Shown here: positions 1-64,000 of the stretch, one piece after another
Layout of the letters: every line of letters starts with the position of its first letter
How positions within the stretch are numbered: the stretch's first letter is position 1
The notes under the pieces: generated by a model
The model's database searches: none
Told to the model about the DNA's origin: nothing
Seen by the model: the letters and a program-made list of their open reading frames with translations, nothing else
Translations under genes and position numbers: made by a program
Source of the DNA: an uncultured Bdellovibrionales bacterium
Lineage (GTDB): Bacteria > Patescibacteriota > Minisyncoccia > Moranbacterales > UBA1568
Assembly (NCBI GenBank): GCA_964384235.1
Contig: CAYLJX010000001.1
Location: 305,709-369,708 of the forward strand
Length of the DNA: 64,000 nucleotides
Direction of reading: 5' to 3'

Positions 1-436
1 TGAGTACCGACGAAAACGAGACCAGCCCGAACAACAGGAAGAGACTGATGGTCGCCCAGAGTCCCGTGAACCGGACGAAGAGCACCGTCGAGGCCGCCGC
101 CGCGTACCGCTTCTCCGGCTTGCCGAGGAGATAACTCCGATAGGCGTCCCCGCCGAAAAACGACGGCAGGAAATTATTGAGAAACAGTCCCGCGAAATGA
201 TAGCGTAGCCCATCCGCGAAGGAGAGCGAGAATCCCTTGAACGAAGCGGTCTTCCGCCAGCGGCTGACCGAGATCGTCGTCCCTCCGACATAGGCGAGAA
301 AGGCCAAAAGGACGAAAAACAGCGACGCTTCGGAAAATTCCTTCCACACGGCCGTCCAGTCCATGCGCATGATGAGCCAGGACACCAAGGCGGTGCTCAC
401 GATCAGTTTGAAAGCGAAAAGGAGTTTCTTTTTCAT
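1..436 (-). CDS. Integral membrane protein, flippase-like / lysylphosphatidylglycerol-synthase TM-domain (UPF0104-like) family, N-terminal part; the gene runs off the window
   Basis: Hand translation of the minus strand from the ATG at 434-436 gives MKKKLLFAFKLIVSTALVSWLIMRMDWTAVWKEF..., hydrophobic with several TM helices. Its start overlaps the stop of the GT4 gene (ATGA overlap). It is absent from the ORF track because it is truncated by the window edge. Confidence 0.5.
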   Translation of the reverse strand, partial: MKKKLLFAFKLIVSTALVSWLIMRMDWTAVWKEFSEASLFFVLLAFLAYVGGTTISVSRWRKTASFKGFSLSFADGLRYHFAGLFLNNFLPSFFGGDAYRSYLLGKPEKRYAAAASTVLFVRFTGLWATISLFLLFGLVSFSSVL

Positions 437-1584
437 GACTTTCGATACAGATCGACGTAGCTTGCCGCGACGTTTCGCCAGGAGAGCTCCTCGGCACGCC
501 TACGGCTAGCATCGGCGAACCGCTCGCACAACTGCCGGTCATCGAGGAGTCGTTTCGTTTTCTTCGCGATATCTTCGGCCGATTTCATCTCGAGGAAAAA
601 TCCGTTCTCACCGTCTTTGAGCAGCTCTTCCGTCCCGCCGGTCACCGTCGCAAGGAGCGGCAACCCGGAAGCGAGCGCCTCGAGCATGGTGTTGCTCATG
701 CCCTCGTTGAGAGAAGGAAGAACGAACGCGGAGGCCCGGACATAGTAAGGAGCGATGTGCTCGTGCGGGACACGCCCGACGAATTCCACGTTGGTCAGAC
801 CAGCTTCTTTGACCAAAACTTTCAGACTTTCACGCTCGTGTCCGTCACCGATGACCTGCAATTTCATCTTTTTCTCGTCCACACCCTCCTCTGCCAAAAG
901 CTTCATCGCCTGGATCAGGTAACGGATGCCCTTGCGCGGCGTGAGACGCGAGACGCACAGGAGCGTAAAGACATCCGAGCGGTCCTCGGACGTCCCTACC
1001 CGGAAATCTTCCGTCGAGACGCCGTTCGGGATGATAGCGATCGCCTGTTTTGGGTTTGTCTGAAGGGCGAGGTTTTTCAGTCCGCTGCTGTTGGACACGA
1101 CAAAAGCCGCTTTGGCCCACAGGTGCCGGATGAACGGACGTAGGAAAACATAGAGGAAAGAAAACCGCTCGCTGTACCCCGGGACATCCGCCCCGCGAAG
1201 CGACACGATGTACGGCAAACTGAATCTCCTCCCGAGAAAGTATGCCTGCACGCCGCAGGGCACGCTGAAAAACGCATGAATGACATCGAAGTCCCCTTCT
1301 TCTTTCAGAAGTTTCCTGGCATAGCGGTAACCGCCCCAGGAATACCGGAGAAGATCGAAAACGGACTGAAAATGAAGCGTCTCCCGGCTCTTGCCGATAG
1401 GGACGCTGTGGACGAAGACTTTCTCCCCGACCGAGACCTTGTGGAATTCCGCATCGACCGACGACGTCACGAGATGGACTTCCAGGTCGGGAACCTTCGC
1501 ATACTCCTTGAGCAGGTACTCTGTCGCATTCCCCGCCCCACCCCCCAAAGGAGGATATTCGTAGTTAAGGAAAAGAACTCGCAT
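433..1584 (-). CDS. Glycosyltransferase family 4 (GT-B, group 1)
   Basis: 383 aa. N-terminal YEYPPLGGGAGN motif and a C-terminal EGMSNTMLEALASGLPLLAT E-x7-E-like region are typical of GT4 retaining enzymes. ATG start verified at 1582-1584. Confidence 0.85.
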   Translation of the reverse strand: MRVLFLNYEYPPLGGGAGNATEYLLKEYAKVPDLEVHLVTSSVDAEFHKVSVGEKVFVHSVPIGKSRETLHFQSVFDLLRYSWGGYRYARKLLKEEGDFDVIHAFFSVPCGVQAYFLGRRFSLPYIVSLRGADVPGYSERFSFLYVFLRPFIRHLWAKAAFVVSNSSGLKNLALQTNPKQAIAIIPNGVSTEDFRVGTSEDRSDVFTLLCVSRLTPRKGIRYLIQAMKLLAEEGVDEKKMKLQVIGDGHERESLKVLVKEAGLTNVEFVGRVPHEHIAPYYVRASAFVLPSLNEGMSNTMLEALASGLPLLATVTGGTEELLKDGENGFFLEMKSAEDIAKKTKRLLDDRQLCERFADASRRRAEELSWRNVAASYVDLYRKS

Positions 1585-1593
1585 GTATCAAGT

Positions 1594-1615
1594 ATCACGT
1601 ATTATGTATCATGTA
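1594..1615. repeat. Left arm of an about 22-bp imperfect inverted repeat flanking the four-helix-bundle gene
   Basis: gtatcacgtattatgtatcatg. The right arm at 1997-2018 is cgcaatacataatactcgatac, whose reverse complement gtatcgagtattatgtattgcg matches at 19 of 22 positions. Confidence 0.55.
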
Positions 1616-1619
1616 TGAA

Positions 1620-1994
1620 TCAGGATGCTCTTCCTTGAGCAGTTTTCTTCAATCCGTTGATCAACTTACTCACGGTGACGGTTTCATCCGCTACTCTCTG
1701 GAATTCAATACCGGAAATATACTTCATATCCCGAGCCATCATAAGCTGACTCTGCAGCTCTGTCACGGAACCAAGAGCAATCGCGTAAAACTGCAATTTA
1801 TCCTTAGCCGAATGCCGACTGAATCCTTCAGCGATGTTCGACGTGACGGATATCGCGCAACGGCGCATCTGGCTTACCAGCACGAATATCTCTTCCTTGG
1901 GAAAACCTTTGGTGATGGTATATACATCAAGCGCTAACCTATGCGCTTCACGCCAGGCGTTAAGATCCGTAAACGAGCGAATCTTTTCACCCAT
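1620..1994 (-). CDS. Four-helix-bundle protein (TIGR02436, 23S rRNA intervening-sequence protein family)
   Basis: The internal ATG at 1992-1994 (MGEKIRSFTDLNAWREAHRLALDVY...) avoids overlap with ugd. About 125 aa, helical, with the family-typical AWREAHRLAL and NIAEGF motifs. Flanked by inverted repeats. Confidence 0.7.
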   Translation of the reverse strand: MGEKIRSFTDLNAWREAHRLALDVYTITKGFPKEEIFVLVSQMRRCAISVTSNIAEGFSRHSAKDKLQFYAIALGSVTELQSQLMMARDMKYISGIEFQRVADETVTVSKLINGLKKTAQGRAS

Positions 1995-1996
1995 AC

Positions 1997-2018
1997 GCAA
2001 TACATAATACTCGATACG
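1997..2018. repeat. Right arm of the inverted repeat flanking the four-helix-bundle gene
   Basis: See the left arm. The two arms bracket a 375-bp ORF with a few spacer nucleotides on each side. Confidence 0.55.
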
Positions 2019-2028
2019 AAATACAGAC

Positions 2029-3336
2029 CTAGACCCCGATACCAAAGTACGTGAAGCCTTCCTGTTCGGCTTCGCGGCGCTCGAAGATATTGCGGCCGTC
2101 AACGATCACCTTGCCCTTCATCCGGGAAGCGAGCTCGGGATACTCCGCGGTCCGGAACTCGTCCCACTCGGTCATGACCAGGAGCACATCGGCATCCTCC
2201 GCCGCCGTATAGGCGTGATCGACGTACTTGATCCGCTTGTCCGGAAAGGCAAGCTTGAAGTTCTCCATCGCGACCGGATCAAAAGCTTTTATCTTCGCAC
2301 CGGCCTTGAGGAGCCCTTCGATCACGTAGAGGGCCGGAGCCTCGCGGACATCGTCGGTACGCGGCTTGAAAGAGAGTCCCCACACGGCGATTGTCTTGCC
2401 TTTGAGGCTCTTGAAGTGTTGCTTGAGGAATCCGAGCGGACGGAGTTTCTGATCGTCATTGAACTTGTCTGCCGCCTCGATGATGGTGAAGCGGTGCTTG
2501 TGTTCCTTGCCGGTCTGCATCAGGGCCTCCACATCCTTGGGAAAGCACGAGCCGCCGTAGCCGATACCGGCATAGAGGAAGCGTGATCCGATGCGACTGT
2601 CATAACCCATGCCCTTGGCCACCTCCTTGACGTTGGCGCCGGCCTTCTCACAGAAGTTGGCGACCTCGTTGATGAAGGCGATCTTGGTCGCGAGGAAGGC
2701 GTTGGAGGCGTACTTGATGAGCTCGGCGCTCCGCACGTCGGTCACCATGACCGGCCGTCCGGCCCGCGCGATGGGACGATAGATCTTTTCCATGAGCTCC
2801 TTGGCCCGTTCGGACGCGACACCGACGACGACACGGTCAGGATTGAGAAAGTCTTTGATAGCCGCGCCCTCGCGGAGGAATTCCGGGTTGGAGACGATAT
2901 CGAACTCATGCTTGCCTTTGCTCGCGTGGAGGACGATGTCACGCACCTGGTCGGCCGTCCCGACCGGCACGGTGGATTTGTTGACGAGGATCTTGTAGCC
3001 GTTGAGATTCTTGCCGAAGGTCTCCGCTACGGCATAGACATACTGCATGTCAGCCTTGCCGGTCTTCTTGTCTTCCGGCGTACCGACCGCGCTGAAGACC
3101 ACTTCGGCTTCTTTCATGGCCGCGCCGATGGAATGCGTGAAGGACAGACGACCCTCCTTGACGTTCTTTTCGACCAGTTCCTCGAGACCGAGCTCGTAGA
3201 TCGGCATGATGCCCTTCTTGAGCTTCGCGATCTTCTTCTTATCGATATCGGCACAGACGACCGTATGACCGAGTTCCGCCATGCACGCGCCCGTCACCAA
3301 TCCGACATATCCCGTACCGATAAAAGCCAGTTTCAT
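2029..3336 (-). CDS. ugd: UDP-glucose 6-dehydrogenase family (nucleotide-sugar dehydrogenase)
   Basis: 435 aa. MKLAFIGTGYVGLVTG is the Rossmann motif. The catalytic GGSCFPKD region and a C-terminal UDP-binding domain are present. Confidence 0.9.
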   Translation of the reverse strand: MKLAFIGTGYVGLVTGACMAELGHTVVCADIDKKKIAKLKKGIMPIYELGLEELVEKNVKEGRLSFTHSIGAAMKEAEVVFSAVGTPEDKKTGKADMQYVYAVAETFGKNLNGYKILVNKSTVPVGTADQVRDIVLHASKGKHEFDIVSNPEFLREGAAIKDFLNPDRVVVGVASERAKELMEKIYRPIARAGRPVMVTDVRSAELIKYASNAFLATKIAFINEVANFCEKAGANVKEVAKGMGYDSRIGSRFLYAGIGYGGSCFPKDVEALMQTGKEHKHRFTIIEAADKFNDDQKLRPLGFLKQHFKSLKGKTIAVWGLSFKPRTDDVREAPALYVIEGLLKAGAKIKAFDPVAMENFKLAFPDKRIKYVDHAYTAAEDADVLLVMTEWDEFRTAEYPELASRMKGKVIVDGRNIFERREAEQEGFTYFGIGV

Positions 3337-3360
3337 AATCAGTTTCAGTTATTTAGTTAC

Positions 3361-3426
3361 GAGTTAACGCGTTAACGAGTTGTACAAAAAGAAAACAGAA
3401 ACACGTTAACCCGTGAACACGTTAAC
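3361..3426. repeat. Cluster of GTTAAC-containing dyads, likely an operator region upstream of ugd
   Basis: GTTAAC occurs at 3364, 3371, 3405 and 3421. GTTAACGCGTTAAC is a perfect 14-bp palindrome. CACGTTAAC is repeated twice around CCGTGAA. Confidence 0.5.
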
Positions 3427-3429
3427 ATT

Positions 3430-4371
3430 TTAACGCTCGGAAATTTCCCGAACGGTATAGTTCATCCGGTGACGGATATGGTAGTAGTTCCGGATCACGA
3501 CATCCGCCAGGAGACCGAAGACGAAGAGCTGTACCCCGACCAGGATGAAGAAGATACCGATGAGCGGCCAGATGCGCTCGGAAAGCGACGCGCCGTAGAC
3601 AAGCTTCTCTACGAGCATCCACAGGAGGATACCGCCGCCGATGAGCGACATGAGGATACCTGCCCCGCCGAAAAGGTGGATCGGGCGGTGCGAATACTTG
3701 CGCCAGAACCAGATCGCCACCATATCGACGAATCCTTTGACGGCCCGCCGCCAGTTGTACTTGGTCACGCCGTGGACGCGTGGGTGATGGGAGACCTTGA
3801 CCTCGGTGACGCGGAAGCCGTCGAGCGCGAGAAGGGCCGGCATGAACCGGTGCATCTCGCCGAAGAGGTCGACTTCGCGGAAACACTCGCTCCGATAGGC
3901 CTTGAGACTGCAGCCGGAATCATGGATGCCGTCCTTGACGAGGAGCTTGCGCAGGAGATTGGCGCCGCGCGAGAAGAAGCGCTTCATGAGCGTGTCCTTG
4001 CGCTTGTGCCGCCAGCCCGAAACGATGTCATAGCCCTCGTCGATCTTCTGGAGGAGGAGCGGGATATCGGCCGGATCGTTCTGCAGATCGCCGTCGAGCG
4101 TGATGATGATCTCACCGGTCGAGGCCTTGATCCCGGCGTCGAAGGCCGCCGTCTGACCGAAGTTCTTGCGAAAGACGACGAGTTTCAACGGCGAGAGGGT
4201 TCTCGCGATCTCGAGTGTCTTGTCCCGCGACCCGTCATCGACGAAGATGATTTCAAAAGGCCGTCCAATCCGTTGGACCGCTTCATAGATTCTCCGATGC
4301 AACTCCTTCACGTTCCCCTCTTCGTTATACAGAGGCACCACTATCGACAGATACGGCTTCATTTCCTGCAT
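3430..4371 (-). CDS. GT2 polyprenyl-phosphate glycosyltransferase (DPM1/GtrB/ArnC-like) with a C-terminal TM anchor
   Basis: Start moved to the ATG at 4369-4371 (MQEMKPYLSIVVPLYNEE...). DxD-type motifs FVDDGS and TLDGDLQ are present, with two C-terminal TM helices. Confidence 0.8.
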   Translation of the reverse strand: MQEMKPYLSIVVPLYNEEGNVKELHRRIYEAVQRIGRPFEIIFVDDGSRDKTLEIARTLSPLKLVVFRKNFGQTAAFDAGIKASTGEIIITLDGDLQNDPADIPLLLQKIDEGYDIVSGWRHKRKDTLMKRFFSRGANLLRKLLVKDGIHDSGCSLKAYRSECFREVDLFGEMHRFMPALLALDGFRVTEVKVSHHPRVHGVTKYNWRRAVKGFVDMVAIWFWRKYSHRPIHLFGGAGILMSLIGGGILLWMLVEKLVYGASLSERIWPLIGIFFILVGVQLFVFGLLADVVIRNYYHIRHRMNYTVREISER

Positions 4372-4398
4372 AGCATCTTTAGATTGTATTGTACTCCC

Positions 4399-4427
4399 AT
4401 TATATGACAAACCGTCCAGAGGGGCAA
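4399..4427 (-). promoter_or_regulatory. Sigma70-like promoter for the GT2 gene (TTGCCC-17-TATAAT, followed by GG)
   Basis: Minus-strand reading is ttgcccctctggacggtttgtcaTATAATggg, about 25 nt upstream of the ATG at 4371. Confidence 0.45.
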
Positions 4428-4447
4428 CTAGGAGCCAAAATGCAGTC

Positions 4448-4491
4448 AAAAACAAAGCCGCCCGTCACACGCAGTACGCGTAACGGGCAGG
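4448..4491 (-). terminator. Rho-independent terminator downstream of the GNAT gene
   Basis: Minus-strand hairpin CTGCCCGT...ACGGGCGG followed by CTTTGTTTTT. Confidence 0.55.
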
Positions 4492-4509
4492 AAAGGGACT
4501 GGAACCTCA

Positions 4510-5124
4510 TCAATGGGAAACGGAGGGAAGAAACAGGACGCAGTCATAGAGTCCGGGATCTTCGCGGCTGATAGAGAGGTCGAATTTGAATTTCCGGAAC
4601 AACCTCTTCATCCCCTCGTTATCCTTGAACGTTTGTGCCTGAAGGGACGGGGCATCCATGAAGGCAGCCCACGGGATGACCGCTTCCATGAGAAGCGTTC
4701 CGATACCCTGTTCGGGACGACACGAGAGCCGCGAATACGACACCTCATACGACCCGTCCGGTTGCCGGTAGGCCTGGCAGACTCCGAGGATGACATGATC
4801 GGTGATCGTCGCCACCAGAAATGCCATGTGACTGTAGTAGTCGAGTGTCTCGTCATAGCGAGGCTTGAGCCATTGTTCGCTCTGGAGATACTCGATGCTC
4901 ATGGTGTTGAAGTAACGCGTATACCGGTCATCCAGATTCAACCCCTTGAAATACTCCTGGATTTCCGGGATGTCCAGCGGCGTTGCCGGTCGGACGATCA
5001 CTGGTTCCTTGGTCTTCAGTTGCCCTTGTCGGACGAACTGCCAGGGAAACTTTTTGTAGTCCCAGCGAGACGCCTCTCCGAAGACAAGGGTTCTCACCGG
5101 CAGGTCTTCTACTGCGGTATCCAT
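4510..5124 (-). CDS. GNAT-family N-acetyltransferase (putative)
   Basis: 204 aa. The GNAT motif A-like RPEQGIGTLLMEAV is present. ATG verified. Confidence 0.55.
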   Translation of the reverse strand: MDTAVEDLPVRTLVFGEASRWDYKKFPWQFVRQGQLKTKEPVIVRPATPLDIPEIQEYFKGLNLDDRYTRYFNTMSIEYLQSEQWLKPRYDETLDYYSHMAFLVATITDHVILGVCQAYRQPDGSYEVSYSRLSCRPEQGIGTLLMEAVIPWAAFMDAPSLQAQTFKDNEGMKRLFRKFKFDLSISREDPGLYDCVLFLPSVSH

Positions 5125-5211
5125 AGCTTTATCTCCTTGAAAGTCACGGAAAGAAAAAGCTGCCGGCCGAAGAACGTCTCGGGCGGCAGCGTCGAAATCT
5201 TGATCGGTTGA

Positions 5212-6567
5212 TCAGTTCAGCATGACGCCAGGAAGCGTCCGGGCCTCTTCTTCCAACTGCTCGCGGAAGTCGGGATGGACGATACTGATGAGAAGCTTCG
5301 CCCGCTCACGACGTGTCTTGCCGGCGAGTCTTACCGCACCGTACTCGGTCACGACCCAATCGACCGTAGCCGCGGAATCAGTGACCTGTGACCCAAGCGC
5401 CAGACGAGAAACGATCCGGGAACCCAAGCCGCTTCCATCCTTCTTGAGATAGGTACTCGGAAGCGCGATGAACGACCGTCCGCCCTTGCTTTCTCGTGCC
5501 GCCAGGACGAAGTCCCGCTGACCCCCGAAAGAAGAGACGATCGTCGACCCGATAGTCGAAGCACAGACATTGCCGGCGAGATCCACGGAAAGAGCGCTGT
5601 TGACGCTCACCATGTTTCGGTTGCGGGCGATGATCCGCGGGTCGTTCACCCAGTGTTGCGGAAGGAAACAGAAATCGGAGTGTCCGAGCTCGGAGTAGAT
5701 CCGATCCCCAAGGACGAAACCGATCACCATCTTCCCTCGCAGAAGGTTCTTCTTCTTGCCAGTGATTACTCCTTGCTCCCAGAGGTCATAGACCCCGTCG
5801 GACACCATTTCCGAGTGAATACCGAGATCCTTGAACCCGCCGAGGCAAGCCAGGACCGCATCCGGCACCGAACCGATACCCAGCTGCAACGTATCGCCGT
5901 CACGGATATGCTCCGCGATATGGCGACCGATCGCTTGGGAAATCTCGTCGGGCTCACCGCTCATCGGAAACGTCATGAGCGGATTATCCGTCTCGACGAC
6001 CATATCGAACCAGTCATAGGGAACGGAACAGCTGCTCTCCAACCGGGTATTTTTTTCCCAGCCCCATTCCGGAAGGAGAAGTTCGCGGTGGAGACACGGC
6101 ATGTTGGAATTGACTTCCGCGATGATAGGTTTCCCCGCCTGCTTCGCCGCCATGACGGCCGGCTGACTCAGGCCAGGATCCAGTCCGAGAGAACAGAAAC
6201 CGTGGTCATCCGGCGGACTGACTTGAACGATGACGGCATCAGGAAGATGCTCTGTCTCAAGGAGGCCCGGCCACAGCGACAAATGTGTATCGATGAGGTC
6301 GGCATGACCGGCGTTTACCGCATTCCGAACAGCATGCCCCGGAAAGGGCGTAGCCATCCGTATGTGCTCCATGACTCCGGGAGTCGTCCAACCCGAAGTA
6401 AGCGTCAGGGCCTGGATGACCCGTGAGCCGGAAACGAGATGGGCGTTTTGCTGCAGCGTTTGAGCCATTGTTTTCGGCTCATTGGCGTTGCCGGAAACGT
6501 AGATCGTTTTCTTCTTCCCGATGGAAGCAACCGCTTCCTCGGCAGTGACTACGGTAGAGGCCTTCAT
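5212..6567 (-). CDS. Acetyl-CoA hydrolase/transferase family protein (acyl-CoA:acetate/succinate CoA-transferase-like)
   Basis: 451 aa. An N-terminal family I CoA-transferase region and a C-terminal domain with GSQVTDSAATVDWVVTEYG-like motifs are present. Confidence 0.7.
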   Translation of the reverse strand: MKASTVVTAEEAVASIGKKKTIYVSGNANEPKTMAQTLQQNAHLVSGSRVIQALTLTSGWTTPGVMEHIRMATPFPGHAVRNAVNAGHADLIDTHLSLWPGLLETEHLPDAVIVQVSPPDDHGFCSLGLDPGLSQPAVMAAKQAGKPIIAEVNSNMPCLHRELLLPEWGWEKNTRLESSCSVPYDWFDMVVETDNPLMTFPMSGEPDEISQAIGRHIAEHIRDGDTLQLGIGSVPDAVLACLGGFKDLGIHSEMVSDGVYDLWEQGVITGKKKNLLRGKMVIGFVLGDRIYSELGHSDFCFLPQHWVNDPRIIARNRNMVSVNSALSVDLAGNVCASTIGSTIVSSFGGQRDFVLAARESKGGRSFIALPSTYLKKDGSGLGSRIVSRLALGSQVTDSAATVDWVVTEYGAVRLAGKTRRERAKLLISIVHPDFREQLEEEARTLPGVMLN

Positions 6568-6683
6568 TTTTCAACTCCTGTAGAGAACAAAAGAGTACGA
6601 CAAAATCGAGAAGTGTTTAGTTAATGGAATTGTTAAAGAAAAACCGTAGAAAAAGGCGTTTGCCCTCCCCTACGACCGCCACC

Positions 6684-6711
6684 ATTATACTCTGAAACCG
6701 TATTTTGTCAA
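6684..6711 (-). promoter_or_regulatory. Near-consensus sigma70 promoter (TTGACA-16-TATAAT) for the CoA-transferase gene
   Basis: Minus strand reads TTGACAaaatacggtttcagagTATAATggtgg. The roughly 110-nt leader contains a small hairpin plus U-run (gggcaaacgccttttt). Confidence 0.6.
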
Positions 6712-6732
6712 TACTCGAATTTTTTTGAGTCT

Positions 6733-6760
6733 TGACAGATTCAAAAACAAGCGTATAATA
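6733..6760 (+). promoter_or_regulatory. Near-consensus sigma70 promoter (TTGACA-15/17-TATAAT) for the FabI-like gene
   Basis: cTTGACAgattcaaaaacaagcgTATAATatg, about 95 nt upstream of the ATG at 6853. Confidence 0.6.
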
Positions 6761-6779
6761 TGTTCGGTTATTACAACCG

Positions 6780-6828
6780 CCGAGGGGGTTCAGTGGTATT
6801 CGAATCCATCTCGGTTTTTGCTTTTTTA
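6780..6828 (+). promoter_or_regulatory. Leader hairpin plus U-run (attenuator-like or terminator-like element) between the promoter and the FabI-like start
   Basis: ccgag-ggggttcagtggtattcgaatccat-ctcgg followed by tttttgctttttt. An inner near-palindrome tggtattcgaatcca is present. A GAGGTG RBS follows. Confidence 0.4.
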
Positions 6829-6852
6829 ACAATTCACGAATGAGGTGAAATC

Positions 6853-7680
6853 ATGAGCACACAGCTCACAAGAGTCCAATACGACCTTTCCGGCATGGCT
6901 GGTATGTTTCTCGGCGTTCGCGACCGCCAGTCGATCACAACAGAATGTATGTTGGCAGCTCACCGCGCCGGCATGAAAGTCGGTATCGTCTGCCAGACAA
7001 TCACTCCGGAAATCGAGGATATCGCCAAGGAATGTGGGATCAATATCAACATCAACGAAGACGATGAGGAGGAAAAAAAGAAGGTAAGGCTTGCACAATG
7101 CAACGTCCTTAACTACGAAGAATACGAACCCGCTCTCCAGAAAGTCGTCACCGGCCTCGGCGGCGAAGTCGACTTGCTCTTCCACGGCATCGCCTTTGCT
7201 CCCAATCGCATCCTCTCGAGCGTTCTCAATGCACGATGGGGCGTCGACGGAAAAATGGGCGATTTCGACAAGATGATGAACATCTCCGTCGGCTCGCTCC
7301 TCTGTGCCGTCCAGTGCATCAGAGAAAACCTCCGGCCGGACAGCCGCATCCTCACGCTGAGCTACGGCGACAAGCACATGCGGGGTTACAACGGCATGGA
7401 TATGGCCAAAAGGGCCCTGGAAGCGCTCGTACGTACTCTCTCGGTGGAACTTGCCGAGATAGCCACCGTCAATGCCATCTCTCCCGGACCGATCGATACC
7501 ACCGCTGCAAACGGCATTCCGGCCTTCAAAGGGATCAAGCAAGACACTCTCGATCATGCCCCGCTGCACCGGTTACCGACACACGAAGAAGTTGCCCATG
7601 CAGCCTTGCACTTGATGACTGCGACAGGCATCACTGGAACAACGCACTTTGTTGACTGCGGCCGACACGCCGTGCAGTAA
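6853..7680 (+). CDS. Enoyl-[ACP] reductase FabI-like short-chain dehydrogenase/reductase
   Basis: 275 aa. It aligns by eye with E. coli FabI over the whole length, including LTLSYGDKHMRGYNGMDMAKRALEALVRTLSVELA and VNAISPGPIDTTAANGI. The N-terminal Gly-rich motif is degenerate. RBS and ATG verified. Confidence 0.65.
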   Translation: MSTQLTRVQYDLSGMAGMFLGVRDRQSITTECMLAAHRAGMKVGIVCQTITPEIEDIAKECGINININEDDEEEKKKVRLAQCNVLNYEEYEPALQKVVTGLGGEVDLLFHGIAFAPNRILSSVLNARWGVDGKMGDFDKMMNISVGSLLCAVQCIRENLRPDSRILTLSYGDKHMRGYNGMDMAKRALEALVRTLSVELAEIATVNAISPGPIDTTAANGIPAFKGIKQDTLDHAPLHRLPTHEEVAHAALHLMTATGITGTTHFVDCGRHAVQ

Positions 7681-7724
7681 CCCCTACCGAATTCAACCAA
7701 CCAAGAAAGAAAAGGAGTTGCATC

Positions 7725-8528
7725 ATGCAAACGCATCATGACGCCCTCGGGCGTCCGAAACACATTTCCGTCCGAGGCATCGGCTGCAATCAGGAAAAGT
7801 GGCTTGAAGGAATTGCCGTCGAGAAGTATCCCCAAGGCGATCGCGACGGCTACCTCTGCTACGTCACGCCCGAAGCGCTCGACGAAGACGATCTCGACCG
7901 GGATATCCGTCTTTCCGGCGACGACAACCTGGCACATACGAAAGGATTGCCGGGATTCCACGGAGGCAAACGACTCTTCCACGGGAAACGCGGCGTCGCA
8001 ACCGTCTTTCAGGGACTTCGTCGCTTCTTCGAAGAACGTCGGATGGAATGCGCTCCGGATTATCTGGATATCGCCTTCAGGGCTCCGGTTTCTCCGGGCG
8101 ATAGGCTCCGCGTCTTTCTCCAGGAAGCTGACACCGGTGATGGTCGAAAAATCTTCGTCGAAGCCATCCGGCCAGACGAGGCGCCGTCGATAGTCATAAG
8201 CGGCGACATCCGTCTCAAATCAGGCGATCCGGACGGGTGGTATGTTCCGTTTACGCAAGGGCTCTGGGGCGGGGTAAGTACTCTGTTGGGAACCACATAC
8301 CCCGGTCCCGGTACCATCTACACCGGCGTCCGCGTCCAGTGCAAGCGCTTCCCGGACAACCTGCCCGTGATCCATCGGATAAACCTTTACAACGGCTCCG
8401 TATCACGGGAAGACTCCAGGAATCTCGTCATCCCGTTCATGGCAACCACTGCCCAGGGTATCGAGATCTTCCGCGGCGAATCCATCGTTCGCCCACCTCG
8501 CCAGCCCAAGCCGGCCCTACAATCGTAA
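7725..8528 (+). CDS. Hypothetical protein
   Basis: 267 aa ORF with an AAAGGAG RBS 6 nt upstream and a Rho-independent terminator downstream. No recognisable family. Confidence 0.5.
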   Translation: MQTHHDALGRPKHISVRGIGCNQEKWLEGIAVEKYPQGDRDGYLCYVTPEALDEDDLDRDIRLSGDDNLAHTKGLPGFHGGKRLFHGKRGVATVFQGLRRFFEERRMECAPDYLDIAFRAPVSPGDRLRVFLQEADTGDGRKIFVEAIRPDEAPSIVISGDIRLKSGDPDGWYVPFTQGLWGGVSTLLGTTYPGPGTIYTGVRVQCKRFPDNLPVIHRINLYNGSVSREDSRNLVIPFMATTAQGIEIFRGESIVRPPRQPKPALQS

Positions 8529-8576
8529 GGCCTCGGCTGGAGCCATGACTTGAACCAAAGTCCATCGGCTCCGAAA

Positions 8577-8618
8577 GCCCTCCACGCCACAAGCGTCCGG
8601 AGGGCTTTTTGCTTTTTG
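8577..8618 (+). terminator. Rho-independent terminator
   Basis: gccctccacgccacaagcgtccggagggc followed by tttttgctttttg. Confidence 0.7.
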
Positions 8619-8680
8619 TAAAGCGATAATTTTGCTATACTGAAAGAAAGGGAGGAAATACCCATTTTTTTGTAGTCTGT

Positions 8681-9421
8681 ATGTCCTATCCAGAGATTTC
8701 CGTCGTCGTCCCCTGCTACAAGGAAGCCGAAGTCATCGAAACAAACCTCCAAACGCTCGATACCTACCTCAAGGGACACTTCGAGCGCTATGAGGTCATC
8801 GTCGTCATCGATGGCAGCCCCGATCAGACCAAGGTGAACGTGGAGCGTTTCGGGAATACGTATCCCGAGATTCCTCTCGTACTGCTTCCTTTCGCCAAAA
8901 ACCAAGGGAAAGGTGCCGCCGTCAAGGCTGGTGTCCTCGCTTCCCGGTACGATCCGGTCCTTTTCATCGACGCCGATCTCACCATCCCGATTGAGGAGTT
9001 AGAGAAATTTCTCGCGGCGCTTCAGTCCGCCGACATGGCCATCGCCTCACGCCTCGTCTCGGGCTCCCATTTCGAGGAACCCATTCCCTGGCACCGCACC
9101 GTCATGGCGAGAAGCTTCCACCTCCTCCAGATCCTCCTTCTTGGCAATTTCGAGTTTTCCGACACCCAGTGCGGCTTCAAACTCTTCCGTCGTGATATCG
9201 CGCTACAACTTTTCCGGAAACTCACCATCGAGCGCTTCGCCTTCGACGCGGAACTCCTCTACCTCGCGAGCAAACTCAACCTGAGTGTCGCCGTCCTCCC
9301 CGTCACCGTCAAGAAAGACTCCCGCAACACCAACGTCAAGTTCCTCCGCGACTCGATCAACATGCTCTTCTCCCTCTTCCGCATCCGTCTCAACGACTGG
9401 ACGGGAAGATACAGATCTTGA
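8681..9421 (+). CDS. GT2 glycosyltransferase (dolichyl-phosphate beta-glucosyltransferase-like)
   Basis: 246 aa. VVVPCYKE and VIDGSPD (DxD) motifs are present. An AAGGGAGG RBS precedes it. Confidence 0.85.
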   Translation: MSYPEISVVVPCYKEAEVIETNLQTLDTYLKGHFERYEVIVVIDGSPDQTKVNVERFGNTYPEIPLVLLPFAKNQGKGAAVKAGVLASRYDPVLFIDADLTIPIEELEKFLAALQSADMAIASRLVSGSHFEEPIPWHRTVMARSFHLLQILLLGNFEFSDTQCGFKLFRRDIALQLFRKLTIERFAFDAELLYLASKLNLSVAVLPVTVKKDSRNTNVKFLRDSINMLFSLFRIRLNDWTGRYRS

Positions 9422-9461
9422 CTTTACAGACTTGATGGACCTTTCGACTTTACAGACTTCT

Positions 9462-10124
9462 ATGTGGATAGTTATCCCCGCGTACAATGAGGAGAAAGTG
9501 ATCCAGGATGTCATCCGCGAAATCCAAGCGGCCGGCTACCGACAGATCATCGTCGTGGATGACGGAAGCTGCGACCATACCTACGAGCGCGCCAAGGAAA
9601 TGCCCGGAGTAGTGACACTCAAGCACCTCATCAACCGCGGCAAAGGCGCCGCCGTGAAGACCGGAGTGGAAGCCGCCAAGTTTCTGGGTGCGGACAAGGT
9701 GGTCACGATGGACGGCGACGGCCAGCACAATCCCAAAGACATCGTCCCTATGCTCGACAAGATCCAGGAGGGATACGACGTCGTCCTCGGCAGTCGGCTC
9801 ATCGATTGTCAAAACATGCCGAAGTACAAGATCGTCCACAACCGCATCGGAAACCTCCTCGTCTGGATGCTCTACGGCCTCTTCGTGACCGACAGTCAGT
9901 CCGGCTTCCGTGCCTACTCCCACAAGGCGCTTCATACCATCGATACCAGGACCGACCGGTACGAATACGACAGCGAGGTCGTCCGCGAGATCCATCGCCA
10001 CAAGCTCAAGTTCATCGAGATCCCCATCGAGGTCCGCTACACCGAATACTCCATGAGCAAGCAGCACAAGATGAACCTCAAGAACGGTTTCAAGACTTTG
10101 GTCAAAATGTTGATCTCAAGTTAG
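9462..10124 (+). CDS. GT2 glycosyltransferase (polyprenyl-phosphate sugar transferase-like)
   Basis: MWIVIPAYNEE..., VVDDGS and TMDGDGQH motifs are present. The alternative in-frame ATG at 9435 is possible. The 5 prime extension in the ORF track overlaps the previous gene. Confidence 0.8.
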   Translation: MWIVIPAYNEEKVIQDVIREIQAAGYRQIIVVDDGSCDHTYERAKEMPGVVTLKHLINRGKGAAVKTGVEAAKFLGADKVVTMDGDGQHNPKDIVPMLDKIQEGYDVVLGSRLIDCQNMPKYKIVHNRIGNLLVWMLYGLFVTDSQSGFRAYSHKALHTIDTRTDRYEYDSEVVREIHRHKLKFIEIPIEVRYTEYSMSKQHKMNLKNGFKTLVKMLISS

Positions 10125-10134
10125 TCAAAAACCT

Positions 10135-10488
10135 ATGAATCTTTCCTTCTCCATTTTTCAGATTGCTCTCGCCGTCATCGCGCTCTATTTCATGACAGCC
10201 GGAACCGCCAAATTCCTCAAACAGGAAAAGAGCCAGACACTCTTCAAATTTCTCGTGACTATAGCCGTCTGGGGCAGCATCTTCGTCTTTTCCATCGTCC
10301 CGAGCGCCAGCCATTCGCTCTCCCGGTCTTTAGGTCTCGGCGACAACCTCAACACTCTCATCTTCATTGGTTTCGTCATTCTCTTCATGATCGTCTTCAA
10401 ACTCCTCTCCGTCATCGAGCGTCTAGAACGGAACATTTCCGAGATCGTCAGAAAAAAAGCCTTAGAAGAATTGGAAAAAGAAAACTAG
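10135..10488 (+). CDS. DUF2304-family small membrane protein (commonly paired with GT2 polyprenyl-phosphate transferases)
   Basis: 117 aa with 3-4 TM helices and a C-terminal charged coiled segment. Positioned between GT2 genes. Confidence 0.65.
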   Translation: MNLSFSIFQIALAVIALYFMTAGTAKFLKQEKSQTLFKFLVTIAVWGSIFVFSIVPSASHSLSRSLGLGDNLNTLIFIGFVILFMIVFKLLSVIERLERNISEIVRKKALEELEKEN

Positions 10489-10496
10489 CACCTTTT

Positions 10497-11549
10497 ATGG
10501 ATTCCACTCCCAAAGTCGCCGTCCTCATCCTCGGCTACAACCACAAGAAAACACTGGGAGACGCGCTCGACGCAGCGCTTGTTCAGACCTACCCGAATTA
10601 CACGCTCACCTATATCGACAACGCTTCCTCCGACGGTTCGGCGGAGATGGTCAAGCATGACTACCATACCGTCATCCTGATCCGAAACGAAGAAAACCTC
10701 GGCTACGCCGGCGGATACGATACCGCTGTCCAGCAGGCTTTTTCGGAGGGGTATGATATCGCCGTTCTCCTCAATCCCGACACGATCGCTGACAAGGAAT
10801 GGCTCTCCGAACTCGTCCGATCCGCCTCTGCTGCATCGGATATCGCGCTCGTGCAGTCCAAAGTTCTCATATGGGATAACGGTCCGACCGACCGGATCAA
10901 CACCTTCGGCAACGCGATCAATTTCCTCGGCTTCGGCTACTGCGGACACTACAAGAAAACGGACGGGGAAGCTTTCACGAAAGACCAAGATGTCACGTAT
11001 GCGAGCGGCTCGACTCTTCTCATCAAGAAAGAATACTACGGGGATACTATCACTTTCGATACTGATTACTTCGCCTACCTCGAGGACCAGGACTTCGGCT
11101 GGCAGGCCCGTCTTCAGGGATTACGAATCGTCGCCTCCGCTCGCTCCAAAGTCTGGCATCAATACGATTTCAAGAAGAAACACTTAAGCGGCTTCAAGTT
11201 CTATCTCCTGGAGCGGAACCGCCTCACCTTTCTTCTCAAATTCTTCAGCCTGAAGTTTCTCATCCTCATTTTCCCCGCCTTCATCATCATGGAACTCGGC
11301 GTACTCACGGATTCCATCTTTCACAGATACTTCCTCACCAAGCTCAAGAGTTATCGTGATTTCCTAATGGTGCTCCCTCAGACCCTGAAAAAACGAAAAC
11401 TCATCCAACGGGACAGAAAGAGAACCGACCGTGAACTCTTCCGCTTTTTAAGTCCCACGATCGAGTTCCAGGAAGTAGATTCCCCTTTCCTTCGTCTCGC
11501 CAATATCTTCCTGGAAGGATATTATTCCCTTGTGAAACATCTTCTCTAA
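10497..11549 (+). CDS. GT2 glycosyltransferase (rhamnosyltransferase/WbbL-like) with a C-terminal membrane region
   Basis: 350 aa with VLILGYNH, YIDNASSDGS and YLEDQDF motifs. Confidence 0.85.
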   Translation: MDSTPKVAVLILGYNHKKTLGDALDAALVQTYPNYTLTYIDNASSDGSAEMVKHDYHTVILIRNEENLGYAGGYDTAVQQAFSEGYDIAVLLNPDTIADKEWLSELVRSASAASDIALVQSKVLIWDNGPTDRINTFGNAINFLGFGYCGHYKKTDGEAFTKDQDVTYASGSTLLIKKEYYGDTITFDTDYFAYLEDQDFGWQARLQGLRIVASARSKVWHQYDFKKKHLSGFKFYLLERNRLTFLLKFFSLKFLILIFPAFIIMELGVLTDSIFHRYFLTKLKSYRDFLMVLPQTLKKRKLIQRDRKRTDRELFRFLSPTIEFQEVDSPFLRLANIFLEGYYSLVKHLL

Positions 11550-11566
11550 ACGAAACGTCACATTCT

Positions 11567-11941
11567 ATGTCTGCTGTCATTCTTTGGATCATCCTCTTCT
11601 GCATTGCGACCGTCATCTCGATCACTCTGACCGGGTCACGCTCCCTGATCAGCGGGGATCTCACGTTTCAAAAGATCATCGGCATGATCTTTGATTGGCG
11701 ATTCATCGTGGGGGCAAGCTTCGCTTTCCTGGCCCGTCTGTTCTTTATTCTCGTCAACAACGCCCTCCTGAAAATCCCCCATCTCGCGGAGAGTTCGACG
11801 ACCATCACGATGTTCATCACGTCCATCGCCCTCATCTTCGTGATCATCGCCAACTATTATTTCCTCGGGGAACGACTCAATCTCACCCAAGGCATCGGCG
11901 CCTTCATTATCATTATCGGCATCCTCGTCATCACACGCTAA
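11567..11941 (+). CDS. Small 4-TM membrane protein (GtrA/DMT-like, possible glycolipid flippase component)
   Basis: 124 aa, four predicted TM helices, sitting in the GT cluster. Confidence 0.55.
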   Translation: MSAVILWIILFCIATVISITLTGSRSLISGDLTFQKIIGMIFDWRFIVGASFAFLARLFFILVNNALLKIPHLAESSTTITMFITSIALIFVIIANYYFLGERLNLTQGIGAFIIIIGILVITR

Positions 11942-11958
11942 GACAACCGGCCCCGATT

Positions 11959-12945
11959 TTACCCTTTGGAATATATCCTAAAAAACATCGGGACCAACCG
12001 AAGCCGATACATCAGGATGAAACCATACACCGCGACCCGGTTCCGCAGAGTCTCGCCCACCGGACGAAACAGGCTTATATTTTCGTTCTGAGCGAACTTC
12101 GGGAAATGATTTTTCAGCCAAGCGAATATTTTCTGGAATTCCGCGACCATCATCCGGCGATCGGAATGTCTCCCGATAAACAAGAGATACCAGACGACAT
12201 ATCTGATGAAGTAAAACTCGATCTCGCTCCTGCCAGTGACACGGAGATCGTTTAGCCTGTCATAACAGGAATCCAGCAGAAACATGACGTTTATCCCGCT
12301 TTTGATGGTCTTTTGACTGGTATTGGAAACCGAGGCGGTATTGTAGAACCAATTATATCCGCAATAATCAACGAAGGAGATCCGATCGGTCAGATTGATA
12401 GCCTGCAGATTGAAGTAGACATCCTCCCCGATATTATTGTCGAGAAACAATATACCGTGCCTGAGTAGGAATTCCCGTCGGTATATCTTGGCCCAGGGTG
12501 CCATCACCATGTATCTCGACCACGAGACATCCTGCAACCGCATCTCATATATCGTTTTTTCCCCGTCCGTGCGGCGATATCCCCCGATCACCATGTCGGC
12601 GCCGCTCCTTTCCGCTTCCGTCACGAACCGCTCCAGATAATCGCTCTCCACGTAATCGTCATGATCGATGAATATGACATATTTCGAATCGGCATACCCT
12701 AATCCCTTATTCCTGGTCCTTGCTACGCCTTGGTTCTCCTGATCAAAGATTTGTATCTTGTCAGGATACTTCTTCTTGTATGCTTCCAGTATCGTCATCG
12801 ATCCATCCGATGATCCGTCATTGATCAGAATGATCTGATACTCCCGGTATGTATTGACAAGGATGCTTTCCAGGCACTTCGAAATCGTTTTCTCGGAATT
12901 AAAAACCGGGATAATGATGGAAATCATTGTTTTCATAGGATTCAT
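11959..12945 (-). CDS. GT2 glycosyltransferase
   Basis: ISIIIPVFNSEKTISKCLESIL and ILINDGSSDGS motifs. ATG verified. The alternative start is M4. Confidence 0.85.
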   Translation of the reverse strand: MNPMKTMISIIIPVFNSEKTISKCLESILVNTYREYQIILINDGSSDGSMTILEAYKKKYPDKIQIFDQENQGVARTRNKGLGYADSKYVIFIDHDDYVESDYLERFVTEAERSGADMVIGGYRRTDGEKTIYEMRLQDVSWSRYMVMAPWAKIYRREFLLRHGILFLDNNIGEDVYFNLQAINLTDRISFVDYCGYNWFYNTASVSNTSQKTIKSGINVMFLLDSCYDRLNDLRVTGRSEIEFYFIRYVVWYLLFIGRHSDRRMMVAEFQKIFAWLKNHFPKFAQNENISLFRPVGETLRNRVAVYGFILMYRLRLVPMFFRIYSKG

Positions 12946-12972
12946 CCGTCAGACAAGAATCGTTCCCAACCC

Positions 12973-14346
12973 TCAGAAGTAGCTCGATATGTCCTTATAG
13001 TAGTATTCCACGATCTTGCGGAACACGAAGAAGAACGAAATCAGCAGAAAGATAAAGAGTGCTGCCGGAATATTGTTTCTGATCCATTCGCTTTTGAACC
13101 GAAATTTCGACTTATATATCGAAAAGATAATAAGCGGCGCTATGGCAAGAAGGTACCTCCCTTGGACACCGCTCACGCGATCGTTCCCAACCTGTGTCCA
13201 AACAAGATACAACGAAAGGAACACCAATATGAACTGGGCGAGGAATGTACCCAGGAGTACCAGCCTCTGCCTCGAATCAAGAAGAACTGTTTCCTCCTTG
13301 CTTCGCAAGATAAGAACCATACCGACAGCCATAAATATATACCATAAGTCAGGCAGAGCAGTTTTCAACCATCCGGGTTTCAGAAAAAATGTCTCAAAAT
13401 AGAAGAAAAAACCTTTATACAAGGAATGAAAGACTGCGTAAAGGAAATGCAAAGGATCTTTAAGGACGCCCATGGCCTGTGCGTTCGGATCTATCCCTTT
13501 CGGGAACGCTCCCGGCTCACTGAATACGAATCGGAGCAGAAGAAAGAATAATATGTTGGCCGTAATGAAACCTGTCGCATACATCCAATATTTTTTGTTG
13601 CCCTGGAATTTTGACTTCTTCAAAAGCAACACGAGAAAACTGAGCAGGAGATATCCTGATTTTACATTGAGCGCCAAAAGCGAAAGTCCGAGAAGTGTCC
13701 AACCCTGTTTCACTGTCAGTCGGTCAGGATCACTTGCCAGTTTGAGGATATACGCCGTAAAAAGAAGAATGAAGCTGATATGTAGCGCATCATAGCTCAC
13801 CGATGACAACTGCTGTACCACCGACGGCAGGAGGCCAATCATTACGAAAATGATTTTCCCGAACGGCGCGATACGGATAGCGAAATAAATACCCGTAACA
13901 GCGGCAAGAAAAACCAAAAGACGTCCGAGATAAAACGAAACAAGCGGAGGAGCATTCGTCATGAGTCCCAGCTTCAATCCGATAGCCTGCAAGAGGTGTC
14001 CGGCCGGATGAGCTCCGCATATGGCGGTCGGAACTGACACTCCCACCGAACTTGCCGGAACAGTGAGCGCTTCAAAGAGTTTTGATCCACTCACTTTTTT
14101 ATCATCTTCCCCCTTTATTTTCACAAGCTTGGTATCATCAGGAAGAGATACATAGTTTTCAGGAACTATGCCGGGTTCCCCGCTACAGCGGATCTGTCCC
14201 GAAGCGATAGCCAGAGATTTGAAGTAATGCGCTGGTTCATCCGGTACTTGGAACGGCGGATTCAGAAAAAGCATTATCAGGCCAAAGACGAGCGCGGGAT
14301 ACAGATACACCGTTTCCAGATTCAAGGATTTCAATCGTTCAAACAT
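12973..14346 (-). CDS. Polytopic membrane protein, GT-C-like (DUF2142/YfhO-like glycosyl-transfer or polymer-processing membrane protein)
   Basis: 457 aa with more than 10 TM helices. The N-terminal periplasmic motif PPFQVPDEPAHY is GT-C-like. Confidence 0.55.
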   Translation of the reverse strand: MFERLKSLNLETVYLYPALVFGLIMLFLNPPFQVPDEPAHYFKSLAIASGQIRCSGEPGIVPENYVSLPDDTKLVKIKGEDDKKVSGSKLFEALTVPASSVGVSVPTAICGAHPAGHLLQAIGLKLGLMTNAPPLVSFYLGRLLVFLAAVTGIYFAIRIAPFGKIIFVMIGLLPSVVQQLSSVSYDALHISFILLFTAYILKLASDPDRLTVKQGWTLLGLSLLALNVKSGYLLLSFLVLLLKKSKFQGNKKYWMYATGFITANILFFLLLRFVFSEPGAFPKGIDPNAQAMGVLKDPLHFLYAVFHSLYKGFFFYFETFFLKPGWLKTALPDLWYIFMAVGMVLILRSKEETVLLDSRQRLVLLGTFLAQFILVFLSLYLVWTQVGNDRVSGVQGRYLLAIAPLIIFSIYKSKFRFKSEWIRNNIPAALFIFLLISFFFVFRKIVEYYYKDISSYF

Positions 14347-14375
14347 ATAGCATTCATCAGTTTACCTATCACAAA

Positions 14376-14909
14376 CTATTCTTTCACCGGTTCGAGTTCA
14401 TAATATACTTCCTGAGCCGGAACGATCCAGCAGAAGAACCGCTCGTATACCAATGGTGCGAGATTCACGAGAAAGGTCAGCGGCTTATTCTCGAACGAAT
14501 ACCGGCTGGTCTTGGTGATATAGAAGAAGAGTTTCTTCCTGCGTATCCGGAAACGGACCGGGGTATAGAAGGACATCTCGTTATTCTCCGTATAATAGTC
14601 CATCGTGAAGTACCCGAAAAACCGCTTATGCGTCGGATCGGTATAGGCCCCGAAATTGGTGAAGTGCGGAACAAAAATTTTTATCACTCCACCCTTCTTG
14701 GTGATGCGGTAGAGTTCAGCCATGAGAGTATTCAAGTCCTCCATATGCTCGAGGACATGTGCCGTAAACACCTCATCGAAGGCATTATCCTCGAACGGCA
14801 ATCGTTTCGTGATATCGGCGACGACATCCACCCCCTCGAGCGGACACCCGTCCAAATTAACATATCCCTTCCGGATATCTTTCCCGCATCCCAGATTCAA
14901 TCGTTTCAT
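14376..14909 (-). CDS. Class I SAM-dependent methyltransferase
   Basis: LNLGCGKD motif I and the HVLEHM motif. Confidence 0.8.
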   Translation of the reverse strand: MKRLNLGCGKDIRKGYVNLDGCPLEGVDVVADITKRLPFEDNAFDEVFTAHVLEHMEDLNTLMAELYRITKKGGVIKIFVPHFTNFGAYTDPTHKRFFGYFTMDYYTENNEMSFYTPVRFRIRRKKLFFYITKTSRYSFENKPLTFLVNLAPLVYERFFCWIVPAQEVYYELEPVKE

Positions 14910-14988
14910 ACTTTACCGAAAAAGAGAATGTTATTTATCTTCATTGTACCACACGGAATCTCGTTCCTACTCCATCCAACCATCTCAC

Positions 14989-16134
14989 CTATTTAGGCTT
15001 TTCATGATCACGCAAAACCCATTCCATTGCCATTACCGATCTTTCCCACGACCATTCCTTGGCTGTCTGATATCCATTCTCAACAAGCCTCTCTCGAAGA
15101 GTTTTATCGTTCATCAATTTTAAGATAGATTCTCTCGCTCCCTTGGTATCTCTTGAGTCGACTACCAGCGCATTGACACCACCCCGGATATATTCGTCAT
15201 AACCTGTCACTTTCGCGACGACGACGGCGCAACCGCAAGCCATCGCCTCCATCGGCGGACCGAAGAACCCTTCGACACGGCTCATCTTGAGAAAGATGTC
15301 ACAGGAAGAATATATCTTTTTCATCTCATCGATAGGCACGTTCTGAAAAAACCGGTCATACCGCCAACCCGGCTTCGGTTTGCCTTGATTGCTGACGATC
15401 CAGAGTTCCGCGTCAAGATCTTTTACCGCAGCATATGCATCTTCCATTCCTTTGAAGGGAACATCGATTGATCCTTCGATAAGCACTCGCAATTTGTTTC
15501 CCTTCGGTTCCAACGGTTCAGTCTTATGAAACATCACTGGGTCAAGCCCATTGGGGACATAATACGACTCGTGCCCAAACTCCTCTTTGAGCCATTGTTG
15601 GATCCACTTTGCCTCAGTAACATACTCCAAGGGCAATCGATATGTCTCCCTTATTTTTTTACAGAGATCTGGATCTTTTTGGAAAAAACGACTTTCATCA
15701 GATTGAACGAAGTAAACCTTCCTTCGTGCCTTCGCCAAAGTAACTGAAAAGGCAGTGCTGTAGCTCGTCGCAAACAGTATATCCGTATCTCCGTTCTGCA
15801 AGATTTTTCGAGTCTGCACATAAGGAACTACTTTTACTCTTTGATTCGGAAACCAATCGCTATCATTAGTGGCATTCAAAGAGAGAAGTTCGACATCATA
15901 ACCTTTCTGATACAACCTGTTCGCATGCTGAAAAATCACAGCAATCCCTCCGGAAATACCGGTTCCCGGGATAAGAAAACGTATTTTCGTTCCCCATGAC
16001 TGCGCCCCGCCATCTGTGGTAGCAAAAATATTTTTTTGCCTACACCAGCGTTTATACTCTCCATCAAAAAAGAACCGCGTCCCGATCGTCGCGTCATTCA
16101 GATAAAGATAAACCTTCTTCAAAAATCCCTTCAT
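14989..16134 (-). CDS. GT4-family glycosyltransferase (group 1)
   Basis: 381 aa with C-terminal E-x7-E-like PMEAMACGCAVV motifs. Confidence 0.75.
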   Translation of the reverse strand: MKGFLKKVYLYLNDATIGTRFFFDGEYKRWCRQKNIFATTDGGAQSWGTKIRFLIPGTGISGGIAVIFQHANRLYQKGYDVELLSLNATNDSDWFPNQRVKVVPYVQTRKILQNGDTDILFATSYSTAFSVTLAKARRKVYFVQSDESRFFQKDPDLCKKIRETYRLPLEYVTEAKWIQQWLKEEFGHESYYVPNGLDPVMFHKTEPLEPKGNKLRVLIEGSIDVPFKGMEDAYAAVKDLDAELWIVSNQGKPKPGWRYDRFFQNVPIDEMKKIYSSCDIFLKMSRVEGFFGPPMEAMACGCAVVVAKVTGYDEYIRGGVNALVVDSRDTKGARESILKLMNDKTLRERLVENGYQTAKEWSWERSVMAMEWVLRDHEKPK

Positions 16135-16154
16135 GAAAATCCTAACAATCGGAA

Positions 16155-17267
16155 TTAGATGTTTCTCAAACTTCTCTTCAATATCCGGAAAATTCTCACG
16201 ACAAACCTGTACATTTTCTTTCTTATTTTCTTCATTACCGAGTACTGACTAGGATATCTCAAAGAATGATAGACATGATACCGAGAAATCAGACTCATGA
16301 AATCTTTCGGTAAAAATCCTATGGATTGCTCCAAATAACGCGAATTATCATTCAATGACATGAATCGAAAGAGCGTTTCTATTCCGAATGCCTGTACATG
16401 AGAATGGGGCGACGTAAGCGCAAGCCTGCCCAGATAATACGGGATGCTCCGATTATCCTCTGATCCGAAACGAACAACTTCTGGAAAAACTTCCTTCAAA
16501 ACCGCATATTCGCGTATATGCTTCAGATAATTCTCAAGAATAAAGAAGGTTTCGTTGTATTCCGCATTGATAGTCCGTTCATCATCGGTACTCGACAGAT
16601 TCGTATTATCAGACATTCTCCTGTACTGGATCAGCGGAACGGCATTAAATGCTGGTTTTGTCACGAACAATAACCTCACGTGATATTCGTAGTCCTGGGT
16701 CATTCTCAATAATGGATGGAAATATCCTACGGTATCGGCAACACTCTTTCTGAGAAACATTCCTGGAGAAACACAAGCGTTTCCCTCCAAATACATTGTC
16801 CTGAGCAATGCCTTCTGGTCAAACCGTTCCGGTGGAACGTAGCTGTATTTTTGAATGGAACCATATTCGTCAATCTGCTGCAATTGCCCATACAGCACAC
16901 CTATGTCCGTATGCTGCTCCATATATGCGACATCATGCGATAGTTTCTCAGGAAGAAAAACGTCATCACATGACATGAGACAGAGGTATTCTCCATGAGC
17001 ATTCCGCAGGGAATTATTGAGGGTATGCGATACGTGACGATTCTTGTCGTTTTGAAAAACCCTGATCCTTGGATCCTGAGCTTCGTACCGCTTCAATACC
17101 TCCATGCTCCGGTCGGTCGAGCAGTCATCGGTTATAATAAGCTCCCAATTCGGATACGTCTGACGCAAAACAGACTCGATAAAATACGGGATGAATTTCT
17201 CGAAATTGTAGCTTGAGGCCACTATCGAGACCAGTGGTTTTTTTTCACTCATACGCATTGATGACAT
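16155..17267 (-). CDS. GT2 glycosyltransferase
   Basis: [10 protein letters not shown] and ITDDCSTD motifs. In-frame ATGs at 17258 and 17252 would reduce the 23-nt overlap with the aminotransferase. Confidence 0.85.
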
Positions 17268-18342
17268 CCACGACTCTTCGCATCTCCTCTTCAGTGATCA
17301 CGGGAGAAATCGGGAGGCTGAGCACCTCCCGATGGATCTGTTCGGTAACCGGAAAATACAAATCATTCAACTCCGCGTAAGCGCGTTGCTTATGGGGCGG
17401 AACAGGATAATGTATCACCGTTTCAATCCCGTTTTCATCAAGATACTTCTTCAAGACATCTCTTTTCTTGCACCTGATAACAAACAGATGCCAGACATGC
17501 GAACCCTCTTCACTTGCCACATGAGGCAACGCAATAGACTTGTTTTTTATATGTGAGAGATAATAACGGGAAACAGCCCGCCTCTTCTCGTTGTCCTTAT
17601 CGAGCTCGGAAAGCTTCACCGACAAGATAGCAGCCTGAAGCTCATCCAGCCTTGCATTCATTCCCTTATAAAGATTCTCATATTTCACCAATGACCCGTA
17701 ATTTCTCAGACAACGAACTTTTTCAGCGATCATATCATCATCGGTCGTAACCATCCCCCCATCACCAAGTGCCCCGAGATTCTTCCCAGGATAAAACGAA
17801 AACCCGTTACAATCCCCAAATGAACCCACCCTTTTCTGCGCGTATATACTTCCATGAGCCTGAGCGCAATCCTCTATCACTTTTAAGTCATTCTTTCGTG
17901 CTATTTCCATGATAGAAGACATGTCACATGATTGACCATACAGATGAACCGGGATAATAGCCTTCGTTTTCGGCGTGATCGCTCGCTCGATATTTTTCGG
18001 ATCGATAGTATATGTCCTGATATCCGGCTCCACCAAGACAGGCTTTGCACCCGTCGAAGATACCGCAAGAACGCTTGCGATATAAGTATTTGAAGGAACC
18101 AATACCTCGTCACCATCAGATATGCCAACGGCCTTTAAGGAAATGATCAGTGCATCAAGACCATTGGACACGCCCAATGCATGCTTTACTCCGCAATATT
18201 CCGCAAAACGTCTCTCAAACTCCTCCCCCTCTCTCCCTAAAATATACCATCCGGAATCAAGAACTCGTTTCATCGCCGCATCGATTTCTTTTCGATAGCG
18301 ATCGTTTATCTTATGCAAATCAAGAAATTTGACCGTGTCCAT
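17245..18342 (-). CDS. DegT/DnrJ/EryC1/StrS-family PLP-dependent sugar aminotransferase (FdtB/WecE-like)
   Basis: 365 aa. Motifs include [16 protein letters not shown], and [15 protein letters not shown] containing the lysine. Confidence 0.9.
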
Positions 18343-18371
18343 ACGTGTTCCCGTATCTGATTATTTCTTTA

Positions 18372-19820
18372 TCATTCTTTCGTCTCATGATGCTCGTTCA
18401 GGACGTGCCGCGAAAGCCGGATACCCTTTACCAGCCCATAAGGCATTATAAACCTGACGAAGCGGTAGAGATACTGAAGAGGAAGCGAATAGAAAAAACG
18501 TTTTCCGAATCCATTGAGACCGCTCGCGATTAAAAGCACCATCCGAGCTACTGATCCGAAATACTTCTTATGTCTATTCCTTCGAAAGATACCCCCAAGG
18601 GAAAACGCCTTGTAATACCTTGCCACATCCAGTATTGCATACCGCCCCTCCTCCGAAGCTACTCTTACCAGAGGCACTCTTACAATTTCCTCTATTTCCC
18701 TGATCCGCACATCCCACGTATGGTATTTCCGCACCAGCTCGTTCGAACGCGACACGATCCTCTCTCTCAAGGCATCGTTCTTCAGGAGACGATCACAGAG
18801 TTCGTAGGCCTCTTGTGGCGTATCATAGAAAATATCCTTGGAGAGATCGCCGAGTTCTTCCGCAAGGTCTTTGGAGTAGTTACTCACCAGAACGGCAGAA
18901 GATGCCAAAATATCCATCACCCGCCAACTGTAACCGCTCTTAGCCTGGGCATGATTGATATTCAGCCCTATCTTCGATTCGTTATACATCTGCTGCGTCT
19001 GATCCAGGGAGTATACGCGCTTCGGATTATACGCCGCAAAGATGTCCAAGGAAGAGTCCAGTCCTATGTCAAGCCATCCTTCTCCGCCGTGAATATTCAG
19101 TCCGAGAGGAGCTATGCGGGCAAGCGTACCAGTTCGCATCGCTACGCTTCCAAAATCCAGAATCGTCTGATCGACATCAGGAATGAATGAAAACTGTTCA
19201 GACAATTTTTCAGGGCTCTCTTTCTCTTCAATAAGGGCTTTTACCAAATCGACATACTTTTCTTTGTACCGATGAAGTTTTTCTTTTTCCGCATGATTGA
19301 CAAACGGCGTCCCGATGAAACTTATATTGTGACTCTTCTTCATGTTAGCATCGGCCTCGACCGAAGTCGCCGGTCGTACCAAATGGCACTGTTCACGGGA
19401 GGCCCCGAGTATCTTCTGACAATCTGAAAGATCGCTCGTTTGGGAGCAAAAGAAGATATATCTTCCGACATTCGTTTTGAGGGTATCGATGTCGTTGAAG
19501 TGATGGAAATGATCCGCATCCCAAATGGCGATCGGACACGAAACGATCCTCTCCAATCCCTCAAAAGAGGAGTTATTGAAGGAAATAATAAGGTCCGGTC
19601 GAAACCGCCTCATATCGTCCATCAAAGCCGGCTTGTCTATTCCGGATTTCAAACGGTTCGACCCGCTCCATGGCCTCTTCAGAAAATCGTTTGTAATGAT
19701 TTCCAATACGGTATTCCCGTTTTTGGTCAGGGTCCTGATCAGACCCTCATAAAAGACAAGGGTCCTGTATTTCCCCTCCGTCTTTATTCCGCCGTAATGA
19801 ATGATGATGATTCGAGCCAT
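18372..19820 (-). CDS. CgeB-like / DUF3880-type glycosyltransferase
   Basis: 482 aa. The C-terminal half is GT1-like, the N-terminal half resembles the DUF3880 spacer. Confidence 0.5.
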   Translation of the reverse strand: MARIIIIHYGGIKTEGKYRTLVFYEGLIRTLTKNGNTVLEIITNDFLKRPWSGSNRLKSGIDKPALMDDMRRFRPDLIISFNNSSFEGLERIVSCPIAIWDADHFHHFNDIDTLKTNVGRYIFFCSQTSDLSDCQKILGASREQCHLVRPATSVEADANMKKSHNISFIGTPFVNHAEKEKLHRYKEKYVDLVKALIEEKESPEKLSEQFSFIPDVDQTILDFGSVAMRTGTLARIAPLGLNIHGGEGWLDIGLDSSLDIFAAYNPKRVYSLDQTQQMYNESKIGLNINHAQAKSGYSWRVMDILASSAVLVSNYSKDLAEELGDLSKDIFYDTPQEAYELCDRLLKNDALRERIVSRSNELVRKYHTWDVRIREIEEIVRVPLVRVASEEGRYAILDVARYYKAFSLGGIFRRNRHKKYFGSVARMVLLIASGLNGFGKRFFYSLPLQYLYRFVRFIMPYGLVKGIRLSRHVLNEHHETKE

Positions 19821-19856
19821 GAGTTTCTGATATCCTAAAAGATCACGAGCTATACT

Positions 19857-20564
19857 CTACAGCGTCGCGACGACGAAGATTTCAGCCGCTATTTCCGGGT
19901 ATTTTTCTCCAAGTTTCATAAACGCGGCGATCATCTGCGGCGTCCAGGTCTCATCAATCTGCTTGTTGGAAACAGGTTTCAGCCAATACCCTTCCATTTT
20001 TTTCACGGTAAGCCCCGCTTTCTCGAAATCTCTCCGGAGTTCCTTGGCGGAATACACTCTCTGATGCCCATGGTGGATATCCAGTTCATTGAGAGAGTTA
20101 GTCTTCTTCAGAAGACCCATCTCGACCGCCGCCTGCCTATGGATGGAATTAGCATTGGGTACCGCTACGAGAATGACTCCTCTTTTCTTCAGGAATCCCT
20201 TCACGTGTTTCAAAACACGTACCGGATCATGGACGTGTTCGAGCACGTGTCCCAGTACGATATTGTCGAACTTTTCATCCGTGTTGAAGTCTTCAAACAT
20301 GGAGTGATGAACCCTTATCTTCGGATACCTCCGTTTCAAGTCATCGCAAAACTTTTCGGCTCCTTCCACGACCGAAAGATCCCGGCCCGATTTGACGAAA
20401 AAATCAGTCATGACACCTTCCGCTGGACCAAGCTCCAGGATATTTCCCTTTCGAAGGTGTCGGGAAAAAACCACGTAGGAATATTCCACCATCGCGGCAC
20501 TCACCCCTTCGGCATATCGGGAATGCTTCGCTATCTTCTGCAAAGATTTCAAGTCATGAGACAT
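19857..20564 (-). CDS. Class I SAM-dependent methyltransferase
   Basis: ILELGPAEG motif I and DNIVLGHVLEHV. Confidence 0.85.
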   Translation of the reverse strand: MSHDLKSLQKIAKHSRYAEGVSAAMVEYSYVVFSRHLRKGNILELGPAEGVMTDFFVKSGRDLSVVEGAEKFCDDLKRRYPKIRVHHSMFEDFNTDEKFDNIVLGHVLEHVHDPVRVLKHVKGFLKKRGVILVAVPNANSIHRQAAVEMGLLKKTNSLNELDIHHGHQRVYSAKELRRDFEKAGLTVKKMEGYWLKPVSNKQIDETWTPQMIAAFMKLGEKYPEIAAEIFVVATL

Positions 20565-20566
20565 AT

Positions 20567-21565
20567 TCAGGCCCTTTCTATTAACTCAATGATTAGTCCG
20601 TTGGAAAACATGATGAAACATATTTCTCTTGAATTGAACGCCACCGAAGGCCTCTTGGGTGATACGATCCTTCCTCGGAATTTCCGTGTATACAGATGGA
20701 TAGCGACATCGATATCATCGACAAGATAGGCAAAATGATAGAACTTTACGCCCTTCTCGAGCCACACGTCAAGCGTATGGGACGAAGGCAGATTTTCCAG
20801 CAGCTCCAGTCTTGGTTGGTTTTTGGAGACCAGAAAAATGCCTTTTACCCCCTGAAGAGAGTCTTCAAAAAAACTCTTTTCCAGAACGTACCCGACCATT
20901 TCCCATATTTTTTGTTCCGTATCGATGCTCCGCGTCGCGATACCAATATGATGGAATTCCATCTTCGATATCTCTTGCTTAAGGAACCGATCATGCATCA
21001 TCTTGACGATCATTTCTGCCTTCTTAGCCATAGATCCACTACTCCAGATTTCCCGATCCACGAAGTGTTCAACCGCATCGTACTTTACTCCTTCGATTTC
21101 GAACTCTCCCGGCAATATCCCTTTGTTCAGGGCCCCGAACGAATCATGGAAAGACACGACTGCCACATTGTCTTTCACCGTTCTTGAGTACACGCTCTCA
21201 AGTCCGAGTATCTCAAATGCCACCCTGTACATAAGATAGGCGGACTCTACGGCAGCAAGACTCTCCGGAAGGATAATCCATCTCCCCCACTCGGCGATTT
21301 TCTTCTGCTGATCGATATCATAGATACCCACCAGCCCCTCGGGCTTCCCGGTCAGCATGTTCTCTATGACGAAATAATAGTCGTTATCCCGCTCATAATA
21401 CTTTTTCATCCAGTCTTCCTGAAGGGAGACATCCCGAGAAACAGCATGAATATACCTGTTACGCTCAGAATGTCCGGCACGGACATCCACGATAAAACCG
21501 GCGTCCTCGATCTCTGCCGGACGCAACAAATAAGAGTATCCTGAAATCGAAATCGCATGCTTCAT
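20567..21565 (-). CDS. Fusion protein with an N-terminal GNAT acyltransferase and a C-terminal VOC (glyoxalase-fold) domain
   Basis: 332 aa. The N-terminal part is GNAT-like and the C-terminal part is VOC-like (HHIGIATRSID...). Likely the N-acyl transferase of the amino-sugar pathway. Confidence 0.55.
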   Translation of the reverse strand: MKHAISISGYSYLLRPAEIEDAGFIVDVRAGHSERNRYIHAVSRDVSLQEDWMKKYYERDNDYYFVIENMLTGKPEGLVGIYDIDQQKKIAEWGRWIILPESLAAVESAYLMYRVAFEILGLESVYSRTVKDNVAVVSFHDSFGALNKGILPGEFEIEGVKYDAVEHFVDREIWSSGSMAKKAEMIVKMMHDRFLKQEISKMEFHHIGIATRSIDTEQKIWEMVGYVLEKSFFEDSLQGVKGIFLVSKNQPRLELLENLPSSHTLDVWLEKGVKFYHFAYLVDDIDVAIHLYTRKFRGRIVSPKRPSVAFNSREICFIMFSNGLIIELIERA

Positions 21566-21792
21566 GAAATTTCTTTTGATCTATGAAGGACCTCTTCGAT
21601 AGAACGTACGGATTTCATGGAGGGGATATCAGCACTGTCGATAGCCACGCCGAGCTCCTGCTCAAGACAGAATACGATCTCTATCATCTGCAGCGAATCC
21701 CAATACCGTTCATGATCCTTATCGAGCTCCAAGACCTCCTCTTTTGATTTCTTTAGCACGCTGGCCAATATTTCAACGATTTTTTCAGTCAT
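21562..21792 (-). CDS. Acyl carrier protein (PP-binding)
   Basis: 76 aa, acidic. DSLQMIEIV contains the phosphopantetheine-attachment Ser. Overlaps neighbours by 4 nt. Confidence 0.8.
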   Translation of the reverse strand: MTEKIVEILASVLKKSKEEVLELDKDHERYWDSLQMIEIVFCLEQELGVAIDSADIPSMKSVRSIEEVLHRSKEIS

Positions 21793-21806
21793 AACGATTT
21801 CTTAAT

Positions 21807-23444
21807 TTAATGATTATCGACCAGTATAGTCACGTGATTACTGTCTATATCAAAAAGATCCTGAGGCAACACGGCATACCCATCCTCCTTGAGTTCTTGA
21901 TTGGTTATTTTCTGCAACCATGCCCGAGCTGGCTGATTACGTTCTCCTTTCTTATAGTTAATTCTCACCTCCTGAGAAGCATGTTTCTGCCGCATTATGT
22001 CCATAGCCTTGAGCAGCATAACGTCTTCGATTTCTCTCCCGAGCGCGCGGCAACTCACGAATGCCTCTTCGATGACCAAGACACCGTCGGAAAAACTCGT
22101 GATAATCGTTCCTATCAGTCCGCTGTCGGAAAGTCTGTCCTTCAGGGAAAAATCAACGACGTCCTGAAAATCCCGTCGCATGCGCTCCAAGACCTCTTGC
22201 TCGTTGAGTCGCAGGTAAGAAAAGATAAACTGATTGGTTTTCCCGCCAAGTTCCGTTATTCTCGAAAGATTTTTTTCGTCGTTTACATGATACGAGATCC
22301 GAAGATCCAATTGCCTGATATATTCCTCTTGAGTCAACGACTGTCTCAGATGTTCCCTTGCCTCGTTTGACCGGAGATCAGCCAACCGTTTCGCATCATC
22401 CTTGGTAGTCCGCCATTTGAATATCCCTGGGAACGACATCAGGGCATGTATAGTGCTGGACGGATCACCACTGTCCGCCAAGATCATCCTGATATCAGGG
22501 AGATTTGACCCAACGGAAGATATCTCGCCGATATTGTCGTCGATAAACAGCATGCTGTCCGGAGCGATCCTCAAACGCTCCGCGATTTTCAGGATATTCG
22601 AGGCCTTTTTTTCCCAGGAAATTTCTACAGCAGAAAAATCTTCCCATGTCAGGGGGAAATCCTTTCTTTTTCTAAACATTTCTTGGACATCCTGGATCTC
22701 GTTTTTTGAGACAAGACTTAAAAAAAATCCTTTTTCCTTGAGTTTCTTGAGCTCTTCCTGAAGCCGCTTGTGTTCTTCGGTCAGAATAATACCTTCAGTA
22801 CCGTCTTCTCCTAGAACACCGGCATACAGCGTGTTGTCCAAATCAAGGACAATCGCCTTTATGTTTGGCTGGAAGATAGACGGGAGAAGCGACATTCCTA
22901 ACCATCGGGCCATTTCAAGGCAGGCTGCATTGCTCAACCTGGTAGCCGTAATCTTACGGAAACGTTCGTCATAAAAAGATTCCCCCATCTGGTTTCGGAT
23001 TACGTTTGTATCCGCGACATAACATCCGCTCATGCCGAGATTTTCTGAAAAAACAGCTTCTCCTCCTACTCCGACAACCAAGATATCTGCTTTAGTCTTC
23101 TTCCTCAGAAAACCGAGACGATCCCACAAGAAAGATCTGACATCAAAATCCTTTCCATAGTGATCAAAATCGATCCAGAGCAATACCAGATCGAGATTAT
23201 CGGGAATATCGGAAAAACTGAGACTATCATCATAACTCCCATACGAGAAACGAGCCTGTATTCCGGAGTATCCCAGAAACGATCCGATTACGGATGCTAC
23301 GGGTTCGAACGAGTGGTTTCTGTACACATAAATCCTTACAGTCCTTGTGATCTCCTGCTCAGGACATGACATCAGTTCCATCCTGTTCAAGGTTTTCTTG
23401 AACAGGACCTTCTGCAAATCGATTTTTGACATCAAAGCATTCAT
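21807..23444 (-). CDS. FkbH-like HAD-IIIC domain protein (loads a glyceryl-type unit onto ACP)
   Basis: A HAD DxDxT motif IVLDLDNTLY is present, as are FkbH-domain features. The start was chosen at the ATG that forms an ATGA overlap with the acpS stop. Confidence 0.75.
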   Translation of the reverse strand: MNALMSKIDLQKVLFKKTLNRMELMSCPEQEITRTVRIYVYRNHSFEPVASVIGSFLGYSGIQARFSYGSYDDSLSFSDIPDNLDLVLLWIDFDHYGKDFDVRSFLWDRLGFLRKKTKADILVVGVGGEAVFSENLGMSGCYVADTNVIRNQMGESFYDERFRKITATRLSNAACLEMARWLGMSLLPSIFQPNIKAIVLDLDNTLYAGVLGEDGTEGIILTEEHKRLQEELKKLKEKGFFLSLVSKNEIQDVQEMFRKRKDFPLTWEDFSAVEISWEKKASNILKIAERLRIAPDSMLFIDDNIGEISSVGSNLPDIRMILADSGDPSSTIHALMSFPGIFKWRTTKDDAKRLADLRSNEAREHLRQSLTQEEYIRQLDLRISYHVNDEKNLSRITELGGKTNQFIFSYLRLNEQEVLERMRRDFQDVVDFSLKDRLSDSGLIGTIITSFSDGVLVIEEAFVSCRALGREIEDVMLLKAMDIMRQKHASQEVRINYKKGERNQPARAWLQKITNQELKEDGYAVLPQDLFDIDSNHVTILVDNH

Positions 23445-23815
23445 AGAAGATTCAATGCGTCCCTGGAAACGATCACGCAAGCCACTGCGCTCATCTCATC
23501 ATGAGAAAGGCTAATTTTTGAAACGATACCTTCTTCTTTTACATATCGGACCTGGGGACAACCCCGTTCGTCGTGGTAAATCTCGATTTCATCCAGAGAA
23601 ACCTTCTCCGTGTCGCTCCCGATGCCTGATAATGCCTTTATAAAAGCTTCTTTGGCACAAAACCGGGCCGCGAAGTGCTGCTCCGGATACGACATCGAAT
23701 CACAGTAACGCCGCTCGCTTTCGGTGAAAATCTTTTCATAAAAAGAATAGGGCTTGTTCCTGAAACGGGAAATTTGCTCGATATCCACACCGATTGAAAT
23801 ACTTTCGAGACTCAT
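23441..23815 (-). CDS. acpS: Holo-[acyl-carrier-protein] synthase (4-phosphopantetheinyl transferase)
   Basis: GVDIEQISRF, FTESERRYC and FAARFCAKEAFIKA motifs. My hand translation shows a 1-nt frame inconsistency near 23759, but the ORF track gives an intact ORF. Confidence 0.8.
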   Translation of the reverse strand: MSLESISIGVDIEQISRFRNKPYSFYEKIFTESERRYCDSMSYPEQHFAARFCAKEAFIKALSGIGSDTEKVSLDEIEIYHDERGCPQVRYVKEEGIVSKISLSHDEMSAVACVIVSRDALNLL

Positions 23816-24234
23816 TTTTGCAACTGTCTTAAAAATTCCTCATAACTTCTGATGTAGTCGCTCTCGTTGTACTCCTCGCTCGCCAGTACCATCAGAGCGG
23901 CGCCTTTTGAAAAGTTTTTCATCTCCCTCCAGATCATTCCCTCTATATACAACCCCTTATCAGGCCAATCAAGCGTATACTCCTTTCGTTCCTTTCCGTC
24001 ATCGCAGACGACTACACATGAACCACTGATCGAAATAAGAAGCTGTTTCAGTTCCCTGTGAGCATGATGTCCTCGTACCGTTCCGGGAGTGGTATCGAAA
24101 ATGTAGTAAACTCGCCTGATATCGAACGGAACATGGTCCGTATTGGACTCTAATGCCACAAGGTTTCCCCGATCATCACCGATCGGTTTCAACCGTACCA
24201 CTTCCACTTTTTGCACTAGTGAACATTCATTCAT
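23812..24234 (-). CDS. dTDP-4-keto-6-deoxyhexose 3,4-ketoisomerase (FdtA/WxcM C-terminal cupin family)
   Basis: 140 aa with the typical RGNLVALE...VPFDIRRVYYIFD...RGHHAH region. Confidence 0.85.
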   Translation of the reverse strand: MNECSLVQKVEVVRLKPIGDDRGNLVALESNTDHVPFDIRRVYYIFDTTPGTVRGHHAHRELKQLLISISGSCVVVCDDGKERKEYTLDWPDKGLYIEGMIWREMKNFSKGAALMVLASEEYNESDYIRSYEEFLRQLQK

Positions 24235-24260
24235 AGCCCCTCCTCTAAACTTATGGCTTT

Positions 24261-25007
24261 TTATTCTTTTGACCCGCTTTGGCGAAGATATTCCTCACCG
24301 ACGCGCTTCGGATCTCCAAGCATCACTACCTTCCCTCCTTGTATCATTATTAGCCGGTCACAAAAATTCTCCGCAATTTCTATATCGTGAGTGACAAGAA
24401 GCACCGTCTTTCCCTTTTTCTTGTATTGATCAAAAATAGACAGGCATTTTTTCTGAAAATTACTATCACCTACCGCGAGGACTTCGTCCATAAGGAGGAT
24501 GTCGCGGTTGGCGTGGATGGAGACAGCGAAGGCGAGACGCACCTGCATGCCGCTCGAGTAGTTCTTGAGCTTCTGGTCGATGAAGCGCTCGAGCTCGGAG
24601 AACCGGACGATGTCGTCGAACTTCTCATCGATCTGTTTCCTCGTCATACCGAGAACCGTCGCGTTGAGATAGACGTTGTCCCTGCCGGAAAGCTCCGGAT
24701 TGAAACCGATGCCAAGCTCGAGAAACGGAGAGATCATCCCGTTCACCCGCACGCGGCCCTTGTCCGGCTGGTAGATGCCGGCGAGGATCTTGAGAAGGGT
24801 CGATTTGCCGCTCCCGTTTCGTCCGATGATACCGAAAAATTCCCCTTTCTTTACCTCGAACGACACGTCGTCAAGCGCCTGGAATTCTTCGTACGTCTTT
24901 TGCTTGAACGCCGAAACGACGGCTCCGCGCACGGAAGAGATCTTCTCATGGGGAATGCGGAAGGTCTTGGAGAGATGTTCGACTTTGATGGCTATTTCTT
25001 TGTCCAT
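24261..25007 (-). CDS. ABC transporter ATP-binding protein for glycan export (Wzt/TagH-like, no C-terminal CBM)
   Basis: Start at the internal ATG (MDKEIAIKVEHLSK...), since the upstream part of the track ORF overlaps wzm. Walker A GRNGSGKST, signature SSGMQ and Walker B LLMDE are present. Confidence 0.9.
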   Translation of the reverse strand: MDKEIAIKVEHLSKTFRIPHEKISSVRGAVVSAFKQKTYEEFQALDDVSFEVKKGEFFGIIGRNGSGKSTLLKILAGIYQPDKGRVRVNGMISPFLELGIGFNPELSGRDNVYLNATVLGMTRKQIDEKFDDIVRFSELERFIDQKLKNYSSGMQVRLAFAVSIHANRDILLMDEVLAVGDSNFQKKCLSIFDQYKKKGKTVLLVTHDIEIAENFCDRLIMIQGGKVVMLGDPKRVGEEYLRQSGSKE

Positions 25008-25015
25008 ATTTGCTT

Positions 25016-25795
25016 TTAGAGGTCTTCGGCTACTTTCGGGGCGAGCTTGCGATACGAGAGCATACTCAAGAAAAACACCGTGACGATGAGAGCGACGAAA
25101 ATACTCCCCTGCCAAAGTTCAGGAAAGTGACCGTTGATGAGCGATTCCTTGGTGAAGTGGATGATGAAGGCCATCGGATTCATGAGCAGGATCTGCTGGA
25201 TGTAGAGCGGCATGAGCTGGAGCGCATAAAAGACCGGCGTCGCGTAGAAGAGTATCTGGAGGAGCACCTCCCAGATCATCGAGAGGTCCCGGAACTTAGC
25301 GTAGAGCGGCGCCGTAAAGAGCGAGAAGGAAATGATGATGCCGTAGATGAGAAACGACGAGAAAACGAACAGTACGATCGCTCCCGGACTCGGCAGAAAC
25401 TGGTTCCAAACGAAAAACGCCACGACCACGGCCAGGTTCATGACGTAGATCATGGCGGAATTGAGCGTCGAAGCAAGAATGATCGTCCAACGCGGGATAT
25501 ATATCTTGGTCACGAGCTGGGACTTGGAAAGAAGCGACTGCATCCCGGCACTCGTCCCCTCGGAGAAAAAGTTGAACATTAGGATGGCCACCAGGAGCTG
25601 GAGCGAATAATACTCACCCCCCGCTATCCGGTTGGCAAAGATGGAAGAGAAGACGAAGTTGAGGATCGTAAAGGTGAGAAGCGGCTTCAGAAGGGCCCAG
25701 AGATAGCCTAGTACGGATCCGTGGTAACGGAGCTTGAAGTCCGTCTTGGCAAGCATCCAGATGAGCTCGTAATAATTTTCGTGTTGACGTGACAT
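25016..25795 (-). CDS. ABC-2 type transporter permease (Wzm-like)
   Basis: 259 aa with 6 TM helices. Confidence 0.9.
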   Translation of the reverse strand: MSRQHENYYELIWMLAKTDFKLRYHGSVLGYLWALLKPLLTFTILNFVFSSIFANRIAGGEYYSLQLLVAILMFNFFSEGTSAGMQSLLSKSQLVTKIYIPRWTIILASTLNSAMIYVMNLAVVVAFFVWNQFLPSPGAIVLFVFSSFLIYGIIISFSLFTAPLYAKFRDLSMIWEVLLQILFYATPVFYALQLMPLYIQQILLMNPMAFIIHFTKESLINGHFPELWQGSIFVALIVTVFFLSMLSYRKLAPKVAEDL

Positions 25796-25811
25796 AGAGC
25801 CAAGTATAGCA

Positions 25812-25841
25812 CAAAAAAACGCCCATTAAAAGGCGTTTTTA
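25812..25841. terminator. Bidirectional Rho-independent terminator
   Basis: aaaaaaacgcccattaaaaggcgttttt has an A-run on one side and a T-run on the other. Confidence 0.65.
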
Positions 25842-25862
25842 AGGCAAAAGAGGTTTACCCTT

Positions 25863-26207
25863 CTAATCTTCCCTGTTATTCAGTGCCCAGTGGGCGAGGG
25901 TGTTGATGACGGAGAGGACGAGGGCGCCGAGGATGGCGACAAGGAGACCCTGCACCTCGAAGCCCTTGATGATGCCGCCGAGCATGTAGAGGAGGAAGCC
26001 GTTGAGGATGAACGTGAAGATCCCAAGGGTGAGAATGTTGATCGGAAGCGTGAGGATAAGAAGGACCGGTTTGACCGTGATGCCGATGAGCCCCCAGAGG
26101 AGCGCCAGGATAAGCGCCGTACCGAACCCTTTCACCGCGATACCGGGGATGATGTACGGGAGCGAGAGAAACGCAAGCGCCGAGACCAACCATTTGAGCA
26201 GCAGCAT
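25863..26207 (-). CDS. DUF360 / phage-holin-4-like small membrane protein
   Basis: 114 aa with 3-4 TM helices. The arrangement WALNN at the C-terminus is seen in this family. Confidence 0.65.
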   Translation of the reverse strand: MLLLKWLVSALAFLSLPYIIPGIAVKGFGTALILALLWGLIGITVKPVLLILTLPINILTLGIFTFILNGFLLYMLGGIIKGFEVQGLLVAILGALVLSVINTLAHWALNNRED

Positions 26208-26258
26208 AGGACAAACTTATAACTTACAACTCACAACGAGCGACTGACGACGAAAAAA

Positions 26259-27686
26259 TCACTTCTTGATGTTCTTGCGGCGGCGGACGACGGCCGTGAC
26301 GGTCTTGAGACAGATGAGGATATCGAGCCACAGCGACCAGTTCTCGATATAGAAGACGTCGAGACGGTACTCGTCCTCGAACGGCAGGTCGGAACGTCCC
26401 GAGACCTGGGCCATGCCGGTCACACCCGGCTTGATGGTGAGGAGACGGCGATGATACTCGGAATAGCGCTCCACCTCACGCTCCTGATGCGGGCGCGGCC
26501 CCACCAGACTCATCTCACCGCGCAGGACGTTGAAGAACTGCGGCAGCTCGTCGAGCGAATACCGCTCGATGAAGGCCCCGACTCTCATCTTGCGCGGATC
26601 GTTCTTGATCTTGTAGAGGACGCCGCCTTTTCGGGCGTTGTGTTTCTCGATCAGGTGCTGTTCGAAGGCGAGCGCTTCCTTGATATCCGGGTTTTCCTTG
26701 GTGATGCAGTATTTCCACCGCATGTAGCGGAACTTGTAGACGAAGAACTTGCGCCCGTTCTCACCGATGCGTTCGTTCTTGTAGATGATGGGCCCCTTGG
26801 GATCCTCGAGTTTGATGAGGAGGGCGATGACGAGCATCACCGGCGAAAAAAGCACCGTCAGGACAAAGCCGGCGAAGATGTCATAGAGGTGCTTGAGCAC
26901 CCTCCCCCAGCCGTCGAGCGGCGTGTGCTGGAGCTCGATCATCGGCTCGCCGTTGAAGATCTGCATGGAAAAACGCGACGTCTGGAGCGTCGTCGGGATG
27001 TATTTGTAGGTGATGTTGTTGATCTGACAGAAGTCGAGGAGCTTCTCCAGTTCCTCGTCCGTAAAGGTCGGGTCGCAGACGATGATCTCGTCGACACCCT
27101 TGGCATCGCGGATCGTCTTGATATGACGGAGGCTCAGGTCCTCGATCTGGTCCACGACACGGTAGCCGAGGGAGCGGTCCTTCATCAGGTACCGGCGGAG
27201 CGCCTTCATCTTGTCGTTGTAGCCGATGAGAAGCACCCGGTGGATGCCCGAGCCTTTCCTCAAGAGGAACCATTTCTGCAGACGCTGGAGGAGATAGCGG
27301 GCGAACACCACGTACACGACCACCAGCATCCAGCCGACCAGGATGATGAAACGCGAAGAAAACCATTCGCGCTTGAGGAAGATCGCGACGATCAAGATGA
27401 CCAGCACCAACGACGTCGCCTGAAAGACGCGGTAGGCTTCCCGCCAGAATTTGCGCGTCGTCCGCATGGCATAGAGTCCCTCAAGGGCGAACACGATGAG
27501 GAAGATCGGCAGCACGAACCCGACCACCTGGACGTAGTCGATGAGCGTAAAGTTGACGAACTTCGGGAGAAGATCGTACCCCTGCATCACCTCACGCGCG
27601 TACCATACCGAAAGCGCCGCCAGGGAAATCATGATGAGATCCACGGGGACTTGGACGGCACTGAAAAATATCTCCGATCGTTTCAT
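26259..27686 (-). CDS. Polyprenyl-phosphate hexose-1-phosphate transferase (WbaP/WcaJ-like bacterial sugar transferase)
   Basis: 475 aa with N-terminal TM helices and the C-terminal catalytic domain LVGPRP...PGVTGMAQV. Confidence 0.9.
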
Positions 27687-27711
27687 AGGTTGTAGAGTCC
27701 CCCTCTCCCGT

Positions 27712-28072
27712 TCCTTTTTCAGGACAGATCCGTAAGCCGGATTCTGTTTTCATCGTCATTTCTCTTGTCCCGATGTCACCATCGGGATCCTTGCGGTTCT
27801 CCCATATCTTCCTGAGCTCCAAGAAGATACAAGCGCGACCTTGCACCCGGGTAAGGATTTAGCCGTTTCATTTCTGCCTTCCGACAGAATTATTCCCGAA
27901 GGAACCCTCAGTCTTTCGACTTTGGCGTCACTGTTCGCACCTCGTAGGTCACCCTAGACAGGCGTTACCTGCTACCCTTTGCCGCCGTATAACGGCGGCG
28001 AGTGTCCGGACTTTCCTCACCGACAAAGATTTTCATCTCTACCAGCGCGACGATTCGATCTGTCCTGAAAAA
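27712..28072 (-). ncRNA. rnpB: RNase P RNA (bacterial type), rnpB
   Basis: The minus strand carries the P4 5 prime strand GAGGAAAGTCCGGAC, the conserved CAGGTAACGCCTG, and the P4 3 prime strand ACAGAATCCGGCTTA. A long P1 helix forms from CTTTTTCAGGACAGATC and GATCTGTCCTGAAAAAG. Not in the ORF track. Confidence 0.85.
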
Positions 28073-28091
28073 GAACTGGGAAGCGCCTTGT

Positions 28092-28120
28092 ATTCTAGCA
28101 TGAACAAGCAAATCTGTCAA
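28092..28120 (-). promoter_or_regulatory. Consensus-like sigma70 promoter for rnpB (TTGACA-17-TAGAAT)
   Basis: Minus strand reads TTGACAgatttgcttgttcatgcTAGAAT, just upstream of the P1 5 prime strand. Confidence 0.6.
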
Positions 28121-28159
28121 TCGAACAGAAGTACATATAATGGCTTAAAAAAGCCATTA

Positions 28160-30553
28160 TTAGTTCCTTAATCCCCCTCCTAGCCGCTCATTCGCCAAAG
28201 CGACTATCCTGTCGAAAACGGCATCCATCTCCTCGCTCTTGAGCGTCCGGTCCGGCGCCCCGAAGAAGAGATGGAAGGCGAGGCTCTTTTCTTCGTCCTT
28301 CTCGTAGATATCGAAGAGTTCAAAGCGCGTGAGAAGCGGCGCTCCGGCTTCGCGGAACAGTTCTTCGACTTGACTCACGGTCGTCTTGCGAGGAACGACA
28401 AGAGAGATATCACGCGTCGCATTGGGAAACTTCTGGAGCGGGGCAAAGAGGATTTCTTGCTGCCGCAGCATCCGGAGATCTTCCGTGACGAATCCGGCCA
28501 TCGCGAGGCGCGGTTCCAATCCGAAGTTGCGGAGTACCTGCGGGTGGAACTCCCCGATGATACCGATCGGTTTTCCGGAAACCGCGATCACCGCGCTCCT
28601 CGTCGGATGAAGCATCGCAAGTACGGGAATATGAGGGAATTTTTCCGGCAGTTCCCAGGAGATTTTTTCCGTATCGATACGAAGGGCTTCCAGGAAAGCC
28701 AACGTCTTTCCCTTGATGGACAGGAATGCTTCGCCTCGCGCGCTCTTTTTCGGAAGAACGGTGAAGAGTCCGAGCGATGAGACCTCCGCCGGGAGATGGG
28801 TTTTCGGATCCTTGGCGAACGCTCTCCCCCACTCGAAACAATCGAAAGCATCGAAATGACGGAGATTCTCACCCGCCTTGCGGAGAAAGAGCGGTACGGT
28901 CGAGAGCGCGAGATACTTCTGGTCAGGATTGAGAGGGTTCTCAAGTTCCAGATGCGCCTCAAGCGGAAGTCTGGCCGACGCGATATCTTTCTCACCGTAG
29001 AAGGCGTAGGTCATGATCTCGTCGAAACCGGCATGCGAGCAATACTCTTTTACTTCGCGTTCGAAACGTTTGCCGGGATCCTCCGTTACCGGGGCGAGCG
29101 CGATCCGCGGTGCCGTCGCGACGACCTTGTCATAGCCGCGCATCCGGCCGATCTCCTCGATCAAGTCCCATTCGTCACGGAGATCCGGACGCCTGGTCGG
29201 AACGGTCACCTCGAGCGCTTTCTCGTTGGCGATCTTCTTCACCTTGAGTCCGAGAAGCGCCAGATACTGCACCGCCTCGAAAAGAGGGATCTTGGTCCCG
29301 AGGACCCCTTCTACCCGACTGAGCGAGAGCGATACTTTCCACGGCTTGGTCAGAGGGGCATGGACATCCCGCATACCAACGAGCTTGGCGCCGGTAAGCG
29401 ACACGAAGAGCGCCGCCGCCTCACGGGCCGCATCCGTCGGAAGATGGATATCGAGTCCTCGCTCGAAGCGATAACTCGCGTCGGTCGAAAGACCGTGTCG
29501 TACTTTGGCACGACGGATCGTACTACCGTCAAAGTTGGCGATCTCAAGGAAAACCTTTTTCGTCTCGAGTGTCACGGAGGAACCCTTCCCGCCCATGACA
29601 CCCGCAAGCGCGAGCGCTTTCTTGGCGTCGGCGATGACGAGATCCTCGGCGTGAAGCGTCACCGTTTCCCCGGTGAGCAGCTCGAGCTTTTCGTTCTTCT
29701 TGGCGCGACGGATCGTCACCGGACTTTTCAGTTTGTCGAGATCGAAGGCGTGCATCGGCTGCCCCGTCAGGAGCATGAGATAGTTGGTGCAATCGACGAC
29801 GTTGTTGATGGGCCGCAGTCCGGAAAGCAGGAGCTTGGACTTGAGCCACAAAGGCGACTCCCCGACCATGACATCTGTGAAGGCGAGTCCGACATAGCGC
29901 GGACAAGCTTTCTTGTCGGCGATGACGACCTTGGGGGAGCGGTTGTACGATGGGATATGCAGGGACTTGAGTTTCTTGTCGACGAAGCGCGGGGCATGTC
30001 CGTCGAGTGCGGCGATCTCGCGCGCGAGTCCCTGATAGGCGATCGCATCGGAGCCACGATCCGGCAGGATCTTCACGTCGAGAATGTTATCCTCGATCTC
30101 AAAATACTTGGCAAACGGAGCGCCGACCGGCGTGTCTTCCGGCAGGACCAGAATACCTTCATGCCCCTCGCCGAGAGCCAGTTCTTTCTCGGAGCAGATC
30201 ATTCCCTTGGACTTCACATCTCGGATATCCGCCTCCTTGATCTCGATACCGCTCGGAAGCTTGGTACCTGGAAGCGCGACAGCGACCTTCTGTCCTTCGG
30301 CGACATTGGGCGCACCGCAGACGATCTGACGGATATCCTTCTTGCCTACTTCCACTTTGGCCACACGCAACCGGTCGGCATTGGGATGCGATTTCAGTGA
30401 CACGACCTTCCCGACGACTACTCCGTCGAGACCATGCGCGTACTTTTCGATGCTCTCCACCTCGAAGGCATGCGTCATGAGAAGCTTCCCAAGCTGTTCA
30501 GCCGACTTCTTCGTTCCGCTCAATTCTTTTAACCAGTGATAGCTGTATTTCAT
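28160..30553 (-). CDS. pheT: Phenylalanine--tRNA ligase beta subunit
   Basis: 797 aa with an N-terminal tRNA-binding domain, B3/B4 and B5 domains, and a C-terminal FDX-ACB domain. Confidence 0.95.
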   Translation of the reverse strand: MKYSYHWLKELSGTKKSAEQLGKLLMTHAFEVESIEKYAHGLDGVVVGKVVSLKSHPNADRLRVAKVEVGKKDIRQIVCGAPNVAEGQKVAVALPGTKLPSGIEIKEADIRDVKSKGMICSEKELALGEGHEGILVLPEDTPVGAPFAKYFEIEDNILDVKILPDRGSDAIAYQGLAREIAALDGHAPRFVDKKLKSLHIPSYNRSPKVVIADKKACPRYVGLAFTDVMVGESPLWLKSKLLLSGLRPINNVVDCTNYLMLLTGQPMHAFDLDKLKSPVTIRRAKKNEKLELLTGETVTLHAEDLVIADAKKALALAGVMGGKGSSVTLETKKVFLEIANFDGSTIRRAKVRHGLSTDASYRFERGLDIHLPTDAAREAAALFVSLTGAKLVGMRDVHAPLTKPWKVSLSLSRVEGVLGTKIPLFEAVQYLALLGLKVKKIANEKALEVTVPTRRPDLRDEWDLIEEIGRMRGYDKVVATAPRIALAPVTEDPGKRFEREVKEYCSHAGFDEIMTYAFYGEKDIASARLPLEAHLELENPLNPDQKYLALSTVPLFLRKAGENLRHFDAFDCFEWGRAFAKDPKTHLPAEVSSLGLFTVLPKKSARGEAFLSIKGKTLAFLEALRIDTEKISWELPEKFPHIPVLAMLHPTRSAVIAVSGKPIGIIGEFHPQVLRNFGLEPRLAMAGFVTEDLRMLRQQEILFAPLQKFPNATRDISLVVPRKTTVSQVEELFREAGAPLLTRFELFDIYEKDEEKSLAFHLFFGAPDRTLKSEEMDAVFDRIVALANERLGGGLRN

Positions 30554-30556
30554 ATA

Positions 30557-31597
30557 CTAGAATTGTCGGATAAACCGCAGGTCGCCGCTCATGAGGAGAC
30601 GGATGTCGGAAATCTTGTACTTCATCATAGCGAGACGGGTCAGACCGAAGCCCCAGGCAAATCCCTGGTACTGACCCCGCTTGTAACCGGCTGCTTCGAA
30701 CACCCGCTGATTAACCATGCCGGCCCCCCCGATCTCGAGCCAGCCGGACTGCTTACACACCGCGCAGCCCTTACCATCGCAGAGGATACAGCTGATATCG
30801 AACTCGAAACTCGGCTCAGTAAAAGGAAAAAAGCTCGGTCGCAAACGGATATCCACCTTCTTCCCGAAGAAGTTCTCGAAAAAGACTTCAGCCACGTACT
30901 TGAAAGTCGCGACATTCACTTTGGCTCCCTCGTCGACCATCAGACACTCGAACTGATGAAAGGTGTGCTCATGCGAAGCATCGGTCGCCTCATTGCGGAA
31001 GATCCGACCGGGAATGATGATCCGGAGCGGCGGTTTGTGCGTCTGCATATACCGCACCTGGACAGCCGAGGTATGCGTGCGTGGGAGATAGCGCTCCTTG
31101 TGTTTCTTGTCTGTCTTGATCCAAAAGGTATCCTGCATGTCGCGCGCGGGATGGTCCTTGAGAAAGTTCAGAGCATCGAAGTTGTAGAACTCGCTCTCGA
31201 CTTCCGGACCGTCCGCCACGACGAAACCCATCGAAGCGAAGATGTCTTCCACCTCGTGCTCGAGACGCGTGATAGGATGCAGATGCCCGACCGCTCTTTT
31301 CGTCCCGGGAGCGGTGATGTCGATCCGCTCTTTCTCCCAGTCGATGCTCCCTTCGGTCAGTTCGTTTTTCTTGGACTCAAAAGCCTTCACCAGCGTCTGC
31401 CTGGCGTTGTTCGCAAGCGGTCCGACGACACGCTTCTCTTCCGGCGAGAGGTCTTTCAGTCCCTTAAGAAGCGAATTGAGCTCACTCTTGCGACCGAGGT
31501 ATTTCACTTCCCACACTTCCAACTCGGCCACCGTCTTGATGGCCGCGAGGGATTCCTCTCCTTCCTTCCTGATATGGGCGATGCGTTCCTGTAACAT
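30557..31597 (-). CDS. pheS: Phenylalanine--tRNA ligase alpha subunit
   Basis: 346 aa with class II aaRS motifs (FRNE, GAGMV). Confidence 0.95.
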   Translation of the reverse strand: MLQERIAHIRKEGEESLAAIKTVAELEVWEVKYLGRKSELNSLLKGLKDLSPEEKRVVGPLANNARQTLVKAFESKKNELTEGSIDWEKERIDITAPGTKRAVGHLHPITRLEHEVEDIFASMGFVVADGPEVESEFYNFDALNFLKDHPARDMQDTFWIKTDKKHKERYLPRTHTSAVQVRYMQTHKPPLRIIIPGRIFRNEATDASHEHTFHQFECLMVDEGAKVNVATFKYVAEVFFENFFGKKVDIRLRPSFFPFTEPSFEFDISCILCDGKGCAVCKQSGWLEIGGAGMVNQRVFEAAGYKRGQYQGFAWGFGLTRLAMMKYKISDIRLLMSGDLRFIRQF

Positions 31598-31618
31598 GTC
31601 CCTATTCTATCGAAAAAG

Positions 31619-32815
31619 TCATTTCTTTTCAAAAACGATCCTGACGAAATCTTTCTTGCCGACCTTGAGGACGTTGCCGTCGTGATCCTTGTTCACGACG
31701 AACTGCCCATCGGTCACCTTTTCCCCGTCAAGCTCCACGCCACCCTGCTCGATCTTTCGACGGGCATCCCCTTTGCTCGAAGCAAGGCTGTTCTTCACGA
31801 TGAGATCGACAAGAGCTATCGGCTCTTCAAGGATCGCCTCCGGCATGTTTTCCGGCACATGCTTCTTGGAAAACGTCTCGATAAAATATTGCTCTTCCTT
31901 GTCCGCGGCATCGGCACCATGGTAGAGCGTGACGATTTCCTTGGCGAGGCGGAGCTTGGCATCGCGCGGGTTACCGCCGTTTATGATATCGGCCGCCATT
32001 TTTTCCACTTCCGTCATGGGGACGCGCGTACAATGGACGAAATATTCCATGATGAGTTCGTCGGGAATGCTCATGATTTTCCCGAACATGTCATTCGACG
32101 TATCGAGGAGGTTGATGGTATTTCCCCAGCTCGAACTCATCTTGCGCCCGTCCGTTCCGAGGATGAGGTCGGTCATGAGGATGTCCTGCGTCGGCTGGCC
32201 GTGCGCTTCCTGGAGACGCCGACCAGCGAGCAGATTGAAGCGCTGATCCGTACCGCCGATCTCCACATCGGCATTGACCGCAATACTGTCGAAACCCTGC
32301 ATGAGAGGATAAAATGCCTCCCGCATGGATACGCGTTTTCCGGCATCCAGACGCCGTTTGATATTGTCCCGAGCAATGAACTCAGCCAATGAGAAGATAC
32401 TCGCCTGCTGTCCGATTTCTTCGTAACCAAGCTTGTCGAGCCAGGTGGAATTGTAATGCACTTCGGCTTTCTCAAGATCGATAAGTTTGCCCATCTGCCC
32501 GGTATATGTCTTCATGTTCTGCTCTATCGTTTCAGACGAAAGCATGGGCCGTTCGCTTTCTTTGTCGCTCGTATCACCGATCTGACCAGTAAAATCACCG
32601 ACAATCAGCACAATCTGGCAACCAAGCTCCTGAAAATCACGAAGCTTGAGAAGTGACACTGCCCGACCGAGGTGGATATTCGGACTCGTCGGATCGATGC
32701 CAAGCTTCACCCGGAGCTTCTCGCCTTTCAGAAGGCGCGCCTTCAGATGTTCCCGGTCGATCGTTTCGGCAACACCGCGGGTGAGGAGCTCTTCGATCTT
32801 TTGTTCTCTGTCCAT
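31619..32815 (-). CDS. tyrS: Tyrosine--tRNA ligase
   Basis: 398 aa with a HIGH-like GIDPTSPNIHLG motif, a KMSKS-like KMSSS motif and a C-terminal S4 domain. Confidence 0.9.
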   Translation of the reverse strand: MDREQKIEELLTRGVAETIDREHLKARLLKGEKLRVKLGIDPTSPNIHLGRAVSLLKLRDFQELGCQIVLIVGDFTGQIGDTSDKESERPMLSSETIEQNMKTYTGQMGKLIDLEKAEVHYNSTWLDKLGYEEIGQQASIFSLAEFIARDNIKRRLDAGKRVSMREAFYPLMQGFDSIAVNADVEIGGTDQRFNLLAGRRLQEAHGQPTQDILMTDLILGTDGRKMSSSWGNTINLLDTSNDMFGKIMSIPDELIMEYFVHCTRVPMTEVEKMAADIINGGNPRDAKLRLAKEIVTLYHGADAADKEEQYFIETFSKKHVPENMPEAILEEPIALVDLIVKNSLASSKGDARRKIEQGGVELDGEKVTDGQFVVNKDHDGNVLKVGKKDFVRIVFEKK

Positions 32816-32828
32816 ACGAGAAGGGACA

Positions 32829-33131
32829 TTAGATACCCAATTTACGCTTGGCGAGACGATATTGATCGTCGGAAATCTGCCCTGCCTTTTTCATGGCGTC
32901 CAGCGAGGCGAGGATCTCGTCCTTGTGCTTGGCGACGTTCTTGGGCGTCATGGCCTTGCGCATGAGCTTCTCACGCTCCTGCGGACTCATGGCCATGATA
33001 CGCTTCATGGCGAAGCGCTGGAGCATGTTCATGTCTTCCATCTTCGGAGCACCGGACGCGTTCAGGAAGTCCTCGTCCTGCCGTTTCTCCTTTTCGGATT
33101 TCTCTCTTTTTTTGAACGGGTTCCATTTCAT
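32829..33131 (-). CDS. Hypothetical small basic protein
   Basis: 100 aa, ATG verified, Lys/Arg-rich. Positioned immediately upstream of tyrS in the same orientation. Confidence 0.45.
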   Translation of the reverse strand: MKWNPFKKREKSEKEKRQDEDFLNASGAPKMEDMNMLQRFAMKRIMAMSPQEREKLMRKAMTPKNVAKHKDEILASLDAMKKAGQISDDQYRLAKRKLGI

Positions 33132-33138
33132 ACGAAAA

Positions 33139-33170
33139 GTATTATGTAGGATGTATTACGTATTATGTAT
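33139..33170. repeat. Two solo copies of the GTATTATGTA(T) motif that also flanks the four-helix-bundle gene
   Basis: gtattatgta at 33139-33148 and acgtattatgtat at 33158-33170, in an AT-rich gtat/atac-rich spacer between secF and the tyrS-operon start. Confidence 0.5.
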
Positions 33171-33230
33171 GAGGATCCTGATCATGAGTATTCCATACAT
33201 ACTACATGATACGAGATACCTGATACATCT

Positions 33231-34127
33231 TCATTTCGTTTTCATCTTATACCTCGTGACCAACAGCGCCGACGCGACGTAGATGGACGAATAGGTACCG
33301 AAGGTGACACCGATGAGGATGGCGAGCGCGAAATACCGGATGCTTTCCCCGCCGAAGAGCACGATGGCGAGGAGCGTGATGATGACCGTGAGCGAGGTGT
33401 TGACGGAACGGCCGAGCGTTTCGTTGAGCGAGCGGTTGACCGTCACTTCGAAGTCTTCGCCTTTGCGGGAACGGAGCAGATTCTCACGCACGCGGTCATA
33501 AACGACGATCGTGTCATTGACCGAATAGCCGAGGATAGTAAGGAGGGCTGCGATAAACGGGACACCGATTTCGATACCGTAGAACTTTCCCAGGATCACG
33601 AACGCTCCGATCGTCACGACGATATCATGGGCGAGCGCGATGATGGCACCGAGACCATACTCCCACGACGTGACTATCCCCGACACCCGACGGAAAGCCC
33701 AGGCGATATAGAGCGCGATACCGATGACGGAGAGTATCACCCCGCTGTAGGCGTTCTTCTTGATCTGATCGGAAACCGATCCCCCGATGAAGTCGGTGCG
33801 AAGGAGCGTCAGTCCCGGATCCAACCCCTTGAGTTTCCCGAGAACCTGTTCATTCCCCGCCTCATCGGACGCGAGATATCGGAGAAGCATCGCCTTGTCA
33901 CCCGTCGGCTGGACCGTGAGGCTCTGGAGCGAGAGGCTCCCGAGTGCCTCGGACACTTCCGCGACCTGCGGCACCGGATCCTTTGTGAACTGCACCTCCA
34001 TGAGCGTACCACCCTTGAAGTCGATACCGAGCTTGAGCCCCCACAGTGCCAAAAGAATCACACTCCCGACCGTAAGGATACCGGAGAACAGGTAGGCATA
34101 CTTTCTTTTCTGAATGATCTGCAACAT
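33231..34127 (-). CDS. secF: Protein translocase subunit SecF
   Basis: The track ORF begins with a TTG at 34154. The first ATG at 34125-34127 (MLQIIQKRKYAYLF...) is the more likely start. Typical SecF 6-TM organisation. Confidence 0.9.
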   Translation of the reverse strand: MLQIIQKRKYAYLFSGILTVGSVILLALWGLKLGIDFKGGTLMEVQFTKDPVPQVAEVSEALGSLSLQSLTVQPTGDKAMLLRYLASDEAGNEQVLGKLKGLDPGLTLLRTDFIGGSVSDQIKKNAYSGVILSVIGIALYIAWAFRRVSGIVTSWEYGLGAIIALAHDIVVTIGAFVILGKFYGIEIGVPFIAALLTILGYSVNDTIVVYDRVRENLLRSRKGEDFEVTVNRSLNETLGRSVNTSLTVIITLLAIVLFGGESIRYFALAILIGVTFGTYSSIYVASALLVTRYKMKTK

Positions 34128-34152
34128 ATATTTCAGTAAACAATCAGCAATC

Positions 34153-34230
34153 AACAGTCAACATCTTACACCGCACTTCATTTTCTTAATCGTATCCGGT
34201 TTATTGTTGACTGTTAACTGTTAACCGGAT
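34153..34230. repeat. secD-secF intergenic inverted repeat plus GTTAAC dyads
   Basis: An 11-bp perfect inverted repeat pairs AACAGTCAACA (34153-34163) with TGTTGACTGTT (34205-34215). CCGGTT...GTTAACTGTTAACCGG contains two GTTAAC sites. Confidence 0.5.
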
Positions 34231-35907
34231 TCACTCCAATGGTTTTTTCGGTGAAACAAGGAGATTAGAATGTTTCTCCATCCACTCTCCTGACAGAAAA
34301 TCGATGATGATGCGCACCAGGACCACTGCCGTAAAGAGCGAGAGAGCCACACCGAGCGCCAGGATGATCGCAAAACCCTTCACGAATCCGGTTCCGAGTC
34401 CCATGAGGATGAACGTCGTGATAAGAGTCGAGACGTGGCCGTCCCGGATGCTCGGCCAGGCACGACGGAAGCCTTCCTTCAGCGACTTGAGCACGTTCTT
34501 GCCATAGGAGAGTTCTTCGCGGGTGCGCTCGAAAATGAGCACGTTAGCATCGACCGCGATACCGATGGAGAGGATGAAACCAGCGATACCCGAGAGCGTC
34601 AGTGTGATGGCAAACGGCGTAAAGACAGAGAGCTTGAAAATAGTCGCGAGCATCGCCGTATACAGGAGAAGCGCGACGACCGCGATCACGCCGAGGAAGC
34701 GATAGTACAAGACCATGAACACCGCCACCGCCAACAGCCCCATCACACCGGCAAAGAGGCTCTGCTGGAGCGCGCTCTCCCCGAGCGACGCATCCACGCT
34801 CTGCTGTCCGACCAGGGTGATCGGTACCGGGAGTGCACCTTCGTTGAGACGCTTCACGAGAGCATTCGCCTCCTGCATGGTGAAGTTGCCGGTGATGACC
34901 GCCTGTCCTGCGACGATCTCGCTCTGGACGGTCGGCTGACTGATGATCTCGCCGTCGAGCATGATCGCGACCGGTTTTCCGATGTTTCGCTTGGTGATTT
35001 CGGCGAAGAGCCGGGTCCCTTCGTCATCGAACCGCAAAGCAATCTGAGGCGACCCGATACCCTGGCTCTGATAGTCCACGTAGGCATCTTTCAGATTTTT
35101 TCCGGAAAGTCCCGTTGCCTGGAACATCAGATCCGGGTACTGTTCGATGGAGCGCTTGATGAAGAGGATGTGCGAGGCGCGCACTTCCTTGTCGTCGCCC
35201 TCGCCACGCTCGTCGGTCTTCTTGATGATGTGCCAGCCGAACGGACTCTCCACGAGAGACGGATACACCTCGCCGTTCTTCAAAGCATCGCCGAAGACGA
35301 CATCATCGAACTGCGGAACGAACGTCCCCTTTTTGGCGAAATCCAAGTCACCGCCCTTGTCCTTGGATCCGGGGTCCTGACTGAATTCCGTCGCCAGCTT
35401 GGCAAAGTCTTCGCCTTTCTTGGCACGTTCCAAGACGCCCTCCGCCTGTCGCTTCGTCTCTGCATTGAACTCATCGAACTGCCTCTCAGCTTCCTCACCG
35501 GCCGGCTCACGGAACTCCAGAAACGGCGTCTCCTTGATCATCGATTTCGCCTGCTCGATATCCTTGATACCGGGAAGTTCCACGATGATATGGTGTTCCG
35601 TACCGGAACGCGAGAGCTGGACCAAGGGTTCACCGACACCGAAGGCGTTGACACGGCGTTCGATGACCGCCTCCGCGGCAGAGAGAGCGTCGCTCACTTT
35701 GGCGTCCTCCACCTGGGACACGTCGGCCTTGTACTCGAGGTGGATACCACCCTGCAAGTCGAGTCCTTTGTTGAACTTGAACTGGTCGAAGAAATCGAAG
35801 ATGCCCGGCACGAATTTCACCGCCTGCGGATAGGCGACAAGTCCGGTCAACAGACCAAGCAGGAGCACTCCGGCAAACTGGTAGCGGATTTTCGATTGAT
35901 ATTTCAT
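34231..35907 (-). CDS. secD: Protein translocase subunit SecD carrying an inserted parvulin-type PPIase domain
   Basis: 558 aa, ATG verified. A SecD TM1 and P1 head are followed by 6 C-terminal TM helices. Residues about 140-260 match parvulin (GEDFAKLATEFSQDPGSKDKGGDLDF...FGWHIIK...ASHILF). Confidence 0.85.
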   Translation of the reverse strand: MKYQSKIRYQFAGVLLLGLLTGLVAYPQAVKFVPGIFDFFDQFKFNKGLDLQGGIHLEYKADVSQVEDAKVSDALSAAEAVIERRVNAFGVGEPLVQLSRSGTEHHIIVELPGIKDIEQAKSMIKETPFLEFREPAGEEAERQFDEFNAETKRQAEGVLERAKKGEDFAKLATEFSQDPGSKDKGGDLDFAKKGTFVPQFDDVVFGDALKNGEVYPSLVESPFGWHIIKKTDERGEGDDKEVRASHILFIKRSIEQYPDLMFQATGLSGKNLKDAYVDYQSQGIGSPQIALRFDDEGTRLFAEITKRNIGKPVAIMLDGEIISQPTVQSEIVAGQAVITGNFTMQEANALVKRLNEGALPVPITLVGQQSVDASLGESALQQSLFAGVMGLLAVAVFMVLYYRFLGVIAVVALLLYTAMLATIFKLSVFTPFAITLTLSGIAGFILSIGIAVDANVLIFERTREELSYGKNVLKSLKEGFRRAWPSIRDGHVSTLITTFILMGLGTGFVKGFAIILALGVALSLFTAVVLVRIIIDFLSGEWMEKHSNLLVSPKKPLE

Positions 35908-35960
35908 ACTTCCTCAGTATATCGGGGACGCGGAGGAATTGCAAATCCAAGCCAAAAACC

Positions 35961-37661
35961 CTATCCCGGGTATCTTTCTTCCAGACGTTTGAGGACGCGT
36001 TCGGTCTGAGGGAGAAGTTTCGCGGCGTAGGCTTCGTAGCTCTCGACTGATGTAAGTCCACCGTTTTCCAAGAGAAGCAATCGGTCGAGACGGACGCGTT
36101 CGAGGAAGCGGCGGTCGTGCGTCACCAAGAGAAGTGTACCGGGATAATTTTCGAGCGCCTCTTCGAGAGCTTCGATCGCCTCAAGGTCGAGATGATTGGT
36201 CGGCTCGTCCAGGACAAGCACGTTCGCACCCTTGGCCGAGAGCAGCGCGAGGATGAACCGCACCCGCTCCCCTGGACTCAAGGTCTCTATCTTGTCATCG
36301 ATCACGTCCGGGGAAAACTGGAACCGTGTGAGATGTATGAGCACCTCGTCCTTGTCGTACATGTCGAGACGCTTTTTGAAGAGTCCGGAGAGCGTTTCCT
36401 TCTGTGGGATGTCCTCGTGCTCCTGCAAGAGATTGCCGAACACCAGCGCACTCCCACGGATCACTTCTCCTCCGAGCGGTGCGATCTCTCCGGAGAGCGT
36501 CTTCAGAAGCGTCGATTTGCCAGCACCGTTCGTCCCGAGGATGCCGAGACGTGTCCCGAACGGCACTTCCAGCGTCGCCGGCTCGGATCGGAAACCCTCC
36601 TCGTATCCGAACACGACATCCTTGAAGGCAATACTGTTTTCCTCTTCGCTTTTCTTCGGATCCAGAACGATGGAAATCGGCGTACGCTCAAGCGGCCGCT
36701 CCACTCCGCGCAATCGTTTCTCCCGTTCCTCTAGTACCTTGGCGGATGTGCTGAATTTCTTGGCGGCACGTTCTTTCTTGTAGTTCGAGGTAAGCTTGTC
36801 ACGGTCCGGCGCGATGCTTTCCTTGGTCCGTTCCACCCACTTCCTCTTCTGCTCCATAGAGGACAGAAGACGCGAGCGTTCCTCTTCCTGCATACGATAA
36901 GCTTCCTTGTGCTGGCGGACGACATGTGCCTTCATCTCGGCGAAGTCGCTCCACCCGCCGGTGTACATCGTGACATCCCGTCTGTACCAGTCGATCTCGA
37001 TGACCTTGTCCACGACGTTGTCGAGGAAGCGTCGGTCATGCGAAGCAATGAGACACGTCGCCTCGGAACGCGAGAGGTACCGCTCCAACCACAAGAGTGC
37101 CGGCAGGTCGAGATTGTTCGTCGGCTCGTCAAGCAACAACAGATCGACGCCGCGAAGGAGTACCGCCGCGAGCGCCGCCTTGCGCTTTTCCCCGCCGGAG
37201 AGTGTCGCCACTAAGACGTCGAGACCGACATGTGAGAGGAATAGTCCCTCGAGCATCCCTCGTACTTTTCGCTCGAAGTCGTACCCGCCGAGACGACGGT
37301 ACTCAGTTTCCAATGCCTCGTACTTTTCGAGCGCTTCCGGTTTCTCCAGGCGCGGCTCCAGGATTTTCATTCCTCTCTCGATTTCTTCGAGTCCTGCCAT
37401 ACGACGAAGGTATGCGAGGAGCGTTTCTTCAGACTGCGCTATTGATTCTTGTGACAGATATCCGATGAGGGCGCGTTTACCCACCTGACGTTCGCCCTTC
37501 TCGAAGGATTCTTCCCCTGCCACGATCCGAAGCAAAGTCGATTTGCCGACGCCGTTCTGCCCCACGAGCGCGACCTTCTGCCCGGCACCCAGACTGAAAG
37601 ACACCTTGTCCAGGACACGGCGCGTACCGAATGTTTTGCGGATATTCTTGAGCGTGAGCAT
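35961..37661 (-). CDS. ABC-F family ATPase (EttA/Uup/YheS-like, two ABC domains, no TMD)
   Basis: 566 aa with two Walker A motifs (GQNGVGKST and GTNGAGKST) and two signature motifs. Confidence 0.9.
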   Translation of the reverse strand: MLTLKNIRKTFGTRRVLDKVSFSLGAGQKVALVGQNGVGKSTLLRIVAGEESFEKGERQVGKRALIGYLSQESIAQSEETLLAYLRRMAGLEEIERGMKILEPRLEKPEALEKYEALETEYRRLGGYDFERKVRGMLEGLFLSHVGLDVLVATLSGGEKRKAALAAVLLRGVDLLLLDEPTNNLDLPALLWLERYLSRSEATCLIASHDRRFLDNVVDKVIEIDWYRRDVTMYTGGWSDFAEMKAHVVRQHKEAYRMQEEERSRLLSSMEQKRKWVERTKESIAPDRDKLTSNYKKERAAKKFSTSAKVLEEREKRLRGVERPLERTPISIVLDPKKSEEENSIAFKDVVFGYEEGFRSEPATLEVPFGTRLGILGTNGAGKSTLLKTLSGEIAPLGGEVIRGSALVFGNLLQEHEDIPQKETLSGLFKKRLDMYDKDEVLIHLTRFQFSPDVIDDKIETLSPGERVRFILALLSAKGANVLVLDEPTNHLDLEAIEALEEALENYPGTLLLVTHDRRFLERVRLDRLLLLENGGLTSVESYEAYAAKLLPQTERVLKRLEERYPG

Positions 37662-37678
37662 ATTTTTCCTAAAAAACG

Positions 37679-37707
37679 ATTATGCCACGCTTCATATAAA
37701 AAAGCAA
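37679..37707 (-). promoter_or_regulatory. Extended -10 promoter for the ABC-F gene (TTGCTT-17-TGGCATAAT), followed by an AGGA RBS
   Basis: Minus strand reads TTGCTTttttatatgaagcgTGGCATAATcgttttttAGGAaaaatATG. Confidence 0.5.
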
Positions 37708-37751
37708 CACTCCTCGGAAGCGAAGCGTCTCTCGCGGCATACTTGCTATCC

Positions 37752-37985
37752 CTATCGGGTCCTCCTCTTTTCTATTTCCGGCCACATCATCTCGAGATCC
37801 TTCTGGACCTGGGCCATATCGTCATGTTTGTCGAAGAATCCGTACCCGAGCTTTTCCTGGAGCAGCTCGTCCACCATGTCGATATACTCGTCATACGATT
37901 CCACGCCCTGCGCCCGCACCCTGGCCCGCAACTGAAAGTAGAGGCTTTGCAAGGAGACATCTTGTGGATTGACGGTCTGCATCAT
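37752..37985 (-). CDS. Hypothetical small acidic protein
   Basis: The track ORF starts with TTG. The in-frame ATG at 37985 (MMQTVNPQDV...) gives 77 aa. The overlapping plus-strand ORF 37743..38042 is less protein-like. Confidence 0.4.
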   Translation of the reverse strand: MMQTVNPQDVSLQSLYFQLRARVRAQGVESYDEYIDMVDELLQEKLGYGFFDKHDDMAQVQKDLEMMWPEIEKRRTR

Positions 37986-38038
37986 AGGTTCTTGTTTCGC
38001 TGTACTATAATACAAGCGTCCATGGAAAAATATTCTCC

Positions 38039-38548
38039 CTAACGGTCGCTCTGGAGGTATTGTTCCGTCTCACGGAGTATGCGCCGCGCGTTCTCGAAGG
38101 TCACTTTCTGGAGCGCCTCGGCGAACGGCAGCCAGACATACCCGATGTGCTCATGCGAGATCGTGACGTTCTCTTCGGTCGTCCGAGCCGGGAAAAAATG
38201 CACCTGTTTGAAGATCCAGACACCCCGCCCTTCCCGCTTCCGACGCTCGCGCTCCGTTCCCTTGGCGACATAGAAGTAACGGATGCTGGAACGCGATGAC
38301 AGCACCTCGAGAGTCGTAATCCCCGTCTCCTCAGCCGTCTCGCGACGAAGCGTCTCCTCCTCCGTCTCGCCCGCCTCGATATGTCCCTTGGCGAAATCGA
38401 AGTGTCCGCTCGGATAATGAAGGAGCAGGTACTCGCGTCCGGCTTCCGTCTCACGGAACACCACCGCTCCGACGGAAATCTCCCAAGCTACCGAGCAACC
38501 GATCGTCTTGAGAAAAAGATACAATGGTTTGAAAACGGGAAGTTTCAT
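38039..38548 (-). CDS. NUDIX hydrolase
   Basis: The Nudix box GHIEAGETEEETLRRETAEETG is present. Confidence 0.85.
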   Translation of the reverse strand: MKLPVFKPLYLFLKTIGCSVAWEISVGAVVFRETEAGREYLLLHYPSGHFDFAKGHIEAGETEEETLRRETAEETGITTLEVLSSRSSIRYFYVAKGTERERRKREGRGVWIFKQVHFFPARTTEENVTISHEHIGYVWLPFAEALQKVTFENARRILRETEQYLQSDR

Positions 38549-38686
38549 AAAGAAAGAGATTTTTTGAAAAAAGAAGCCGTTTGCAGTACTCTTCAGAGTA
38601 CGTCCATATTTCCAGAGTACACGAAAGAATCATCCTTGACAAAGTGACTTTTCGGTGTTCCAATTGAATTTCCTCACTTTCCCGTC

Positions 38687-40810
38687 ATGAAACGTCTCTC
38701 CGTCTTCCCGCAATTCATCGGTCGCTCCCTCTTCCGGGAAATCCTCTGGTTCTCGGGCCTGTTCGTTCTCGGAGTAGCCTTTGGCATCGCGAGCATCTAT
38801 CTCTGGGGCACTCCGAGCGTCGAGGGCGTCGCTTCGTTCCCCTTCAAACAGTCCTCCGTCCTCTACGACCGGACCGGTTCCATCGAACTCTACCGCCTCT
38901 ACGGCGAAGAAAACCGCACCGTGGTCGGCCATGACGCCATCCCTGCCGCCGTCCGTCTCGCCACCATCGCCTCGGAAGACGCGCACTTCTATTCGCACCA
39001 GGGTATCGATCCCCTGGCCATCCTCCGCGCGCTCAAGGTCAACCTCATGAACCAGGAGATCGAACAGGGTGCCTCGACCATCACCCAGCAGCTCACGCGA
39101 AACCTCTTCCTCACCCGGGAACGTACCCTGGGACGCAAAGTCCGCGAGATCTTCCTCGCGGTCAAGATCGACCGCTACCTCGACAAGGACACTATCCTCG
39201 ACATGTACCTGAACGCCGTCCCCTACGGCTCCAACGCCTACGGCATCCAGGCAGCCGCCGAAACCTATTTCAAAAAAGACGCCCGGAATCTCTCGATCGA
39301 CGAGAGCGCCTTCCTCGCCGCCCTTCCCAACGCCCCGACCTACTACTCCCCCTATGGCACCCACAAGGAAGAACTGCGAAGACGACAACACGACATCCTC
39401 CGCAAGATGTACGATCTCGGCCTCATCGATCGGGAGAAGTTCGACGGGGCGATCGGGACGGACACGCTCGCCAAGGTGAAACCGATCGAACGTCCGATCC
39501 GCGCCCCGCACTTCGTCTTCTATACGCTCGATACGCTCCGGGAAAAATACGGTCAGGAAGCGCTCGAGACCGGCGGGTACGCCATCTACACCACGCTCGA
39601 CCACGACCTGCAGCAGGCCGCCGAAAAAGCGGTGAAGACCGGTGCCGCCAAAAACCTCTCCCGCCGTGCCGAAAACGCCGCTCTCGTCTCGATCAACCCC
39701 AGGACCGGAGAAGTCCTCGCCATGGTCGGCTCCAAGGATTACTTCGATCCCAAAATCGACGGGCAGGTGAACGTCACCACGCGCGCCCGCCAGCCAGGCT
39801 CTTCCTTCAAACCCTTCGCCTACGCCAAGGCCTTCGAAAAGGGCTTCCAGCCGGAGACACCGCTCTATGACGTTCCGATCAACTTCGGCCCGGACGGCAG
39901 CGGCAAGGACTACATCCCCCACAACTACGACGGCAGGTATCACGGCAAAACGACGATGCGCGGCGCTCTCGCCATGTCTCTCAATATCCCGGCCGTCCAG
40001 ACACTCGCCCTGGCCGGTGTCCCGGACACCATCGAACTCGCCACCCGCCTCGGTATCACGACCCTCACCGATCCCAAACGGTACGGCCTCGCGCTCGTCC
40101 TCGGCGGTGCCGAGGTCCGCCCCCTTGATATGGCAAGTGCCTTCTCCGTCTTCAGTCAGGAGGGTGTCCGGCATGATATCCAGCCGATCTCCCGTCTCTA
40201 TGACCGCTATGGGAGAATCCTCCAGAAAAGCGACGCGGCGAGCAGTACGCGTGTCCTCGACACCGAGATCGCGAGAAAGATCAATTCCATCCTCTCCGAC
40301 AACCAGGCCCGCACCCCCATCTTCGGCCCGCGCAGTCCGCTCGCGTTCCCCAAGGGCGTGACCGTCGCCGCCAAGACCGGTACGACACAGAACTTCCGTG
40401 ACGCCTGGACGGTCGGATACACGGGATCCATCGCCGCGGCCGTCTGGGTCGGTAACAACGACAACCGCGCCATGGCGCCGGGATCGGACGGTATCTTTGT
40501 CGCCGCCCCGATCTTCCGGGAATACATGGACTATGCGCTCACGCGCTTCCCGGAAACCGGCTTCACTCCGTATACCCCCTCGGCGACCAAGTTCGCTGCC
40601 AAAGACCTCGGGGAACGACTCGGCGATATCGATGTGGACACCGTCTATATCGACAAGAAGACCGGTCGGGAAGTCTCCAAGAAAAAAGCCAAGAAACTCG
40701 GAAGTGACAAGGTGGAGAAACGTTCCGTCCTCGACCTCGACGACGATGAGGACAAACCTGGAACGGTGCGTTTCGAGGACATGCGCAAACTCTACACCCC
40801 CGCTTCCTAA
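38687..40810 (+). CDS. Class A penicillin-binding protein (GT51 transglycosylase plus transpeptidase)
   Basis: 707 aa with an N-terminal TM helix. GT51 motifs EDAHFYSHQGID and ASTITQQ are followed by transpeptidase SxxK, SxN and KTG (AKTGTT). Confidence 0.9.
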   Translation: MKRLSVFPQFIGRSLFREILWFSGLFVLGVAFGIASIYLWGTPSVEGVASFPFKQSSVLYDRTGSIELYRLYGEENRTVVGHDAIPAAVRLATIASEDAHFYSHQGIDPLAILRALKVNLMNQEIEQGASTITQQLTRNLFLTRERTLGRKVREIFLAVKIDRYLDKDTILDMYLNAVPYGSNAYGIQAAAETYFKKDARNLSIDESAFLAALPNAPTYYSPYGTHKEELRRRQHDILRKMYDLGLIDREKFDGAIGTDTLAKVKPIERPIRAPHFVFYTLDTLREKYGQEALETGGYAIYTTLDHDLQQAAEKAVKTGAAKNLSRRAENAALVSINPRTGEVLAMVGSKDYFDPKIDGQVNVTTRARQPGSSFKPFAYAKAFEKGFQPETPLYDVPINFGPDGSGKDYIPHNYDGRYHGKTTMRGALAMSLNIPAVQTLALAGVPDTIELATRLGITTLTDPKRYGLALVLGGAEVRPLDMASAFSVFSQEGVRHDIQPISRLYDRYGRILQKSDAASSTRVLDTEIARKINSILSDNQARTPIFGPRSPLAFPKGVTVAAKTGTTQNFRDAWTVGYTGSIAAAVWVGNNDNRAMAPGSDGIFVAAPIFREYMDYALTRFPETGFTPYTPSATKFAAKDLGERLGDIDVDTVYIDKKTGREVSKKKAKKLGSDKVEKRSVLDLDDDEDKPGTVRFEDMRKLYTPAS

Positions 40811-40831
40811 AACTCGCTATAATTCCTAGCG

Positions 40832-40860
40832 AGCCTACAAGAGAAAGTAGGCTTTCGCTT
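40832..40860 (+). terminator. Putative terminator hairpin after the PBP gene
   Basis: agcctac-aagagaaa-gtaggct followed by ttcgctt. A second 8-bp hairpin aagcgctg-taa-cagcgctt lies at 40881-40899 in the convergent gap. Confidence 0.4.
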
Positions 40861-40897
40861 GGGACGAGCGACGGAATTTCAAGCGCTGTAACAGCGC

Positions 40898-42151
40898 TTA
40901 TTCCTTCCGCAAGGCTTCCATCGGAGAAAGCTTGGAGGCGCGGTAGGCCGGAGCGATACCGAAGATCAGCCCGACCGCCATCGCGAAACCCGCTCCCAAA
41001 AGAAGCGAGTCCGGCGTCACCCGAAGCGTCAAAACAAAACCCATCGCGTCAAAAACAACGCTCGCCCCGAACGCTAACAGTATCCCCAGGAGAATGCCGA
41101 TGAGACCGCCCAAAAGCGTGATGATCAACGCCTCAAAGAGGAATTGCCGAAGCACGCTCGCGGACGTCGCGCCTACCGCCTTGCGCAGGCCGATTTCCGA
41201 CGTGCGCTCCGACACCGAGACGTACATGACGTTCATGATACCGACCCCGCCGACGACCAGTGATATCGACGTGAGCGCGAGGAGAAGGATCGTCATAGCC
41301 CCGAGCACGTCATCGAGCGTCGCCTGAGCCTCCTTGATCGACGTCACCGAGAAGTCGTCCTTGTCCGGATCGTCGATGTCATGCCGCTTGCGAAGGAGCG
41401 CGATGATATCCGCGACCGTCTGCGCTTCCAAGGAAGGATCTTTCATCTTGGCGGAGATCATCTGGACATAGTCGACGCCGAGGATCTTCTTTTCGAGCGT
41501 CTTCACCGGCACATAGGTGAAGGTGTCGAGGTCGATGAACCCGGCCGCTCCGCGCGATTCGAGCACGCCGATGACCCGGTACTTCTCACCCTTGATTGTG
41601 ACGGATTCCCCGACTGCTCCGCCACTTCCGAAAAACGTCTCCTTGGTATCCGATCCGAGCACTGCCACCCGCGCGAGATTCTCGTTTTCCTCTTCCGTGA
41701 AAAACCGTCCCGCAGAAAGTTTCAGTTTGTCATCGGCGAGCGGCGCCTCCGCTCCCGATCCGAAAAGCATGATGCGCTTGCCCGTCGAACCGTATGTGGC
41801 CCGCTCCTGCCCGATGGTCCCGGCATAAGCCGCCTCGACATTCGGAAGCTTCCTGATGGCGTCCCGATCATCGTCGGTGAGCGTCGTGATCTGCGTCCCC
41901 ATCGCCCTTGATGTCGCGTTTTCCGAAGACATCTTGCCCGATCCGGGGATCTTGACTTCGATCTGGATGAGATCGGTGCCGAAGCTCTCCACCTGCCCGC
42001 GCACAAATCCCTTGACCCCCTCGCCGAGCACCGTCACCATGACGACCGCGAACACCCCGATGACCACGCCGAGCAAAGCCAAAGCCGTCCGTGCCTTATG
42101 CGTACGGATGGTCTTTAAAGCAAAGAAAAGCGAGACGAACGCATGGTGCAT
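40898..42151 (-). CDS. ABC transporter permease, FtsX/MacB-like (MacB-type periplasmic domain, 4 TM)
   Basis: 417 aa with an N-terminal TM helix, a large periplasmic domain and a C-terminal FtsX domain. Confidence 0.9.
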   Translation of the reverse strand: MHHAFVSLFFALKTIRTHKARTALALLGVVIGVFAVVMVTVLGEGVKGFVRGQVESFGTDLIQIEVKIPGSGKMSSENATSRAMGTQITTLTDDDRDAIRKLPNVEAAYAGTIGQERATYGSTGKRIMLFGSGAEAPLADDKLKLSAGRFFTEEENENLARVAVLGSDTKETFFGSGGAVGESVTIKGEKYRVIGVLESRGAAGFIDLDTFTYVPVKTLEKKILGVDYVQMISAKMKDPSLEAQTVADIIALLRKRHDIDDPDKDDFSVTSIKEAQATLDDVLGAMTILLLALTSISLVVGGVGIMNVMYVSVSERTSEIGLRKAVGATSASVLRQFLFEALIITLLGGLIGILLGILLAFGASVVFDAMGFVLTLRVTPDSLLLGAGFAMAVGLIFGIAPAYRASKLSPMEALRKE

Positions 42152-42166
42152 AGGGAAAAAGACAGC

Positions 42167-43066
42167 TTAAGATCCAGGCGCGGAAGAAGGACGGTTCTCA
42201 GCGACGTGCCTGGCCCTCATCTTCTTCCACTGGGGTATGATATTCCGAACGACGATGCGGACGACGATAAGCAGGGAAACGATCGCGACCGAACCGATAT
42301 ACAAAGCCCGCATCCACCATTCGCCGGAATCCGTTCCTGAAAAGAAACCGTGCAGGACGAAAAGCGGGTAGGCGACAAAGCTTCCGTAGTGGATCGCACG
42401 CCACACCCTGATAGGCATCTTGGAGCGGATTTCTGACGTGAAGATGAGAATGAGGACAAGATAGAACGCGATGATACCGAGACCGACGGATCCGGTCAGA
42501 TCGTATCCCATTGCCGCCCGAAACGGCCGCTCCAATACGAAGGGGACAAGCGCTTCCACAAGGCGCAACCGGAAGAAACCATCAAAGAAAAAACTTCCCA
42601 GGTGAAGCAGAATGGTACCGAGCGCCAAAAACGAAAGAAAGCGATGGACTTCCAAGGCAAGCGCTCCGGAAACATAACGAAGGAAAGCGCGGGAACTGAT
42701 GATAAGGCCGTGCACGACAATGAACGTCAGGAGAACAAAGGAGAGAATCCCGGTCGCCCGACCGAAATACCAGACTGTTTTTTGCGGTTCACCGAGGATC
42801 CCGGGATCCGGCCGCTGTAATTCCAAGAGACGGGAGCTTTCAGGATCCAAAGGGTTGGTGCTCTCACGGATCTCCTCTCCATCGCCGATACCATCGCCAT
42901 CCGTATCAAAAAGCGTCGGGTCGGTCCCATAAATCCGAACCTCGCTCTCGTCAGTCAAGCCATCCACGTCGTTATCCTTGACAGCCGCATGGACAGACGG
43001 CGAAAAAACCGCCAACAGAACGGTTCCCCAGGCAAGTATTATCGATACAAGGATACGGTTTCTCAT
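42167..43066 (-). CDS. Secreted/membrane protein with N-terminal thrombospondin-type-3-like Ca-binding repeats and a C-terminal ferric-reductase-like (MsrQ/YedZ-like) heme-b membrane domain
   Basis: Signal peptide. DNDVDGLTDESE and DTDGDGIGDGEE are DxDxDG repeats. The C-terminal half has 5-6 TM helices with conserved His pairs (VHGLI, LLHLG, IHYG, LHGFF) resembling PF01794. Confidence 0.65.
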   Translation of the reverse strand: MRNRILVSIILAWGTVLLAVFSPSVHAAVKDNDVDGLTDESEVRIYGTDPTLFDTDGDGIGDGEEIRESTNPLDPESSRLLELQRPDPGILGEPQKTVWYFGRATGILSFVLLTFIVVHGLIISSRAFLRYVSGALALEVHRFLSFLALGTILLHLGSFFFDGFFRLRLVEALVPFVLERPFRAAMGYDLTGSVGLGIIAFYLVLILIFTSEIRSKMPIRVWRAIHYGSFVAYPLFVLHGFFSGTDSGEWWMRALYIGSVAIVSLLIVVRIVVRNIIPQWKKMRARHVAENRPSSAPGS

Positions 43067-43094
43067 GACGGATCATTTTTAGGAGATATGCACA

Positions 43095-44009
43095 CTATTT
43101 CCCCTTCCAGAGGTATCGGGCAAAAGCGTCGCTTACCGTTATTGTACCATCTTTCCCTATGAAATAAGCGGCCAGGCCGTTTGCTTGGGCAAACTTCAGT
43201 CCTCGTTCCCTATCCAGAAGGAGGAGCGTCTTGGCATACACATCGGCTTCCGTAGCATGCGCTCCCACCACCGTGACGGAGAGTACGCCGCTGCGCGTGC
43301 TTTTCATGGTAATCGGATCGATCAGGTGCGACTTCTCCTCACCGGCAATATGCCAGATACGGCGGTTGGTCCCGGACGTCGCGACGCTTCGATCCGACAG
43401 AAGAAGCGTGTCAACGGAACGCGCCTTATTGTGCGCATCCTCGATATCGATCGCCCACCACCGGTACCCATGCCCGAGATCCTCTCCGGACACATACATG
43501 TCTCCGCCGGCATCGACGATAAAATGCCGGTATTTCCGCTTGAGAAAATCTGTAATCTGATCAACGATATATCCCTTGCCGATGCCGCCGAAATCGATAC
43601 GAAGCGCGAGCGGTTTCCGTACATGGAAGTCCGGAGCCAGTACGACATCCCTGAACGTATGCCGCGGTGCCGAAAACGCCGCCGCCCTACCTGCCGATGA
43701 GACATGCGTATGTCTCGGGTCAAAGCTCTCACTATACCCCTCCCGTTCCAGGATTGGCAACACGGCCGGATCAAAGATTCCGCCTGTCTTCTCATGGTAG
43801 AACCGACACGTCTCCAAAAGCTCGAAACATTCCGGGGACACCTGCATGTCTTCGGAAGCATTCAACCGGCAGAGCTCGCTTTCCTCTCGGAATCGACTGA
43901 ACCGTTCCGAAAAATCACGAAACATCCGAAAACACGTATCGAGATCGGATTCCATCTCGTCCGCTTCATGAGAAGAGGAAAAGACCCGCACGAAAACATC
44001 CGTCTTCAT
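43095..44009 (-). CDS. FAD:protein FMN transferase (ApbE family)
   Basis: IDFGGIGKGY, VDAGGD and VATSGT motifs. Start chosen at the ATG preceded by GGAGG/GGGGGA (MKTDVFVRVF...). No signal peptide is evident. Confidence 0.8.
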   Translation of the reverse strand: MKTDVFVRVFSSSHEADEMESDLDTCFRMFRDFSERFSRFREESELCRLNASEDMQVSPECFELLETCRFYHEKTGGIFDPAVLPILEREGYSESFDPRHTHVSSAGRAAAFSAPRHTFRDVVLAPDFHVRKPLALRIDFGGIGKGYIVDQITDFLKRKYRHFIVDAGGDMYVSGEDLGHGYRWWAIDIEDAHNKARSVDTLLLSDRSVATSGTNRRIWHIAGEEKSHLIDPITMKSTRSGVLSVTVVGAHATEADVYAKTLLLLDRERGLKFAQANGLAAYFIGKDGTITVSDAFARYLWKGK

Positions 44010-44069
44010 GATTTCCCCCTTGACCTCCCTGGTAGCGGACTTCAGTGGCTGCATACGATCGGGACGATA

Positions 44070-44522
44070 TCACTGTCCGGTATCCACCAGTCCGTCAAGA
44101 TCGCCGTCAAAAAAATCAAGATAGGCGAAGTCGTCTTCGCCGGGATATTTATCGGAAACATCGGGAATGCTGTCCCCGTCGGTATCGGTAAAGTATTCCC
44201 ACTGAGGCACCTTCGGATCCGGATCAAGAGCATCGACCAACTGATCGCTGTCAGTATCGGTATCATAGCCCGCTGCCGTGACGATGACCTGCACCGGGAC
44301 CCGCTCCATGACCGTTATGGTCCTGGTTTCTTCCGTGACAGATGCCTCCTCTTCATCGTCATCCGATGATTGTCGATCATCCTCGGATTCCTCTTCAGAT
44401 TCTTCATCTTCTTCAGCCGAAGCAAACAGGAAGCCGTTCGTCACGTCCCAGGAAAACAGGGCCAGCGATCCAAAGGATGCGCTTCCGACAAACAGAGTGA
44501 GAAAAAGCATCCTGCGTACCAT
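44070..44522 (-). CDS. Secreted acidic protein with TSP3-like Asp-rich Ca-binding motifs
   Basis: Signal peptide, a poly-E/D/S tract, and DTDTDSDQLVD, DTDGDSIPDVSD and DGDLDGLVD motifs. Confidence 0.55.
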   Translation of the reverse strand: MVRRMLFLTLFVGSASFGSLALFSWDVTNGFLFASAEEDEESEEESEDDRQSSDDDEEEASVTEETRTITVMERVPVQVIVTAAGYDTDTDSDQLVDALDPDPKVPQWEYFTDTDGDSIPDVSDKYPGEDDFAYLDFFDGDLDGLVDTGQ

Positions 44523-44525
44523 ATC

Positions 44526-44906
44526 CTAAGAAGTTTTCGTCTTGCGCGTACTGGTCGGTTTCGTGACCTGTACGGTTTCCGTCTTCGTGACCGGCCGTTC
44601 CACGATCTTGGTCACGGTCTTTTGGTTCGCCTTTATCGCATCCGGCTGTTTTTTCAAGAGAGCGTCATACTCCGCCTTTGATCGCTCCATCTCCGCCTGA
44701 TACTCGGCTCTTTTCGAGGCTACCTGGTCGAAATATTCTTTCCTCGCCTGATCGCTTTCCTTGAGGGCCTGCAGATACTCCGATTTCTGCCGGTCTGCTT
44801 TCGCAAAACGATCCTGTTCATCGGTATAGAGCACCAGGAACAGCGATCCGCCCATCCCGAGAATCACAAACAGTATTATGATGACACGTATTTTTGTCTT
44901 ATCCAT
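44526..44906 (-). CDS. Membrane-anchored coiled-coil protein (hypothetical)
   Basis: An N-terminal TM helix followed by a charged helical region. Confidence 0.5.
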   Translation of the reverse strand: MDKTKIRVIIILFVILGMGGSLFLVLYTDEQDRFAKADRQKSEYLQALKESDQARKEYFDQVASKRAEYQAEMERSKAEYDALLKKQPDAIKANQKTVTKIVERPVTKTETVQVTKPTSTRKTKTS

Positions 44907-44953
44907 AGGCTTCCAGTATACCTGAAATCAGCAATCATGGCGAGACCTCTTTA

Positions 44954-46195
44954 TCATTCATACCGGAGTGCCTCCATCGGACTGACTTTCGACGCCTTGA
45001 GCGCCGGATAGAGACCGAAAACGAACCCGATACAGAGCGAGACGAAAAACCCGAGAGCAAGCGAGGAAGGTGGAACGATGAACCGCCATTCGTAGCCGAG
45101 GGTCGGAATGATGAGCGACGCGAGATAGATGACCCCGATACCGAGGACGATGCCGATAAGACCACCGATGAGCGTGATGACCGCCGACTCGAGGAGAAAC
45201 TGCGTGATGATGTGCCGCGACCGGGCACCGACCGCTTTGCGCAGACCGATCTCACGGATCCGCTGCGACACGGAGATGAGCATCGAGTTCATGATCCCGA
45301 TGCCGCCGACCAAAAGCGAGATGGACGCGATGGCCGAGAGAAAGTACTTGAGCACGTCTGTCACGGCCGTCAGTGTCCCCAGCGCCGCCTTGGTACTCCG
45401 GACAGAGAAGTCAGACTCTTCGCCCTCCTCGAGGTTATGGCGCTTGCGAAGGAGCGTCGCGACATCCGCGAGAGTATGTTCTATATTCTCTACCGCATCC
45501 ACCTTGCCGCGCGCGAAGTTGAGATAGTCGATCCCGAGAAGGAGCTTCTGAGCCGTTTCCAACGGGACATACACGAGCACATCAGGATTGGAGAACGCCG
45601 CGGAACCGCGCTCTTCGAGCACGCCCACCACCTTGAAAGGGATATCTTTGAGCGTCACGGTCTCACCGAGAGGACTACGGTCCGGAAAGAGGTCTTTGGA
45701 CCGCGACGATCCCAGGACGATCACCCGGGAGAGATCGCTCTCCTCTTCCGGAAAGAAGAATCTCCCCTCCGCGACACGGATCTCTTCCACTTCGATCATC
45801 TCCGGCGACACGCCCTGAAAACTCACTTCGAACGAATCCGTAGGTGACTCCGCGGTCGCGCTCCCCGTCACGTATCCCGAGACTGCCTTGAGGTGCGGGA
45901 CATTGCGCCGCTCCCGGAGCGCTTTCAGATCGTCGTTCTTGAAGGTCGTGGTGACGATACCGAGAGCCGATGCCGGCGCCCCTTTTTCCTCGGATGCGCC
46001 AGGAAGGATCCCGACCAGGTTCGATCCCACTTTTTCCACCTGTGAGAGCACCAATTGTTGCGCCGACGCCCCGATCCCCATCACCATGATGACGGCCGCC
46101 ACCCCGATGACGACGCCAAGCACGGTCAGAAAGAACCGCAATTTCGACGCGGCAAGCGCCCGGTAAGAAATCTTGAAAGGATCGGAAAGCTTCAT
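44954..46195 (-). CDS. ABC transporter permease, FtsX/MacB-like (second copy)
   Basis: 413 aa. Same architecture as 40898..42151 and clearly homologous. Confidence 0.9.
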   Translation of the reverse strand: MKLSDPFKISYRALAASKLRFFLTVLGVVIGVAAVIMVMGIGASAQQLVLSQVEKVGSNLVGILPGASEEKGAPASALGIVTTTFKNDDLKALRERRNVPHLKAVSGYVTGSATAESPTDSFEVSFQGVSPEMIEVEEIRVAEGRFFFPEEESDLSRVIVLGSSRSKDLFPDRSPLGETVTLKDIPFKVVGVLEERGSAAFSNPDVLVYVPLETAQKLLLGIDYLNFARGKVDAVENIEHTLADVATLLRKRHNLEEGEESDFSVRSTKAALGTLTAVTDVLKYFLSAIASISLLVGGIGIMNSMLISVSQRIREIGLRKAVGARSRHIITQFLLESAVITLIGGLIGIVLGIGVIYLASLIIPTLGYEWRFIVPPSSLALGFFVSLCIGFVFGLYPALKASKVSPMEALRYE

Positions 46196-46196
46196 G

Positions 46197-46919
46197 CTAT
46201 TTCAAAAGTTCGTTTTCGCCGTCCGCGATACGCCGATTTCGGACCGGTTCGTCCGCGACGATCTGTCCGTCCTTCATGCGGAGGATCCGTTTGGCATGCT
46301 CGGCGGTATAGGTCTCATGTGTGACCAGGATGATCGTATGCCCCCTATCGTTGAGTCGCTGGAGGATACGCATCACCTGGAGTCCGGCCTTGGAATCAAG
46401 GTTGCCGGTCGGCTCGTCCGCGAAGATGATTTCCGGGTCGTTTACCAAGGCACGCGCGATGGCGACGCGCTGTTTCTCGCCGCCGGAAAGCTGCCCGGAG
46501 AGGTATCCGGTCCGGTGTGAGAGATCGACCGCCTCGAGCGCAGCCCGGACCTTCGCGTCGTTGTTCTCGACGTGATGCTCGTCATAGAGGAGTGGGAGTT
46601 CGACGTTCTCAAAGACGCTCGTCTTCGGCAGCAGATTGAACGCCTGAAAGACGAAACCGATCTTTTTGTTGCGAAGTCTCGCCAACTCGTCATCGGAAAA
46701 TCCGGAAACTTCCCTGCCATCGAGAAGGTAGGTGCCCCCGGTCGATCGGTCCAAGAGACCCAAGATCTGCATCAAGGTCGATTTTCCCGATCCGGAGGGT
46801 CCCATGATGGAGACGAACTCGCCTTTGGCGATATCGAAACTCGCATCGGAGAGGGCTTTCGTTTCTACGCCTTCATTGGCATATGTCTTGGAAAGATGTC
46901 TGACAGAAATAAGCGCCAT
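46197..46919 (-). CDS. ABC transporter ATP-binding protein (MacB/LolD-like)
   Basis: Start at the internal ATG (MALISVRHLSKTY...). Walker A GPSGSGKST, signature LSGGEKQR and Walker B IIFADEPTGNLD are present. Confidence 0.9.
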   Translation of the reverse strand: MALISVRHLSKTYANEGVETKALSDASFDIAKGEFVSIMGPSGSGKSTLMQILGLLDRSTGGTYLLDGREVSGFSDDELARLRNKKIGFVFQAFNLLPKTSVFENVELPLLYDEHHVENNDAKVRAALEAVDLSHRTGYLSGQLSGGEKQRVAIARALVNDPEIIFADEPTGNLDSKAGLQVMRILQRLNDRGHTIILVTHETYTAEHAKRILRMKDGQIVADEPVRNRRIADGENELLK

Positions 46920-46920
46920 A

Positions 46921-47916
46921 TCACTTCTGTGGAGCGATAATACCGACTTGATCGCCTTCACTAAGACCTGAAACGATCTCAACCAAGCCATCATCGCCTT
47001 CCAGTCCGGTCTTCACTTCGACGCGCTTGAGCGTGCCGTCAGTCTGCTTCACGTCCGCGAACGATTTTCCGCCTTCTTTCACGACCGCCCGGAACGGGAG
47101 AACCGACACGTTCTCACGCTTCTTCGTCGCGATATCGACATTGGCTGTCATTCCCTCCTTGAGACGGCTGTCGGTATCTTTCAGACGGAACTTCACGACA
47201 TACGAAACGACATCCTGCACCACGGTCGCTCCCCGATCGATTTCCGCCACCTCCGCTTCGAAGACATCGGCGGTCGAGAGCGCATCGAACGTCACGGAGG
47301 CCGTCATGCCGGATACGACCTTGGCGATATCGGATTCAGGGACGCGTGCCTCGATAATAAGATCGCCCTCGCTCACCCGAGCCACGACCTTGCCGAGAGC
47401 GGACGTTTCCCCGACACGGATGTCCGCTTGGGAAACTACCCCAGCCATCGGCGAGACGATGATGCTTTCGTCCATCTGCGCGACGATCGAACGGACCCGT
47501 TCTCTTGCCTGCTCCGATGCCAGTTTCTTGGCCGCGCGTTCTTCTTCCTCATTTGTCTTGCTCTTCTTCCGGGCAAGCCGCTCTTCTTCGACAGCGATGG
47601 CCGCGGCGACCCGGGCCTGATTGAGTTCGGTCTGCAGCACTACGCGGTCAAGAGAGGCGATCTTTTGTCCCGCCCCAACCCGTTCCCCCTCCGTCACGTA
47701 TACGTGATCCACCACCCCGATCTTCTGAAAGGAAAGATCGGCATACTCGGTCGGTACGAGTTCGCCCGTCACCGAAACCGTTTCCGCCACCGTCCCGCGC
47801 CGGACCGTTTCCGTCTGATAGGTCGGCTGTGCGGGAGTCTGCTGCCACCGATAGAGACCTATTGCTACGAGAGCAAGGACAACAACCGTCAGAATGATTT
47901 TTGTTTTTCGAGACAT
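46921..47916 (-). CDS. HlyD/MacA-family periplasmic adaptor subunit
   Basis: Start at the ATG (MSRKTKIILTVVVLALVAIG...), giving a TM anchor, a coiled-coil region and a beta-barrel. The 5 prime part of the track ORF is GC-rich non-protein-like. Confidence 0.85.
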   Translation of the reverse strand: MSRKTKIILTVVVLALVAIGLYRWQQTPAQPTYQTETVRRGTVAETVSVTGELVPTEYADLSFQKIGVVDHVYVTEGERVGAGQKIASLDRVVLQTELNQARVAAAIAVEEERLARKKSKTNEEEERAAKKLASEQARERVRSIVAQMDESIIVSPMAGVVSQADIRVGETSALGKVVARVSEGDLIIEARVPESDIAKVVSGMTASVTFDALSTADVFEAEVAEIDRGATVVQDVVSYVVKFRLKDTDSRLKEGMTANVDIATKKRENVSVLPFRAVVKEGGKSFADVKQTDGTLKRVEVKTGLEGDDGLVEIVSGLSEGDQVGIIAPQK

Positions 47917-47921
47917 ATTTG

Positions 47922-48350
47922 CTAAAAGAATTTCGTTTGTTTTTCCGCCTCGTCCATGGCCTTGTTCGCCTCCGCATCCGCCACGGTATTCTGTTCGCGC
48001 GGCACATGGACGAACCGCACCTCGCCGAAATCGAGCATCAGATTCCAGACAGCGAAGAAAAGCTTCTGGATATGTTCCTTTTCCACCTTGTACTGATGGG
48101 TGAGCTGCTTCATGGCGAGTTCCGAATCCATCCGACATTCCACCGCCGTCTGTTTGGCACGCTCCTTGCCGATGAGGGATTTGATCTTCTTGAGACCCGC
48201 CGCGATGGCCATGTATTCGGCCTCGTTATTCGTCTTCTCGCCCAAAAATTCCCCGAACCGCTTGTCGAGCGTCTCGATATATACTCCCAAAGCGGCCGGA
48301 CCGGGATTGCCGCGCGATCCGCCGTCACTGTACATCACGATTTTTTCCAT
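47922..48350 (-). CDS. rnhA: Ribonuclease HI
   Basis: Start at the internal ATG (MEKIVMYSDGGSRGNPGPAA...). The DEDD catalytic residues are present (D..E..D..D). Confidence 0.8.
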   Translation of the reverse strand: MEKIVMYSDGGSRGNPGPAALGVYIETLDKRFGEFLGEKTNNEAEYMAIAAGLKKIKSLIGKERAKQTAVECRMDSELAMKQLTHQYKVEKEHIQKLFFAVWNLMLDFGEVRFVHVPREQNTVADAEANKAMDEAEKQTKFF

Positions 48351-48433
48351 ACTGAATATCAAAAAATCCGAAAGATTTCCCTTCCATGATACCACAAAAA
48401 ACAAGGGTTGCTCAGACATTCATCCAAACAACC

Positions 48434-48826
48434 CTATACGTCCTTGGTCGTGAGCCGACTGAGAAACGCCAGGTATTCCGCCGGACAGAGATCCTTGAGA
48501 GCGACCTCTGTCACAGGAGCAGCTCTCCTGTCCATCTCCGGAAACCGTTTTGCGGCCAAGCGATTCAAAAGAACGACTTCGTCCGAAATTTTCTGCCTCA
48601 CGATCATGGCCAGATCCTCACATTCCCATTCGGGAATCCCTCCTGGAGCAATCTTCGGTCGCCAGTCCTGATCGAGAAAAAGCACGACTTTCGCCGTCTT
48701 CTTTTGATCATCCATGTTAATGATTTTCCCGAGCCGCCAGCTCGTATCACGATGATCTTTCTGATTTCGGAAGAAACAGCACACTACCTGCCCCACCTTG
48801 TACCAGGACAGCTTCATTTTCACCAT
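48434..48826 (-). CDS. Hypothetical protein
   Basis: The track ORF starts with GTG. The ATG at 48826 (MVKMKLSWYK...) gives about 130 aa. No family recognised. The overlapping plus-strand ORF was rejected. Confidence 0.45.
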   Translation of the reverse strand: MVKMKLSWYKVGQVVCCFFRNQKDHRDTSWRLGKIINMDDQKKTAKVVLFLDQDWRPKIAPGGIPEWECEDLAMIVRQKISDEVVLLNRLAAKRFPEMDRRAAPVTEVALKDLCPAEYLAFLSRLTTKDV

Positions 48827-48854
48827 GTTTTCCCCCACTCAAAGTTGAAAAGAA

Positions 48855-50561
48855 CTACGTTTTCCGCCGGATGTCCACGAGCTTGAGCTGCAGGCTCGTG
48901 TGACCGTTCCAGGTATTCTCGTTCAAGGTAAAGGCGACGTCAAGCCGCTCTCCTTCCTTGAGATCAGGAAAGGCCTCACCAAGGGAAAATCCGATGGCAT
49001 CGAAGCGTCGCGATCCGTCCGGTGACGCGAGGACGAACTTGAGATGCTTTTCCCCGTTCCCCACGAAGCGCACCGACTCGATGATCATATCCTCAAGCGC
49101 GAACACCGGCTCCGTATTCCCCTCGCCGAAAGGAGCAAAGAGCATGGTGTCGGAGAAAAGCTTCGGAACGATATGTTCCGGTCGCAGACGGCAGTCGATC
49201 AGGAGTTCCGGTTCCGTCACGACGCCCTGGAGCTTCTCCTCCACGAGCGCGTTGAATCTCTCATAAAACATATCCAAACGATCGTTTCTGATCGTCATGC
49301 CGGCCGCCTGGGAATGTCCGCCGAACTTCTCGAGCATGTCGCCGCACTCCTCGAGCGTCTCGATGATACTCAGTTCCGGAATGCTCCGAAACGATCCTTG
49401 ACTCGTCGTCTCTCCCTTGGTCAGGACGCAGGTCGGCTTACGAAACTCGTTGGCGATCCGTCCTGCGACCAGCCCGACGATCCCGAAAGGATAGTGTTCG
49501 CTCACCGCGAAAATGAACTTCTTGTCGGCATATTTCTCCTTGGCCACCGAACGTACCATGTCCGTCGTCTCGGTACTCACCTTCTGCCGGGCGACGTTCT
49601 GCGCTTCCAGATCGAGAGCAAGCATCCGGGCATCGGCCGGATCGCGCTCCATGAGGAGGTTGTGGGCAAGCAGGGCGTGCGCCATCCGGGATGCAGCATT
49701 GATACGCGGTGCGATCTGGAAACCAATCATACGCGCATCCGGTCTCGCCTCCTCACTTATCTTCATCCCACCGACCGCGAACATCTCTTGGAAGCCTACC
49801 CGACGCGTCTTGGACAAAACGATGAGGCCGTACTTCACGATGGTGCGATTCTCCCCGACAAGCGGCATGACATCCGCCACCGTCCCGGTCGCCACCACAT
49901 CAAGGAGCCACTTGAGTTGTTCCTTTTCTTTCGGAAGAAACCGCTCATAAAGGGCCTGCGCCACCTTGAAGCTCGTCCCGGCGCCGCAGAGTTCATGAAA
50001 CGGATAGGTTTCGCCGGGAAGCTTGGGATTGATGATGGCAAACGCATCCGGCAATACCTCCGGCACATGGTGATGATCGATGACGATGACCTGCATGCCT
50101 CGACCGTTCGCCGCCGCTATTTCGGCATGGTTGGTCATGCCACAATCGAGTGTCAGGACCAGTTTCACCCCTTCCTTCTCGAAGAAATCCAGTGCGTTCA
50201 TATTGAGCCCGTGTCCCTCGGAAAGCTTCTCGGGGATATAGACACGCGTCGCGACACCGAGCGCCGTGAGCGCCTCGCGCATGATGACCGACGACGTCAC
50301 TCCGTCCGCGTCATAGTCGCCGAAGACACCGACGATCTCGCTCTTCTCCTTGGCCTCGCCGATACGCCGTACCACGAGATCCATCTGCCGAAAGAGAAAC
50401 GGGTCATGGAGATCCCGATCGAAATTGGGGGAGAGAAACCTCTCTCGTGCCTCCTCGTCGGCATATCCGCGCTCCCGGAGCAACGCTTCCGTCACAGGAT
50501 GAAAAGCCGCCTTCTCGGCGGCTTCCTGAATGGAGTCGATCTTGTATTTCCATTTTGGCAT
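48855..50561 (-). CDS. recJ: Single-stranded-DNA-specific exonuclease RecJ
   Basis: 568 aa with DHH motifs (VFGDYDADGV, DHHH) and a DHHA1 domain. Confidence 0.9.
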   Translation of the reverse strand: MPKWKYKIDSIQEAAEKAAFHPVTEALLRERGYADEEARERFLSPNFDRDLHDPFLFRQMDLVVRRIGEAKEKSEIVGVFGDYDADGVTSSVIMREALTALGVATRVYIPEKLSEGHGLNMNALDFFEKEGVKLVLTLDCGMTNHAEIAAANGRGMQVIVIDHHHVPEVLPDAFAIINPKLPGETYPFHELCGAGTSFKVAQALYERFLPKEKEQLKWLLDVVATGTVADVMPLVGENRTIVKYGLIVLSKTRRVGFQEMFAVGGMKISEEARPDARMIGFQIAPRINAASRMAHALLAHNLLMERDPADARMLALDLEAQNVARQKVSTETTDMVRSVAKEKYADKKFIFAVSEHYPFGIVGLVAGRIANEFRKPTCVLTKGETTSQGSFRSIPELSIIETLEECGDMLEKFGGHSQAAGMTIRNDRLDMFYERFNALVEEKLQGVVTEPELLIDCRLRPEHIVPKLFSDTMLFAPFGEGNTEPVFALEDMIIESVRFVGNGEKHLKFVLASPDGSRRFDAIGFSLGEAFPDLKEGERLDVAFTLNENTWNGHTSLQLKLVDIRRKT

Positions 50562-50588
50562 GTTTTTTTCTTTCTGTGCCCGACACCT

Positions 50589-51140
50589 CTACACACACGT
50601 CAGCTCGGCATCGAAGCGTTTCTTGTCACGGTCGCGCAGGGTAAGCTTGAGCACGACCTTTTCCCCTTTGCCTTCGGTGCAGAGAAAATCACGATTGAGT
50701 CCGAGATCGCGCGCCAGGCGCTGTGCGTCAAGCGTATACGGATCGACGTTCACCACATACTCCGTCGTCGTGAAAAGCGACTTGATCCGATCGATCACTT
50801 CGTTGGGCATCGTCATGTCACGCACGATGAAGTCCTTGACCCCGAGCTCCTTGGCCCGGACCTGATCCTCTTCGCGTCCGAGGTGCGAGAGGAACATGAC
50901 CGGGACATGTGCGGTCGCCACGTTCTTCTTGAGCGCCTCGACCAGACCGAAGCCGTCGAGCCGCGGCATGATGATACCCGTGATGATGACATCCGGCATG
51001 ATCTGACTGACCATTTCCAGACCCTCCAGACCGTCACCCGCCTCGCGGATCTCGAACCCGGCTCCCCGGAGGAACTCAGCATAGAGCGTGCGCGTATCGA
51101 GGTCGTCGTCGATGAGGAGAATGGAGAGATGTTTGTTCAT
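50589..51140 (-). CDS. Response regulator receiver-domain protein with a C-terminal domain of unknown function
   Basis: REC domain (LLIDDD with the phospho-acceptor D, and the IITGIIMP region). No sensor kinase is adjacent. Confidence 0.75.
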   Translation of the reverse strand: MNKHLSILLIDDDLDTRTLYAEFLRGAGFEIREAGDGLEGLEMVSQIMPDVIITGIIMPRLDGFGLVEALKKNVATAHVPVMFLSHLGREEDQVRAKELGVKDFIVRDMTMPNEVIDRIKSLFTTTEYVVNVDPYTLDAQRLARDLGLNRDFLCTEGKGEKVVLKLTLRDRDKKRFDAELTCV

Positions 51141-51210
51141 ACTCGATCCGTTAAAAAAGACTTCTCTCCCATTGTAGGAAAAAAGCCTCTTTCTGGCAAA
51201 ACCAGCAATC

Positions 51211-52332
51211 TCACTGTTTTTTCTCCTGTTCCCGGAGTGCCTCGATCAGCCGCTTTTCTTCGGAAGAGAGTTTCTTGGGAACGGACAGGCGGATTTGGAC
51301 AAGGTGATCGCCCCGACCGTAGCGACCGAGGTGCGGCACGCCCTTGCCTTTGATCCGAAAGACTTCTCCCGGTTGTGTCCCGGCGGGAATCTTCATAGTC
51401 ACGTCCCCTTCGATGGTCCCTATCTCCACCTTGTCACCGAGTACCGCCTGGGCATAGGTAGTCTCGAATATCGATATGATATCGTCACCACGACGCGTGA
51501 GCAACGCGTGCGGACGGACATGGATCGTGATAAAAAGATCTCCTGCCGGAGCACCCGCCTCACCGGCCGCTCCACCGCCTGGTACGGACACGATCTGTTC
51601 GTCGTGCACCCCGGCTGGGATATCCACAGTAATCGTTTCTTCCTCTTGGACACGTCCGTCCCCGTTGCAGGTACGGCAGCGCTCGGTATAGATCTTACCC
51701 TTGCCACGGCAGCGGTCACACACGGCGATCTGCGCGAACGTCCCAAAGACGCTCTGTACGGTTTTTCTGACCTCGCCCTTCCCCTGGCACTGCGGACACG
51801 TCTCCTCCTTGGATCCCGGCTGTCCGCCTGTTCCGGAACAGGTACCGCAGCGTTTCAGTTTGCGCAGGCGGATTTCTTTCTTCGTACCGCGCACCATCTC
51901 CTCGAAGGTGATTTCCGTATCCACCTGGATATCCATACCGGCCTGCCGACCCCTGCCCCGGCGTGCGCCACCGAAAATATCCGAGAAAATATCCTCGAAT
52001 CCTGCTCCACCGAAATTAAAACCGCCGGATGACCCGCCTTGGGCGGAGAAATTACCGAAATCGAAACCGGAAAAGTCAAAACCACCGAACCCCTGGCCCG
52101 CGCCCGGTCCGGCCCCCGCTCCATTGAACGTCTGTCCGAACTGGTCGTACTGGCGACGCTTCTCCTTGTTCGAGAGAACCTGGTAGGCTTCGTTGATCTC
52201 CTTGAACTTCTTCTCATCGCCGCCGCCCTTGTCCGGATGATATTTGTGGGCAAGCTTGCGGAACGCCTTCTTGATATCGTCTTCCGACGCATCCCGCGCC
52301 ACGCCTAAAATGTCATAGTAATTCACTGCCAT
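51211..52332 (-). CDS. dnaJ: Molecular chaperone DnaJ
   Basis: Start at the ATG (MAVNYYDILGV...). J domain with HPD, a G/F-rich region, four CxxCxGxG zinc motifs and a C-terminal domain. Confidence 0.9.
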   Translation of the reverse strand: MAVNYYDILGVARDASEDDIKKAFRKLAHKYHPDKGGGDEKKFKEINEAYQVLSNKEKRRQYDQFGQTFNGAGAGPGAGQGFGGFDFSGFDFGNFSAQGGSSGGFNFGGAGFEDIFSDIFGGARRGRGRQAGMDIQVDTEITFEEMVRGTKKEIRLRKLKRCGTCSGTGGQPGSKEETCPQCQGKGEVRKTVQSVFGTFAQIAVCDRCRGKGKIYTERCRTCNGDGRVQEEETITVDIPAGVHDEQIVSVPGGGAAGEAGAPAGDLFITIHVRPHALLTRRGDDIISIFETTYAQAVLGDKVEIGTIEGDVTMKIPAGTQPGEVFRIKGKGVPHLGRYGRGDHLVQIRLSVPKKLSSEEKRLIEALREQEKKQ

Positions 52333-52380
52333 AGTTTCAAAAGGATAGCATATTCCCCATCCTACCAAGGAAAACAAAAA

Positions 52381-52407
52381 TTAGCAATCTCTACGAAAGA
52401 CTGCTAA
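52381..52407. promoter_or_regulatory. CIRCE-like inverted repeat (HrcA operator) upstream of dnaJ
   Basis: TTAGCAATC-tctacgaaa-GACTGCTAA against the consensus TTAGCACTC-N9-GAGTGCTAA (2 mismatches, exact 9-nt spacer). On the minus strand it is followed by TTTTTGTTTT, so it may double as the terminator of the upstream Fn3 gene. Confidence 0.55.
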
Positions 52408-52442
52408 TTCTTATCGGCTACCGTCCGCTACTATTCCATGCT

Positions 52443-54656
52443 TCACGGAGCCGTCCCGTTCGCGCACGGACCGAATCCGGACAAGACCCGGACACCGTTG
52501 ACATTGACACAGCTAGGAGCAAAGGCAGCCTCGACCGCTGAGAGAGAGTAATAGACATTGCCTTGGATGGTCCACGGGAAAGACGGCGTGGAAGACGATG
52601 AGGAACTACCGGAACCGGAAGAAGATCCGGAGGAGGTTCCTCCCGAAGTCACCATATTGAACCGCACCGGGGAAGATTGAGCGTAGTCGGTTCCTTGTCC
52701 TGCGACACCACCATCGTTGGCGAGACTGCAACCGCCGGAATTGCATTTCCTGACGATGGCAACAACTTCGTAAAGACCAGGGGTAGTTAAGTTTCCTGAA
52801 CCGGTCGGCCACTGGTAGGACCCGCTGCTGTTGCCTGATGAAATCGGATTTGTCTGAGAGCTGCCTCCGGCAAGACCGCTCGCGCCACCGGAAGCAGTGA
52901 CCAGCGAGACCTGTAGAATCACCTGGGTAACGGAAGGGGCTCCCGTCACGTTCCAACTGATCGGGATCGGAGAACCGATATTGTATGAACCGTTCTGGGT
53001 GGGAGACGTGAGCGTGATAGTCGTGTTACTCGGAACGGAAGATGGCCCCCCACTGCTCCCGCTCGTACTCCCTCCCGATCCGGTGCAGCTCCCAGCGAAG
53101 TTCAGTCCGAAGAGCTGTACGCTGTTCGTTCCTTGCGGAGTATAGTTCGCCGTGCCGGTGGCCGCCTGGACGTTGCAGGTATACCCCTGATTATTAGCGA
53201 GGGTCTGAGAACGGTTCGCCAGGACACTGAACGACGAAGCGGTCATATTTCCGATCGGTGCCGTCACCTGTGGAGTGACGTCGCTACCACGGCCCACGGA
53301 ACTGAACCGACAGGTGATCGCAAGCGTCATGTTCCCGTTCCCGTCGAAGGCGACCGTGGTGTGGAGCGGTACGCCGTCATTGCTCGTCCGATCGTTCGCC
53401 CAACTCTTCCCATAAAGGAACTGCGAAGAACCCGGAGTGGCGCACACTCCCCCGCCTGTGCTTCCCCCGCCGCTCACGCCGTCAGAACAATTGAAGCCGC
53501 TGGTGCAGTTAGCCGTACCGGAACCGCTGCCACCGGTATCCCCCGAAGCGGTGACGCTCCCGATACTGGACCACGACGTGGTGCCCGAGGTCGTGACCGC
53601 CCTCAACCGATAAGAGTATGTGGTGCTGCCCTGGACGGAAGAGTCGATATAGCTCGTCCCGGTAGTGGTCCCTAAAGCGGTAAAGAAAGAACACGCTATC
53701 CCCTCGCAACGTTGGATCTCATAGGAAGAGGCTCCCGAGACGGGTGTCCAGGAGAGGGAGACGTCACCGCCCGTGGTCGCAAGGGTAGGCTTCTGCGGAG
53801 CCGAGGAGGAAGAAGCGGTTGCGAGAGTAGTCGTACCGGACCAGGCGGAGACACCCTCCGAAGTGACGGTCCGCACCCGATAGGTATAGTTCTGGCCGGC
53901 GGAGAGGTCGGTGTCGGTGTAACTCGCCTGGGTGGTGGTCCCAAGGGAGGAAAAGGCCGTACAGCTCGTACCGGCACAACGCTCGATCTCATAGCCTGAG
54001 GCGCCTGCAACCGGGGTCCAGGAGAGGGAGGTCTGGGAGGGAGAGGCATTGGTGGAAGAGAGAGCGGTGGGAGCGGGAAGATCAGGACGGACCACTGGTT
54101 GGCCGCTGCGGTCATCGGTCACGGAGAGAGGTTCGGTGCCATCTGCTCCGGGAGCGGCTGCGATGAAGCCAGGATCGACGGTGCCGGCAGTGCCAGTACC
54201 GGCCTGGGAGACGATGCTGCAGCTGAAGCTGAAGCCATTGCCTGTGAGAGTCAGACCAGGGATGTTGGCTCCGAGGATTCGGATGGCGGTGTTCACCAGG
54301 AGCCAGGCACCAAGCATGAGAGCGAAGCCGATGAGGGCGGCCTTGATACCGCCTTTGGCGGTAGACATCATGGAGTCGTTGCCGGAGGAGACAATGTAGT
54401 AGATAGCCATGGCCACGATGACGGCGATGGCGAGGATGGTCATGAGACGGAGGCCGTAGTCGATGACACCCTTGCCTCCGAGGACGAGGTGGCAGAGGGT
54501 ACAGGGAGCGGTTTCGTTGATAGTGGGAGTGGACTGGTCATCGACTTGTCTCCCGCAGGGGACGAGGGCGGCCTCCACAGAGTGAAGAGGAAGAAAAGAG
54601 AAAAAGAAGGAAAGCAAGAAGAAAGAAAGGAAAAGGGAGCGGGAGAGGCGGGACAT
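52443..54656 (-). CDS. Large secreted/surface protein with a VirB2/TrbC-pilin-like two-helix membrane region, two tandem fibronectin type III domains, and Ser/Thr/Gly-rich C-terminal domains
   Basis: 737 aa. Signal peptide, CxxxC pairs, then two hydrophobic helices (ILAIAVIVAMAIYYI and AALIGFALMLGAWLL). Two Fn3 repeats (SLSWTPVAGASGYEIERC..., SLSWTPVSGASSYEIQRC...) are followed by low-complexity T/S/G-rich beta-rich regions. Confidence 0.8.
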   Translation of the reverse strand: MSRLSRSLFLSFFLLSFFFSFLPLHSVEAALVPCGRQVDDQSTPTINETAPCTLCHLVLGGKGVIDYGLRLMTILAIAVIVAMAIYYIVSSGNDSMMSTAKGGIKAALIGFALMLGAWLLVNTAIRILGANIPGLTLTGNGFSFSCSIVSQAGTGTAGTVDPGFIAAAPGADGTEPLSVTDDRSGQPVVRPDLPAPTALSSTNASPSQTSLSWTPVAGASGYEIERCAGTSCTAFSSLGTTTQASYTDTDLSAGQNYTYRVRTVTSEGVSAWSGTTTLATASSSSAPQKPTLATTGGDVSLSWTPVSGASSYEIQRCEGIACSFFTALGTTTGTSYIDSSVQGSTTYSYRLRAVTTSGTTSWSSIGSVTASGDTGGSGSGTANCTSGFNCSDGVSGGGSTGGGVCATPGSSQFLYGKSWANDRTSNDGVPLHTTVAFDGNGNMTLAITCRFSSVGRGSDVTPQVTAPIGNMTASSFSVLANRSQTLANNQGYTCNVQAATGTANYTPQGTNSVQLFGLNFAGSCTGSGGSTSGSSGGPSSVPSNTTITLTSPTQNGSYNIGSPIPISWNVTGAPSVTQVILQVSLVTASGGASGLAGGSSQTNPISSGNSSGSYQWPTGSGNLTTPGLYEVVAIVRKCNSGGCSLANDGGVAGQGTDYAQSSPVRFNMVTSGGTSSGSSSGSGSSSSSSTPSFPWTIQGNVYYSLSAVEAAFAPSCVNVNGVRVLSGFGPCANGTAP

Positions 54657-54707
54657 AGGGAGAAGTTTTGTTTGTGTTTTGAAATTCTATTCTTAGTATA
54701 CCATCAT

Positions 54708-54866
54708 TACCAAGCGTAGCGAGCGGAGCGCAGGTAAAATCGGGTCGATACCCGCGGCTTGCTTGCCCGCCTCCGGAGGGCCGCGTGGGGATCGGGAGCG
54801 GGGACTGCCCCGTGGTGCACCCCGAGTCCCGTCGGTGCGGCAGGAGGGGTAGCGTCGCCTCTACCT
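54708..54866 (-). pseudogene. Start-less relic of the C-terminal DTTPPAAPTGL tag-family gene (tag present, terminal stop lost)
   Basis: Minus-strand frame encodes ...GDATPPAAPTGLGVHHGAVPAPDPHAALRRRASKPRVSTRFYLRSARYAW*, with no start codon and an in-frame stop just upstream. Sits immediately upstream of the Fn3 gene. Confidence 0.35.
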
Positions 54867-54894
54867 CCACATCAGAGAAAGGCATTTTTCCTCC

Positions 54895-56025
54895 TCACGC
54901 CAGGAACTGCCGGTAGTTCGAATTGTTGACCACCCTGTATTCCGCTCCGTACGTATTGACAAACTCCGAGGGGACGCGGGCGTTCTTCTTCGGATTCCAT
55001 TTGAACTCAAACCCCCGTATACGACCGCCTTCTTCTTCCACATAATCTATCTCCTTCTGTCCATACGTCCTCCAAAAATAAGCATTGACTCCGTACGAAC
55101 GATGTGCATTAAACTTCTGCCGTTCGGCGATACAGTAGTTCTCCCACAGCGCGCCGACATCATCGCGCAGCGCCAACCTCCGATAGTTCTGCACCAGACC
55201 GTTCCTGATGCCCGTGTCATAAAAGTAGATCTTCACCGATTTCTTCACCTCGTTCCGCAGGTTTCGCGCGAAGGCGCGTACGGTAAAGATGACGAAACTC
55301 TGCTCAAGCACGTCGAGGTATTTCCGGACCGTCTGACGGCTCACCTGGAGCTCTTTCGCCAGTTCATTGTATGAGACCTCCTGCCCCAACTGCAAGGCAA
55401 TCAACTTCAAAAGGTCACGGACTAATCCGGATTTTTTCAGGTCATCGAAGCGAAGCGTATCCTTGTACAGGTATGCCGATGCCAACGCGTTCAACCGTTC
55501 CTCCGCCTGTCCTTCAGGCAATCCGAACACTTCCGGATAACTTCCGAAACGCAGTATCGCCTCGATGTCCTCATCCGATGTCAGGAGGTGTCCGGACGCG
55601 GTGATTTCTTCGAACGACAGCGGATAGAGCGTGAAATGAAAGGCACGTCCCGTGAGCGGTTCGGCCGTCTTGTCGGCCAGCTCGAAACTCGATGACCCGG
55701 TCGCGATAATCTGCAAATCAGGAAACGTATCGATAAGGAGCTTCAGCTTCAATCCGATATCCGGAATATACTGCGCTTCATCCAACACGACGACCTTGTG
55801 ATTCCCCAAAAACGCGTGCAACTTCCGAGAGTCAGCCACTGCTAACCCGTCCTGAGCCGAGACTTCCTCACAGTTGAAATATCCGGACGACGAATCAAAA
55901 TCCGCAAGGATTTTCTTCACCAGCGTGGTTTTCCCTACTTGTCTAGCACCGTATAAAACGATGATTTTCCCTTTAAAAAGCCTTTCTTTCAGAGATTTTT
56001 CTATGCTACGCTGAATGAGTTTCAT
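54895..56025 (-). CDS. AAA+ ATPase (AAA_14 / DUF4143 family)
   Basis: 376 aa with Walker A GARQVGKTT and Walker B VVVLDEAQ, plus a C-terminal DUF4143-like region. Its upstream region contains the palindrome ACTACAAATGTAGT. Confidence 0.85.
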   Translation of the reverse strand: MKLIQRSIEKSLKERLFKGKIIVLYGARQVGKTTLVKKILADFDSSSGYFNCEEVSAQDGLAVADSRKLHAFLGNHKVVVLDEAQYIPDIGLKLKLLIDTFPDLQIIATGSSSFELADKTAEPLTGRAFHFTLYPLSFEEITASGHLLTSDEDIEAILRFGSYPEVFGLPEGQAEERLNALASAYLYKDTLRFDDLKKSGLVRDLLKLIALQLGQEVSYNELAKELQVSRQTVRKYLDVLEQSFVIFTVRAFARNLRNEVKKSVKIYFYDTGIRNGLVQNYRRLALRDDVGALWENYCIAERQKFNAHRSYGVNAYFWRTYGQKEIDYVEEEGGRIRGFEFKWNPKKNARVPSEFVNTYGAEYRVVNNSNYRQFLA

Positions 56026-56125
56026 AATTTATTAAAATATTAAAAAGTGTAACTACAAATGTAGTATTTCATAAAATCATGAAAAATGCAACTCCAACAA
56101 TATCCTGAATCCTAACAGCCTCCGA

Positions 56126-57598
56126 TCACTGCGCCCCCAACCCCGTCGGCACGGCAGGAGGAGTGGTGTCGGCTGCTCCGCGCTCGTAGCCGCGCGTTCC
56201 GAGATAGGTCGTCCGATACGATCCCTGCAGATTGCCATTGCTATCCAGGATCCCGGTCGCGGGCGCACCGCTCAACACGTTGGCGACGGTCGGCACCTGA
56301 CCGCCGCTGTAATTGATACGATTGGGTGATCCGGAGGAGTTCACGACGATATCCGCGTTGAAGCTCGCCGGACCGGTATCGAAGTTTGACAATTCGACGG
56401 TGCCAACATAGGTGTTGCGGTAAGACTCGAATGCCCCCCATCCCCCGGTCTCCTGACCGATCCAGAGCGCCATGCTGCCACGTGCCAGATTGTATGATAC
56501 TTCGACATTGTTGACCGTCGGGTAGGTATCGATCCAGATCGCCTGACCGTTCGGGATATTGAAACGGTTGTCCCGTATGTACCAGTAAGAGAAGTTCATC
56601 TTCGGTCCCACACCCTTGGAATCGCTCGCCGTGATATTCGTAAACGTGTTCCGTTCGACCAGAACCTTGTCGGCCCAATACCCGAGGATGCCGTAGGCCG
56701 TGCCGCCGATGAAATCGGAGAACGTATTGCCCACGAACGCGATATGATTCGACTTGCTCCCGCCATTGGCGATCATTACTCCGGACGCGTTCGTGCCGAC
56801 CCCTCCCGCGCCGACCGGCATGTCATCGAAGGTGTTGCGATAGAACATCATGTCGTTTCCGCCGCTGTCGATATGGACGCCGAAGTCGGTATTCATATTG
56901 CGGATCGTCAGTCCTTCCATGTACCAATTCGAAATCGCCGGGTACGCCGAGATATGCGATCCGGTGACGTTGATGACGGGTGACTCGCCTGGATACGCGA
57001 GCCACACCGTCGGCTTGTGCGACGGCATTGCCAGCCGCCACCCGTCCTCGACCGGCGCGGCGTTGGTATTGTATGTCCCGTTGCGATAGTAGACGAACTG
57101 GCCGTTGTATGTCGTGTCCGCCTTCGCGATATACCAGTCGTCAATCGAATTGAACGGCGATGCGGCAGAACCGGTACCGCCGCCCGGCGCCGAAGCATCG
57201 ACGAAGATGAAGCCGCTCGTCGTGACAGTGATCGCCCATGTCACGCTGGCCGTACCACCCGCCGCATCCGTCGCCCGAACCGTCACGGTATGCGGACTGC
57301 CAGTCGTGGTCGGATTCGGCCAAGACAATACGCCGGTTGACGCATCGATGGACATGCCGGACGGCCCACTAATCAGACTGTAGGTATTGGGAAAAGTGCC
57401 GCCGATTACCGCGATCGGCACTTCGTACCGTAAACCCGGATAGGCCTTGTAATAACGGTTGCCGATATCCAACCCAGCACGTGGTGCGATGATCTCAATC
57501 GGTTGAATCGCCGCTTGGGCGTTTTCAGGAAAGAGAGAAATGAGGACCACGAATCCGACAAAGACATCCCGGAAAATACGCGCCGTTTTTTCGGACAT
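56126..57598 (-). CDS. Secreted right-handed parallel beta-helix (pectate-lyase-fold) protein with an N-terminal cadherin-like/He_PIG Ig domain, ending in the DTTPPAVPTGLGAQ tag
   Basis: 490 aa. Signal peptide, then an Ig-like SGPSGMSIDASTGVLSW domain, then repeated N/G-x-x-F/I beta-helix rungs (MFYRNTF, AFVGNTF, VERNTFTN, IRDNRFN). TGA stop directly follows the tag. Confidence 0.85.
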   Translation of the reverse strand: MSEKTARIFRDVFVGFVVLISLFPENAQAAIQPIEIIAPRAGLDIGNRYYKAYPGLRYEVPIAVIGGTFPNTYSLISGPSGMSIDASTGVLSWPNPTTTGSPHTVTVRATDAAGGTASVTWAITVTTSGFIFVDASAPGGGTGSAASPFNSIDDWYIAKADTTYNGQFVYYRNGTYNTNAAPVEDGWRLAMPSHKPTVWLAYPGESPVINVTGSHISAYPAISNWYMEGLTIRNMNTDFGVHIDSGGNDMMFYRNTFDDMPVGAGGVGTNASGVMIANGGSKSNHIAFVGNTFSDFIGGTAYGILGYWADKVLVERNTFTNITASDSKGVGPKMNFSYWYIRDNRFNIPNGQAIWIDTYPTVNNVEVSYNLARGSMALWIGQETGGWGAFESYRNTYVGTVELSNFDTGPASFNADIVVNSSGSPNRINYSGGQVPTVANVLSGAPATGILDSNGNLQGSYRTTYLGTRGYERGAADTTPPAVPTGLGAQ

Positions 57599-57672
57599 AG
57601 TTTCTTACATTCGAAAAAAAAGAAAGAGGCACCCCCATCCTTTCTTCTCATTATACCATGTCTAAAAATATT
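57599..57672 (-). promoter_or_regulatory. Promoter/leader module with extended -10 (TGGTATAATG), homologous to the module at 63231-63300
   Basis: Minus strand reads catGGTATAATGagaagaaaggatgggggtgcctctttcttttttttcgaatgtaagaaactATG, with an AAGAAAG...CTTTCTT hairpin and a U-run in the leader. Confidence 0.5.
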
Positions 57673-58944
57673 TCATTGTGCCACAAGCCCCGTCGGCGCG
57701 GCGGGAGGAGTGGTGTCGCCGACCATGTACTCATCCGCACCGGCATCGATACCGCCGCCTTGGGGACGTACCTGCCCATCGAAGTCATCCGTCAGTCCGC
57801 TGATACTTGTTCCGGCATTATTGGCCGACGTCGATCCGGACACCAAATGAAGATTTCCTGAAGAAACATCGGTAAACCAGTTGGCCGCGGCCGAGGTGAG
57901 ATTATTCGAGAGAGTCCCGGTCGCGCCGTCGCGGGCCGCGATGGATCGGTTAGTGAGGTTGTTTCTGATCGTGACGCCGGAAGTCGCCGAGAAGCGGTAC
58001 TCGATGGCATTAGGGTAGCCGTTCTCGAGATAGACGGTGTTATTGTACACCTGAGTGTTAGGACTGGTTTCCAGGCCGATCGGGACATCGGCGAAGGAGC
58101 CGTTCCCGGAGGCGTGGTAGATCATGTTGTTGCGGATGATGCCGCCGCTCGCCCCGCGAGTGCCGAGACCGAACCCGATGCCGCGGTCGCAGTTGATGAT
58201 GACATTCCTCTCCACCAGGTTGTTGCTCGCCGGCGAGTCCCAGATATGCACCGCGTGCTCGGCAATCGCCGTATCGGGGCTGATGATATTACGGAAGGTG
58301 TTCCCTCGGACGATCCAGTCACTCCCGCCGTGGATATCGATGCCGCCGATGTAGTACTGCGGACCGATGCCGGCCGTATACTCGAAGAGACTGTTCTCGA
58401 TCAATCCGCCGTCACCGGTGACATTGGGACTCCCCGTACTCTGGCTGACCTTGAGGATCTGCTCGTAGGCGTTCCGCAGGACACAGTTACTCACCACCGT
58501 GAAATCCGCATCGTCCTCCCCCACCACCTGGATCACGTGCCAGCCGACGCGCTGGAGCGTGACGTTGCGGACGGTGAAGTAGTCCGCATCCACCCGGAAG
58601 ATCTCCTTGACCGAGGCCGAGGCGCTCATCGCATCGCCCTGGATAATAACCGCGTCACGGTTGCCGGACTGGCTCTCGACCGTGATGTGCGGCGCCGAGA
58701 TCGGGAGCAGATCAGAGAGCGTGTACGTCCCGTTCGCAAGCGCGATCGTGACATTGCCGCCGGACGCGTTGGCGCTGTTGATAGCGTTCACGAGTTCCGT
58801 CACGTTGCTCACCGTCACCGCCGCCGAGGCGGAACGGGGAAGCAGCGAAAAGATACCCGGCAGGAGAACGACCAGCGACACACCGAGCAGGAATATTCCA
58901 GTGAAAGACCTTATCCCCATATCATGAGACTCGTACATCCACAC
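57673..58944 (-). CDS. Secreted right-handed beta-helix (pectin-lyase-fold) protein ending in the DTTPPAAPTGLVAQ tag
   Basis: The track start is GTG. In-frame ATGs at 58938 and 58920 (MGIRSFTGIFLLGV..., a signal peptide) are more likely. Beta-helix rungs RGNTFRN, VERNVIIN, IRNNMIY and VYNNTVY. Only a 9-nt gap separates it from the upstream gene. Confidence 0.85.
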   Translation of the reverse strand: MWMYESHDMGIRSFTGIFLLGVSLVVLLPGIFSLLPRSASAAVTVSNVTELVNAINSANASGGNVTIALANGTYTLSDLLPISAPHITVESQSGNRDAVIIQGDAMSASASVKEIFRVDADYFTVRNVTLQRVGWHVIQVVGEDDADFTVVSNCVLRNAYEQILKVSQSTGSPNVTGDGGLIENSLFEYTAGIGPQYYIGGIDIHGGSDWIVRGNTFRNIISPDTAIAEHAVHIWDSPASNNLVERNVIINCDRGIGFGLGTRGASGGIIRNNMIYHASGNGSFADVPIGLETSPNTQVYNNTVYLENGYPNAIEYRFSATSGVTIRNNLTNRSIAARDGATGTLSNNLTSAAANWFTDVSSGNLHLVSGSTSANNAGTSISGLTDDFDGQVRPQGGGIDAGADEYMVGDTTPPAAPTGLVAQ

Positions 58945-58953
58945 AAAGGCTTG

Positions 58954-60303
58954 TCATTGTACCGTCAGACCGGTCGGCGCGGCAGGCGGGGTGGTGTCGC
59001 CGCCTCCGCTTGAGAGACCAGACACACTGTAAATATGCATCGTCGGAGTATGCGCCTGTCCGGAATTGTTCCGTCCACGATAAACATACAGTTTGCCGGT
59101 GCTCGAAGTCGGGGTATCCCGGAGAAACTGGACGCCATGAACATGCCAATCACCGGAACACGAAGACGGCCAATTGCCCCATGTGGCGACACTGAACGCT
59201 GTATATGGCGTGACATCCCAGGGATTCACCGTTCCGTTTTTTGCCGCTGCGAGATCATCCACATCAAACAGCATAAAGATGTATTTGGTAGGAGCAGCAG
59301 AATGCCCGGCTGAAGGAAGTGAACAACCTGCATCCATATTGCCAGATGAACACCCCTCCTTGTAACAAACCTGCCCCGTTCCCGATGACATAGCGAACAG
59401 TACGGTGTCCGATCCATCGATAAATGTCACCCCACCGACTTTTGTTGTGCCGTTAGCAAGCGCCTGCCCACCAGCCCCGTTCTGTGAATTCCATGTACAG
59501 CGACTACCAGAGCCCGTGCAGGCTGGAAATTCTGCGTTGCCCGCCCATGGCATGTGACGCGCCTCATTATCGCCATCATAGCGCATGAGCCACGTGGGCG
59601 CTGCACTGCTCCCTGGAGTCATAACCGCCAGCGCCGGGCCAAACGAGGTACGACTGATAACCGAAGAGAAACCATTGCCCATGACATGTGTCCCTCCAAG
59701 AAGAGCCTGATGTTCGCTCGGGATCCTGGTAATCCAGCCGTTTAGATAATCCTGGAATGATGCCGAATTACCAATTGTATTGGGACCAGTCTGGCCAGAT
59801 GCATTTGACAGTGTCGGCGAATGTGTGAACTGGGGATGAGTGACACCAGACGAGTAATACGACATGACATTGACATACAGCTTGCTATTGTACACGATGT
59901 GTCCATCAATAAAACATCCATTGCCACATACACCACTTGGCAACAGGTTATAGTGGTCACCACCGAGGGTGTCATAGTTCCATCCCTGGAGGAGCGTTGG
60001 GGTAGAGCCCACGGTTGGGACAGCAATTTCCGCCATGCAAGCTGTGTTGCGAGAACCAGTGAGATAGAATGATCCCGCGCCACCATTGCCAGCTGGATTA
60101 TATGATAGACCAGGCGTGTAGTCATTTTCAGAAGGCGCACCCCCGCAATTACCCGTAGGAGCTGGGAGTGTACTCGATCCGAGATAGGTGATGTTGGCCT
60201 GCTGAACGCGCACCCCGGCCTGCACATCCGTTCCCATGAAAAAGAACAAAACGACGACCAGCGTGACCAACGAACCGAGAGAGGATGGAAAAAGATGTTT
60301 CAT
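58954..60303 (-). CDS. Secreted protein of unknown fold (Gly/Ser/Thr/Cys-rich) ending in the DTTPPAAPTGLTVQ tag
   Basis: 449 aa with a signal peptide and many Cys residues. A 20-nt AT-rich gap separates it from the LamG gene. Confidence 0.8.
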   Translation of the reverse strand: MKHLFPSSLGSLVTLVVVLFFFMGTDVQAGVRVQQANITYLGSSTLPAPTGNCGGAPSENDYTPGLSYNPAGNGGAGSFYLTGSRNTACMAEIAVPTVGSTPTLLQGWNYDTLGGDHYNLLPSGVCGNGCFIDGHIVYNSKLYVNVMSYYSSGVTHPQFTHSPTLSNASGQTGPNTIGNSASFQDYLNGWITRIPSEHQALLGGTHVMGNGFSSVISRTSFGPALAVMTPGSSAAPTWLMRYDGDNEARHMPWAGNAEFPACTGSGSRCTWNSQNGAGGQALANGTTKVGGVTFIDGSDTVLFAMSSGTGQVCYKEGCSSGNMDAGCSLPSAGHSAAPTKYIFMLFDVDDLAAAKNGTVNPWDVTPYTAFSVATWGNWPSSCSGDWHVHGVQFLRDTPTSSTGKLYVYRGRNNSGQAHTPTMHIYSVSGLSSGGGDTTPPAAPTGLTVQ

Positions 60304-60323
60304 ATCGATATATATATTATATA

Positions 60324-63230
60324 CTACCTCCCCATATTATACAGCTGGGTCACTTCGGACGGAGACAGGCCGCGGTTGTAGAGGCGGACGTCGTCGATCT
60401 GGCCCGCAGCATTCACGTAGCCGTCGTATCCGATGGAAAGATCGTTGGTTTCGCTGTCCGCCGTCCCGGTGGGCGCGGAAAGTTCCGTCACCGTTTGAGA
60501 GATTCCGTTCACGTACACCACCGGGTCGTTCGTGGTCGAAGTCCGATCGTAGGTCACGACGACGTGCGCCCACTGATCCGCCAGTACGGAGTCGGCTCCC
60601 AATCGCCATTTTCCATCGGTTCCGGAAAAGGCGTGGTAGTACACGAGATGCCCGGCCGTTCCGTTGCAATCCGTCGCATCGTTCGAGCATATTTGAAAAG
60701 CCCAGGTAGTACGGCCCATGACGGCGCGATACTGCGTCAACCCCGACGGCTTGATCCAGGCGGAAATGGTTTTTGCATCGAGATTATCGAATACCGGATC
60801 AGTGAAGAGATCCACTCTGGCACTACTCCCGTCGAAACTAAGGGCTTGGCCGATGCGACCGGGAGTGGCGGAGGCGGCGGACATGCCGATCGCATCGCCG
60901 TGATTGGCGTTGCCGGAAGTGTCTTTCACCTCGGTCGTGGTGTCGTTCCAAGCGACGCTCGGCCCGTCGAAGCTCCACTGCCCGACGAGACCGTTCGTCA
61001 GGACGCCGTTCTGGGAAGACTGGAGCGTCGTCTTGCCGCCAGACGCTTGGTAGATATCGGTCACCTGCGCCTGAGTGAGCGCCGTGTCGTAGATGCGAAC
61101 ATCGTCGAGCTTGCCGTCGAAAGGAATGGTAGTGCCGGCATACCCGATGCCGATGGCCAATGCATCGCCGTTGGATAGGTCTCCCGCTATCGAACAATCG
61201 TTACTCCCGATGTTCGTCCCGTCGAGGTACAGCGTCGCGACGTGGCTGCTATCGACCGATAGCACATAGTGATGCCATACGCCGGTGATATCGCCGACAT
61301 TGACGTACCAGCCGCAGTCGTCCGACGCGTCGTTCAAGAACGCGGTTAGCAGATTGCCATCGAACAACAGTCCATACCCTTGGGAAAGGTCGTTTGAGGC
61401 TTTGAAGAGAAGCGCATCCATGGTGCCGTTCGTATCCCGATAGAACCAGCCCGCGAGGCTGAAGGCTTGGCCGGAACCGAAATCCAACGCGCCGCTTGTC
61501 GGATCGGCCACGGCGACGTAATCGTCGGCGTCGTCGAAATTGAGGGATTGTCCGAGGCGTCCAGGGGCGACCGTCGGGCCGTTGGTGAGCGTCCCATTGT
61601 TCGTTGCACGACTACGATCGAGAGCGGCCGCCCCCCGCACATCCGTTCCGTCAAACGTCCAATACCCGACGAGATTGGTATTAGGGTCGTCAGGATGAGT
61701 CTCTTGATACAGTCGCCGAGCCTCGTCGGGAGAGAGGGCGCGATGATACGTCCGCACCTCGTCGATCTTGCCGTCGAAAGGATTGCCCGCATCCGATTCG
61801 GCCGCGATACGGAAATCCACCGCGTTGCCCAGATTCCCGATACTCGCCGTGGAGCTCGCGGTACTGTTGTCGAGACGGCCGTCGATGTAGAGATCTATTC
61901 CCTTGGCGTCATGCCAGACTGCCACGAAATGGTGCCAGCCGGTGGCAGTAAACGTACTCGCCGAAGCAAGCGTGTACTGATCGCTCGCCGTCCCGCCGCC
62001 GTCACCGACGGTAAAGTTGAGCTTGTCATTGGTCGCGTCGATCCACACGATATATCCGGCATCCGTATTGGTAGCGGAACTGTTACGTTTGGCGACGATG
62101 GTATCCTCGGTCGTGGCGGTATCGCGGTTGAACCAGCCCGTCACCGTCACATCAGCGCCGTCAGGAACATCCAGGACACCGCTCGCCGGATCGGCGACAC
62201 CGGCATACTGGGTCGATCCGTCGAAATCGATCCCTCCGCCTATCTGACCGGTCGTCCACGTAGGACTGGCTGTCAGGGAAAGGGTATTGCCGTTCCCGCT
62301 CGCGTCCGTCGCGCTGCTTCCCGAACCGTCGTCGAGCTTCCAGTAGCCGGAGAGGCCTTCTTCGAGGACGTCATCCCCCGGACGGAGATTGGCCGTCACC
62401 TTGCCGAGATCGTAGAGACTCGCCACTTCTGTCGCCGAAAGAGCACGATTATAGAGACGAATTTCGTCCAGGGTGCCGCTGAAGTTCTCGTTGTTCATGG
62501 TACCGATCTGCTGCTCGCCCGCTGTCCCAGTGATATTGTCGAAGAAAAAGTCCGTCGACGCGCTCCCGGTCGTATACGTAAGCGTCTGCAGGACGCCGTC
62601 GATGTAGAGCTTGTGACCGGAGGTATCGTCGGTGAACACGACGTGATGCCAATCGGTCGGGTTCGGGAGCGTCACGCTGGCATCAACCGTCGCCGTACAA
62701 CTGGATCCGGACGCTGTCATCCAGAGATAGATCGTGCTGTTCTGCATGTCCATAGCGAGCTGGAACTGGCCGCGATTACTGGTGCAATTATCGTACCCCC
62801 AGAGCGTCCCTGAGGTCGGCGTCTCCCCAACCGTCCCGCTGTACTTGATCCACATGGCAATCGTCCCGGTCGTGTAACTGTCGAAAACGCTCGGGGCGAT
62901 ACCTACCGTACCTGCCGTTGTCGGAAAACGAAACCCCTGACCTAATCGACCCGGAACTTCCGTCGGCGCATCGCCGCCGATCTGAAGATTGATGTGACGA
63001 GCGTTCCCGGACACGTCCTTTACTTCGCTCGTCGTATCCGCCCAAACGATAGCTCCACCGTCCAAAGTCCAGTACCCCTGCAGACCGTTGGTAAGACTCC
63101 CCGTCTGCGGACTCTGAAATTTGGTCGAAGCCTGAGACTTTTGATAGTACCACCAGCCCCCTACCGCCAGGATGATGAGGGTCGTGATGATGAAGACGTA
63201 TTGGATGACCCGCGCTTTGGTTTCGGACAT
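60324..63230 (-). CDS. Membrane-anchored giant surface protein with four tandem LamG / concanavalin-A-like lectin domains
   Basis: 968 aa with an N-terminal TM helix. Four repeats each end with LDE/DDVRxYNRALS..EV..LY. W-x-H/WHH motifs are typical of LamG. Confidence 0.85.
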   Translation of the reverse strand: MSETKARVIQYVFIITTLIILAVGGWWYYQKSQASTKFQSPQTGSLTNGLQGYWTLDGGAIVWADTTSEVKDVSGNARHINLQIGGDAPTEVPGRLGQGFRFPTTAGTVGIAPSVFDSYTTGTIAMWIKYSGTVGETPTSGTLWGYDNCTSNRGQFQLAMDMQNSTIYLWMTASGSSCTATVDASVTLPNPTDWHHVVFTDDTSGHKLYIDGVLQTLTYTTGSASTDFFFDNITGTAGEQQIGTMNNENFSGTLDEIRLYNRALSATEVASLYDLGKVTANLRPGDDVLEEGLSGYWKLDDGSGSSATDASGNGNTLSLTASPTWTTGQIGGGIDFDGSTQYAGVADPASGVLDVPDGADVTVTGWFNRDTATTEDTIVAKRNSSATNTDAGYIVWIDATNDKLNFTVGDGGGTASDQYTLASASTFTATGWHHFVAVWHDAKGIDLYIDGRLDNSTASSTASIGNLGNAVDFRIAAESDAGNPFDGKIDEVRTYHRALSPDEARRLYQETHPDDPNTNLVGYWTFDGTDVRGAAALDRSRATNNGTLTNGPTVAPGRLGQSLNFDDADDYVAVADPTSGALDFGSGQAFSLAGWFYRDTNGTMDALLFKASNDLSQGYGLLFDGNLLTAFLNDASDDCGWYVNVGDITGVWHHYVLSVDSSHVATLYLDGTNIGSNDCSIAGDLSNGDALAIGIGYAGTTIPFDGKLDDVRIYDTALTQAQVTDIYQASGGKTTLQSSQNGVLTNGLVGQWSFDGPSVAWNDTTTEVKDTSGNANHGDAIGMSAASATPGRIGQALSFDGSSARVDLFTDPVFDNLDAKTISAWIKPSGLTQYRAVMGRTTWAFQICSNDATDCNGTAGHLVYYHAFSGTDGKWRLGADSVLADQWAHVVVTYDRTSTTNDPVVYVNGISQTVTELSAPTGTADSETNDLSIGYDGYVNAAGQIDDVRLYNRGLSPSEVTQLYNMGR

Positions 63231-63300
63231 AATTTCGTTTTGTATTCAGCAAGAAAAGAAAGAGGTCTATCTCCCCATTCTTTTTTACCATTATACCACG
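63231..63300 (-). promoter_or_regulatory. Promoter/leader module with extended -10 (TGGTATAATGG) for the LamG operon
   Basis: Minus strand reads cgTGGTATAATGGtaaaaaagaatggggagatagacctctttcttttcttgctgaatacaaaacgaaattATG. Confidence 0.5.
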
Positions 63301-63315
63301 TTCGGCAGCATCTCA

Positions 63316-64000
63316 CTGCACCACGAGTCCCGTCGGTGCAACGGGAGGAGCAGCATCACTCACCGACGTAGTATCAGAGACGACAATATCATCGATATAA
63401 TAAGCACTCGAAAAATTATCGGTTGACGAGAGAAGTTTGAAAGCTGTATCCATTGGAAATCCGTTTTGGTCATAGTATCGACCGAAGTAAACCTCCGAAG
63501 CCTATCGATCCAACCTGTTTCATATCGCAGGTCGAAACCTTTCACGACACTGACACCGTTTAACGAGGACATATTCCCCCCTCTCTCGAATCACTCGTCA
63601 CATCTATACCGACAGGCAGAATCGCAAATATACATCCGTTGCTTCCAGGACCACAACTACTTAAATAGAAATTAACATACCCTGATGAAGGAGGAACGCA
63701 ATGCGTACTATCGAGGATGACGAGTCCGCTCGTTCCACTCGTGCATACGGCAGTTGCCCCTCCTCCCGGTACCGAGGAGAGCGATATTCTTGTTCTTCCT
63801 GCACTCCCGCTCCCTTCAAACCACCTGGTTTGCACATTGCCGGTACCGATAGAAGTATAGGGGACAGAGACGATGCCTCCTGGGACTCCATAAACGTATA
63901 CCTTTGCCCCGACGTCATGGTATTGACCCGGACTAGTGGGGTAATCGAACACGTTAGTGGAATTCAAGCGACTCCCAATCCGACAATTATTGATTCCAGG
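63316..64000 (-). pseudogene. Frame-disrupted member of the C-terminal tag family (ends ...DTTSVSDAAPPVAPTGLVVQ-TGA); alternatively a gene with sequencing frameshifts
   Basis: Three consecutive minus-strand frames carry protein-like sequence (63560..63967, 63360..63572, 63318..63503). Only the last carries the conserved tag, and it has no start codon. It continues beyond the window. Confidence 0.35.

Follow-up and report, generated by a model that had tools for sequence, protein, structure and literature searches.

The eight genes between positions 17245 and 24234 (minus strand) of the 64-kb stretch of DNA analyzed here (the window) probably form one pathway, whose two arms meet at a GNAT-VOC fusion protein. 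They are part of a surface-sugar locus, and the bacterium is a member of the candidate phyla radiation. One arm would supply a rare 3-amino sugar and the other a glycerate-derived N-acyl group from an acyl carrier protein (ACP). This reading draws on the identities of the domains, their catalytic motifs, the structure of the operon, fusions between genes, and co-occurrence of the genes across phyla. The widespread fusion (at least 567 clusters in its family) is an uncharacterized enzyme that would join a glycerate-type acyl donor to amino-sugar synthesis. We found no published characterization of the cassette, and no glycan structure in the literature for this organism or any cassette carrier.

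Organization of the gene cluster

As encoded, the order is FdtA/QdtA-type 3,4-ketoisomerase, AcpS, FkbH, ACP, GNAT-VOC, SAM methyltransferase, CgeB-like glycosyltransferase, and DegT (Table 1). The domain matches behind these assignments are far stronger than chance would give. The limits given in the earlier note are exact ORF boundaries, those of DegT and FdtA, and all cluster genes lie on the minus strand. At the FdtA/AcpS, AcpS/FkbH, and ACP/GNAT-VOC junctions, the stop codon of one gene shares an ATGA with the start codon of the next, the AcpS gene being overlapped at both ends; the translational coupling that had been claimed is real. For FkbH, the ATG at 23444, in the AcpS/FkbH overlap, gives 545 aa, as called in a related locus (L073); the ORF list has a TTG at 23480. 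The GC content is 0.44–0.47 at 12–24 kb vs. ~0.55 in the flanks.

Table 1 Features of the cluster and its surroundings (positions in the window)
Feature	Size (aa)	Position	Strand	Evidence
FdtA/QdtA-type dTDP-4-keto-6-deoxyglucose 3,4-ketoisomerase, cupin	140	23812..24234	-	PF05523, 173.6 bits, E 2e-51
Holo-ACP synthase, AcpS-type phosphopantetheinyl transferase	124	23441..23815	-	PF01648, 70.3 bits; TIGR00556, 79.8 bits (cut-off 45.35)
FkbH-family glyceryl-ACP loading enzyme	545	21807..23444	-	TIGR01686, 302.3 bits (cut-off 146.65); TIGR01681 HAD-IIIC, 80.8 bits
Dedicated acyl carrier protein	76	21562..21792	-	PF00550, 30.4 bits (cut-off 20.8)
GNAT-VOC fusion	332	20567..21565	-	PF13302, 45 bits; PF13669, 56.9 bits
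Class I SAM methyltransferase	235	19857..20564	-	PF13489, 77.1 bits
CgeB-like glycosyltransferase, PF13524 in C-terminal half	482	18372..19820	-	PF13524, 57.1 bits
DegT-family PLP-dependent C3 aminotransferase	365	17245..18342	-	PF01041, 409.5 bits
Context: Wzt/TagH-like ABC exporter ATPase		24261..25115	-	PF00005
Context: Wzm-like ABC-2 permease		25016..25795	-	PF01061, 56.2 bits
Context: WbaP-like polyprenyl-phosphate sugar-phosphate transferase, initiating enzyme		26259..27686	-	PF02397, 203.8 bits; PF13727
Context: downstream part, same low-GC operon		11959..17267	-	Pfam assignments
GT2, downstream operon part		16155-17267	-	Pfam
GT4, downstream operon part		14989-16134	-	Pfam
Methyltransferase, downstream operon part		14376-14909	-	Pfam
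DUF2142 membrane protein, downstream operon part		12973-14346	-	Pfam
GT2 (second), downstream operon part		11959-12945	-	Pfam

Predicted synthesis of the amino sugar

RmlA and RmlB would provide dTDP-4-keto-6-deoxyglucose; neither is encoded anywhere in the 64-kb window, and their genes presumably lie elsewhere in the genome. The FdtA/QdtA-type cupin would convert it to the 3-keto sugar, and amination by DegT should yield dTDP-3-amino-3,6-dideoxyhexose. The ketoisomerase matches 5tpu (2e-43), 7n67 (2e-40), FdtA (2pa7, 3e-38), and QdtA (4zu7, 3e-30) in the PDB and retains the catalytic His pair H57/H59. Its Arg22 and Arg103, at two positions which we take to be stereochemistry-determining, are shared with 5tpu and 7n67. 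Based on these two positions and on the products that we assume for 5tpu and 7n67, the C4 configuration is probably gluco, i.e., Qui3N. DegT matches C3 aminotransferases in the PDB (7n63, 2.5e-147; WlaRG 5u1z, 4.9e-145; QdtB 3frk, 1.9e-124). The pairing of an FdtA-type ketoisomerase with DegT claimed in the earlier note is borne out. WlaRG is a C3 aminotransferase in dTDP-Fuc3NAc/Qui3NAc synthesis (PMC7725333).

Predicted loading of the acyl carrier protein

AcpS would convert the dedicated ACP, whose serine lies in a WDSL motif (YWDSLQ), to the holo form. FkbH is predicted to take glycolytic 1,3-bisphosphoglycerate, with its HAD domain stripping the phosphate. Cys465 would hold the glyceryl group and then hand it over to the ACP, giving glyceryl-S-ACP. 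This cysteine belongs to one of the motifs that are near-invariant in 20 homologues (D201xD203NT, S246-K247-N, D302-D303-N, and S464-C465-R466). The enzyme matches 3slr in the PDB (4e-19), and its N-terminal ~195 aa are without a family match.

Formation of hydroxymalonyl- or methoxymalonyl-ACP needs dehydrogenases. These appear to be missing from the cluster, as Pfam gave no dehydrogenase-family match among its ORFs, and a C3 glycerate-derived group is therefore the simplest product. The unusual acyl group that had been predicted for the amino sugar, perhaps glyceroyl or hydroxyacyl, can be narrowed accordingly.

The GNAT domain as the proposed meeting point

The fusion protein consists of an FdhC-like N-acyltransferase (residues ~1–170), a long helix, and a metal domain resembling glyoxalase I and methylmalonyl-CoA epimerase (residues ~200–332). 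In the PDB sequence comparison, the closest solved relative of the GNAT domain is FdhC (5kta, E 1.5e-18), which is also the top Foldseek match of the AlphaFold model (pLDDT 89; target-normalised TM 0.84). FdhC transfers 3-hydroxybutanoyl from acyl-CoA onto dTDP-3-amino-3,6-dideoxygalactose, and PDB entry 5ktc contains it with CoA and 3-[(R)-3-hydroxybutanoylamino]-3,6-dideoxy-D-galactose. Against the PseH model, the domain scores only 23 bits (cut-off 93). With FdhC, a hydroxyacyl transferase, as its closest characterized relative, it does not look like a plain acetyltransferase. Neither an LbH acetyltransferase nor a formyltransferase is found among the scanned cluster ORFs. Pfam revealed no other N-acyltransferase in the cluster. 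The GNAT domain would take the acyl group off the ACP thioester and place it on the C3 amine, yielding dTDP-3-(glyceroylamino)-3,6-dideoxyhexose. It would thus use acyl-ACP, whereas FdhC, its closest characterized relative, uses acyl-CoA.

Conservation of the cassette in other genomes

All 34 species-representative genomes with the fusion have an FkbH gene within 10 kb of it. The order FkbH-ACP-GNAT, with FkbH directly upstream, occurs in 44 loci; the gap between FkbH and GNAT holds an ACP-sized ORF (59–124 aa, usually 72–87) in 43 of them, and 36 such ORFs matched a search for a DSL-like serine motif. Of the 26 related loci for which 15 kb or more of sequence is available, 22 have FdtA as well as DegT, and in 15–16 the cassette is flanked by RmlA/RmlB. 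This synteny of FkbH/ACP with FdtA/DegT spans many phyla. Five loci (L029, L053, L055, L041, and L042) have the cassette without nearby FdtA/DegT, and AcpS lies within the cassette only at this locus and in its closest relatives (L005–L007).

The earlier note had considered that FkbH, ACP, and AcpS might belong to a separate lipid or polyketide pathway inside the glycan locus. To our knowledge, all characterized FkbH enzymes feed polyketide or tetronate pathways. One relative (L063) is embedded in a megasynthase, with an ORF of 2799 aa, and at L041 no sugar genes occur among the ten neighboring ORFs scanned. However, no KS, AT, or condensation domain is present in any scanned ORF of the window, and the tight coupling by ATGA overlaps and the strong tendency to occur together with FdtA, DegT, and RmlAB in different phyla make such a pathway, already disfavoured, extremely improbable.

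Homologues in which the two domains are separate follow different partners. FdtA/DegT are common at GNAT-only loci, FkbH being present at one of eight; of the 13 VOC-only loci, nine have FkbH and none has FdtA, and they include free-standing VOC genes of 125–139 aa that adjoin FkbH. From this pattern and the co-occurrence of FkbH, ACP, FdtA, and DegT, we infer that the fusion connects a donor arm supplying glyceryl-ACP with an acceptor arm supplying the dTDP-amino sugar.

Alternatively, the GNAT domain could be an ordinary N-acyltransferase using acetyl- or hydroxyacyl-CoA, while FkbH, ACP, and VOC make a separate glycerate-derived substituent for another site on the polymer, e.g., O-linked glycerate or a lactyl-type group. 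The CoA thioester used by FdhC would agree with this, as would the seven GNAT-only loci that have no FkbH, commonly with FdtA/DegT beside the GNAT gene, and the plasmid-borne relatives, which are plain GNAT genes. We nevertheless consider it unlikely because the GNAT domain is covalently joined to VOC, which tracks FkbH and not the sugar genes, and because its start overlaps the ACP stop; one homologue (P0009) is even an in-frame single chain ACP-GNAT-VOC. The conserved order in the 44 loci, the ACP-like ORF directly upstream even in two GNAT-only Acidobacteria loci (L040 and L047), and the lack of a second transferase for the ACP-borne glyceryl group in the cluster also argue for an ACP-dependent GNAT.

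Possible role of the VOC domain

The VOC domain aligns with C. acetobutylicum glyoxalase I (3hdp/2qh0, 5e-9) at all four metal ligands (H206, E254, H277, and E327), none of which varies among 13 diverse members of the family. It may be an epimerase; the simplest possibility is a 2-epimerase that acts at C2 of the 2-hydroxyacyl thioester before the transfer step. The flagellar glycosylation locus of C. jejuni offers a precedent for the cassette, as it includes Cj1298 (N-acetyltransferase), Cj1300 (SAM methyltransferase), cj1301 ("epimerase"), and cj1302 (FkbH/HAD-IIIC), and strains without cj1301 or cj1302 have no dimethylglyceric-acid derivatives of pseudaminic acid.

A non-catalytic VOC module for binding or dimerization, which would leave plain D-glyceroyl as the product, is rather unlikely. 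Bleomycin N-acetyltransferase (2zw6/2zw4) aligns with the fusion model over 344 columns and therefore appears to be a solved two-domain protein of GNAT and VOC-like parts; its second domain presumably binds substrate without catalysis. The VOC domain also stays far below the cut-off of the methylmalonyl-CoA epimerase equivalog (36 vs. 115 bits). On the other hand, a metal site that is invariant and shared with an active glyoxalase I, and the VOC genes that adjoin FkbH where the GNAT fusion is absent, point to catalysis.

The domain could also alter the donor skeleton. Starting from glyceryl-ACP, enolization and loss of the 3-hydroxyl, as one route, would give a pyruvoyl or 2-hydroxyacryloyl thioester, and the final N-acyl group would not be glyceroyl. 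The complete glyoxalase I-type metal site would suit enediolate formation beside a thioester, VOC and FkbH are found together in widely differing surroundings, the L063 megasynthase among them, and N-lactyl Fuc3N has been reported from a bacterial polysaccharide (PMC9912281). But no reductase for the step from pyruvoyl to lactoyl was found in the cluster, and in C. jejuni the locus that has both FkbH and "epimerase" genes is associated with a derivative of glyceric acid rather than of a lactyl or pyruvoyl group. At L038, FkbH-ACP-GNAT and the remaining cassette persist without VOC, which suggests that VOC is an optional tailoring step. A change of skeleton is thus improbable, and C2 epimerization remains our preferred role.

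Proposed methylation, polymerization, and export

The SAM methyltransferase, which matches the "hypothetical protein" 2p7h in the PDB (1.9e-35), has homologues with 49–58% identity in six of seven GNAT/VOC-split loci, immediately after GNAT/VOC in five. Since it goes together with the acyl cassette elsewhere, it probably O-methylates the glyceroyl group, a more specific role than the further decoration foreseen in the earlier note.

The CgeB-like enzyme, without a PDB relative, is a candidate transferase for the modified sugar; its homologues come after GNAT(-VOC) in L005, L007, L013, L017, and L038. The modified sugar would enter a polymer that we assume to be undecaprenyl-linked, initiated by WbaP, extended by the CgeB-like, GT2, and GT4 enzymes, and exported by Wzm/Wzt. 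The Wzt/TagH-like ATPase, which probably starts at the ATG near 25007, scores 182–197 bits against TagH and 175 bits against galactan Wzt, each below its equivalog cut-off. The predicted initiation by WbaP and export by Wzm/Wzt fit the gene content.

Gene content and organization of the cluster

The cluster comprises eight minus-strand genes between 24234 and 17245, which are part of a longer minus-strand operon (27686-11959). The families of the encoded proteins were assigned with Pfam and NCBIfam profiles and the cut-offs of these profiles. The earlier note had picked out these genes as an amino-sugar tailoring module, and this observation is borne out, as the coordinates it gave for the module coincide with ORF ends and the Pfam and NCBIfam matches fit.

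Features of the 64,000-nt window discussed in the text, with profile matches or contents
Feature	Position	Strand	Profile match or contents
FdtA-type cupin	23812-24234	-	PF05523, 173.6 bits
AcpS	23441-23815	-	TIGR00556, 79.8 bits (cut-off 45)
FkbH-family protein	21807-23480	-	TIGR01686, 302.3 bits (cut-off 146.65), residues 207-527
ACP	21562-21792	-	PF00550, 30.4 bits (cut-off 20.8)
GNAT + VOC fusion	20567-21565	-	PF13302, 45 bits; PF13669, 56.9 bits (cut-off 27)
SAM methyltransferase	19857-20564	-	PF13489, 77 bits
PF13524 glycosyltransferase-like protein	18372-19820	-	PF13524, 57.1 bits
DegT aminotransferase	17245-18342	-	PF01041, 409.5 bits
Export and initiation genes	24261-27686		ABC-2 permease PF01061, ATPase PF00005, initiating transferase PF02397, beside glycosyltransferases
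Small membrane protein	25863-26207	-	Phage_holin_4_2 family, 114 aa
RNase P RNA class A	27717-28066	-	119.6 bits
PheS	30557-31597
SecD	34231-35907	-	PPIC-type (Rotamase) domain at residues 147-233
Second glycan group	433-11549		GT4, UDP-glucose dehydrogenase, GT2, three GT2 genes, DUF2304
GNAT of the second glycan group	4510-5124
Acetyl-CoA hydrolase/transferase	5212-6567
Enoyl-ACP-reductase-like SDR	6853-7680
Large, probably surface or secreted proteins	52443-63230	-	968 aa (four Laminin_G_3 stretches), 737 aa (fn3), 490 aa (He_PIG)

ATGA stop/start overlaps are found at the FdtA/AcpS, AcpS/FkbH and ACP/GNAT-VOC junctions. The FkbH start is the ATG at 23444 in the AcpS/FkbH overlap, which gives a protein of 545 aa; the same product is called in the related locus L073. 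No LbH acetyltransferase or formyltransferase was found in the cluster, and the operon contains no N-acyltransferase besides the GNAT-VOC fusion. We considered the GNAT of the second glycan group as the true N-acyltransferase and rejected it, as it scores 24.6 bits against the fusion and lies 12 kb off in another gene group.

No riboswitch or leader was found before the operon, and Rfam returned RNase P RNA alone for the window. The G+C content is 0.44-0.47 at 12-24 kb, the central part of the operon, against about 0.55 in the flanks. Such a low value in the variable part of the locus is in keeping with horizontal acquisition.

Predicted synthesis of the amino sugar

The cluster has a cupin 3,4-ketoisomerase, a DegT C3 aminotransferase and an N-acyl step in common with the pathways of dTDP-Fuc3N and dTDP-Qui3N, the galacto and gluco dTDP-3-amino-3,6-dideoxyhexoses. 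The comparators were FdtA-FdtB-FdtC of Aneurinibacillus thermoaerophilus, QdtA-QdtB-QdtC of Thermoanaerobacterium thermosaccharolyticum, WlaRA/RB/RG of C. jejuni 81116 and FdhC of Acinetobacter nosocomialis.

Ketoisomerase: In the PDB, the cupin matches 5tpu (2e-43), 7n67 (2e-40), A. thermoaerophilus FdtA (2pa7, 3e-38) and QdtA (4zu7, 3e-30). In the alignment, the catalytic His-x-His pair of FdtA corresponds to its residues H57 and H59. The stereochemistry of the product at C4 is presumably set by two positions, which are Arg15/His95 in FdtA (galacto) and Tyr17/Arg97 in QdtA (gluco). The window cupin has Arg/Arg at the positions of FdtA Arg15/His95, as have 5tpu and 7n67, which we take to be enzymes of Qui3N (gluco) pathways. 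A gluco configuration at C4 of the sugar is no more than probable. The cassette-linked isomerases of other species comprise R/R, R/H and R/K types at these positions. In the FdtA homologues of L001, L009, L016, L018, L023, L027, L028, L030, L035-L037 and L052, the second His of the His-x-His pair is Asn and the position of FdtA His95 is occupied by Lys. These homologues may constitute a distinct isomerase subtype.

Aminotransferase: The DegT protein matches 7n63 (2.5e-147), C. jejuni WlaRG (5u1z, 4.9e-145) and QdtB (3frk, 1.9e-124). WlaRG is the C3 aminotransferase in dTDP-Fuc3NAc/Qui3NAc synthesis (PMC7725333). Both an FdtA/QdtA-type ketoisomerase and a QdtB/FdtB/WlaRG-type C3 aminotransferase, as found in the Fuc3N/Qui3N pathways, are present in the cluster.

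RmlA and RmlB: Neither was found in the 64-kb window by tblastn with E. coli RfbA/RfbB (E 1e-10) or by Pfam scans. As homologues of RmlA and RmlB flank the cassette in 15 and 16, respectively, of the 26 related fusion loci with at least 15 kb of sequence, their genes presumably lie in another part of the host genome.

Predicted formation of the acyl-ACP

FkbH: In polyketide and tetronate biosynthesis, glyceryl-ACP is formed by FkbH/FkbJ and OzmB/OzmE. FkbH/OzmB-type enzymes dephosphorylate 1,3-bisphosphoglycerate and pass the glyceryl group via a cysteine to an ACP. The window protein resembles these systems in its TIGR01686 score above the cut-off, its HAD motifs, its SCR cysteine and the dedicated ACP alongside. 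The motifs are near-invariant in 20 homologues: HAD motif I is D201-x-D203-N-T, motif II S246-K247-N and motif III D302-D303-N, and S464-C465-R466 is found in the C-terminal part. Such a set would be expected for dephosphorylation of 1,3-bisphosphoglycerate and Cys-mediated transfer of the glyceryl group to the ACP. In addition, the N-terminal part of the protein, about 195 aa, forms an extra domain.

In the FkbH-type polyketide and tetronate systems, the glyceryl unit serves PKS or tetronate enzymes, whereas none of these was found in the scanned ORFs of the window, and the predicted acceptor is the amine of a nucleotide sugar. A pathway to a hydroxymalonyl- or methoxymalonyl-ACP extender unit (FkbG-K type) needs FkbK/FkbI-type dehydrogenases and a PKS partner. 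Among the ORFs of the cluster, Pfam gave no match to a dehydrogenase family, so no enzymes are seen that convert glyceryl-ACP to these extender units. FkbK/FkbI-type dehydrogenases, KS, AT and condensation domains were likewise not found among the scanned ORFs of the window. Hence, the locus was not assigned to the extender-unit pathway.

ACP and AcpS: The ACP gene lies 14 nt downstream of FkbH, and its product carries the serine motif. AcpS would convert this dedicated ACP to the holo form. As part of the cassette, an AcpS gene is confined to the window and to L005-L007, the loci most closely related to it, and the other approximately 60 loci gave no AcpS match. Patescibacteria genomes generally lack fatty-acid synthesis. 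Thus, we infer that this host must supply its own AcpS, while most other carriers use the housekeeping enzyme. In a reduced genome, the cassette AcpS may stand in for a housekeeping enzyme that has been lost, and its presence suggests that carrier-protein machinery may be retained mainly, or only, for decoration of the cell surface.

The GNAT-VOC fusion protein

GNAT half: The best solved relative of residues 12-146 is FdhC (5kta, 1.5e-18). FdhC is also the top Foldseek match of the AlphaFold model of the fusion (pLDDT 89), with a target-normalised TM score of 0.84 and 28% identity. Against PseH, the GNAT scores 23 bits only (cut-off 93). Along with a fold nearest to FdhC, the linkage to Fuc3N/Qui3N genes typical of FdhC-type enzymes is found, as FdtA and DegT are encoded in the same operon. 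FdhC was solved in complex with CoA and 3-[(R)-3-hydroxybutanoylamino]-3,6-dideoxy-D-galactose (PDB entry 5ktc). As FdhC is the nearest characterised enzyme, the same kind of reaction on the same kind of sugar already has a precedent.

Acyl donor: The window differs from the dTDP-Fuc3N/Qui3N pathways in that its GNAT carries a fused VOC metalloenzyme domain and is encoded within an FkbH-ACP(-AcpS) unit. Because of this arrangement, glycerate bound to the ACP as a thioester is predicted to be the donor, in place of an acyl-CoA. In one homologous protein, P0009 (409 aa), ACP, GNAT and VOC are joined in frame within one ORF; this is either a true triple fusion or the result of a lost stop codon at the ATGA junction. 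Together with the ATGA overlap of the ACP and GNAT genes and the constant order FkbH-ACP-GNAT, P0009 makes the gene context point to acyl-ACP as the donor of the GNAT.

VOC half: The best match is glyoxalase I of Clostridium acetobutylicum (3hdp/2qh0, 5e-9). Against the methylmalonyl-CoA epimerase model TIGR03081, the score is 36.1 bits and thus below the cut-off of 114.95, so the domain is related to these epimerases but is not a member. The metal ligands H206, E254, H277 and E327 do not vary among 13 diverse homologues and match those of 3hdp/2qh0 in the alignment. Glyoxalase I forms a 2-hydroxyacyl thioester via a metal-bound enediolate, and methylmalonyl-CoA epimerase inverts the carbon next to the thioester. 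Given this chemistry, the simplest proposal is that the VOC domain would epimerise glyceryl-S-ACP at C2. The main alternative is an elimination to a pyruvoyl-type thioester.

It is also conceivable that the VOC domain is a mere binding module for the GNAT, as is suggested by bleomycin N-acetyltransferase (2zw4, 2zw6). This enzyme appears to have the same two-domain architecture of a GNAT plus a VOC-like domain, 2zw6 aligns with the fusion model, and its VOC-like domain is a non-catalytic bleomycin-binding module. The alignments with the fusion model cover 344 columns at 13-14% identity with an rmsd of 21 angstroms, which means that the domain arrangement differs. In contrast to bleomycin N-acetyltransferase, the window VOC keeps four invariant metal ligands. 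Loci with a match to one half of the fusion, which place the GNAT on the sugar side and the VOC on the FkbH side, also speak against a binding module.

The fusion family comprises at least 567 protein clusters, mostly of about 326 aa, and the database names are "GNAT family N-acetyltransferase" and "RimJ/RimL" only.

Occurrence of the cassette in other genomes

A scan of one genome per species gave 65 loci from many lineages, and these loci were then searched by tblastn with the window proteins and E. coli RfbA/RfbB. Cultured carriers of the fusion are Vibrio ruber DSM 16370 (L018), Mixta tenebrionis BIT-26 (L027), Acetobacter peroxydans NBRC 13755 (L035), Ruegeria atlantica (L036), Clostridium boliviensis E-1 (L024) and Lachnoanaerobaculum sp. 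ICM7 (L030), and further lineages are Helicobacteraceae, Gastranaerophilales, Elusimicrobiales and Acidobacteriota. Among plasmid records, tblastn with the fusion found GNAT-only partial matches and nothing else.

An FkbH homologue is present in all 34 loci with an intact fusion. In the 26 loci with at least 15 kb of sequence, FdtA homologues occur in 23 and DegT homologues in 22, and both occur together in 22. The distance from the end of FkbH to the start of the GNAT is 77-1046 nt (typically 240-350 nt) in 44 loci, and 43 of these gaps hold an ACP-sized ORF of 59-124 aa. A search for a DSL-like motif matched 36 of the gap ORFs, and the serine motif has the form W-[DEN]-S in almost all of these. 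The synteny of FkbH and ACP with FdtA/DegT, on which the earlier note had made its interpretation depend, is decisively upheld by these counts.

Homologues of single halves were also found. FkbH is present in only one of the eight loci with a GNAT-only homologue, which often lies beside FdtA/DegT. In two of them (L040 and L047), an ACP-like ORF precedes the GNAT. The 13 loci with VOC-only homologues have FkbH nearby in nine cases and FdtA in none. Free-standing VOC genes (125-139 aa) lie beside FkbH in Pirellulales (L058), in Muribaculaceae (L059 and L062) and in L069. Judging from this distribution, the GNAT appears to be a partner of the sugar genes and the VOC a partner of FkbH, with the fusion as their meeting point. 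The split argues that the VOC acts on the FkbH product and is not a mere binding module of the GNAT. One locus, L038, has FkbH-ACP-GNAT without a VOC; hence, the VOC looks like a tailoring step which the transfer does not require.

In Microbulbifer halophilus (L063, 4262-12661), an ORF of 2799 aa contains an FkbH-like segment that is immediately preceded by a VOC-like one, so the pairing of VOC and FkbH occurs in a megasynthase, too.

Putative role of the methyltransferase

Homologues of the methyltransferase (49-58% identity) are found in six of the seven loci in which GNAT and VOC are separate frames. In five of the six (L041, L042, L043, L046 and L050) the gene directly follows GNAT/VOC, as it does in L033; in L044 it is about 7.5 kb away. 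In other fusion loci, such homologues are rare. This association of the methyltransferase with the acyl cassette suggests that the glyceroyl group, rather than the sugar, is the target of (O-)methylation.

In an Acidihalobacter MAG (L041, 8002-11735), FkbH, ACP, GNAT, the VOC in a separate frame and the methyltransferase have an ABC-F ATPase and a PLD-like protein as neighbours, and neither FdtA, DegT nor other sugar genes were found among the ten neighbouring ORFs scanned. L042 is similar, with FkbH-ACP-GNAT, a VOC apart and the methyltransferase without FdtA/DegT.

Comparison with known N-glyceroyl sugars

The closest published parallel is the cj1298-cj1304 locus for flagellin glycosylation of C. 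jejuni NCTC 11168, with a gene set that is alike in kind as compared by annotation only. A FabH homologue and ACP genes are presumably also present there. The product is pseudaminic acid with a 2,3-di-O-methylglyceroyl (DMGA) group, which is an O-methylated glycerate amide on an amino sugar. The acceptor is a nonulosonic acid, in contrast to the dTDP-3-amino-3,6-dideoxyhexose predicted for the window, and the C. jejuni genes are separate, whereas GNAT and VOC are fused in the window. A set of genes resembling the one described for C. jejuni, with FabH, VOC, GT2 and FkbH around a DegT/PglD pair, is found in a Muribaculaceae MAG (L059, 4503-13946). The genes there encode, in a run, ATP-grasp_ST, a metallo-beta-lactamase, DegT, a PglD-like LbH acetyltransferase, FabH, VOC, GT2, FkbH and Acyl_transf_3.

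In the re-annotation of C. jejuni NCTC 11168, Cj1298 is a putative N-acetyltransferase, Cj1300 a SAM methyltransferase and Cj1302 a HAD-IIIC phosphatase (PMC1899501). Later, cj1302 was described as an fkbH-domain gene and cj1301 as an "epimerase" (PMC7099621). The dimethylglyceric-acid derivatives of pseudaminic acid of strain 11168 are missing both from strain 12664, which has a cj1302 pseudogene, and from strain 12661, where cj1301 is absent (PMC7099621). A biochemical characterisation of the DMGA pathway was not found in the literature searched.

Tannerella forsythia Pse5Am7Gra and Neisseria GATDH (2-glyceramido-4-acetamido-trideoxyhexose) likewise carry a glycerate amide on a surface amino sugar, although neither is a Qui3N or Fuc3N. 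For GATDH, the activation chemistry differs, as an ATP-grasp domain of PglB2 is implicated. In 2017, the genetic basis of the N-glyceroyl group of Pse5Am7Gra was stated to be unknown and was called a major challenge (PMC5378307). Our literature search, outside of which most subscription journals lay, found neither an FkbH or ACP tied to nucleotide-sugar N-acylation nor a glyceroyl group on Qui3N or Fuc3N.

Predicted product and its implications

The interpretation as an acyl-amino-sugar module, which the earlier note had offered, is the best supported one because of the FdhC-like GNAT and the synteny of FkbH-ACP with FdtA/DegT. The end product of the pathway is most likely a dTDP-3-(glycerate-derived acyl)amino-3,6-dideoxyhexose, a conclusion which we hold with reasonable, not high, confidence. 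The product is probably gluco-configured and O-methylated. The role of the VOC, the methylation and the stereochemistry are held with lower confidence than this core.

N-acyl groups on rare amino sugars define epitopes of O-antigens, capsules, S-layers and flagellins, and phages as well as antibodies recognise them. For acetyl, formyl and 3-hydroxybutanoyl groups, the enzymes responsible for their attachment are known. The single parts of the cassette are also known kinds of enzymes, but the ACP-fed GNAT, the fixed FkbH-ACP-GNAT::VOC architecture and the partnership of VOC and FkbH appear to be undescribed. With the window locus and at least 40 related loci from cultured and uncultured bacteria, a concrete four-protein hypothesis can be stated. 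In its joint form, FkbH-ACP-GNAT::VOC would be the first ACP-dependent nucleotide-sugar N-acyltransferase, and the VOC would be a new glyceryl-thioester 2-epimerase/isomerase which always accompanies FkbH. Together, they would be the general and hitherto unassigned genetic basis of N-glyceroyl and O-methylglyceroyl amino sugars, namely Qui3N/Fuc3N here, nonulosonic acids in Campylobacter and possibly those of Bacteroidales. We put this joint form forward tentatively, and its chance of holding in full is somewhat below even. If true, the four-protein hypothesis would link the polyketide-type building-block enzyme FkbH to nucleotide-sugar chemistry, point to a possible new role of a VOC and assign a function to the at least 567 clusters now labelled as N-acetyltransferases.

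Surroundings of the cassette and host

Upstream of the cassette, a TagH/Wzt-like ATPase, a Wzm-like permease, a small membrane protein and a WbaP-type initiating transferase are encoded. Beside the glycosyltransferases, these permease, ATPase and initiating-transferase genes make up the set expected for ABC-transporter-dependent glycan assembly. The equivalog models of TagH and of galactan Wzt/Wzm all score below their cut-offs. The modified sugar would enter an ABC-exported surface polymer. The small membrane protein lies between Wzm and WbaP and has the same place in L005. Downstream of the cassette follow a GT2, a GT4, a second methyltransferase, a DUF2142 membrane protein and another GT2.

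The 120 best matches of PheS share 70-81% identity with it, and the named ones come from MAGs of Candidatus Moranbacteria/Moraniibacteriota or Patescibacteria. Hence, the host is a member of the candidate phyla radiation. A Patescibacteria member with a reduced genome would thus invest in elaborate decoration of its surface glycan, probably by horizontally acquired genes. L007, the closest relative of the cassette, bears the label "uncultured Bdellovibrionales"; an error in binning or labelling may lie behind this.

The second glycan group has a normal G+C content, and its GNAT adjoins the acetyl-CoA hydrolase/transferase. In the region of the large, probably surface or secreted proteins, two further ORFs (423 and 449 aa) had no Pfam match. 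The rest of the window is housekeeping (pheST, tyrS, secDF, recJ, dnaJ and RNase P RNA). The RNase P RNA lies between pheT and the WbaP gene. In SecD, the peptidyl-prolyl isomerase domain is inserted between the P1 N-terminal and head subdomains.

What the first reader, a model, noticed from the sequence alone, without database searches (positions are those of the whole stretch)
35127..35480. SecD carries an inserted parvulin-type peptidyl-prolyl isomerase domain, apparently circularly permuted
Within the periplasmic P1 region of SecD, the segment GEDFAKLATEFSQDPGSKDKGGDLDFAKKGTFVPQFDDVVF...SPFGWHIIK matches the parvulin core nearly motif for motif (compare E. coli PpiC GADFGKLAKKHS..GGDLGEF..GQMVPAFDKVVF..FGYHIIKV). 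The strand that normally opens the domain (xxHILV) is found after it, in EVRASHILFIKRS, which suggests a circular permutation.

A foldase domain built into the SecDF translocon accessory would couple export to prolyl isomerisation. I am not aware of this being a described SecD architecture.
Basis: partly seen in the sequence, partly recalled or inferred. Interest (0 to 1): 0.6.

Follow-up and report, generated by a model that had tools for sequence, protein, structure and literature searches.

The report
SecD with built-in permuted parvulin foldase
The protein-export helper SecD of this Patescibacteria (CPR) bacterium carries a prolyl-isomerase folding domain, with its strands in rearranged order, inside its outward-facing loop; this fusion is conserved across much of that large bacterial radiation and apparently has not been described.

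Summary
Window 34231-35907 (minus strand) encodes a 558-aa SecD, followed by SecF. Residues 136-260 are a parvulin PPIase domain (Pfam Rotamase_3, E 9.5e-24). It is inserted in the extracytoplasmic P1 domain, between the last base strand (LEFRE134) and the P1 head.

The domain is circularly permuted. The canonical order is beta1-alpha3-beta-alpha-beta2; here it is alpha3-beta-alpha-beta2-beta1'. Five lines of evidence agree:
- HMM coverage and score after de-permuting the sequence
- an invariant trailing-strand His246 (80/80 species)
- an AlphaFold2 model of the domain alone (pLDDT 91, pTM 0.84)
- covariation linking the trailing strand to beta2 and beta4
- co-loss of the two histidines in divergent members

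The catalytic Asp178, Ser/Thr221, the His pair and the proline pocket are conserved, so an active translocon-resident foldase is the most likely function. This is inferred, not shown.

The architecture is not a one-off. It occurs in at least 80 species-level genomes of Patescibacteria. Two-parvulin versions and SecDF-fused versions occur in other lineages of the same radiation. All are annotated simply as "SecD". I found no paper describing either the fusion or a permuted parvulin. It is a new variant of known kinds and of moderately high interest.

The parts
34231..35907 (-). secD gene (558 aa plus stop)
   Evidence: ORF. TIGR01129 scores 372.2 bits against a cut-off of 244.4. Pfam SecD_1st, SecDF_P1_head and SecD_SecF_C all match. 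Foldseek of the full-length AF2 model hits SecDF structures 5XAN, 5YHF and 3AQP at E 1e-17 to 1e-20.
35818..35877 (-). TM1 (residues 11-30, FAGVLLLGLLTGLVAYPQAV), preceded by a K/R-rich N-terminus. It places the following P1 domain outside the cytoplasm.
   Evidence: Sequence. AF2 predicts a helix at 3-25. The SecD topology itself is established knowledge for the family.
35503..35679 (-). N-terminal part of the P1 base (residues 77-135), ending in the strand LEFRE134
   Evidence: Pfam SecD_1st E 4.5e-17. It aligns to Tth SecDF 32-117, which ends '...LEFRI'.
35206..35496 (-). Parvulin core, residues 138-234: alpha1 (138-163), alpha2 (168-175), alpha3 (179-183), beta2 (187-192), alpha4 (198-204), beta3 (219-221), beta4 (224-234). 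It contains D178 (nt 35374-35376), S221 (35245-35247) and H226 (35230-35232).
   Evidence: Pfam Rotamase_3 and Rotamase. DSSP and pLDDT 85-98. phmmer matches SurA, PrsA and Par10. Conservation.
35188..35205 (-). Hairpin loop GEGDDK (residues 235-240) joining beta4 to the relocated beta1
   Evidence: DSSP. It resembles the SurA P1-P2 linker: DERGEGDD-KEV against DLRGESKNISVTEV. This loop is expanded by 40-60 residues in some relatives, such as P0122, P0143 and P0149.
35158..35187 (-). Relocated beta1 strand (beta1'), EVRASHILFI, residues 241-250, with H246 (nt 35170-35172)
   Evidence: De-permutation HMM test. Alignment to SurA P2 beta1. AF2 strand E241-250 at pLDDT about 95 in the isolated domain. 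H246, I247 and L248 are 80/80 conserved and were not part of the search pattern. Covariation with beta2 and beta4.
35128..35157 (-). Linker KRSIEQYPDL (residues 251-260) back into SecD
   Evidence: pLDDT drops here in the domain model. The segment lies between the Pfam rotamase and head matches.
34825..35127 (-). P1 head subdomain (residues 261-361)
   Evidence: Pfam SecDF_P1_head E 1.2e-30, HMM positions 15-114. It aligns to Tth SecDF from residue 160.
34288..34806 (-). TM2-TM6 bundle (residues 368-540), including D453 (nt 34549-34551), which aligns with Tth SecDF D340
   Evidence: Pfam SecD_SecF_C. AF2 predicts five long helices from 373 to 538. Alignment 'giAVDaNVLifER' against 'gaAVDgNVLsfER'. 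D453 is 50/50 conserved.
33231..34154 (-). secF, the partner subunit, 76 nt downstream of secD
   Evidence: TIGR00966 scores 276.6 bits against a cut-off of 160, and Pfam SecD_SecF_C gives E 8e-56.

Best explanation
This is the SecD subunit of the SecDF export motor of a Candidatus Moranbacteria-type Patescibacteria (CPR) bacterium. A complete but circularly permuted parvulin-type peptidyl-prolyl isomerase domain of about 125 residues has been built into its extracytoplasmic P1 domain. It sits exactly between the last strand of the P1 base and the P1 head.

Shown: the domain's strand order is alpha1-alpha2-alpha3-beta2-alpha4-beta3-beta4-beta1'. The strand that normally opens the fold now follows beta4 as a hairpin and fills the slot between beta4 and beta2. 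This restores the His-His pair (H226/H246) next to Asp178 and Ser/Thr221.

Inferred: because the cut is at the beta1/alpha1 junction, both new termini lie together and plug into the base-head hinge of P1.

Inferred function: SecDF uses the proton-motive force to swing P1 and pull the emerging unfolded chain out of SecYEG. The embedded parvulin binds the same chain at the channel exit and catalyses cis/trans isomerisation of Xaa-Pro bonds, and/or holds the chain. It would be a one-per-translocon, covalently tethered equivalent of PrsA, PpiD or SurA.

Inferred origin: the permutation most plausibly arose from a SurA-like tandem parvulin module by loss of the terminal pieces. Relatives with two parvulin cores at the same site preserve that arrangement.
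For: Identity and insertion site.

Permutation:
- De-permuted sequence gives Rotamase_3 HMM coverage 14-115 and 94.8 bits, against 32-115 and 89.8 bits in native order. A head-to-tail duplicate gives one stretch covering HMM 8-115.
- The strand aligns to SurA P2 beta1.
- The AF2 full-length model has pLDDT 85-92 in the insert, with E224-234 hairpinned to E241-250.
- The AF2 domain-only model has pLDDT 91.2 and pTM 0.84, with beta2 still in strand state. In the canonical fold beta2's only partner is beta1.
- MI-APC covariation on 253 sequences (Neff about 198) ranks D187-R243 (beta2 to beta1') 3rd of 5460 pairs. T231-S245, T231-R243, D232-R243 and W225-K251 (beta4 to beta1', i+j about 474-476) are also in the top 13. 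That is 4 of the top 10 against 0.4 expected, p about 4e-4, with no enrichment for helix partners.
- The published parvulin fold is beta-alpha3-beta-alpha-beta2, with the S1 and S4 histidines hydrogen-bonded (PMC2678132).
- The five divergent single-core class A-like representatives that lack the beta4 His (P0130, P0159, P0171, P0195, P0200) also lack a His at the aligned trailing-strand position.

Active-site conservation: D178, H246, I247 and L248 are 80/80 across species-level genomes at about 50-74% identity. S/T221, F223, G224 and H226 are also 80/80, but these were part of the search pattern. The pocket residues are L188 70/80, F/M/L/Y196 and F/Y200. The best PDB sequence match is the catalytically active SurA P2 domain (domain E 2.3e-11), not P1 (0.011).

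Distribution: all 120 closest homologues carry PF00639/PF13616. About 100 of the top 150 50%-cluster representatives have a parvulin core between base and head. 80/80 kept genome loci have the same order.

Functional plausibility from the literature: SurA's parvulin domains are predicted to dock on the SecDF P1 head (PMC9987972). PrsA-like proteins form a dome over SecDF in Mycoplasma. PpiD-YfgM sits at SecYEG.
Against: - There are no biochemical data, so PPIase activity and client binding are inferred from residue conservation only.
- The dual-His motif has been argued to be structural rather than catalytic (Bailey et al. 2008, as cited in PMC2678132). Its conservation therefore proves fold integrity more than catalysis.
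- No 3D coordinates were available. The beta1' position rests on DSSP strings, pLDDT/pTM and covariation, not on measured contacts.
- The covariation analysis is simple MI-APC without phylogenetic correction.
- The full-length model has pTM 0.45, so the position of the parvulin relative to the head, the base and SecY is unknown.
- I could not test whether these genomes lack a stand-alone PrsA. One survey reports PrsA annotations in all CPR classes (PMC9166423).
- Some divergent family members have lost the catalytic residues, so catalysis is not universally required.
Confidence: 0.7

Rival explanations
1. The embedded parvulin is a catalytically silent client-binding or docking module, like the PpiD parvulin domain or SurA P1. 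It would act only as a holdase, or as an extra substrate-capture surface for P1.
For: Inactive parvulin domains are common in translocon-associated and periplasmic chaperones (established knowledge for PpiD and SurA P1). The His pair may be structural. In two-core relatives the first core has lost the beta4 His in 26/26 representatives, and several single-core relatives have lost D178 and both His. This shows the position tolerates non-catalytic domains.
Against: In the class this protein belongs to, D178, S/T221, H226, H246 and the hydrophobic proline pocket are retained in 80/80 species despite about 50% overall divergence. The closest solved relatives are active domains: SurA P2, PrsA and Par10.
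Confidence: 0.2
2. The domain mainly acts mechanically. It would be a spacer or regulator inserted in the base-head hinge that tunes or gates the proton-driven swing of the P1 head, with no direct contact to clients.
For: The insertion site is the base-to-head connection. The same site carries unrelated insertions of about 85-140 aa in other SecDs, such as P0175, P0183 and P0204, so it is an insertion-tolerant hot spot.
Against: A purely mechanical spacer would not need an intact parvulin active site conserved over 80 species. Nor would it need a second, intact, canonical-order parvulin, as seen in class B.
Confidence: 0.06
3. The domain is not permuted. It would be an N-terminally truncated three-stranded parvulin remnant, with EVRASHILF belonging to the SecD linker or head.
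For: In native order, Pfam matches stop at residue 233. No atomic coordinates were available to measure contacts.
Against: De-permutation improves the HMM match. The isolated-domain AF2 model keeps the strand at pLDDT about 95 with pTM 0.84. The strand covaries with beta2 and beta4. H246, I247 and L248 are invariant. Canonical SecD has no counterpart, since the Thermus alignment resumes at query 267.
Confidence: 0.03
4. The feature is an assembly chimera or a frameshift artefact joining a PrsA-like gene to secD.
For: None beyond the general risk that comes with metagenome-assembled genomes.
Against: The insert lies in-frame inside one ORF, flanked on both sides by SecD sequence. The same architecture is present in hundreds of independent assemblies from different sources.
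Confidence: 0.01

Closest known systems
Canonical SecDF (Thermus thermophilus 3AQP/5YHF, Deinococcus radiodurans 5XAN, E. coli SecD 5MG3_D)
   Same: TM1, then the P1 base and head, then the TM2-6 architecture. The essential TM4 Asp is kept (D453 = Tth D340). The GG motif is present and SecF is adjacent.
   Different: Canonical proteins have about 42 residues (Thermus) between the LEFR base strand and the conserved head. This protein has 132 residues there, which form a parvulin domain.
PrsA (Bacillus and Staphylococcus lipoprotein foldase)
   Same: An extracytoplasmic, membrane-tethered parvulin with the Asp-type active site (SQDPGS..GGDL..FGxHII). It acts on proteins that have just left SecYEG in monoderm cells. 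phmmer E is 1e-12 to 1e-15.
   Different: PrsA is a separate lipoprotein. Its canonical-order parvulin is inserted in an NC chaperone domain, and it forms dimers. Here there is no NC domain or lipobox, the strand order is permuted, and the host is SecD itself.
SurA (P1-P2 tandem parvulins) and its proposed docking on the SecDF P1 head
   Same: SurA is the best sequence match. In native order the insert aligns to the SurA P1 core plus the P1-P2 linker plus beta1 of P2. Two-core relatives are colinear with SurA P1-P2. SurA's parvulin domains are modelled to contact the SecDF P1 head (PMC9987972).
   Different: SurA is soluble, is canonical in strand order, has N- and C-terminal chaperone segments, and serves outer-membrane-protein biogenesis in diderms. 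Its association with SecDF is non-covalent.
PpiD-YfgM at the SecYEG lateral gate (E. coli)
   Same: A parvulin-containing protein stationed at the exit of the Sec channel to receive emerging chains (PMC9643414).
   Different: PpiD is a separate single-pass protein, and its parvulin domain is catalytically inactive (established knowledge). It associates with SecY rather than being part of SecD.
Mycoplasma pneumoniae dome complex (Mdp444/436/489, PrsA-like) on SecDF
   Same: A genome-reduced bacterium lacking an outer membrane couples a PrsA-type folding system physically to SecDF and SecYEG (10.1101/2025.04.25.650208 and 10.1101/2024.09.05.611430).
   Different: The Mycoplasma system uses separate large lipoproteins that form a trimeric dome held by non-covalent contacts. 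It is not a domain fusion and no permutation is reported.
Bacteroides periplasmic PPIase (PDB 8HM3/8HM4)
   Same: Best Foldseek match of the isolated domain: E 5.6e-8, 113 columns, rmsd 2.8 A, TMq 0.69. The sequence alignment runs through the trailing strand.
   Different: It is a 427-aa soluble, multi-domain protein. I could not determine whether its topology is also permuted or whether the extra strand is beta1 of a following domain.

Membership tests
SecD (TIGR01129 / Pfam SecD_1st + SecDF_P1_head + SecD_SecF_C) | Score above the curated family cut-off | tested here: met
   TIGR01129 scores 372.2 bits against a cut-off of 244.4. All three Pfam SecD models score above their gathering thresholds.
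SecD (TIGR01129 / Pfam SecD_1st + SecDF_P1_head + SecD_SecF_C) | Topology of TM1, a large extracytoplasmic P1 domain (base plus head), then a five-helix bundle | tested here: met
   AF2 predicts helices at 3-25 and five helices from 373 to 538, with beta-rich P1 between them. Foldseek hits SecDF crystal structures at E 1e-17 to 1e-20.
SecD (TIGR01129 / Pfam SecD_1st + SecDF_P1_head + SecD_SecF_C) | Conserved proton-pathway Asp in TM4 (Tth D340) | tested here: met
   D453 aligns with Tth D340 in 'AVDxNVLxFER' and is invariant in 50/50 homologues.
SecD (TIGR01129 / Pfam SecD_1st + SecDF_P1_head + SecD_SecF_C) | A partner SecF encoded adjacently or fused | tested here: met
   secF lies at 33231-34154 on the same strand. 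TIGR00966 scores 276.6 bits against a cut-off of 160.
SecD (TIGR01129 / Pfam SecD_1st + SecDF_P1_head + SecD_SecF_C) | PMF-dependent stimulation of protein export | not testable with these tools
   This requires genetics or biochemistry.
Parvulin-type PPIase (PF00639 / PF13616) | Sequence match above the Pfam gathering threshold | tested here: met
   Rotamase_3 scores 84.6 bits (cut-off 22.5) and Rotamase 72.5 bits (cut-off 21.7).
Parvulin-type PPIase (PF00639 / PF13616) | Canonical element order beta1-alpha1-alpha2-alpha3-beta2-alpha4-beta3-beta4 (PMC2678132) | tested here: not met
   The order here is alpha1-alpha2-alpha3-beta2-alpha4-beta3-beta4-beta1'. The same elements are present with cyclically shifted connectivity, so this is a circular permutant of the family fold rather than a standard member.
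Parvulin-type PPIase (PF00639 / PF13616) | Four-stranded antiparallel sheet with the beta1-type strand between beta2 and beta4 and paired histidines | tested here: inconclusive
   Supported indirectly by the DSSP strand states and pLDDT/pTM of the isolated domain, by covariation of beta1' with beta2 and beta4, and by conserved H226/H246. No coordinates were available to measure contacts.
Parvulin-type PPIase (PF00639 / PF13616) | Active-site residues: His (S1), Asp/Cys, Ser/Thr, His (S4) and a hydrophobic proline pocket | tested here: met
   H246, D178, S/T221 and H226, plus L188, F196 and F200. D178 and H246 are 80/80 and were independent of the search pattern.
Parvulin-type PPIase (PF00639 / PF13616) | Measured prolyl cis/trans isomerase activity | not testable with these tools
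   This needs the protease-coupled peptide assay or NMR exchange spectroscopy.
PrsA/SurA/PpiD-type chaperones (parvulin inserted in an NC or SurA_N chaperone module) | Presence of the N- and C-terminal chaperone module (SurA_N-type) flanking the parvulin | tested here: not met
   No SurA_N-type Pfam family matches at E <= 1. The flanks are the SecD base and head. It is therefore not a member, although it plausibly works like one.
PrsA/SurA/PpiD-type chaperones (parvulin inserted in an NC or SurA_N chaperone module) | A separate polypeptide: lipoprotein, single-pass anchor or soluble periplasmic protein | tested here: not met
   The domain is internal to the polytopic SecD ORF.

The most novel reading that the evidence does not exclude
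The embedded parvulin is an ancestral, radiation-wide innovation of Patescibacteria that makes prolyl isomerisation and chaperoning energy-coupled. Because the domain is wired into the base-head hinge, with its catalytic cleft next to the attachment point, the proton-driven F-to-I swing of SecD P1 would cyclically expose and occlude the parvulin site. This would give an otherwise ATP-independent foldase a PMF-driven bind-and-release cycle in a compartment without ATP. In the two-core forms, a canonical active parvulin would be nested inside the hairpin loop of a degenerate permuted one, forming a SurA-like clamp on the motor.
Probability: 0.12. Interest if true: 0.85.

Novelty: new variant of a known kind. 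Interest (0 to 1): 0.62.

Why it matters
How proteins that leave SecYEG are received, protected and folded is an active question. Relevant systems include PpiD-YfgM, SurA docking on SecDF, and the Mycoplasma SecDF-PrsA-like dome.

A natural covalent fusion of a parvulin foldase into the moving P1 domain of SecD acts as a Rosetta-stone link, and it is conserved across much of a very large bacterial radiation. It argues that SecDF and parvulin chaperones work on the same substrate at the same moment. It also offers a single-polypeptide system in which that hand-over can be studied structurally and biochemically.

As far as I could find, it would be the first natural circularly permuted parvulin. 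The one-core and two-core relatives provide a ready-made series for studying how permutation arises from tandem domains.

Practically, thousands of database entries labelled only "SecD" hide a PPIase. This may distort PrsA/PPIase presence-absence calls in metabolic reconstructions of CPR genomes.

Tried and rejected
- **Foldseek of the full-length model against PDB.** It returned only SecDF and RND transporters and said nothing about the insert, so I modelled the insert alone.
- **Coordinates.** Structure prediction exposes no coordinates, so strand contacts could not be measured. I substituted the DSSP logic and a covariation analysis.
- **The search for related loci with a mixed class A and class B alignment.** It failed because no stretch was conserved enough. 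It was rerun with class A only, so the genome scan speaks only for class A.
- **The listing of cluster members on ten representatives.** It gave almost no taxonomic names. Taxonomy came instead from genome record titles and NCBI names.
- **The 8HM3/8HM4 Bacteroides PPIase.** I tried to learn its topology from the literature and from alignments. This was inconclusive.
- **Rejected: the trailing strand is SecD linker.** See the rivals section.
- **Rejected: the window holds a separate PrsA.** A local HMM scan of all six frames found no other parvulin.
- **Rejected: an upstream monitoring peptide.** There are only 53 nt between the ABC-F stop and the secD start.
- **Literature searches.** Searches for SecD with parvulin, PPIase, PpiC or rotamase, and for circular permutation of parvulins, found no description. 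The library lacks most subscription-journal papers, so absence is not proof.
Full report
**1. What is at the coordinates**

The interval 35127-35480 lies inside a minus-strand ORF, 34231-35907, of 558 aa. It corresponds to residues 143-261.

The ORF is a bona fide SecD:
- TIGR01129 scores 372 bits against a cut-off of 244.
- Pfam SecD_1st matches 77-135, SecDF_P1_head 261-361 and SecD_SecF_C 368-530. A Sec_GG motif is also present.
- AF2 predicts TM1 and a five-helix bundle.
- Foldseek matches the SecDF crystal structures.
- The TM4 proton-pathway Asp is conserved: D453 equals Thermus D340.
- secF follows 76 nt downstream.

The neighbouring genes are housekeeping: TyrRS, ABC-F, NUDIX and a class A PBP. 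The window's closest relatives are Candidatus Moranbacteria/Moraniibacteriota MAGs.

**2. The insert is a parvulin**

Rotamase_3 (E 9.5e-24) and Rotamase (E 6e-20) match residues 147-233, far above their gathering thresholds. phmmer against PDB sequences finds SurA, PrsA, Par10 and Pin1.

Alignment to Thermus SecDF pairs query 44-134 with Tth 32-117, ending in the shared LEFR strand. It resumes at query 267 = Tth 160. So 132 residues stand where Thermus has about 42. The domain therefore sits at the base-to-head connection of P1. It follows TM1 and so lies on the extracytoplasmic side, according to the established SecD topology.

**3. The permutation**

The Pfam matches lack the N-terminal strand (HMM positions 1-32 of 116). 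Seven lines of evidence place that strand after beta4.

- (a) **De-permutation test.** Placing DDKEVRASHILFIKRS in front of the core extends Rotamase_3 coverage to HMM 14-115 and raises the score from 89.8 to 94.8 bits. A head-to-tail duplicate yields one stretch covering HMM 8-115.
- (b) **Alignment.** The strand aligns residue for residue with SurA P2 beta1: EVRASHILF against EVHARHILL.
- (c) **Full-length AF2 model.** The insert is the most confident region of the model, at pLDDT 85-92. Its element order is H138-163, H168-175, H179-183, E187-192, H198-204, E219-221, E224-234, E241-250.
- (d) **Domain-only AF2 model.** Residues 134-264 modelled alone give pLDDT 91.2 and pTM 0.84, with the trailing strand at about 95. 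Beta2 stays in strand state although, in the canonical fold, its only partner is beta1.
- (e) **Published topology.** The parvulin fold is beta-alpha3-beta-alpha-beta2, and the S1 and S4 histidines are hydrogen-bonded neighbours (PMC2678132). A strand carrying the S1-type His must therefore lie beside beta4.
- (f) **Covariation.** This is independent of AlphaFold. It used 253 non-identical family sequences (Neff about 198). D187-R243 (beta2 to beta1') ranks 3rd of 5460 pairs. T231-S245, T231-R243, D232-R243 and W225-K251 (beta4 to beta1') share a consistent antiparallel register. Four of the top ten pairs are of this kind against 0.4 expected (p about 4e-4). Helix partners show no enrichment.
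- (g) **Co-loss.** The five divergent single-core representatives that lack the beta4 His (P0130, P0159, P0171, P0195, P0200) also lack a His at the aligned trailing-strand position.

No atomic coordinates were exposed, so direct contact measurement is still missing. I rate the permutation at about 0.9.

**4. Conservation and likely activity**

In 80 species-representative genomes retrieved with a pattern in beta3/beta4, every locus has the order base, core, beta1', head. D178, H246, I247 and L248 were not part of the pattern, and all are 80/80 at 48-74% identity. S/T221, F223, G224 and H226 are also 80/80, but by ascertainment. The proline-pocket positions stay hydrophobic or aromatic.

The best solved relative is the catalytically active SurA P2 rather than P1. 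This pattern is what one expects of an active Asp-type parvulin such as PrsA or Par10. Activity is nevertheless inferred, and the His pair may be structural.

**5. Distribution and family anatomy**

- All 120 nearest homologues, down to 72% identity, carry the rotamase Pfam hits.
- A search of 1.84 billion 50%-cluster representatives with the P1 region found 164 clusters at E <= 1e-30. About 100 of the top 150 have a parvulin core between base and head.

*Class A.* This protein's class is about 560-590 aa. It has one intact core followed about 20 residues later by the His strand. Record titles include Moraniibacteriota, Parcubacteria group, and Kerfeld-, Komeili-, Kuenen- and Buchananbacteria.

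*Class B.* These proteins are 650-1100 aa. Named members include Falkowbacteria and Parcubacteria, and SecDF fusions in Peregrinibacteria and Abawacabacteria. They have two cores. Among 26 two-core representatives:

| Position | His retained |
|---|---|
| First core, beta4 | 0/26 |
| Strand between the cores | 20/26 |
| Second core, beta4 | 25/26 |
| Strand after the second core | 2/26 by HMM alignment (19 not aligned; some of these still carry a His, e.g. P0129 SHIF) |

The parsimonious reading is as follows. The middle strand plus the second core form a canonical-order, active parvulin. The degenerate first core is completed, if at all, by the last strand. That would make class B a circular permutation of a whole SurA-like tandem, or equivalently a canonical parvulin nested in the beta4-beta1' hairpin of a permuted one.

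Three observations are consistent with this:
- The class B insert is colinear with SurA P1-P2, starting just after SurA P1's own beta1.
- The class A beta4-loop-beta1' segment resembles the SurA P1-linker-P2 beta1 segment.
- The hairpin loop is expanded by 40-60 residues in some class A members.

The order of evolutionary events remains unresolved.

**6. Mechanism (inferred)**

SecDF is thought to use the PMF to swing the P1 head and pull the emerging chain. A parvulin wired into the hinge would meet the same unfolded chain at the channel exit. It would bind hydrophobic Xaa-Pro segments and accelerate the rate-limiting prolyl isomerisations. This is the job done by separate proteins elsewhere: PrsA, PpiD-YfgM, SurA (whose parvulin domains are modelled on the P1 head, PMC9987972) and the Mycoplasma PrsA-like dome on SecDF.

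Cutting the fold at the beta1/alpha1 junction puts both termini, and the nearby catalytic cleft, next to the attachment point. This may be why the permuted form was fixed, but that is speculation.

The rivals are a silent holdase, a mechanical hinge spacer, no permutation, and an artefact. They are weighed in their own section.

**7. Novelty**

The architecture is present in public databases. The Pfam hits are precomputed, but the proteins are named only "SecD" or "SecF". Seven full-text searches found no paper describing a SecD-parvulin fusion or a circularly permuted parvulin. The library omits most subscription journals, so this is not proof of absence.

I classify it as a new variant of known kinds: SecD and parvulin. 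It is not categorically new.

**8. Limits**

- There is no biochemistry and there are no coordinates.
- The orientation of the domain relative to the rest of SecD is poorly predicted (pTM 0.45).
- There is no whole-genome check for stand-alone PrsA (see PMC9166423).
- Taxon labels come from record titles. Some of these, such as "uncultured Bdellovibrionales" or "Gammaproteobacteria" on Moranbacteria-like contigs, and the Bacteroidales and Actinobacteria labels, look like mislabels.
- The covariation analysis is not phylogeny-corrected.

Noticed in passing
Related proteins P0129, P0137, P0141, P0145, P0146, P0150, P0163, P0168, P0191 and the P0154-type SecDF fusions: Two-parvulin SecD and SecDF proteins occur in Falkowbacteria, Parcubacteria, Peregrinibacteria and Abawacabacteria. 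They have a degenerate first core (beta4 His lost in 26/26), an intact His strand, an intact second core, and a mostly degenerate trailing strand. The insert is colinear with SurA P1-P2 minus P1's beta1. This suggests a nested or whole-tandem permuted topology.
   Followed up: partly
P0231 (322 aa) and P0259 (430 aa): These are arrays of 3-4 tandem parvulin units with Cys at the Asp178 position (DFSCGGDL...FGHI...AHIL). They have no detectable SecD base or head. They may be fragments or a separate multi-parvulin family.
   Followed up: no
P0175, P0183, P0204 and P0225: These SecD relatives have about 70-140 extra residues at the same base-to-head junction that my parvulin HMM does not recognise. 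The junction looks like an insertion hot spot that may hold other domains.
   Followed up: no
P0122, P0143 and P0149: In these class A-like proteins the beta4 His and the following beta1-type His are 52-66 residues apart instead of about 20. The hairpin loop therefore tolerates large insertions. This is the site where a second parvulin would be nested in class B.
   Followed up: no
PDB 8HM3/8HM4 (Bacteroides periplasmic PPIase, the target of BfUbb): This is the best structural match of the isolated domain (113 columns, 2.8 A). PrsA hits align at 11-15 A, and SurA, Par10 and Pin1 do not appear in the Foldseek top 50. The sequence alignments to 8HM4 run through the trailing strand. That protein may share the core-plus-trailing-strand arrangement.
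   Followed up: partly
window 34435-36009 (+) and 38630-40174 (-): Long ORFs of 524 aa and 514 aa lie antisense to secD (extending into the end of the ABC-F gene) and to the PBP1a gene. Their compositions are low-complexity and rich in Arg, Gly, Asp and Glu. They are most likely non-coding shadows of the sense genes in this 53.7% GC sequence.
   Followed up: no
Loci L004, L005, L007, L011, L012, L052, L054 and others; P0361 and P0366: Contigs encoding Moranbacteria-like SecD at 50-73% identity are titled 'uncultured Bdellovibrionales' or 'Gammaproteobacteria'. Class B proteins are labelled Bacteroidales or Actinobacteria. These are probably placeholder or wrong taxon labels on MAGs, not evidence that the fusion occurs outside Patescibacteria.
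   Followed up: no
Literature: PMC9166423: A CPR survey reports PrsA as encoded in all CPR classes on the basis of automated annotation. Some such calls might stem from the parvulin embedded in SecD rather than from a stand-alone PrsA.
   Followed up: no
window 32829-33131 (-) and 37752-38015 (-): Small ORFs of 100 aa and 87 aa flank the secDF and ABC-F genes. Neither has a significant Pfam family match. The 100-aa ORF lies between secF and tyrS on the same strand.
   Followed up: no

Follow-up and report, generated by a model that had tools for sequence, protein, structure and literature searches.

The described systems closest to the locus under study are the ApbE-associated MsrQ-like gene clusters, which have been proposed to transfer electrons from the cytosol to the outside of the cell (PMC8238504, PMC11334425) and of which the third component is a flavinylated protein (PMC8238504). 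In the survey of Meheust (2021), such clusters were defined by the presence of a PF01794 gene at a distance of at most five genes from apbE or FMN_bind, together with a signal peptide or lipidation site in at least one of ApbE, FMN_bind, DUF2271, and DUF3570 (PMC8238504). CPR bacteria were found to be strikingly under-represented among flavinylation systems (PMC8238504). A comparable principle is found in the FmnB/PplA/Ndh2/EetAB system of the monoderm Listeria, in which an ApbE-type enzyme puts covalent FMN on a surface-tethered protein by which electrons are passed outward (PMC9973259). Similarly, the product of one gene of the sif iron-uptake cluster of Bifidobacterium breve is a predicted ferric reductase that contains an FMN-binding domain, and an apbE mutant of this species is sensitive to ferrous-iron chelation (PMC5449479).

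The 64-kb stretch of DNA analysed here (the window), which belongs to a CPR host, contained a cassette that is a real new form of these ApbE/MsrQ-like systems, one that looks unusual and stripped-down. As in the known clusters, a PF01794 membrane protein, predicted to be a di-heme protein, is encoded beside apbE, and relatives with a PF00175 NAD-binding domain occur. In contrast with those clusters, the cassette lacks an FMN_bind, DUF2271, or DUF3570 substrate as well as the [S/T]GA[S/T] substrate motif, and it adds a TSP3 ectodomain and two new accessory proteins. The ORF list of the window displayed four tightly packed genes on the minus strand (44906→42167), all at the coordinates given in the preliminary description. 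In the direction of transcription, these genes code for P126, P150, ApbE, and a TSP3-FRD protein, apbE being located directly upstream of the TSP3/ferric-reductase gene, as reported before, with a gap of 28 nt. The two small genes had been said to follow this pair; instead, both precede apbE.

The gene transcribed last (42167..43066, minus strand) encodes a protein of 299 amino acids, composed of a signal peptide/TM1 equivalent, a Ca-binding-type ectodomain, and a five-helix, putatively di-heme, ferric-reductase-type core. Judged by its sequence, it is a ferric-reductase-domain, cytochrome-b-type protein. Indeed, residues 105-236 matched PF01794 (Ferric_reduct; 33.2 bits, E 6.3e-8) above the curated Pfam cut-off of 28 bits, a match on which the preliminary description had beforehand made its reading of the C-terminal domain depend. 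The same family was matched, in precomputed annotations, by nearly all of the approximately 115 homologues, and it was found in 102 of 123 wider relatives. The thrombospondin-type-3 repeats reported in this protein were recovered as well: two bacterial TSP3 repeats (TSP3_bac, PF18884; aa 28-78, 42833..42985, minus strand) scored 38.2 bits (E 1.3e-9; curated cut-off 25 bits), carry the DxDxDGxxDxxE ligand pattern, and match the Bap BSP domain (7c7u). Their ligands D31, D33, D35, E42, D54, D56, D58, D62, and E65 were invariant among 41 homologues. The predicted heme-binding membrane core (aa 96-280; 42227..42781, minus strand) contains His141/His155 (H-x13-H) and His226/His239 (H-x12-H), four residues that were invariant among the 41 homologues and conserved in the wider family too. 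These pairs are located on two helices with the spacing expected for an inner and an outer heme, the binding of which is thus predicted; the same H-x13-H and H-x12-H spacing is that of NOX, with His101/115 and His209/222 in gp91phox. An AlphaFold model of the protein (mean pLDDT 89.3) further agreed with the 4-His transmembrane domain noted earlier, its Foldseek top matches being DUOX1, the csNOX5 TM domain, STEAP2/1, and SpNOX (probability 1.0, but E-values of only 0.04-0.3 and TM-scores of 0.3-0.54). According to the charge distribution read from the sequence, the GTD loop is, like the TSP3 module, on the outside of the membrane, and the C-tail is on the inside together with the basic loops, so that the Ca-binding-type TSP3 module is predicted to be extracellular, on the outer face. 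In the outer loop (S243-G-T-D-S-G-E249), G244 and D246 were invariant and residue 245 was always Thr or Ser, and the HG..AGTD signature was maintained across the wider reductase family. Both this GTD loop and the Ser at the end of TM4 are not specific for ApbE-linked members, as they are general to a family of more than 1,800 clusters.

The apbE gene (43095..44054, minus strand) encodes a leaderless FAD:protein FMN transferase of the ApbE family of 319 amino acids. Its identity was borne out by a full-length match to PF02424 (193 bits; profile positions 1-266 on residues 16-298) and by the motifs FSRF..SEL..N, GGIGKGY, AGGD, ATSG, H243-LIDP, and TEADVYAKT, which were all retained. The closest solved structures are those of the ApbE proteins of T. 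pallidum, V. cholerae, and E. coli, with 4xdt, 6nxi, 2o18, and 3pnd matching at E 1e-19 to 1e-22. The catalytic His (His257 in V. cholerae) corresponds to H243 in HLIDP and the Mg-binding A-x-D-x-x-x-x-T motif is present as TEADVYAKT, both being conserved across the cassette ApbEs. By these motifs, the enzyme is catalytically intact and FMN transfer is predicted. As had been noted before, ApbE lacks a signal peptide, and no lipobox was found either; the domain begins at residue 16 of an ORF that is already maximal, which leaves no room for a signal peptide. This feature is fixed in the family, as none of the 120 homologues possessed a hydrophobic N-terminus (maximal 15-residue hydropathy in the first 60 amino acids at most 1.41); by the same measure, a value of at least 1.8 was reached in the case of the reductase protein by 105 of its 115 homologues. 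Because of the leaderless ApbE, the cassette falls outside the Meheust 2021 filter: apbE and the PF01794 gene are adjacent, hence well within the distance used, but ApbE carries no signal peptide and the other three domains are absent. The description of CPR bacteria as poor in flavinylation systems is due in part to the signal peptide that surveys required.

P150 (150 amino acids; 44070..44522, minus strand) had been described as a secreted, acidic, Ca-binding protein, and this characterization agrees with its sequence, Ca binding being predicted: a signal peptide (aa 1-36; cleavage context ..FASA|EEDEE) is followed by a polyacidic segment (aa 37-60) and, in aa 85-150, by three loops of the DxDxDG type that resemble Ca-binding ones, and the pI is 4.05. 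It had no Pfam match; its residues D89, D91, D93, D97, D100, P101, P103, and D113 were invariant, and in an hhalign comparison with the reductase protein, the part that aligned to the TSP3 loop was limited to one Asp loop of 12 residues. The same characterization does not hold for P126 (126 amino acids; 44526..44906, minus strand), which is basic (pI 9.6) and membrane-tethered. This protein, for which no Pfam or NCBIfam family was matched, is anchored in the membrane near its N-terminus (aa 8-28); a coiled-coil spacer connects this anchor with a basic Ser/Thr tail, KPTSTRKTKTS (44529..44561, minus strand), which is conserved. The positive-inside rule suggests that its N-terminus is inside and its C-terminus outside. 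As the word-indexed homologue search with this low-complexity query was confined to four proteins, the tail was analysed on ORFs read from the loci. A tail protein was found in all lineages whose upstream sequence was long enough. The P126 alignment had only two invariant columns, Q87 and the C-terminal Ser, and the latter was present in 21 of 21 lineages, among them high-GC relatives and the version with a fused FNR domain.

The cassette was conserved across the ultra-small Moranbacteria, as judged from the names attached to the homologues, and other CPR lineages, with differing flanks. A genome-contig scan with a full-length alignment was swamped by the generic TSP3 pattern (3 of 80 loci useful); an alignment of the membrane domain only was then applied to metagenome contigs, with success. 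In approximately 24 of the 28 distinct lineages examined, apbE was located directly upstream of the reductase gene, a linkage in related genomes by which the preliminary description had chosen beforehand to be judged. The two genes overlapped by 4-38 nt in six loci (L001, L003, L102, L104, L111, and L117), and the apbE→FRD pair, often overlapping, was also found in high-GC relatives. The reductase protein is co-inherited with a leaderless ApbE and one or two extracytoplasmic accessory proteins. Furthermore, an FNR-like FAD/NAD(P)H protein was encoded by a separate gene beside apbE-FRD in L104, and such a domain was fused to TSP3-FRD in L111 (P0253). Four lineages retained the tail protein and the reductase gene with no apbE in the cassette, an observation that speaks against the reading set out below.

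The FNR-like NAD(P)H domain of these relatives leads to the reading that the conserved operon of these CPR bacteria encodes a transmembrane electron conduit of the NOX/MsrQ type, which is considered somewhat probable. The same domain strengthens the likeness to ApbE-associated MsrQ-like modules that had been pointed out before. Electrons would enter from a cytoplasmic reductant, which may be NAD(P)H via the FNR-like FAD domain in relatives, with a donor encoded elsewhere in the genome in the case of the window. Two hemes would carry them over the membrane, to exit at the outer face to some acceptor. ApbE would supply covalent FMN on a non-canonical site, and the acidic P150 and the TSP3 module would probably constitute a Ca-stabilised outer scaffold, which would dock the basic tail or bind substrate. 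No electron donor, acceptor enzyme, or iron transporter was encoded in the 64-kb window, which speaks against this reading; an FNR-like gene was absent from it too. With respect to known heme proteins of this type, NOX provided the best structural matches of the 299-amino acid model (SpNOX, 8qq7/8qt6; csNOX5, 5o0t; DUOX1, 6wxr), and its full FRD plus FAD/NAD(P)H architecture is also encountered in relative P0253; unlike NOX, the protein of the window has no dehydrogenase domain, contains a five-helix core behind a signal peptide, and possesses a TSP3 insertion and a link with ApbE. STEAP (7tai, 8ucd) belongs to the same fold class and its inner-face flavin feeds a heme that reduces extracellular metal, but it is eukaryotic, binds a single heme, lacks covalent flavin, and includes an oxidoreductase domain of the F420 type. 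In both NOX and STEAP, the flavin is located at the inner (cytoplasmic) face. E. coli MsrQ (YedZ) is likewise a stand-alone FRD heme-b membrane protein, to which a cytosolic flavin reductase with a gene of its own (Fre) supplies the electrons; the sequences are only distantly related, and MsrQ presumably lacks the GTD signature.

As for the site of flavinylation, a search of the four proteins for the D-x-x-[ST]-G-A-[ST] motif, its [ST]GA[ST] core, and FMN_bind, as proposed in the preliminary description, gave no match, and DUF2271 and DUF3570 were absent from every cassette protein too, which speaks against the conduit reading with its covalent FMN. The lack of a classical FMN-binding domain, already remarked upon, is fixed in the family, no FMN_bind being found in relatives. 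Among the real genes of the window, only that of an fn3 surface protein contained an [ST]GA[ST] motif, a chance SGAS. Its invariance behind a basic tail makes the C-terminal Ser of the membrane-tethered P126 a candidate non-canonical flavin acceptor, tentatively ranked first; alternatively, the tail may be a docking motif. C-terminal extensions are known ApbE targets (PMC11334425, PMC12052999). It is conceivable, if rather doubtful, that P126-type tail proteins represent a new class of ApbE substrates, in which FMN would be esterified to the C-terminal Ser and the protein would act as a flexible membrane leash from the outer heme to acceptors beyond the cell surface. Since ApbE lacks an export signal, this modification would have to take place in the cytoplasm, immediately before the tail crosses the membrane post-translationally. 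If so, an FAD exporter would be unneeded in flavin-scavenging organisms. The Listeria system differs in this respect, as it has a dedicated FAD exporter, FmnB is a secreted lipoprotein, PplA carries canonical FMN_bind domains, and the membrane step is performed by quinone and not by hemes (PMC9973259). The leaderless state of ApbE in 120 of 120 homologues, set against a tail predicted outside, speaks against flavinylation of this tail, which would therefore require modification before export or some other export route. Within the reductase protein, Thr245 of the outer loop, ranked fourth, is an improbable acceptor; it was down-weighted as a cassette-specific site, the GTD signature being family-wide and also present in cassettes without apbE.

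The second-ranked acceptor, regarded as unlikely, is situated on the other side of the membrane, where the cytoplasmic ApbE would flavinylate Thr210/Ser211 in the TM4-TM5 loop of the reductase protein, the FMN beside the inner heme serving as electron entry in place of the FAD that NOX has in its dehydrogenase domain, a domain missing here. This explanation agrees with the family-wide leaderless ApbE, the precedent of cytosolic ApbEs (PMC12052999), the presence of at least one hydroxyl at position 210/211 in 41 of 41 homologues, the match to a NOX/STEAP fold with its cytoplasmic flavin, and the lack of both a dehydrogenase domain in the reductase protein and an FNR-like gene in 64 kb. Nevertheless, the loop lacks the canonical motif, L111 and L104 retain ApbE in spite of an FAD/NAD(P)H domain, the TM4-end Ser is missing in some wider-family members with apbE upstream (for example P0296), and the invariant tail Ser is left without a role. 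The third rank is shared by two explanations that dispense with an acceptor in the cassette and that are, jointly, fairly doubtful. On the one hand, the substrate of ApbE may be encoded elsewhere, such as a cytoplasmic FMN_bind-containing reductase as in Klebsiella, the adjacency reflecting co-regulation only. Cassettes that lack an acceptor motif or apbE itself would fit with this, and a cytoplasmic ApbE with a soluble fumarate reductase as substrate is documented (PMC12052999); yet, apbE and the FRD gene are found side by side, with overlapping stop and start codons, in low-GC CPR bacteria through to high-GC relatives while all other neighbours change, and the window has no FMN_bind or motif besides the chance SGAS, which makes this explanation quite unlikely. 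On the other hand, ApbE may not act as a transferase here but as an FAD-binding or FAD-pyrophosphatase partner that provides the cytochrome, at its cytoplasmic face, with non-covalent flavin. An FAD pyrophosphatase is indeed what the T. pallidum homologue is (PMC4767422), the translational coupling points to production in stoichiometric amounts, and a substrate motif was not found in the cassette. However, the pyrophosphatase-type Asn55 is replaced by Phe (in FSRF) in the window and by Phe or Tyr throughout the clade, and the catalytic His is conserved, so that such a role is very unlikely.

The genomic surroundings and the name MsrQ give rise to two further explanations. The cassette is preceded, on the same strand, by genes for an HlyD-like adaptor, an ABC ATPase, and a MacB/FtsX permease (44954..48138) and followed, 15 nt downstream of the reductase gene, by a second MacB/FtsX permease gene (40898..42151, minus strand; MacB_PCD and FtsX matches), all recognized by Pfam matches and regarded as context only. 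As the four genes are located between two FtsX permease genes in a tight same-strand array in the window, L001, L004, and L005, which share these MacB/HlyD-type flanks, the cassette might be an accessory of this ABC machine, for instance an exported cargo with its helpers, the redox reading being incidental. Yet, cassettes without MacB genes nearby in L003, L006, L111, L114, L099, and L104 render this highly improbable. Lastly, homologues of the reductase protein are called 'MsrQ/YedZ heme-binding subunit' by some sources, in line with the earlier term MsrQ-like, which is valid as far as the ferric-reductase-domain superfamily is concerned but not for MsrQ proper. An MsrPQ-type methionine-sulfoxide repair system is hardly credible, as a molybdopterin MsrP/YedY (Oxidored_molyb) gene was absent from the operon, the window, and the related loci, and ApbE has no part in MsrPQ.

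CPR bacteria or Patescibacteria are regarded as fermentative and devoid of electron-transport chains. A widely conserved transmembrane di-heme conduit with its own flavin transferase would mean that transfer of electrons over the membrane is probably within the reach of many of them. It would also imply that the hosts acquire both heme and flavin; CPR bacteria are not known as heme makers, which speaks against the conduit reading. Furthermore, the cassette presents an orphan apbE: the enzyme is intact and has no leader, its gene is closely coupled to that of a membrane cytochrome, and a known acceptor domain or motif is absent. To the flavinylation field, the cassette offers a concrete candidate acceptor, namely the Ser that invariably ends the tethered tail protein. 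Since the apbE-FRD-tail triad occurs in high-GC relatives as well, an answer to the question of the acceptor would reach well beyond CPR bacteria. A role in iron uptake was considered and rejected, as no Feo, VIT1, or NRAMP gene was found in approximately 28 contexts examined; in this respect, the cassette differs from B. breve sifE/apbE, which are canonical genes and not adjacent in the same way. Neither an FMN riboswitch nor any other regulatory RNA was retrieved by an Rfam scan in the vicinity of the cassette. A weak promoter-like site (44915..44943, minus strand; 9 of 12 matches in a consensus scan) was located between P126 and the MacB permease gene upstream of it, which are 47 nt apart, and identical cassette proteins were assembled from at least four independent samples.

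The cassette lay among eight tightly packed genes on the minus strand, running from 48138 to 40898 of the window. An HlyD-like adaptor, an ABC ATPase and a MacB/FtsX permease were encoded in that order within 44954-48138, directly followed by P126 (126 amino acids; 44526-44906), P150 (150 amino acids; 44070-44522), ApbE (319 amino acids; 43095-44054; Pfam ApbE, 193 bits), a membrane protein (299 amino acids; 42167-43066) and a second MacB/FtsX permease (40898-42151). The gaps within the four-gene core measured 3, 15 and 28 nt. P126 and P150 had no Pfam match, and the membrane protein combined TSP3 repeats (TSP3_bac, 38.2 bits) with a ferric reductase domain (FRD; Ferric_reduct, PF01794; 33.2 bits, cut-off 28 bits). 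The open reading frames and Pfam matches thus bore out the preliminary description, which had placed ApbE beside a membrane protein with TSP3 repeats and a C-terminal domain of the PF01794 type. It erred in considering both small proteins acidic and calcium-binding, as P126 was a basic (pI 9.6), membrane-anchored coiled coil, and in placing their genes after apbE and the membrane protein gene, as both preceded apbE in the operon. The 47-nt gap ahead of P126 held a weak promoter-like site, and a scan for regulatory RNA found no riboswitch. The cassette sat between two paralogous MacB/FtsX permease genes, behind one ABC ATPase and the HlyD-like adaptor, a LolCDE-like layout of two permeases and one ATPase that recurred in the related loci L001, L004 and L005. 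Four Cys residues occurred in ApbE and none in P126, P150 and the reductase protein, which were predicted to be membrane or extracytoplasmic proteins.

In an alignment of 41 homologues of the membrane protein (28-57% identity), two pairs of His were invariant, His141/His155 on one helix and His226/His239 on another. So were the Asp/Glu ligands in both TSP3 sets, as well as Gly244 and Asp246, which lie in the short loop after the latter helix. The His pairs were spaced (H-x13-H and H-x12-H) as in the bis-heme motif of the NOX family, which in gp91phox comprises His101/115 and His209/222. The membrane protein would presumably bind heme. The fold class was read from an AlphaFold model made from this alignment (mean pLDDT 89.3), with DUOX1, the csNOX5 membrane domain, STEAP2/1 and SpNOX as best solved structural matches; its TSP3 part matched the BSP domain of Bap. 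The N-terminal hydrophobic segment carried a site of the cleavage type (VHA|A). The charge distribution clearly predicted a topology with the acidic TSP3 module and the loop S243-GTDSGE outside, and the Arg/Lys-rich loops 124-133 and 212-223 and the C-tail inside. Among 1.84 billion representatives, the membrane-domain profile retrieved 4,379 clusters (1,892 at E<1e-10). The consensus of this wider family retained WY..RA.G, the four His and HG..AGTD, indicating that the GTD loop is a family signature and not a mark of ApbE linkage. Of 123 of the nearest relatives that were scanned, PF01794 was found in 102, TSP3 in six, a fused FNR-like domain in two and FMN_bind in none. In two high-GC relatives of the membrane protein (P0286 and P0296; L110 and L112), the C-terminus had one more membrane helix and, behind it, a beta-rich extracellular domain with two Cys. 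This domain matched no Pfam family and contained F-[ST]-G-x-[LV]-(A)-S, which bears a loose resemblance to a flavinylation site.

The closest solved relatives of ApbE were the enzymes of T. pallidum, V. cholerae, E. coli and Salmonella. The motifs associated with flavin transfer were all intact (FSRF..SEL..N, GGIGKGY, AGGD, ATSG, H243-LIDP and A-x-D-x-x-A-K-T) and were kept in about 20 cassette orthologues, FSRF having Phe where the T. pallidum pyrophosphatase carries Asn55. The lack of a signal peptide, remarked upon earlier, was confirmed, as the open reading frame was maximal and not extendable upstream, the ApbE domain started at residue 16 and the N-terminus was non-hydrophobic in all homologues. 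Indeed, the top 15-residue hydropathy window in the first 60 residues was at most 1.41 in 120 of 120 homologues, whereas the same measure was at least 1.8 in 105 of 115 membrane protein homologues, indicating that the absent leader is a fixed trait of this ApbE clade. Cytosolic ApbEs have been documented elsewhere (PMC12052999).

Membrane protein homologues numbered about 390 at 90% clustering, the named ones belonging to Candidatus Moranbacteria/Moraniibacteriota; a whole-protein genome scan for cassette loci was swamped by off-target matches. The order P126-like, P150-like, apbE and TSP3-FRD was found again in other loci. Its flanks were the same MacB genes in L001, L004 and L005 and were unrelated in L003, L006, L111 and the P0109 contig, which shows that the four genes form a unit independent of the ABC pump. 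Variants with NAD(P)H domains occurred too. This was the case for L104, in which apbE and the reductase gene were preceded by an FNR-like FAD_binding_6/NAD_binding_1 protein that continued C-terminally as a membrane helix and a tail ending in Ser, and for L111, which encoded a glutaredoxin, a ferredoxin, P126-like and P150-like proteins, ApbE and a 571-amino-acid TSP3-FRD-FNR fusion, which has a complete NOX architecture. The L111 glutaredoxin and small 4Fe-4S ferredoxin (3656-4219) were encoded directly ahead of the cassette and in its orientation. L099 contained the P126-like, apbE and reductase genes without P150. In the high-GC relatives (L102, L108/9, L112/3, L116/7 and L118), the leaderless apbE overlapped the reductase gene by 4 nt, and a small anchored protein was encoded upstream wherever the sequence reached. 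Co-inheritance of apbE and the reductase gene, for which the preliminary description had proposed a check in related genomes, was found in about 24 of 28 lineages; in four (L095, L096, L114/5 and L110), the small-protein gene or genes (tail protein, P150) were kept along with the reductase gene but without an apbE between them, and apbE may have been relocated or lost there. The anaerobic ribonucleotide reductase genes nrdD and nrdG adjoined the cassette in L003 (8955-12153), L006 (1014-4353) and the P0109 contig, sharing its strand in two of these loci and running convergently in the third, which may reflect, for example, flavodoxin-type activation, O2 sensitivity or chance.

We lean towards reading the cassette as an electron conduit plus an ApbE-supplied cofactor. 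Electrons from a cytoplasmic reductant would pass over two hemes to the outer face, ApbE would supply covalent FMN, and the terminal electron acceptor may be a metal ion, O2 or the surface of a partner; no iron transporter or terminal reductase was linked to the cassette in any context examined. Together, the TSP3 module and P150, which is polyacidic (pI 4.05), probably make up an acidic scaffold stabilised by Ca, to which the basic tail or the substrate would dock. Regarding the flavin acceptor, FMN_bind, DUF2271, DUF3570 and D-x-x-[ST]-G-A-[ST] were absent from the cassette proteins of the window and of the relatives, in agreement with the earlier statement that no classical FMN-binding domain was visible; the search for this target motif, which had been proposed for all four proteins, gave no match, and no acceptor gene bearing these domains or the motif occurred anywhere in the 64-kb window. 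Within genuine genes of the window, SGAS occurred only in an fn3 surface protein, most likely by coincidence.

Outside known domains, conservation was most striking at the C-terminal end of the small anchored protein. The spacer of this protein varied freely (coiled coil, Pro/Ala-rich or Ser/Thr-rich), and a basic hydroxyl-rich tail ended in Ser in 21 of 21 lineages (including L001, L003, L006, L099, L102, L104, L108, L110, L111, L114 and L117). In P126, the C-terminal 11 residues were KPTSTRKTKTS (44529-44561, minus strand); other tails were KKPKSSRKTKSS, GKKTKTS, SRTTRKS, STSTRSS, VASSGSS, VSTHVS, SRRSHGS, TRIRTRQS and RPRTTVS. A search for P126 homologues was near-empty, and the terminal Ser and one Gln were the only invariant columns in the CPR alignment of the tail protein. 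Since Ser and Thr are the residues to which ApbE esterifies FMN, the terminal Ser of the P126 tail is, within the conduit reading, a tentative candidate acceptor. This is also favoured by the third gene of canonical MsrQ-like clusters, which encodes the flavinylated protein (PMC8238504), and by the suitability of terminal tags and C-terminal extensions as ApbE substrates (PMC12052999, PMC11334425); the missing Gly-Ala of the canonical motif, the predicted outside location of the tail with a leaderless ApbE, and the retention of the tail in apbE-less cassettes argue against it. Taken jointly, a substrate encoded elsewhere and a role of ApbE other than as a transferase are doubtful under the same reading. 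Flavinylation of the cytoplasmic loop at Thr210/Ser211, at the end of TM4, would put FMN at the FAD position of NOX/STEAP, but relatives with their own FAD domain nonetheless retain ApbE, and this site is unlikely; Thr245 as acceptor is very improbable.

The cassette resembles ApbE-associated MsrQ-like systems and split or fused bacterial NOX enzymes in its presumed working. It lacks two traits by which the former are defined in their published description, since its flavinylation machinery bears no extracytosolic signal and no substrate with the motif is present; it is therefore a variant of these systems and not a strict member. MsrPQ is defined by its MsrP partner, which the cassette lacks. 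No description of the cassette was found in the literature, that on ApbE and CPR giving only a survey that noted CPR under-representation.

Elsewhere in the window, the only Rfam match was a bacterial class A RNase P RNA (27717-28066, minus strand; 119.6 bits), and no tRNA genes occurred within the 64 kb. The minus strand also encoded large proteins predicted to be at the cell surface, which contained fn3, He_PIG and four Laminin_G_3 domains (52443-54656, 56126-57598 and 60324-63230), along with two adjacent proteins of 423 and 449 amino acids without a family match. Finally, a block at about 10000-24000 had a GC content of 0.44-0.47, versus about 0.56 elsewhere, and was densely filled with genes for glycosyltransferases, a DegT aminotransferase, DUF2142, a methyltransferase and a GNAT/glyoxalase protein. 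This block probably represents an island for surface polysaccharides, which may have been gained by horizontal transfer.
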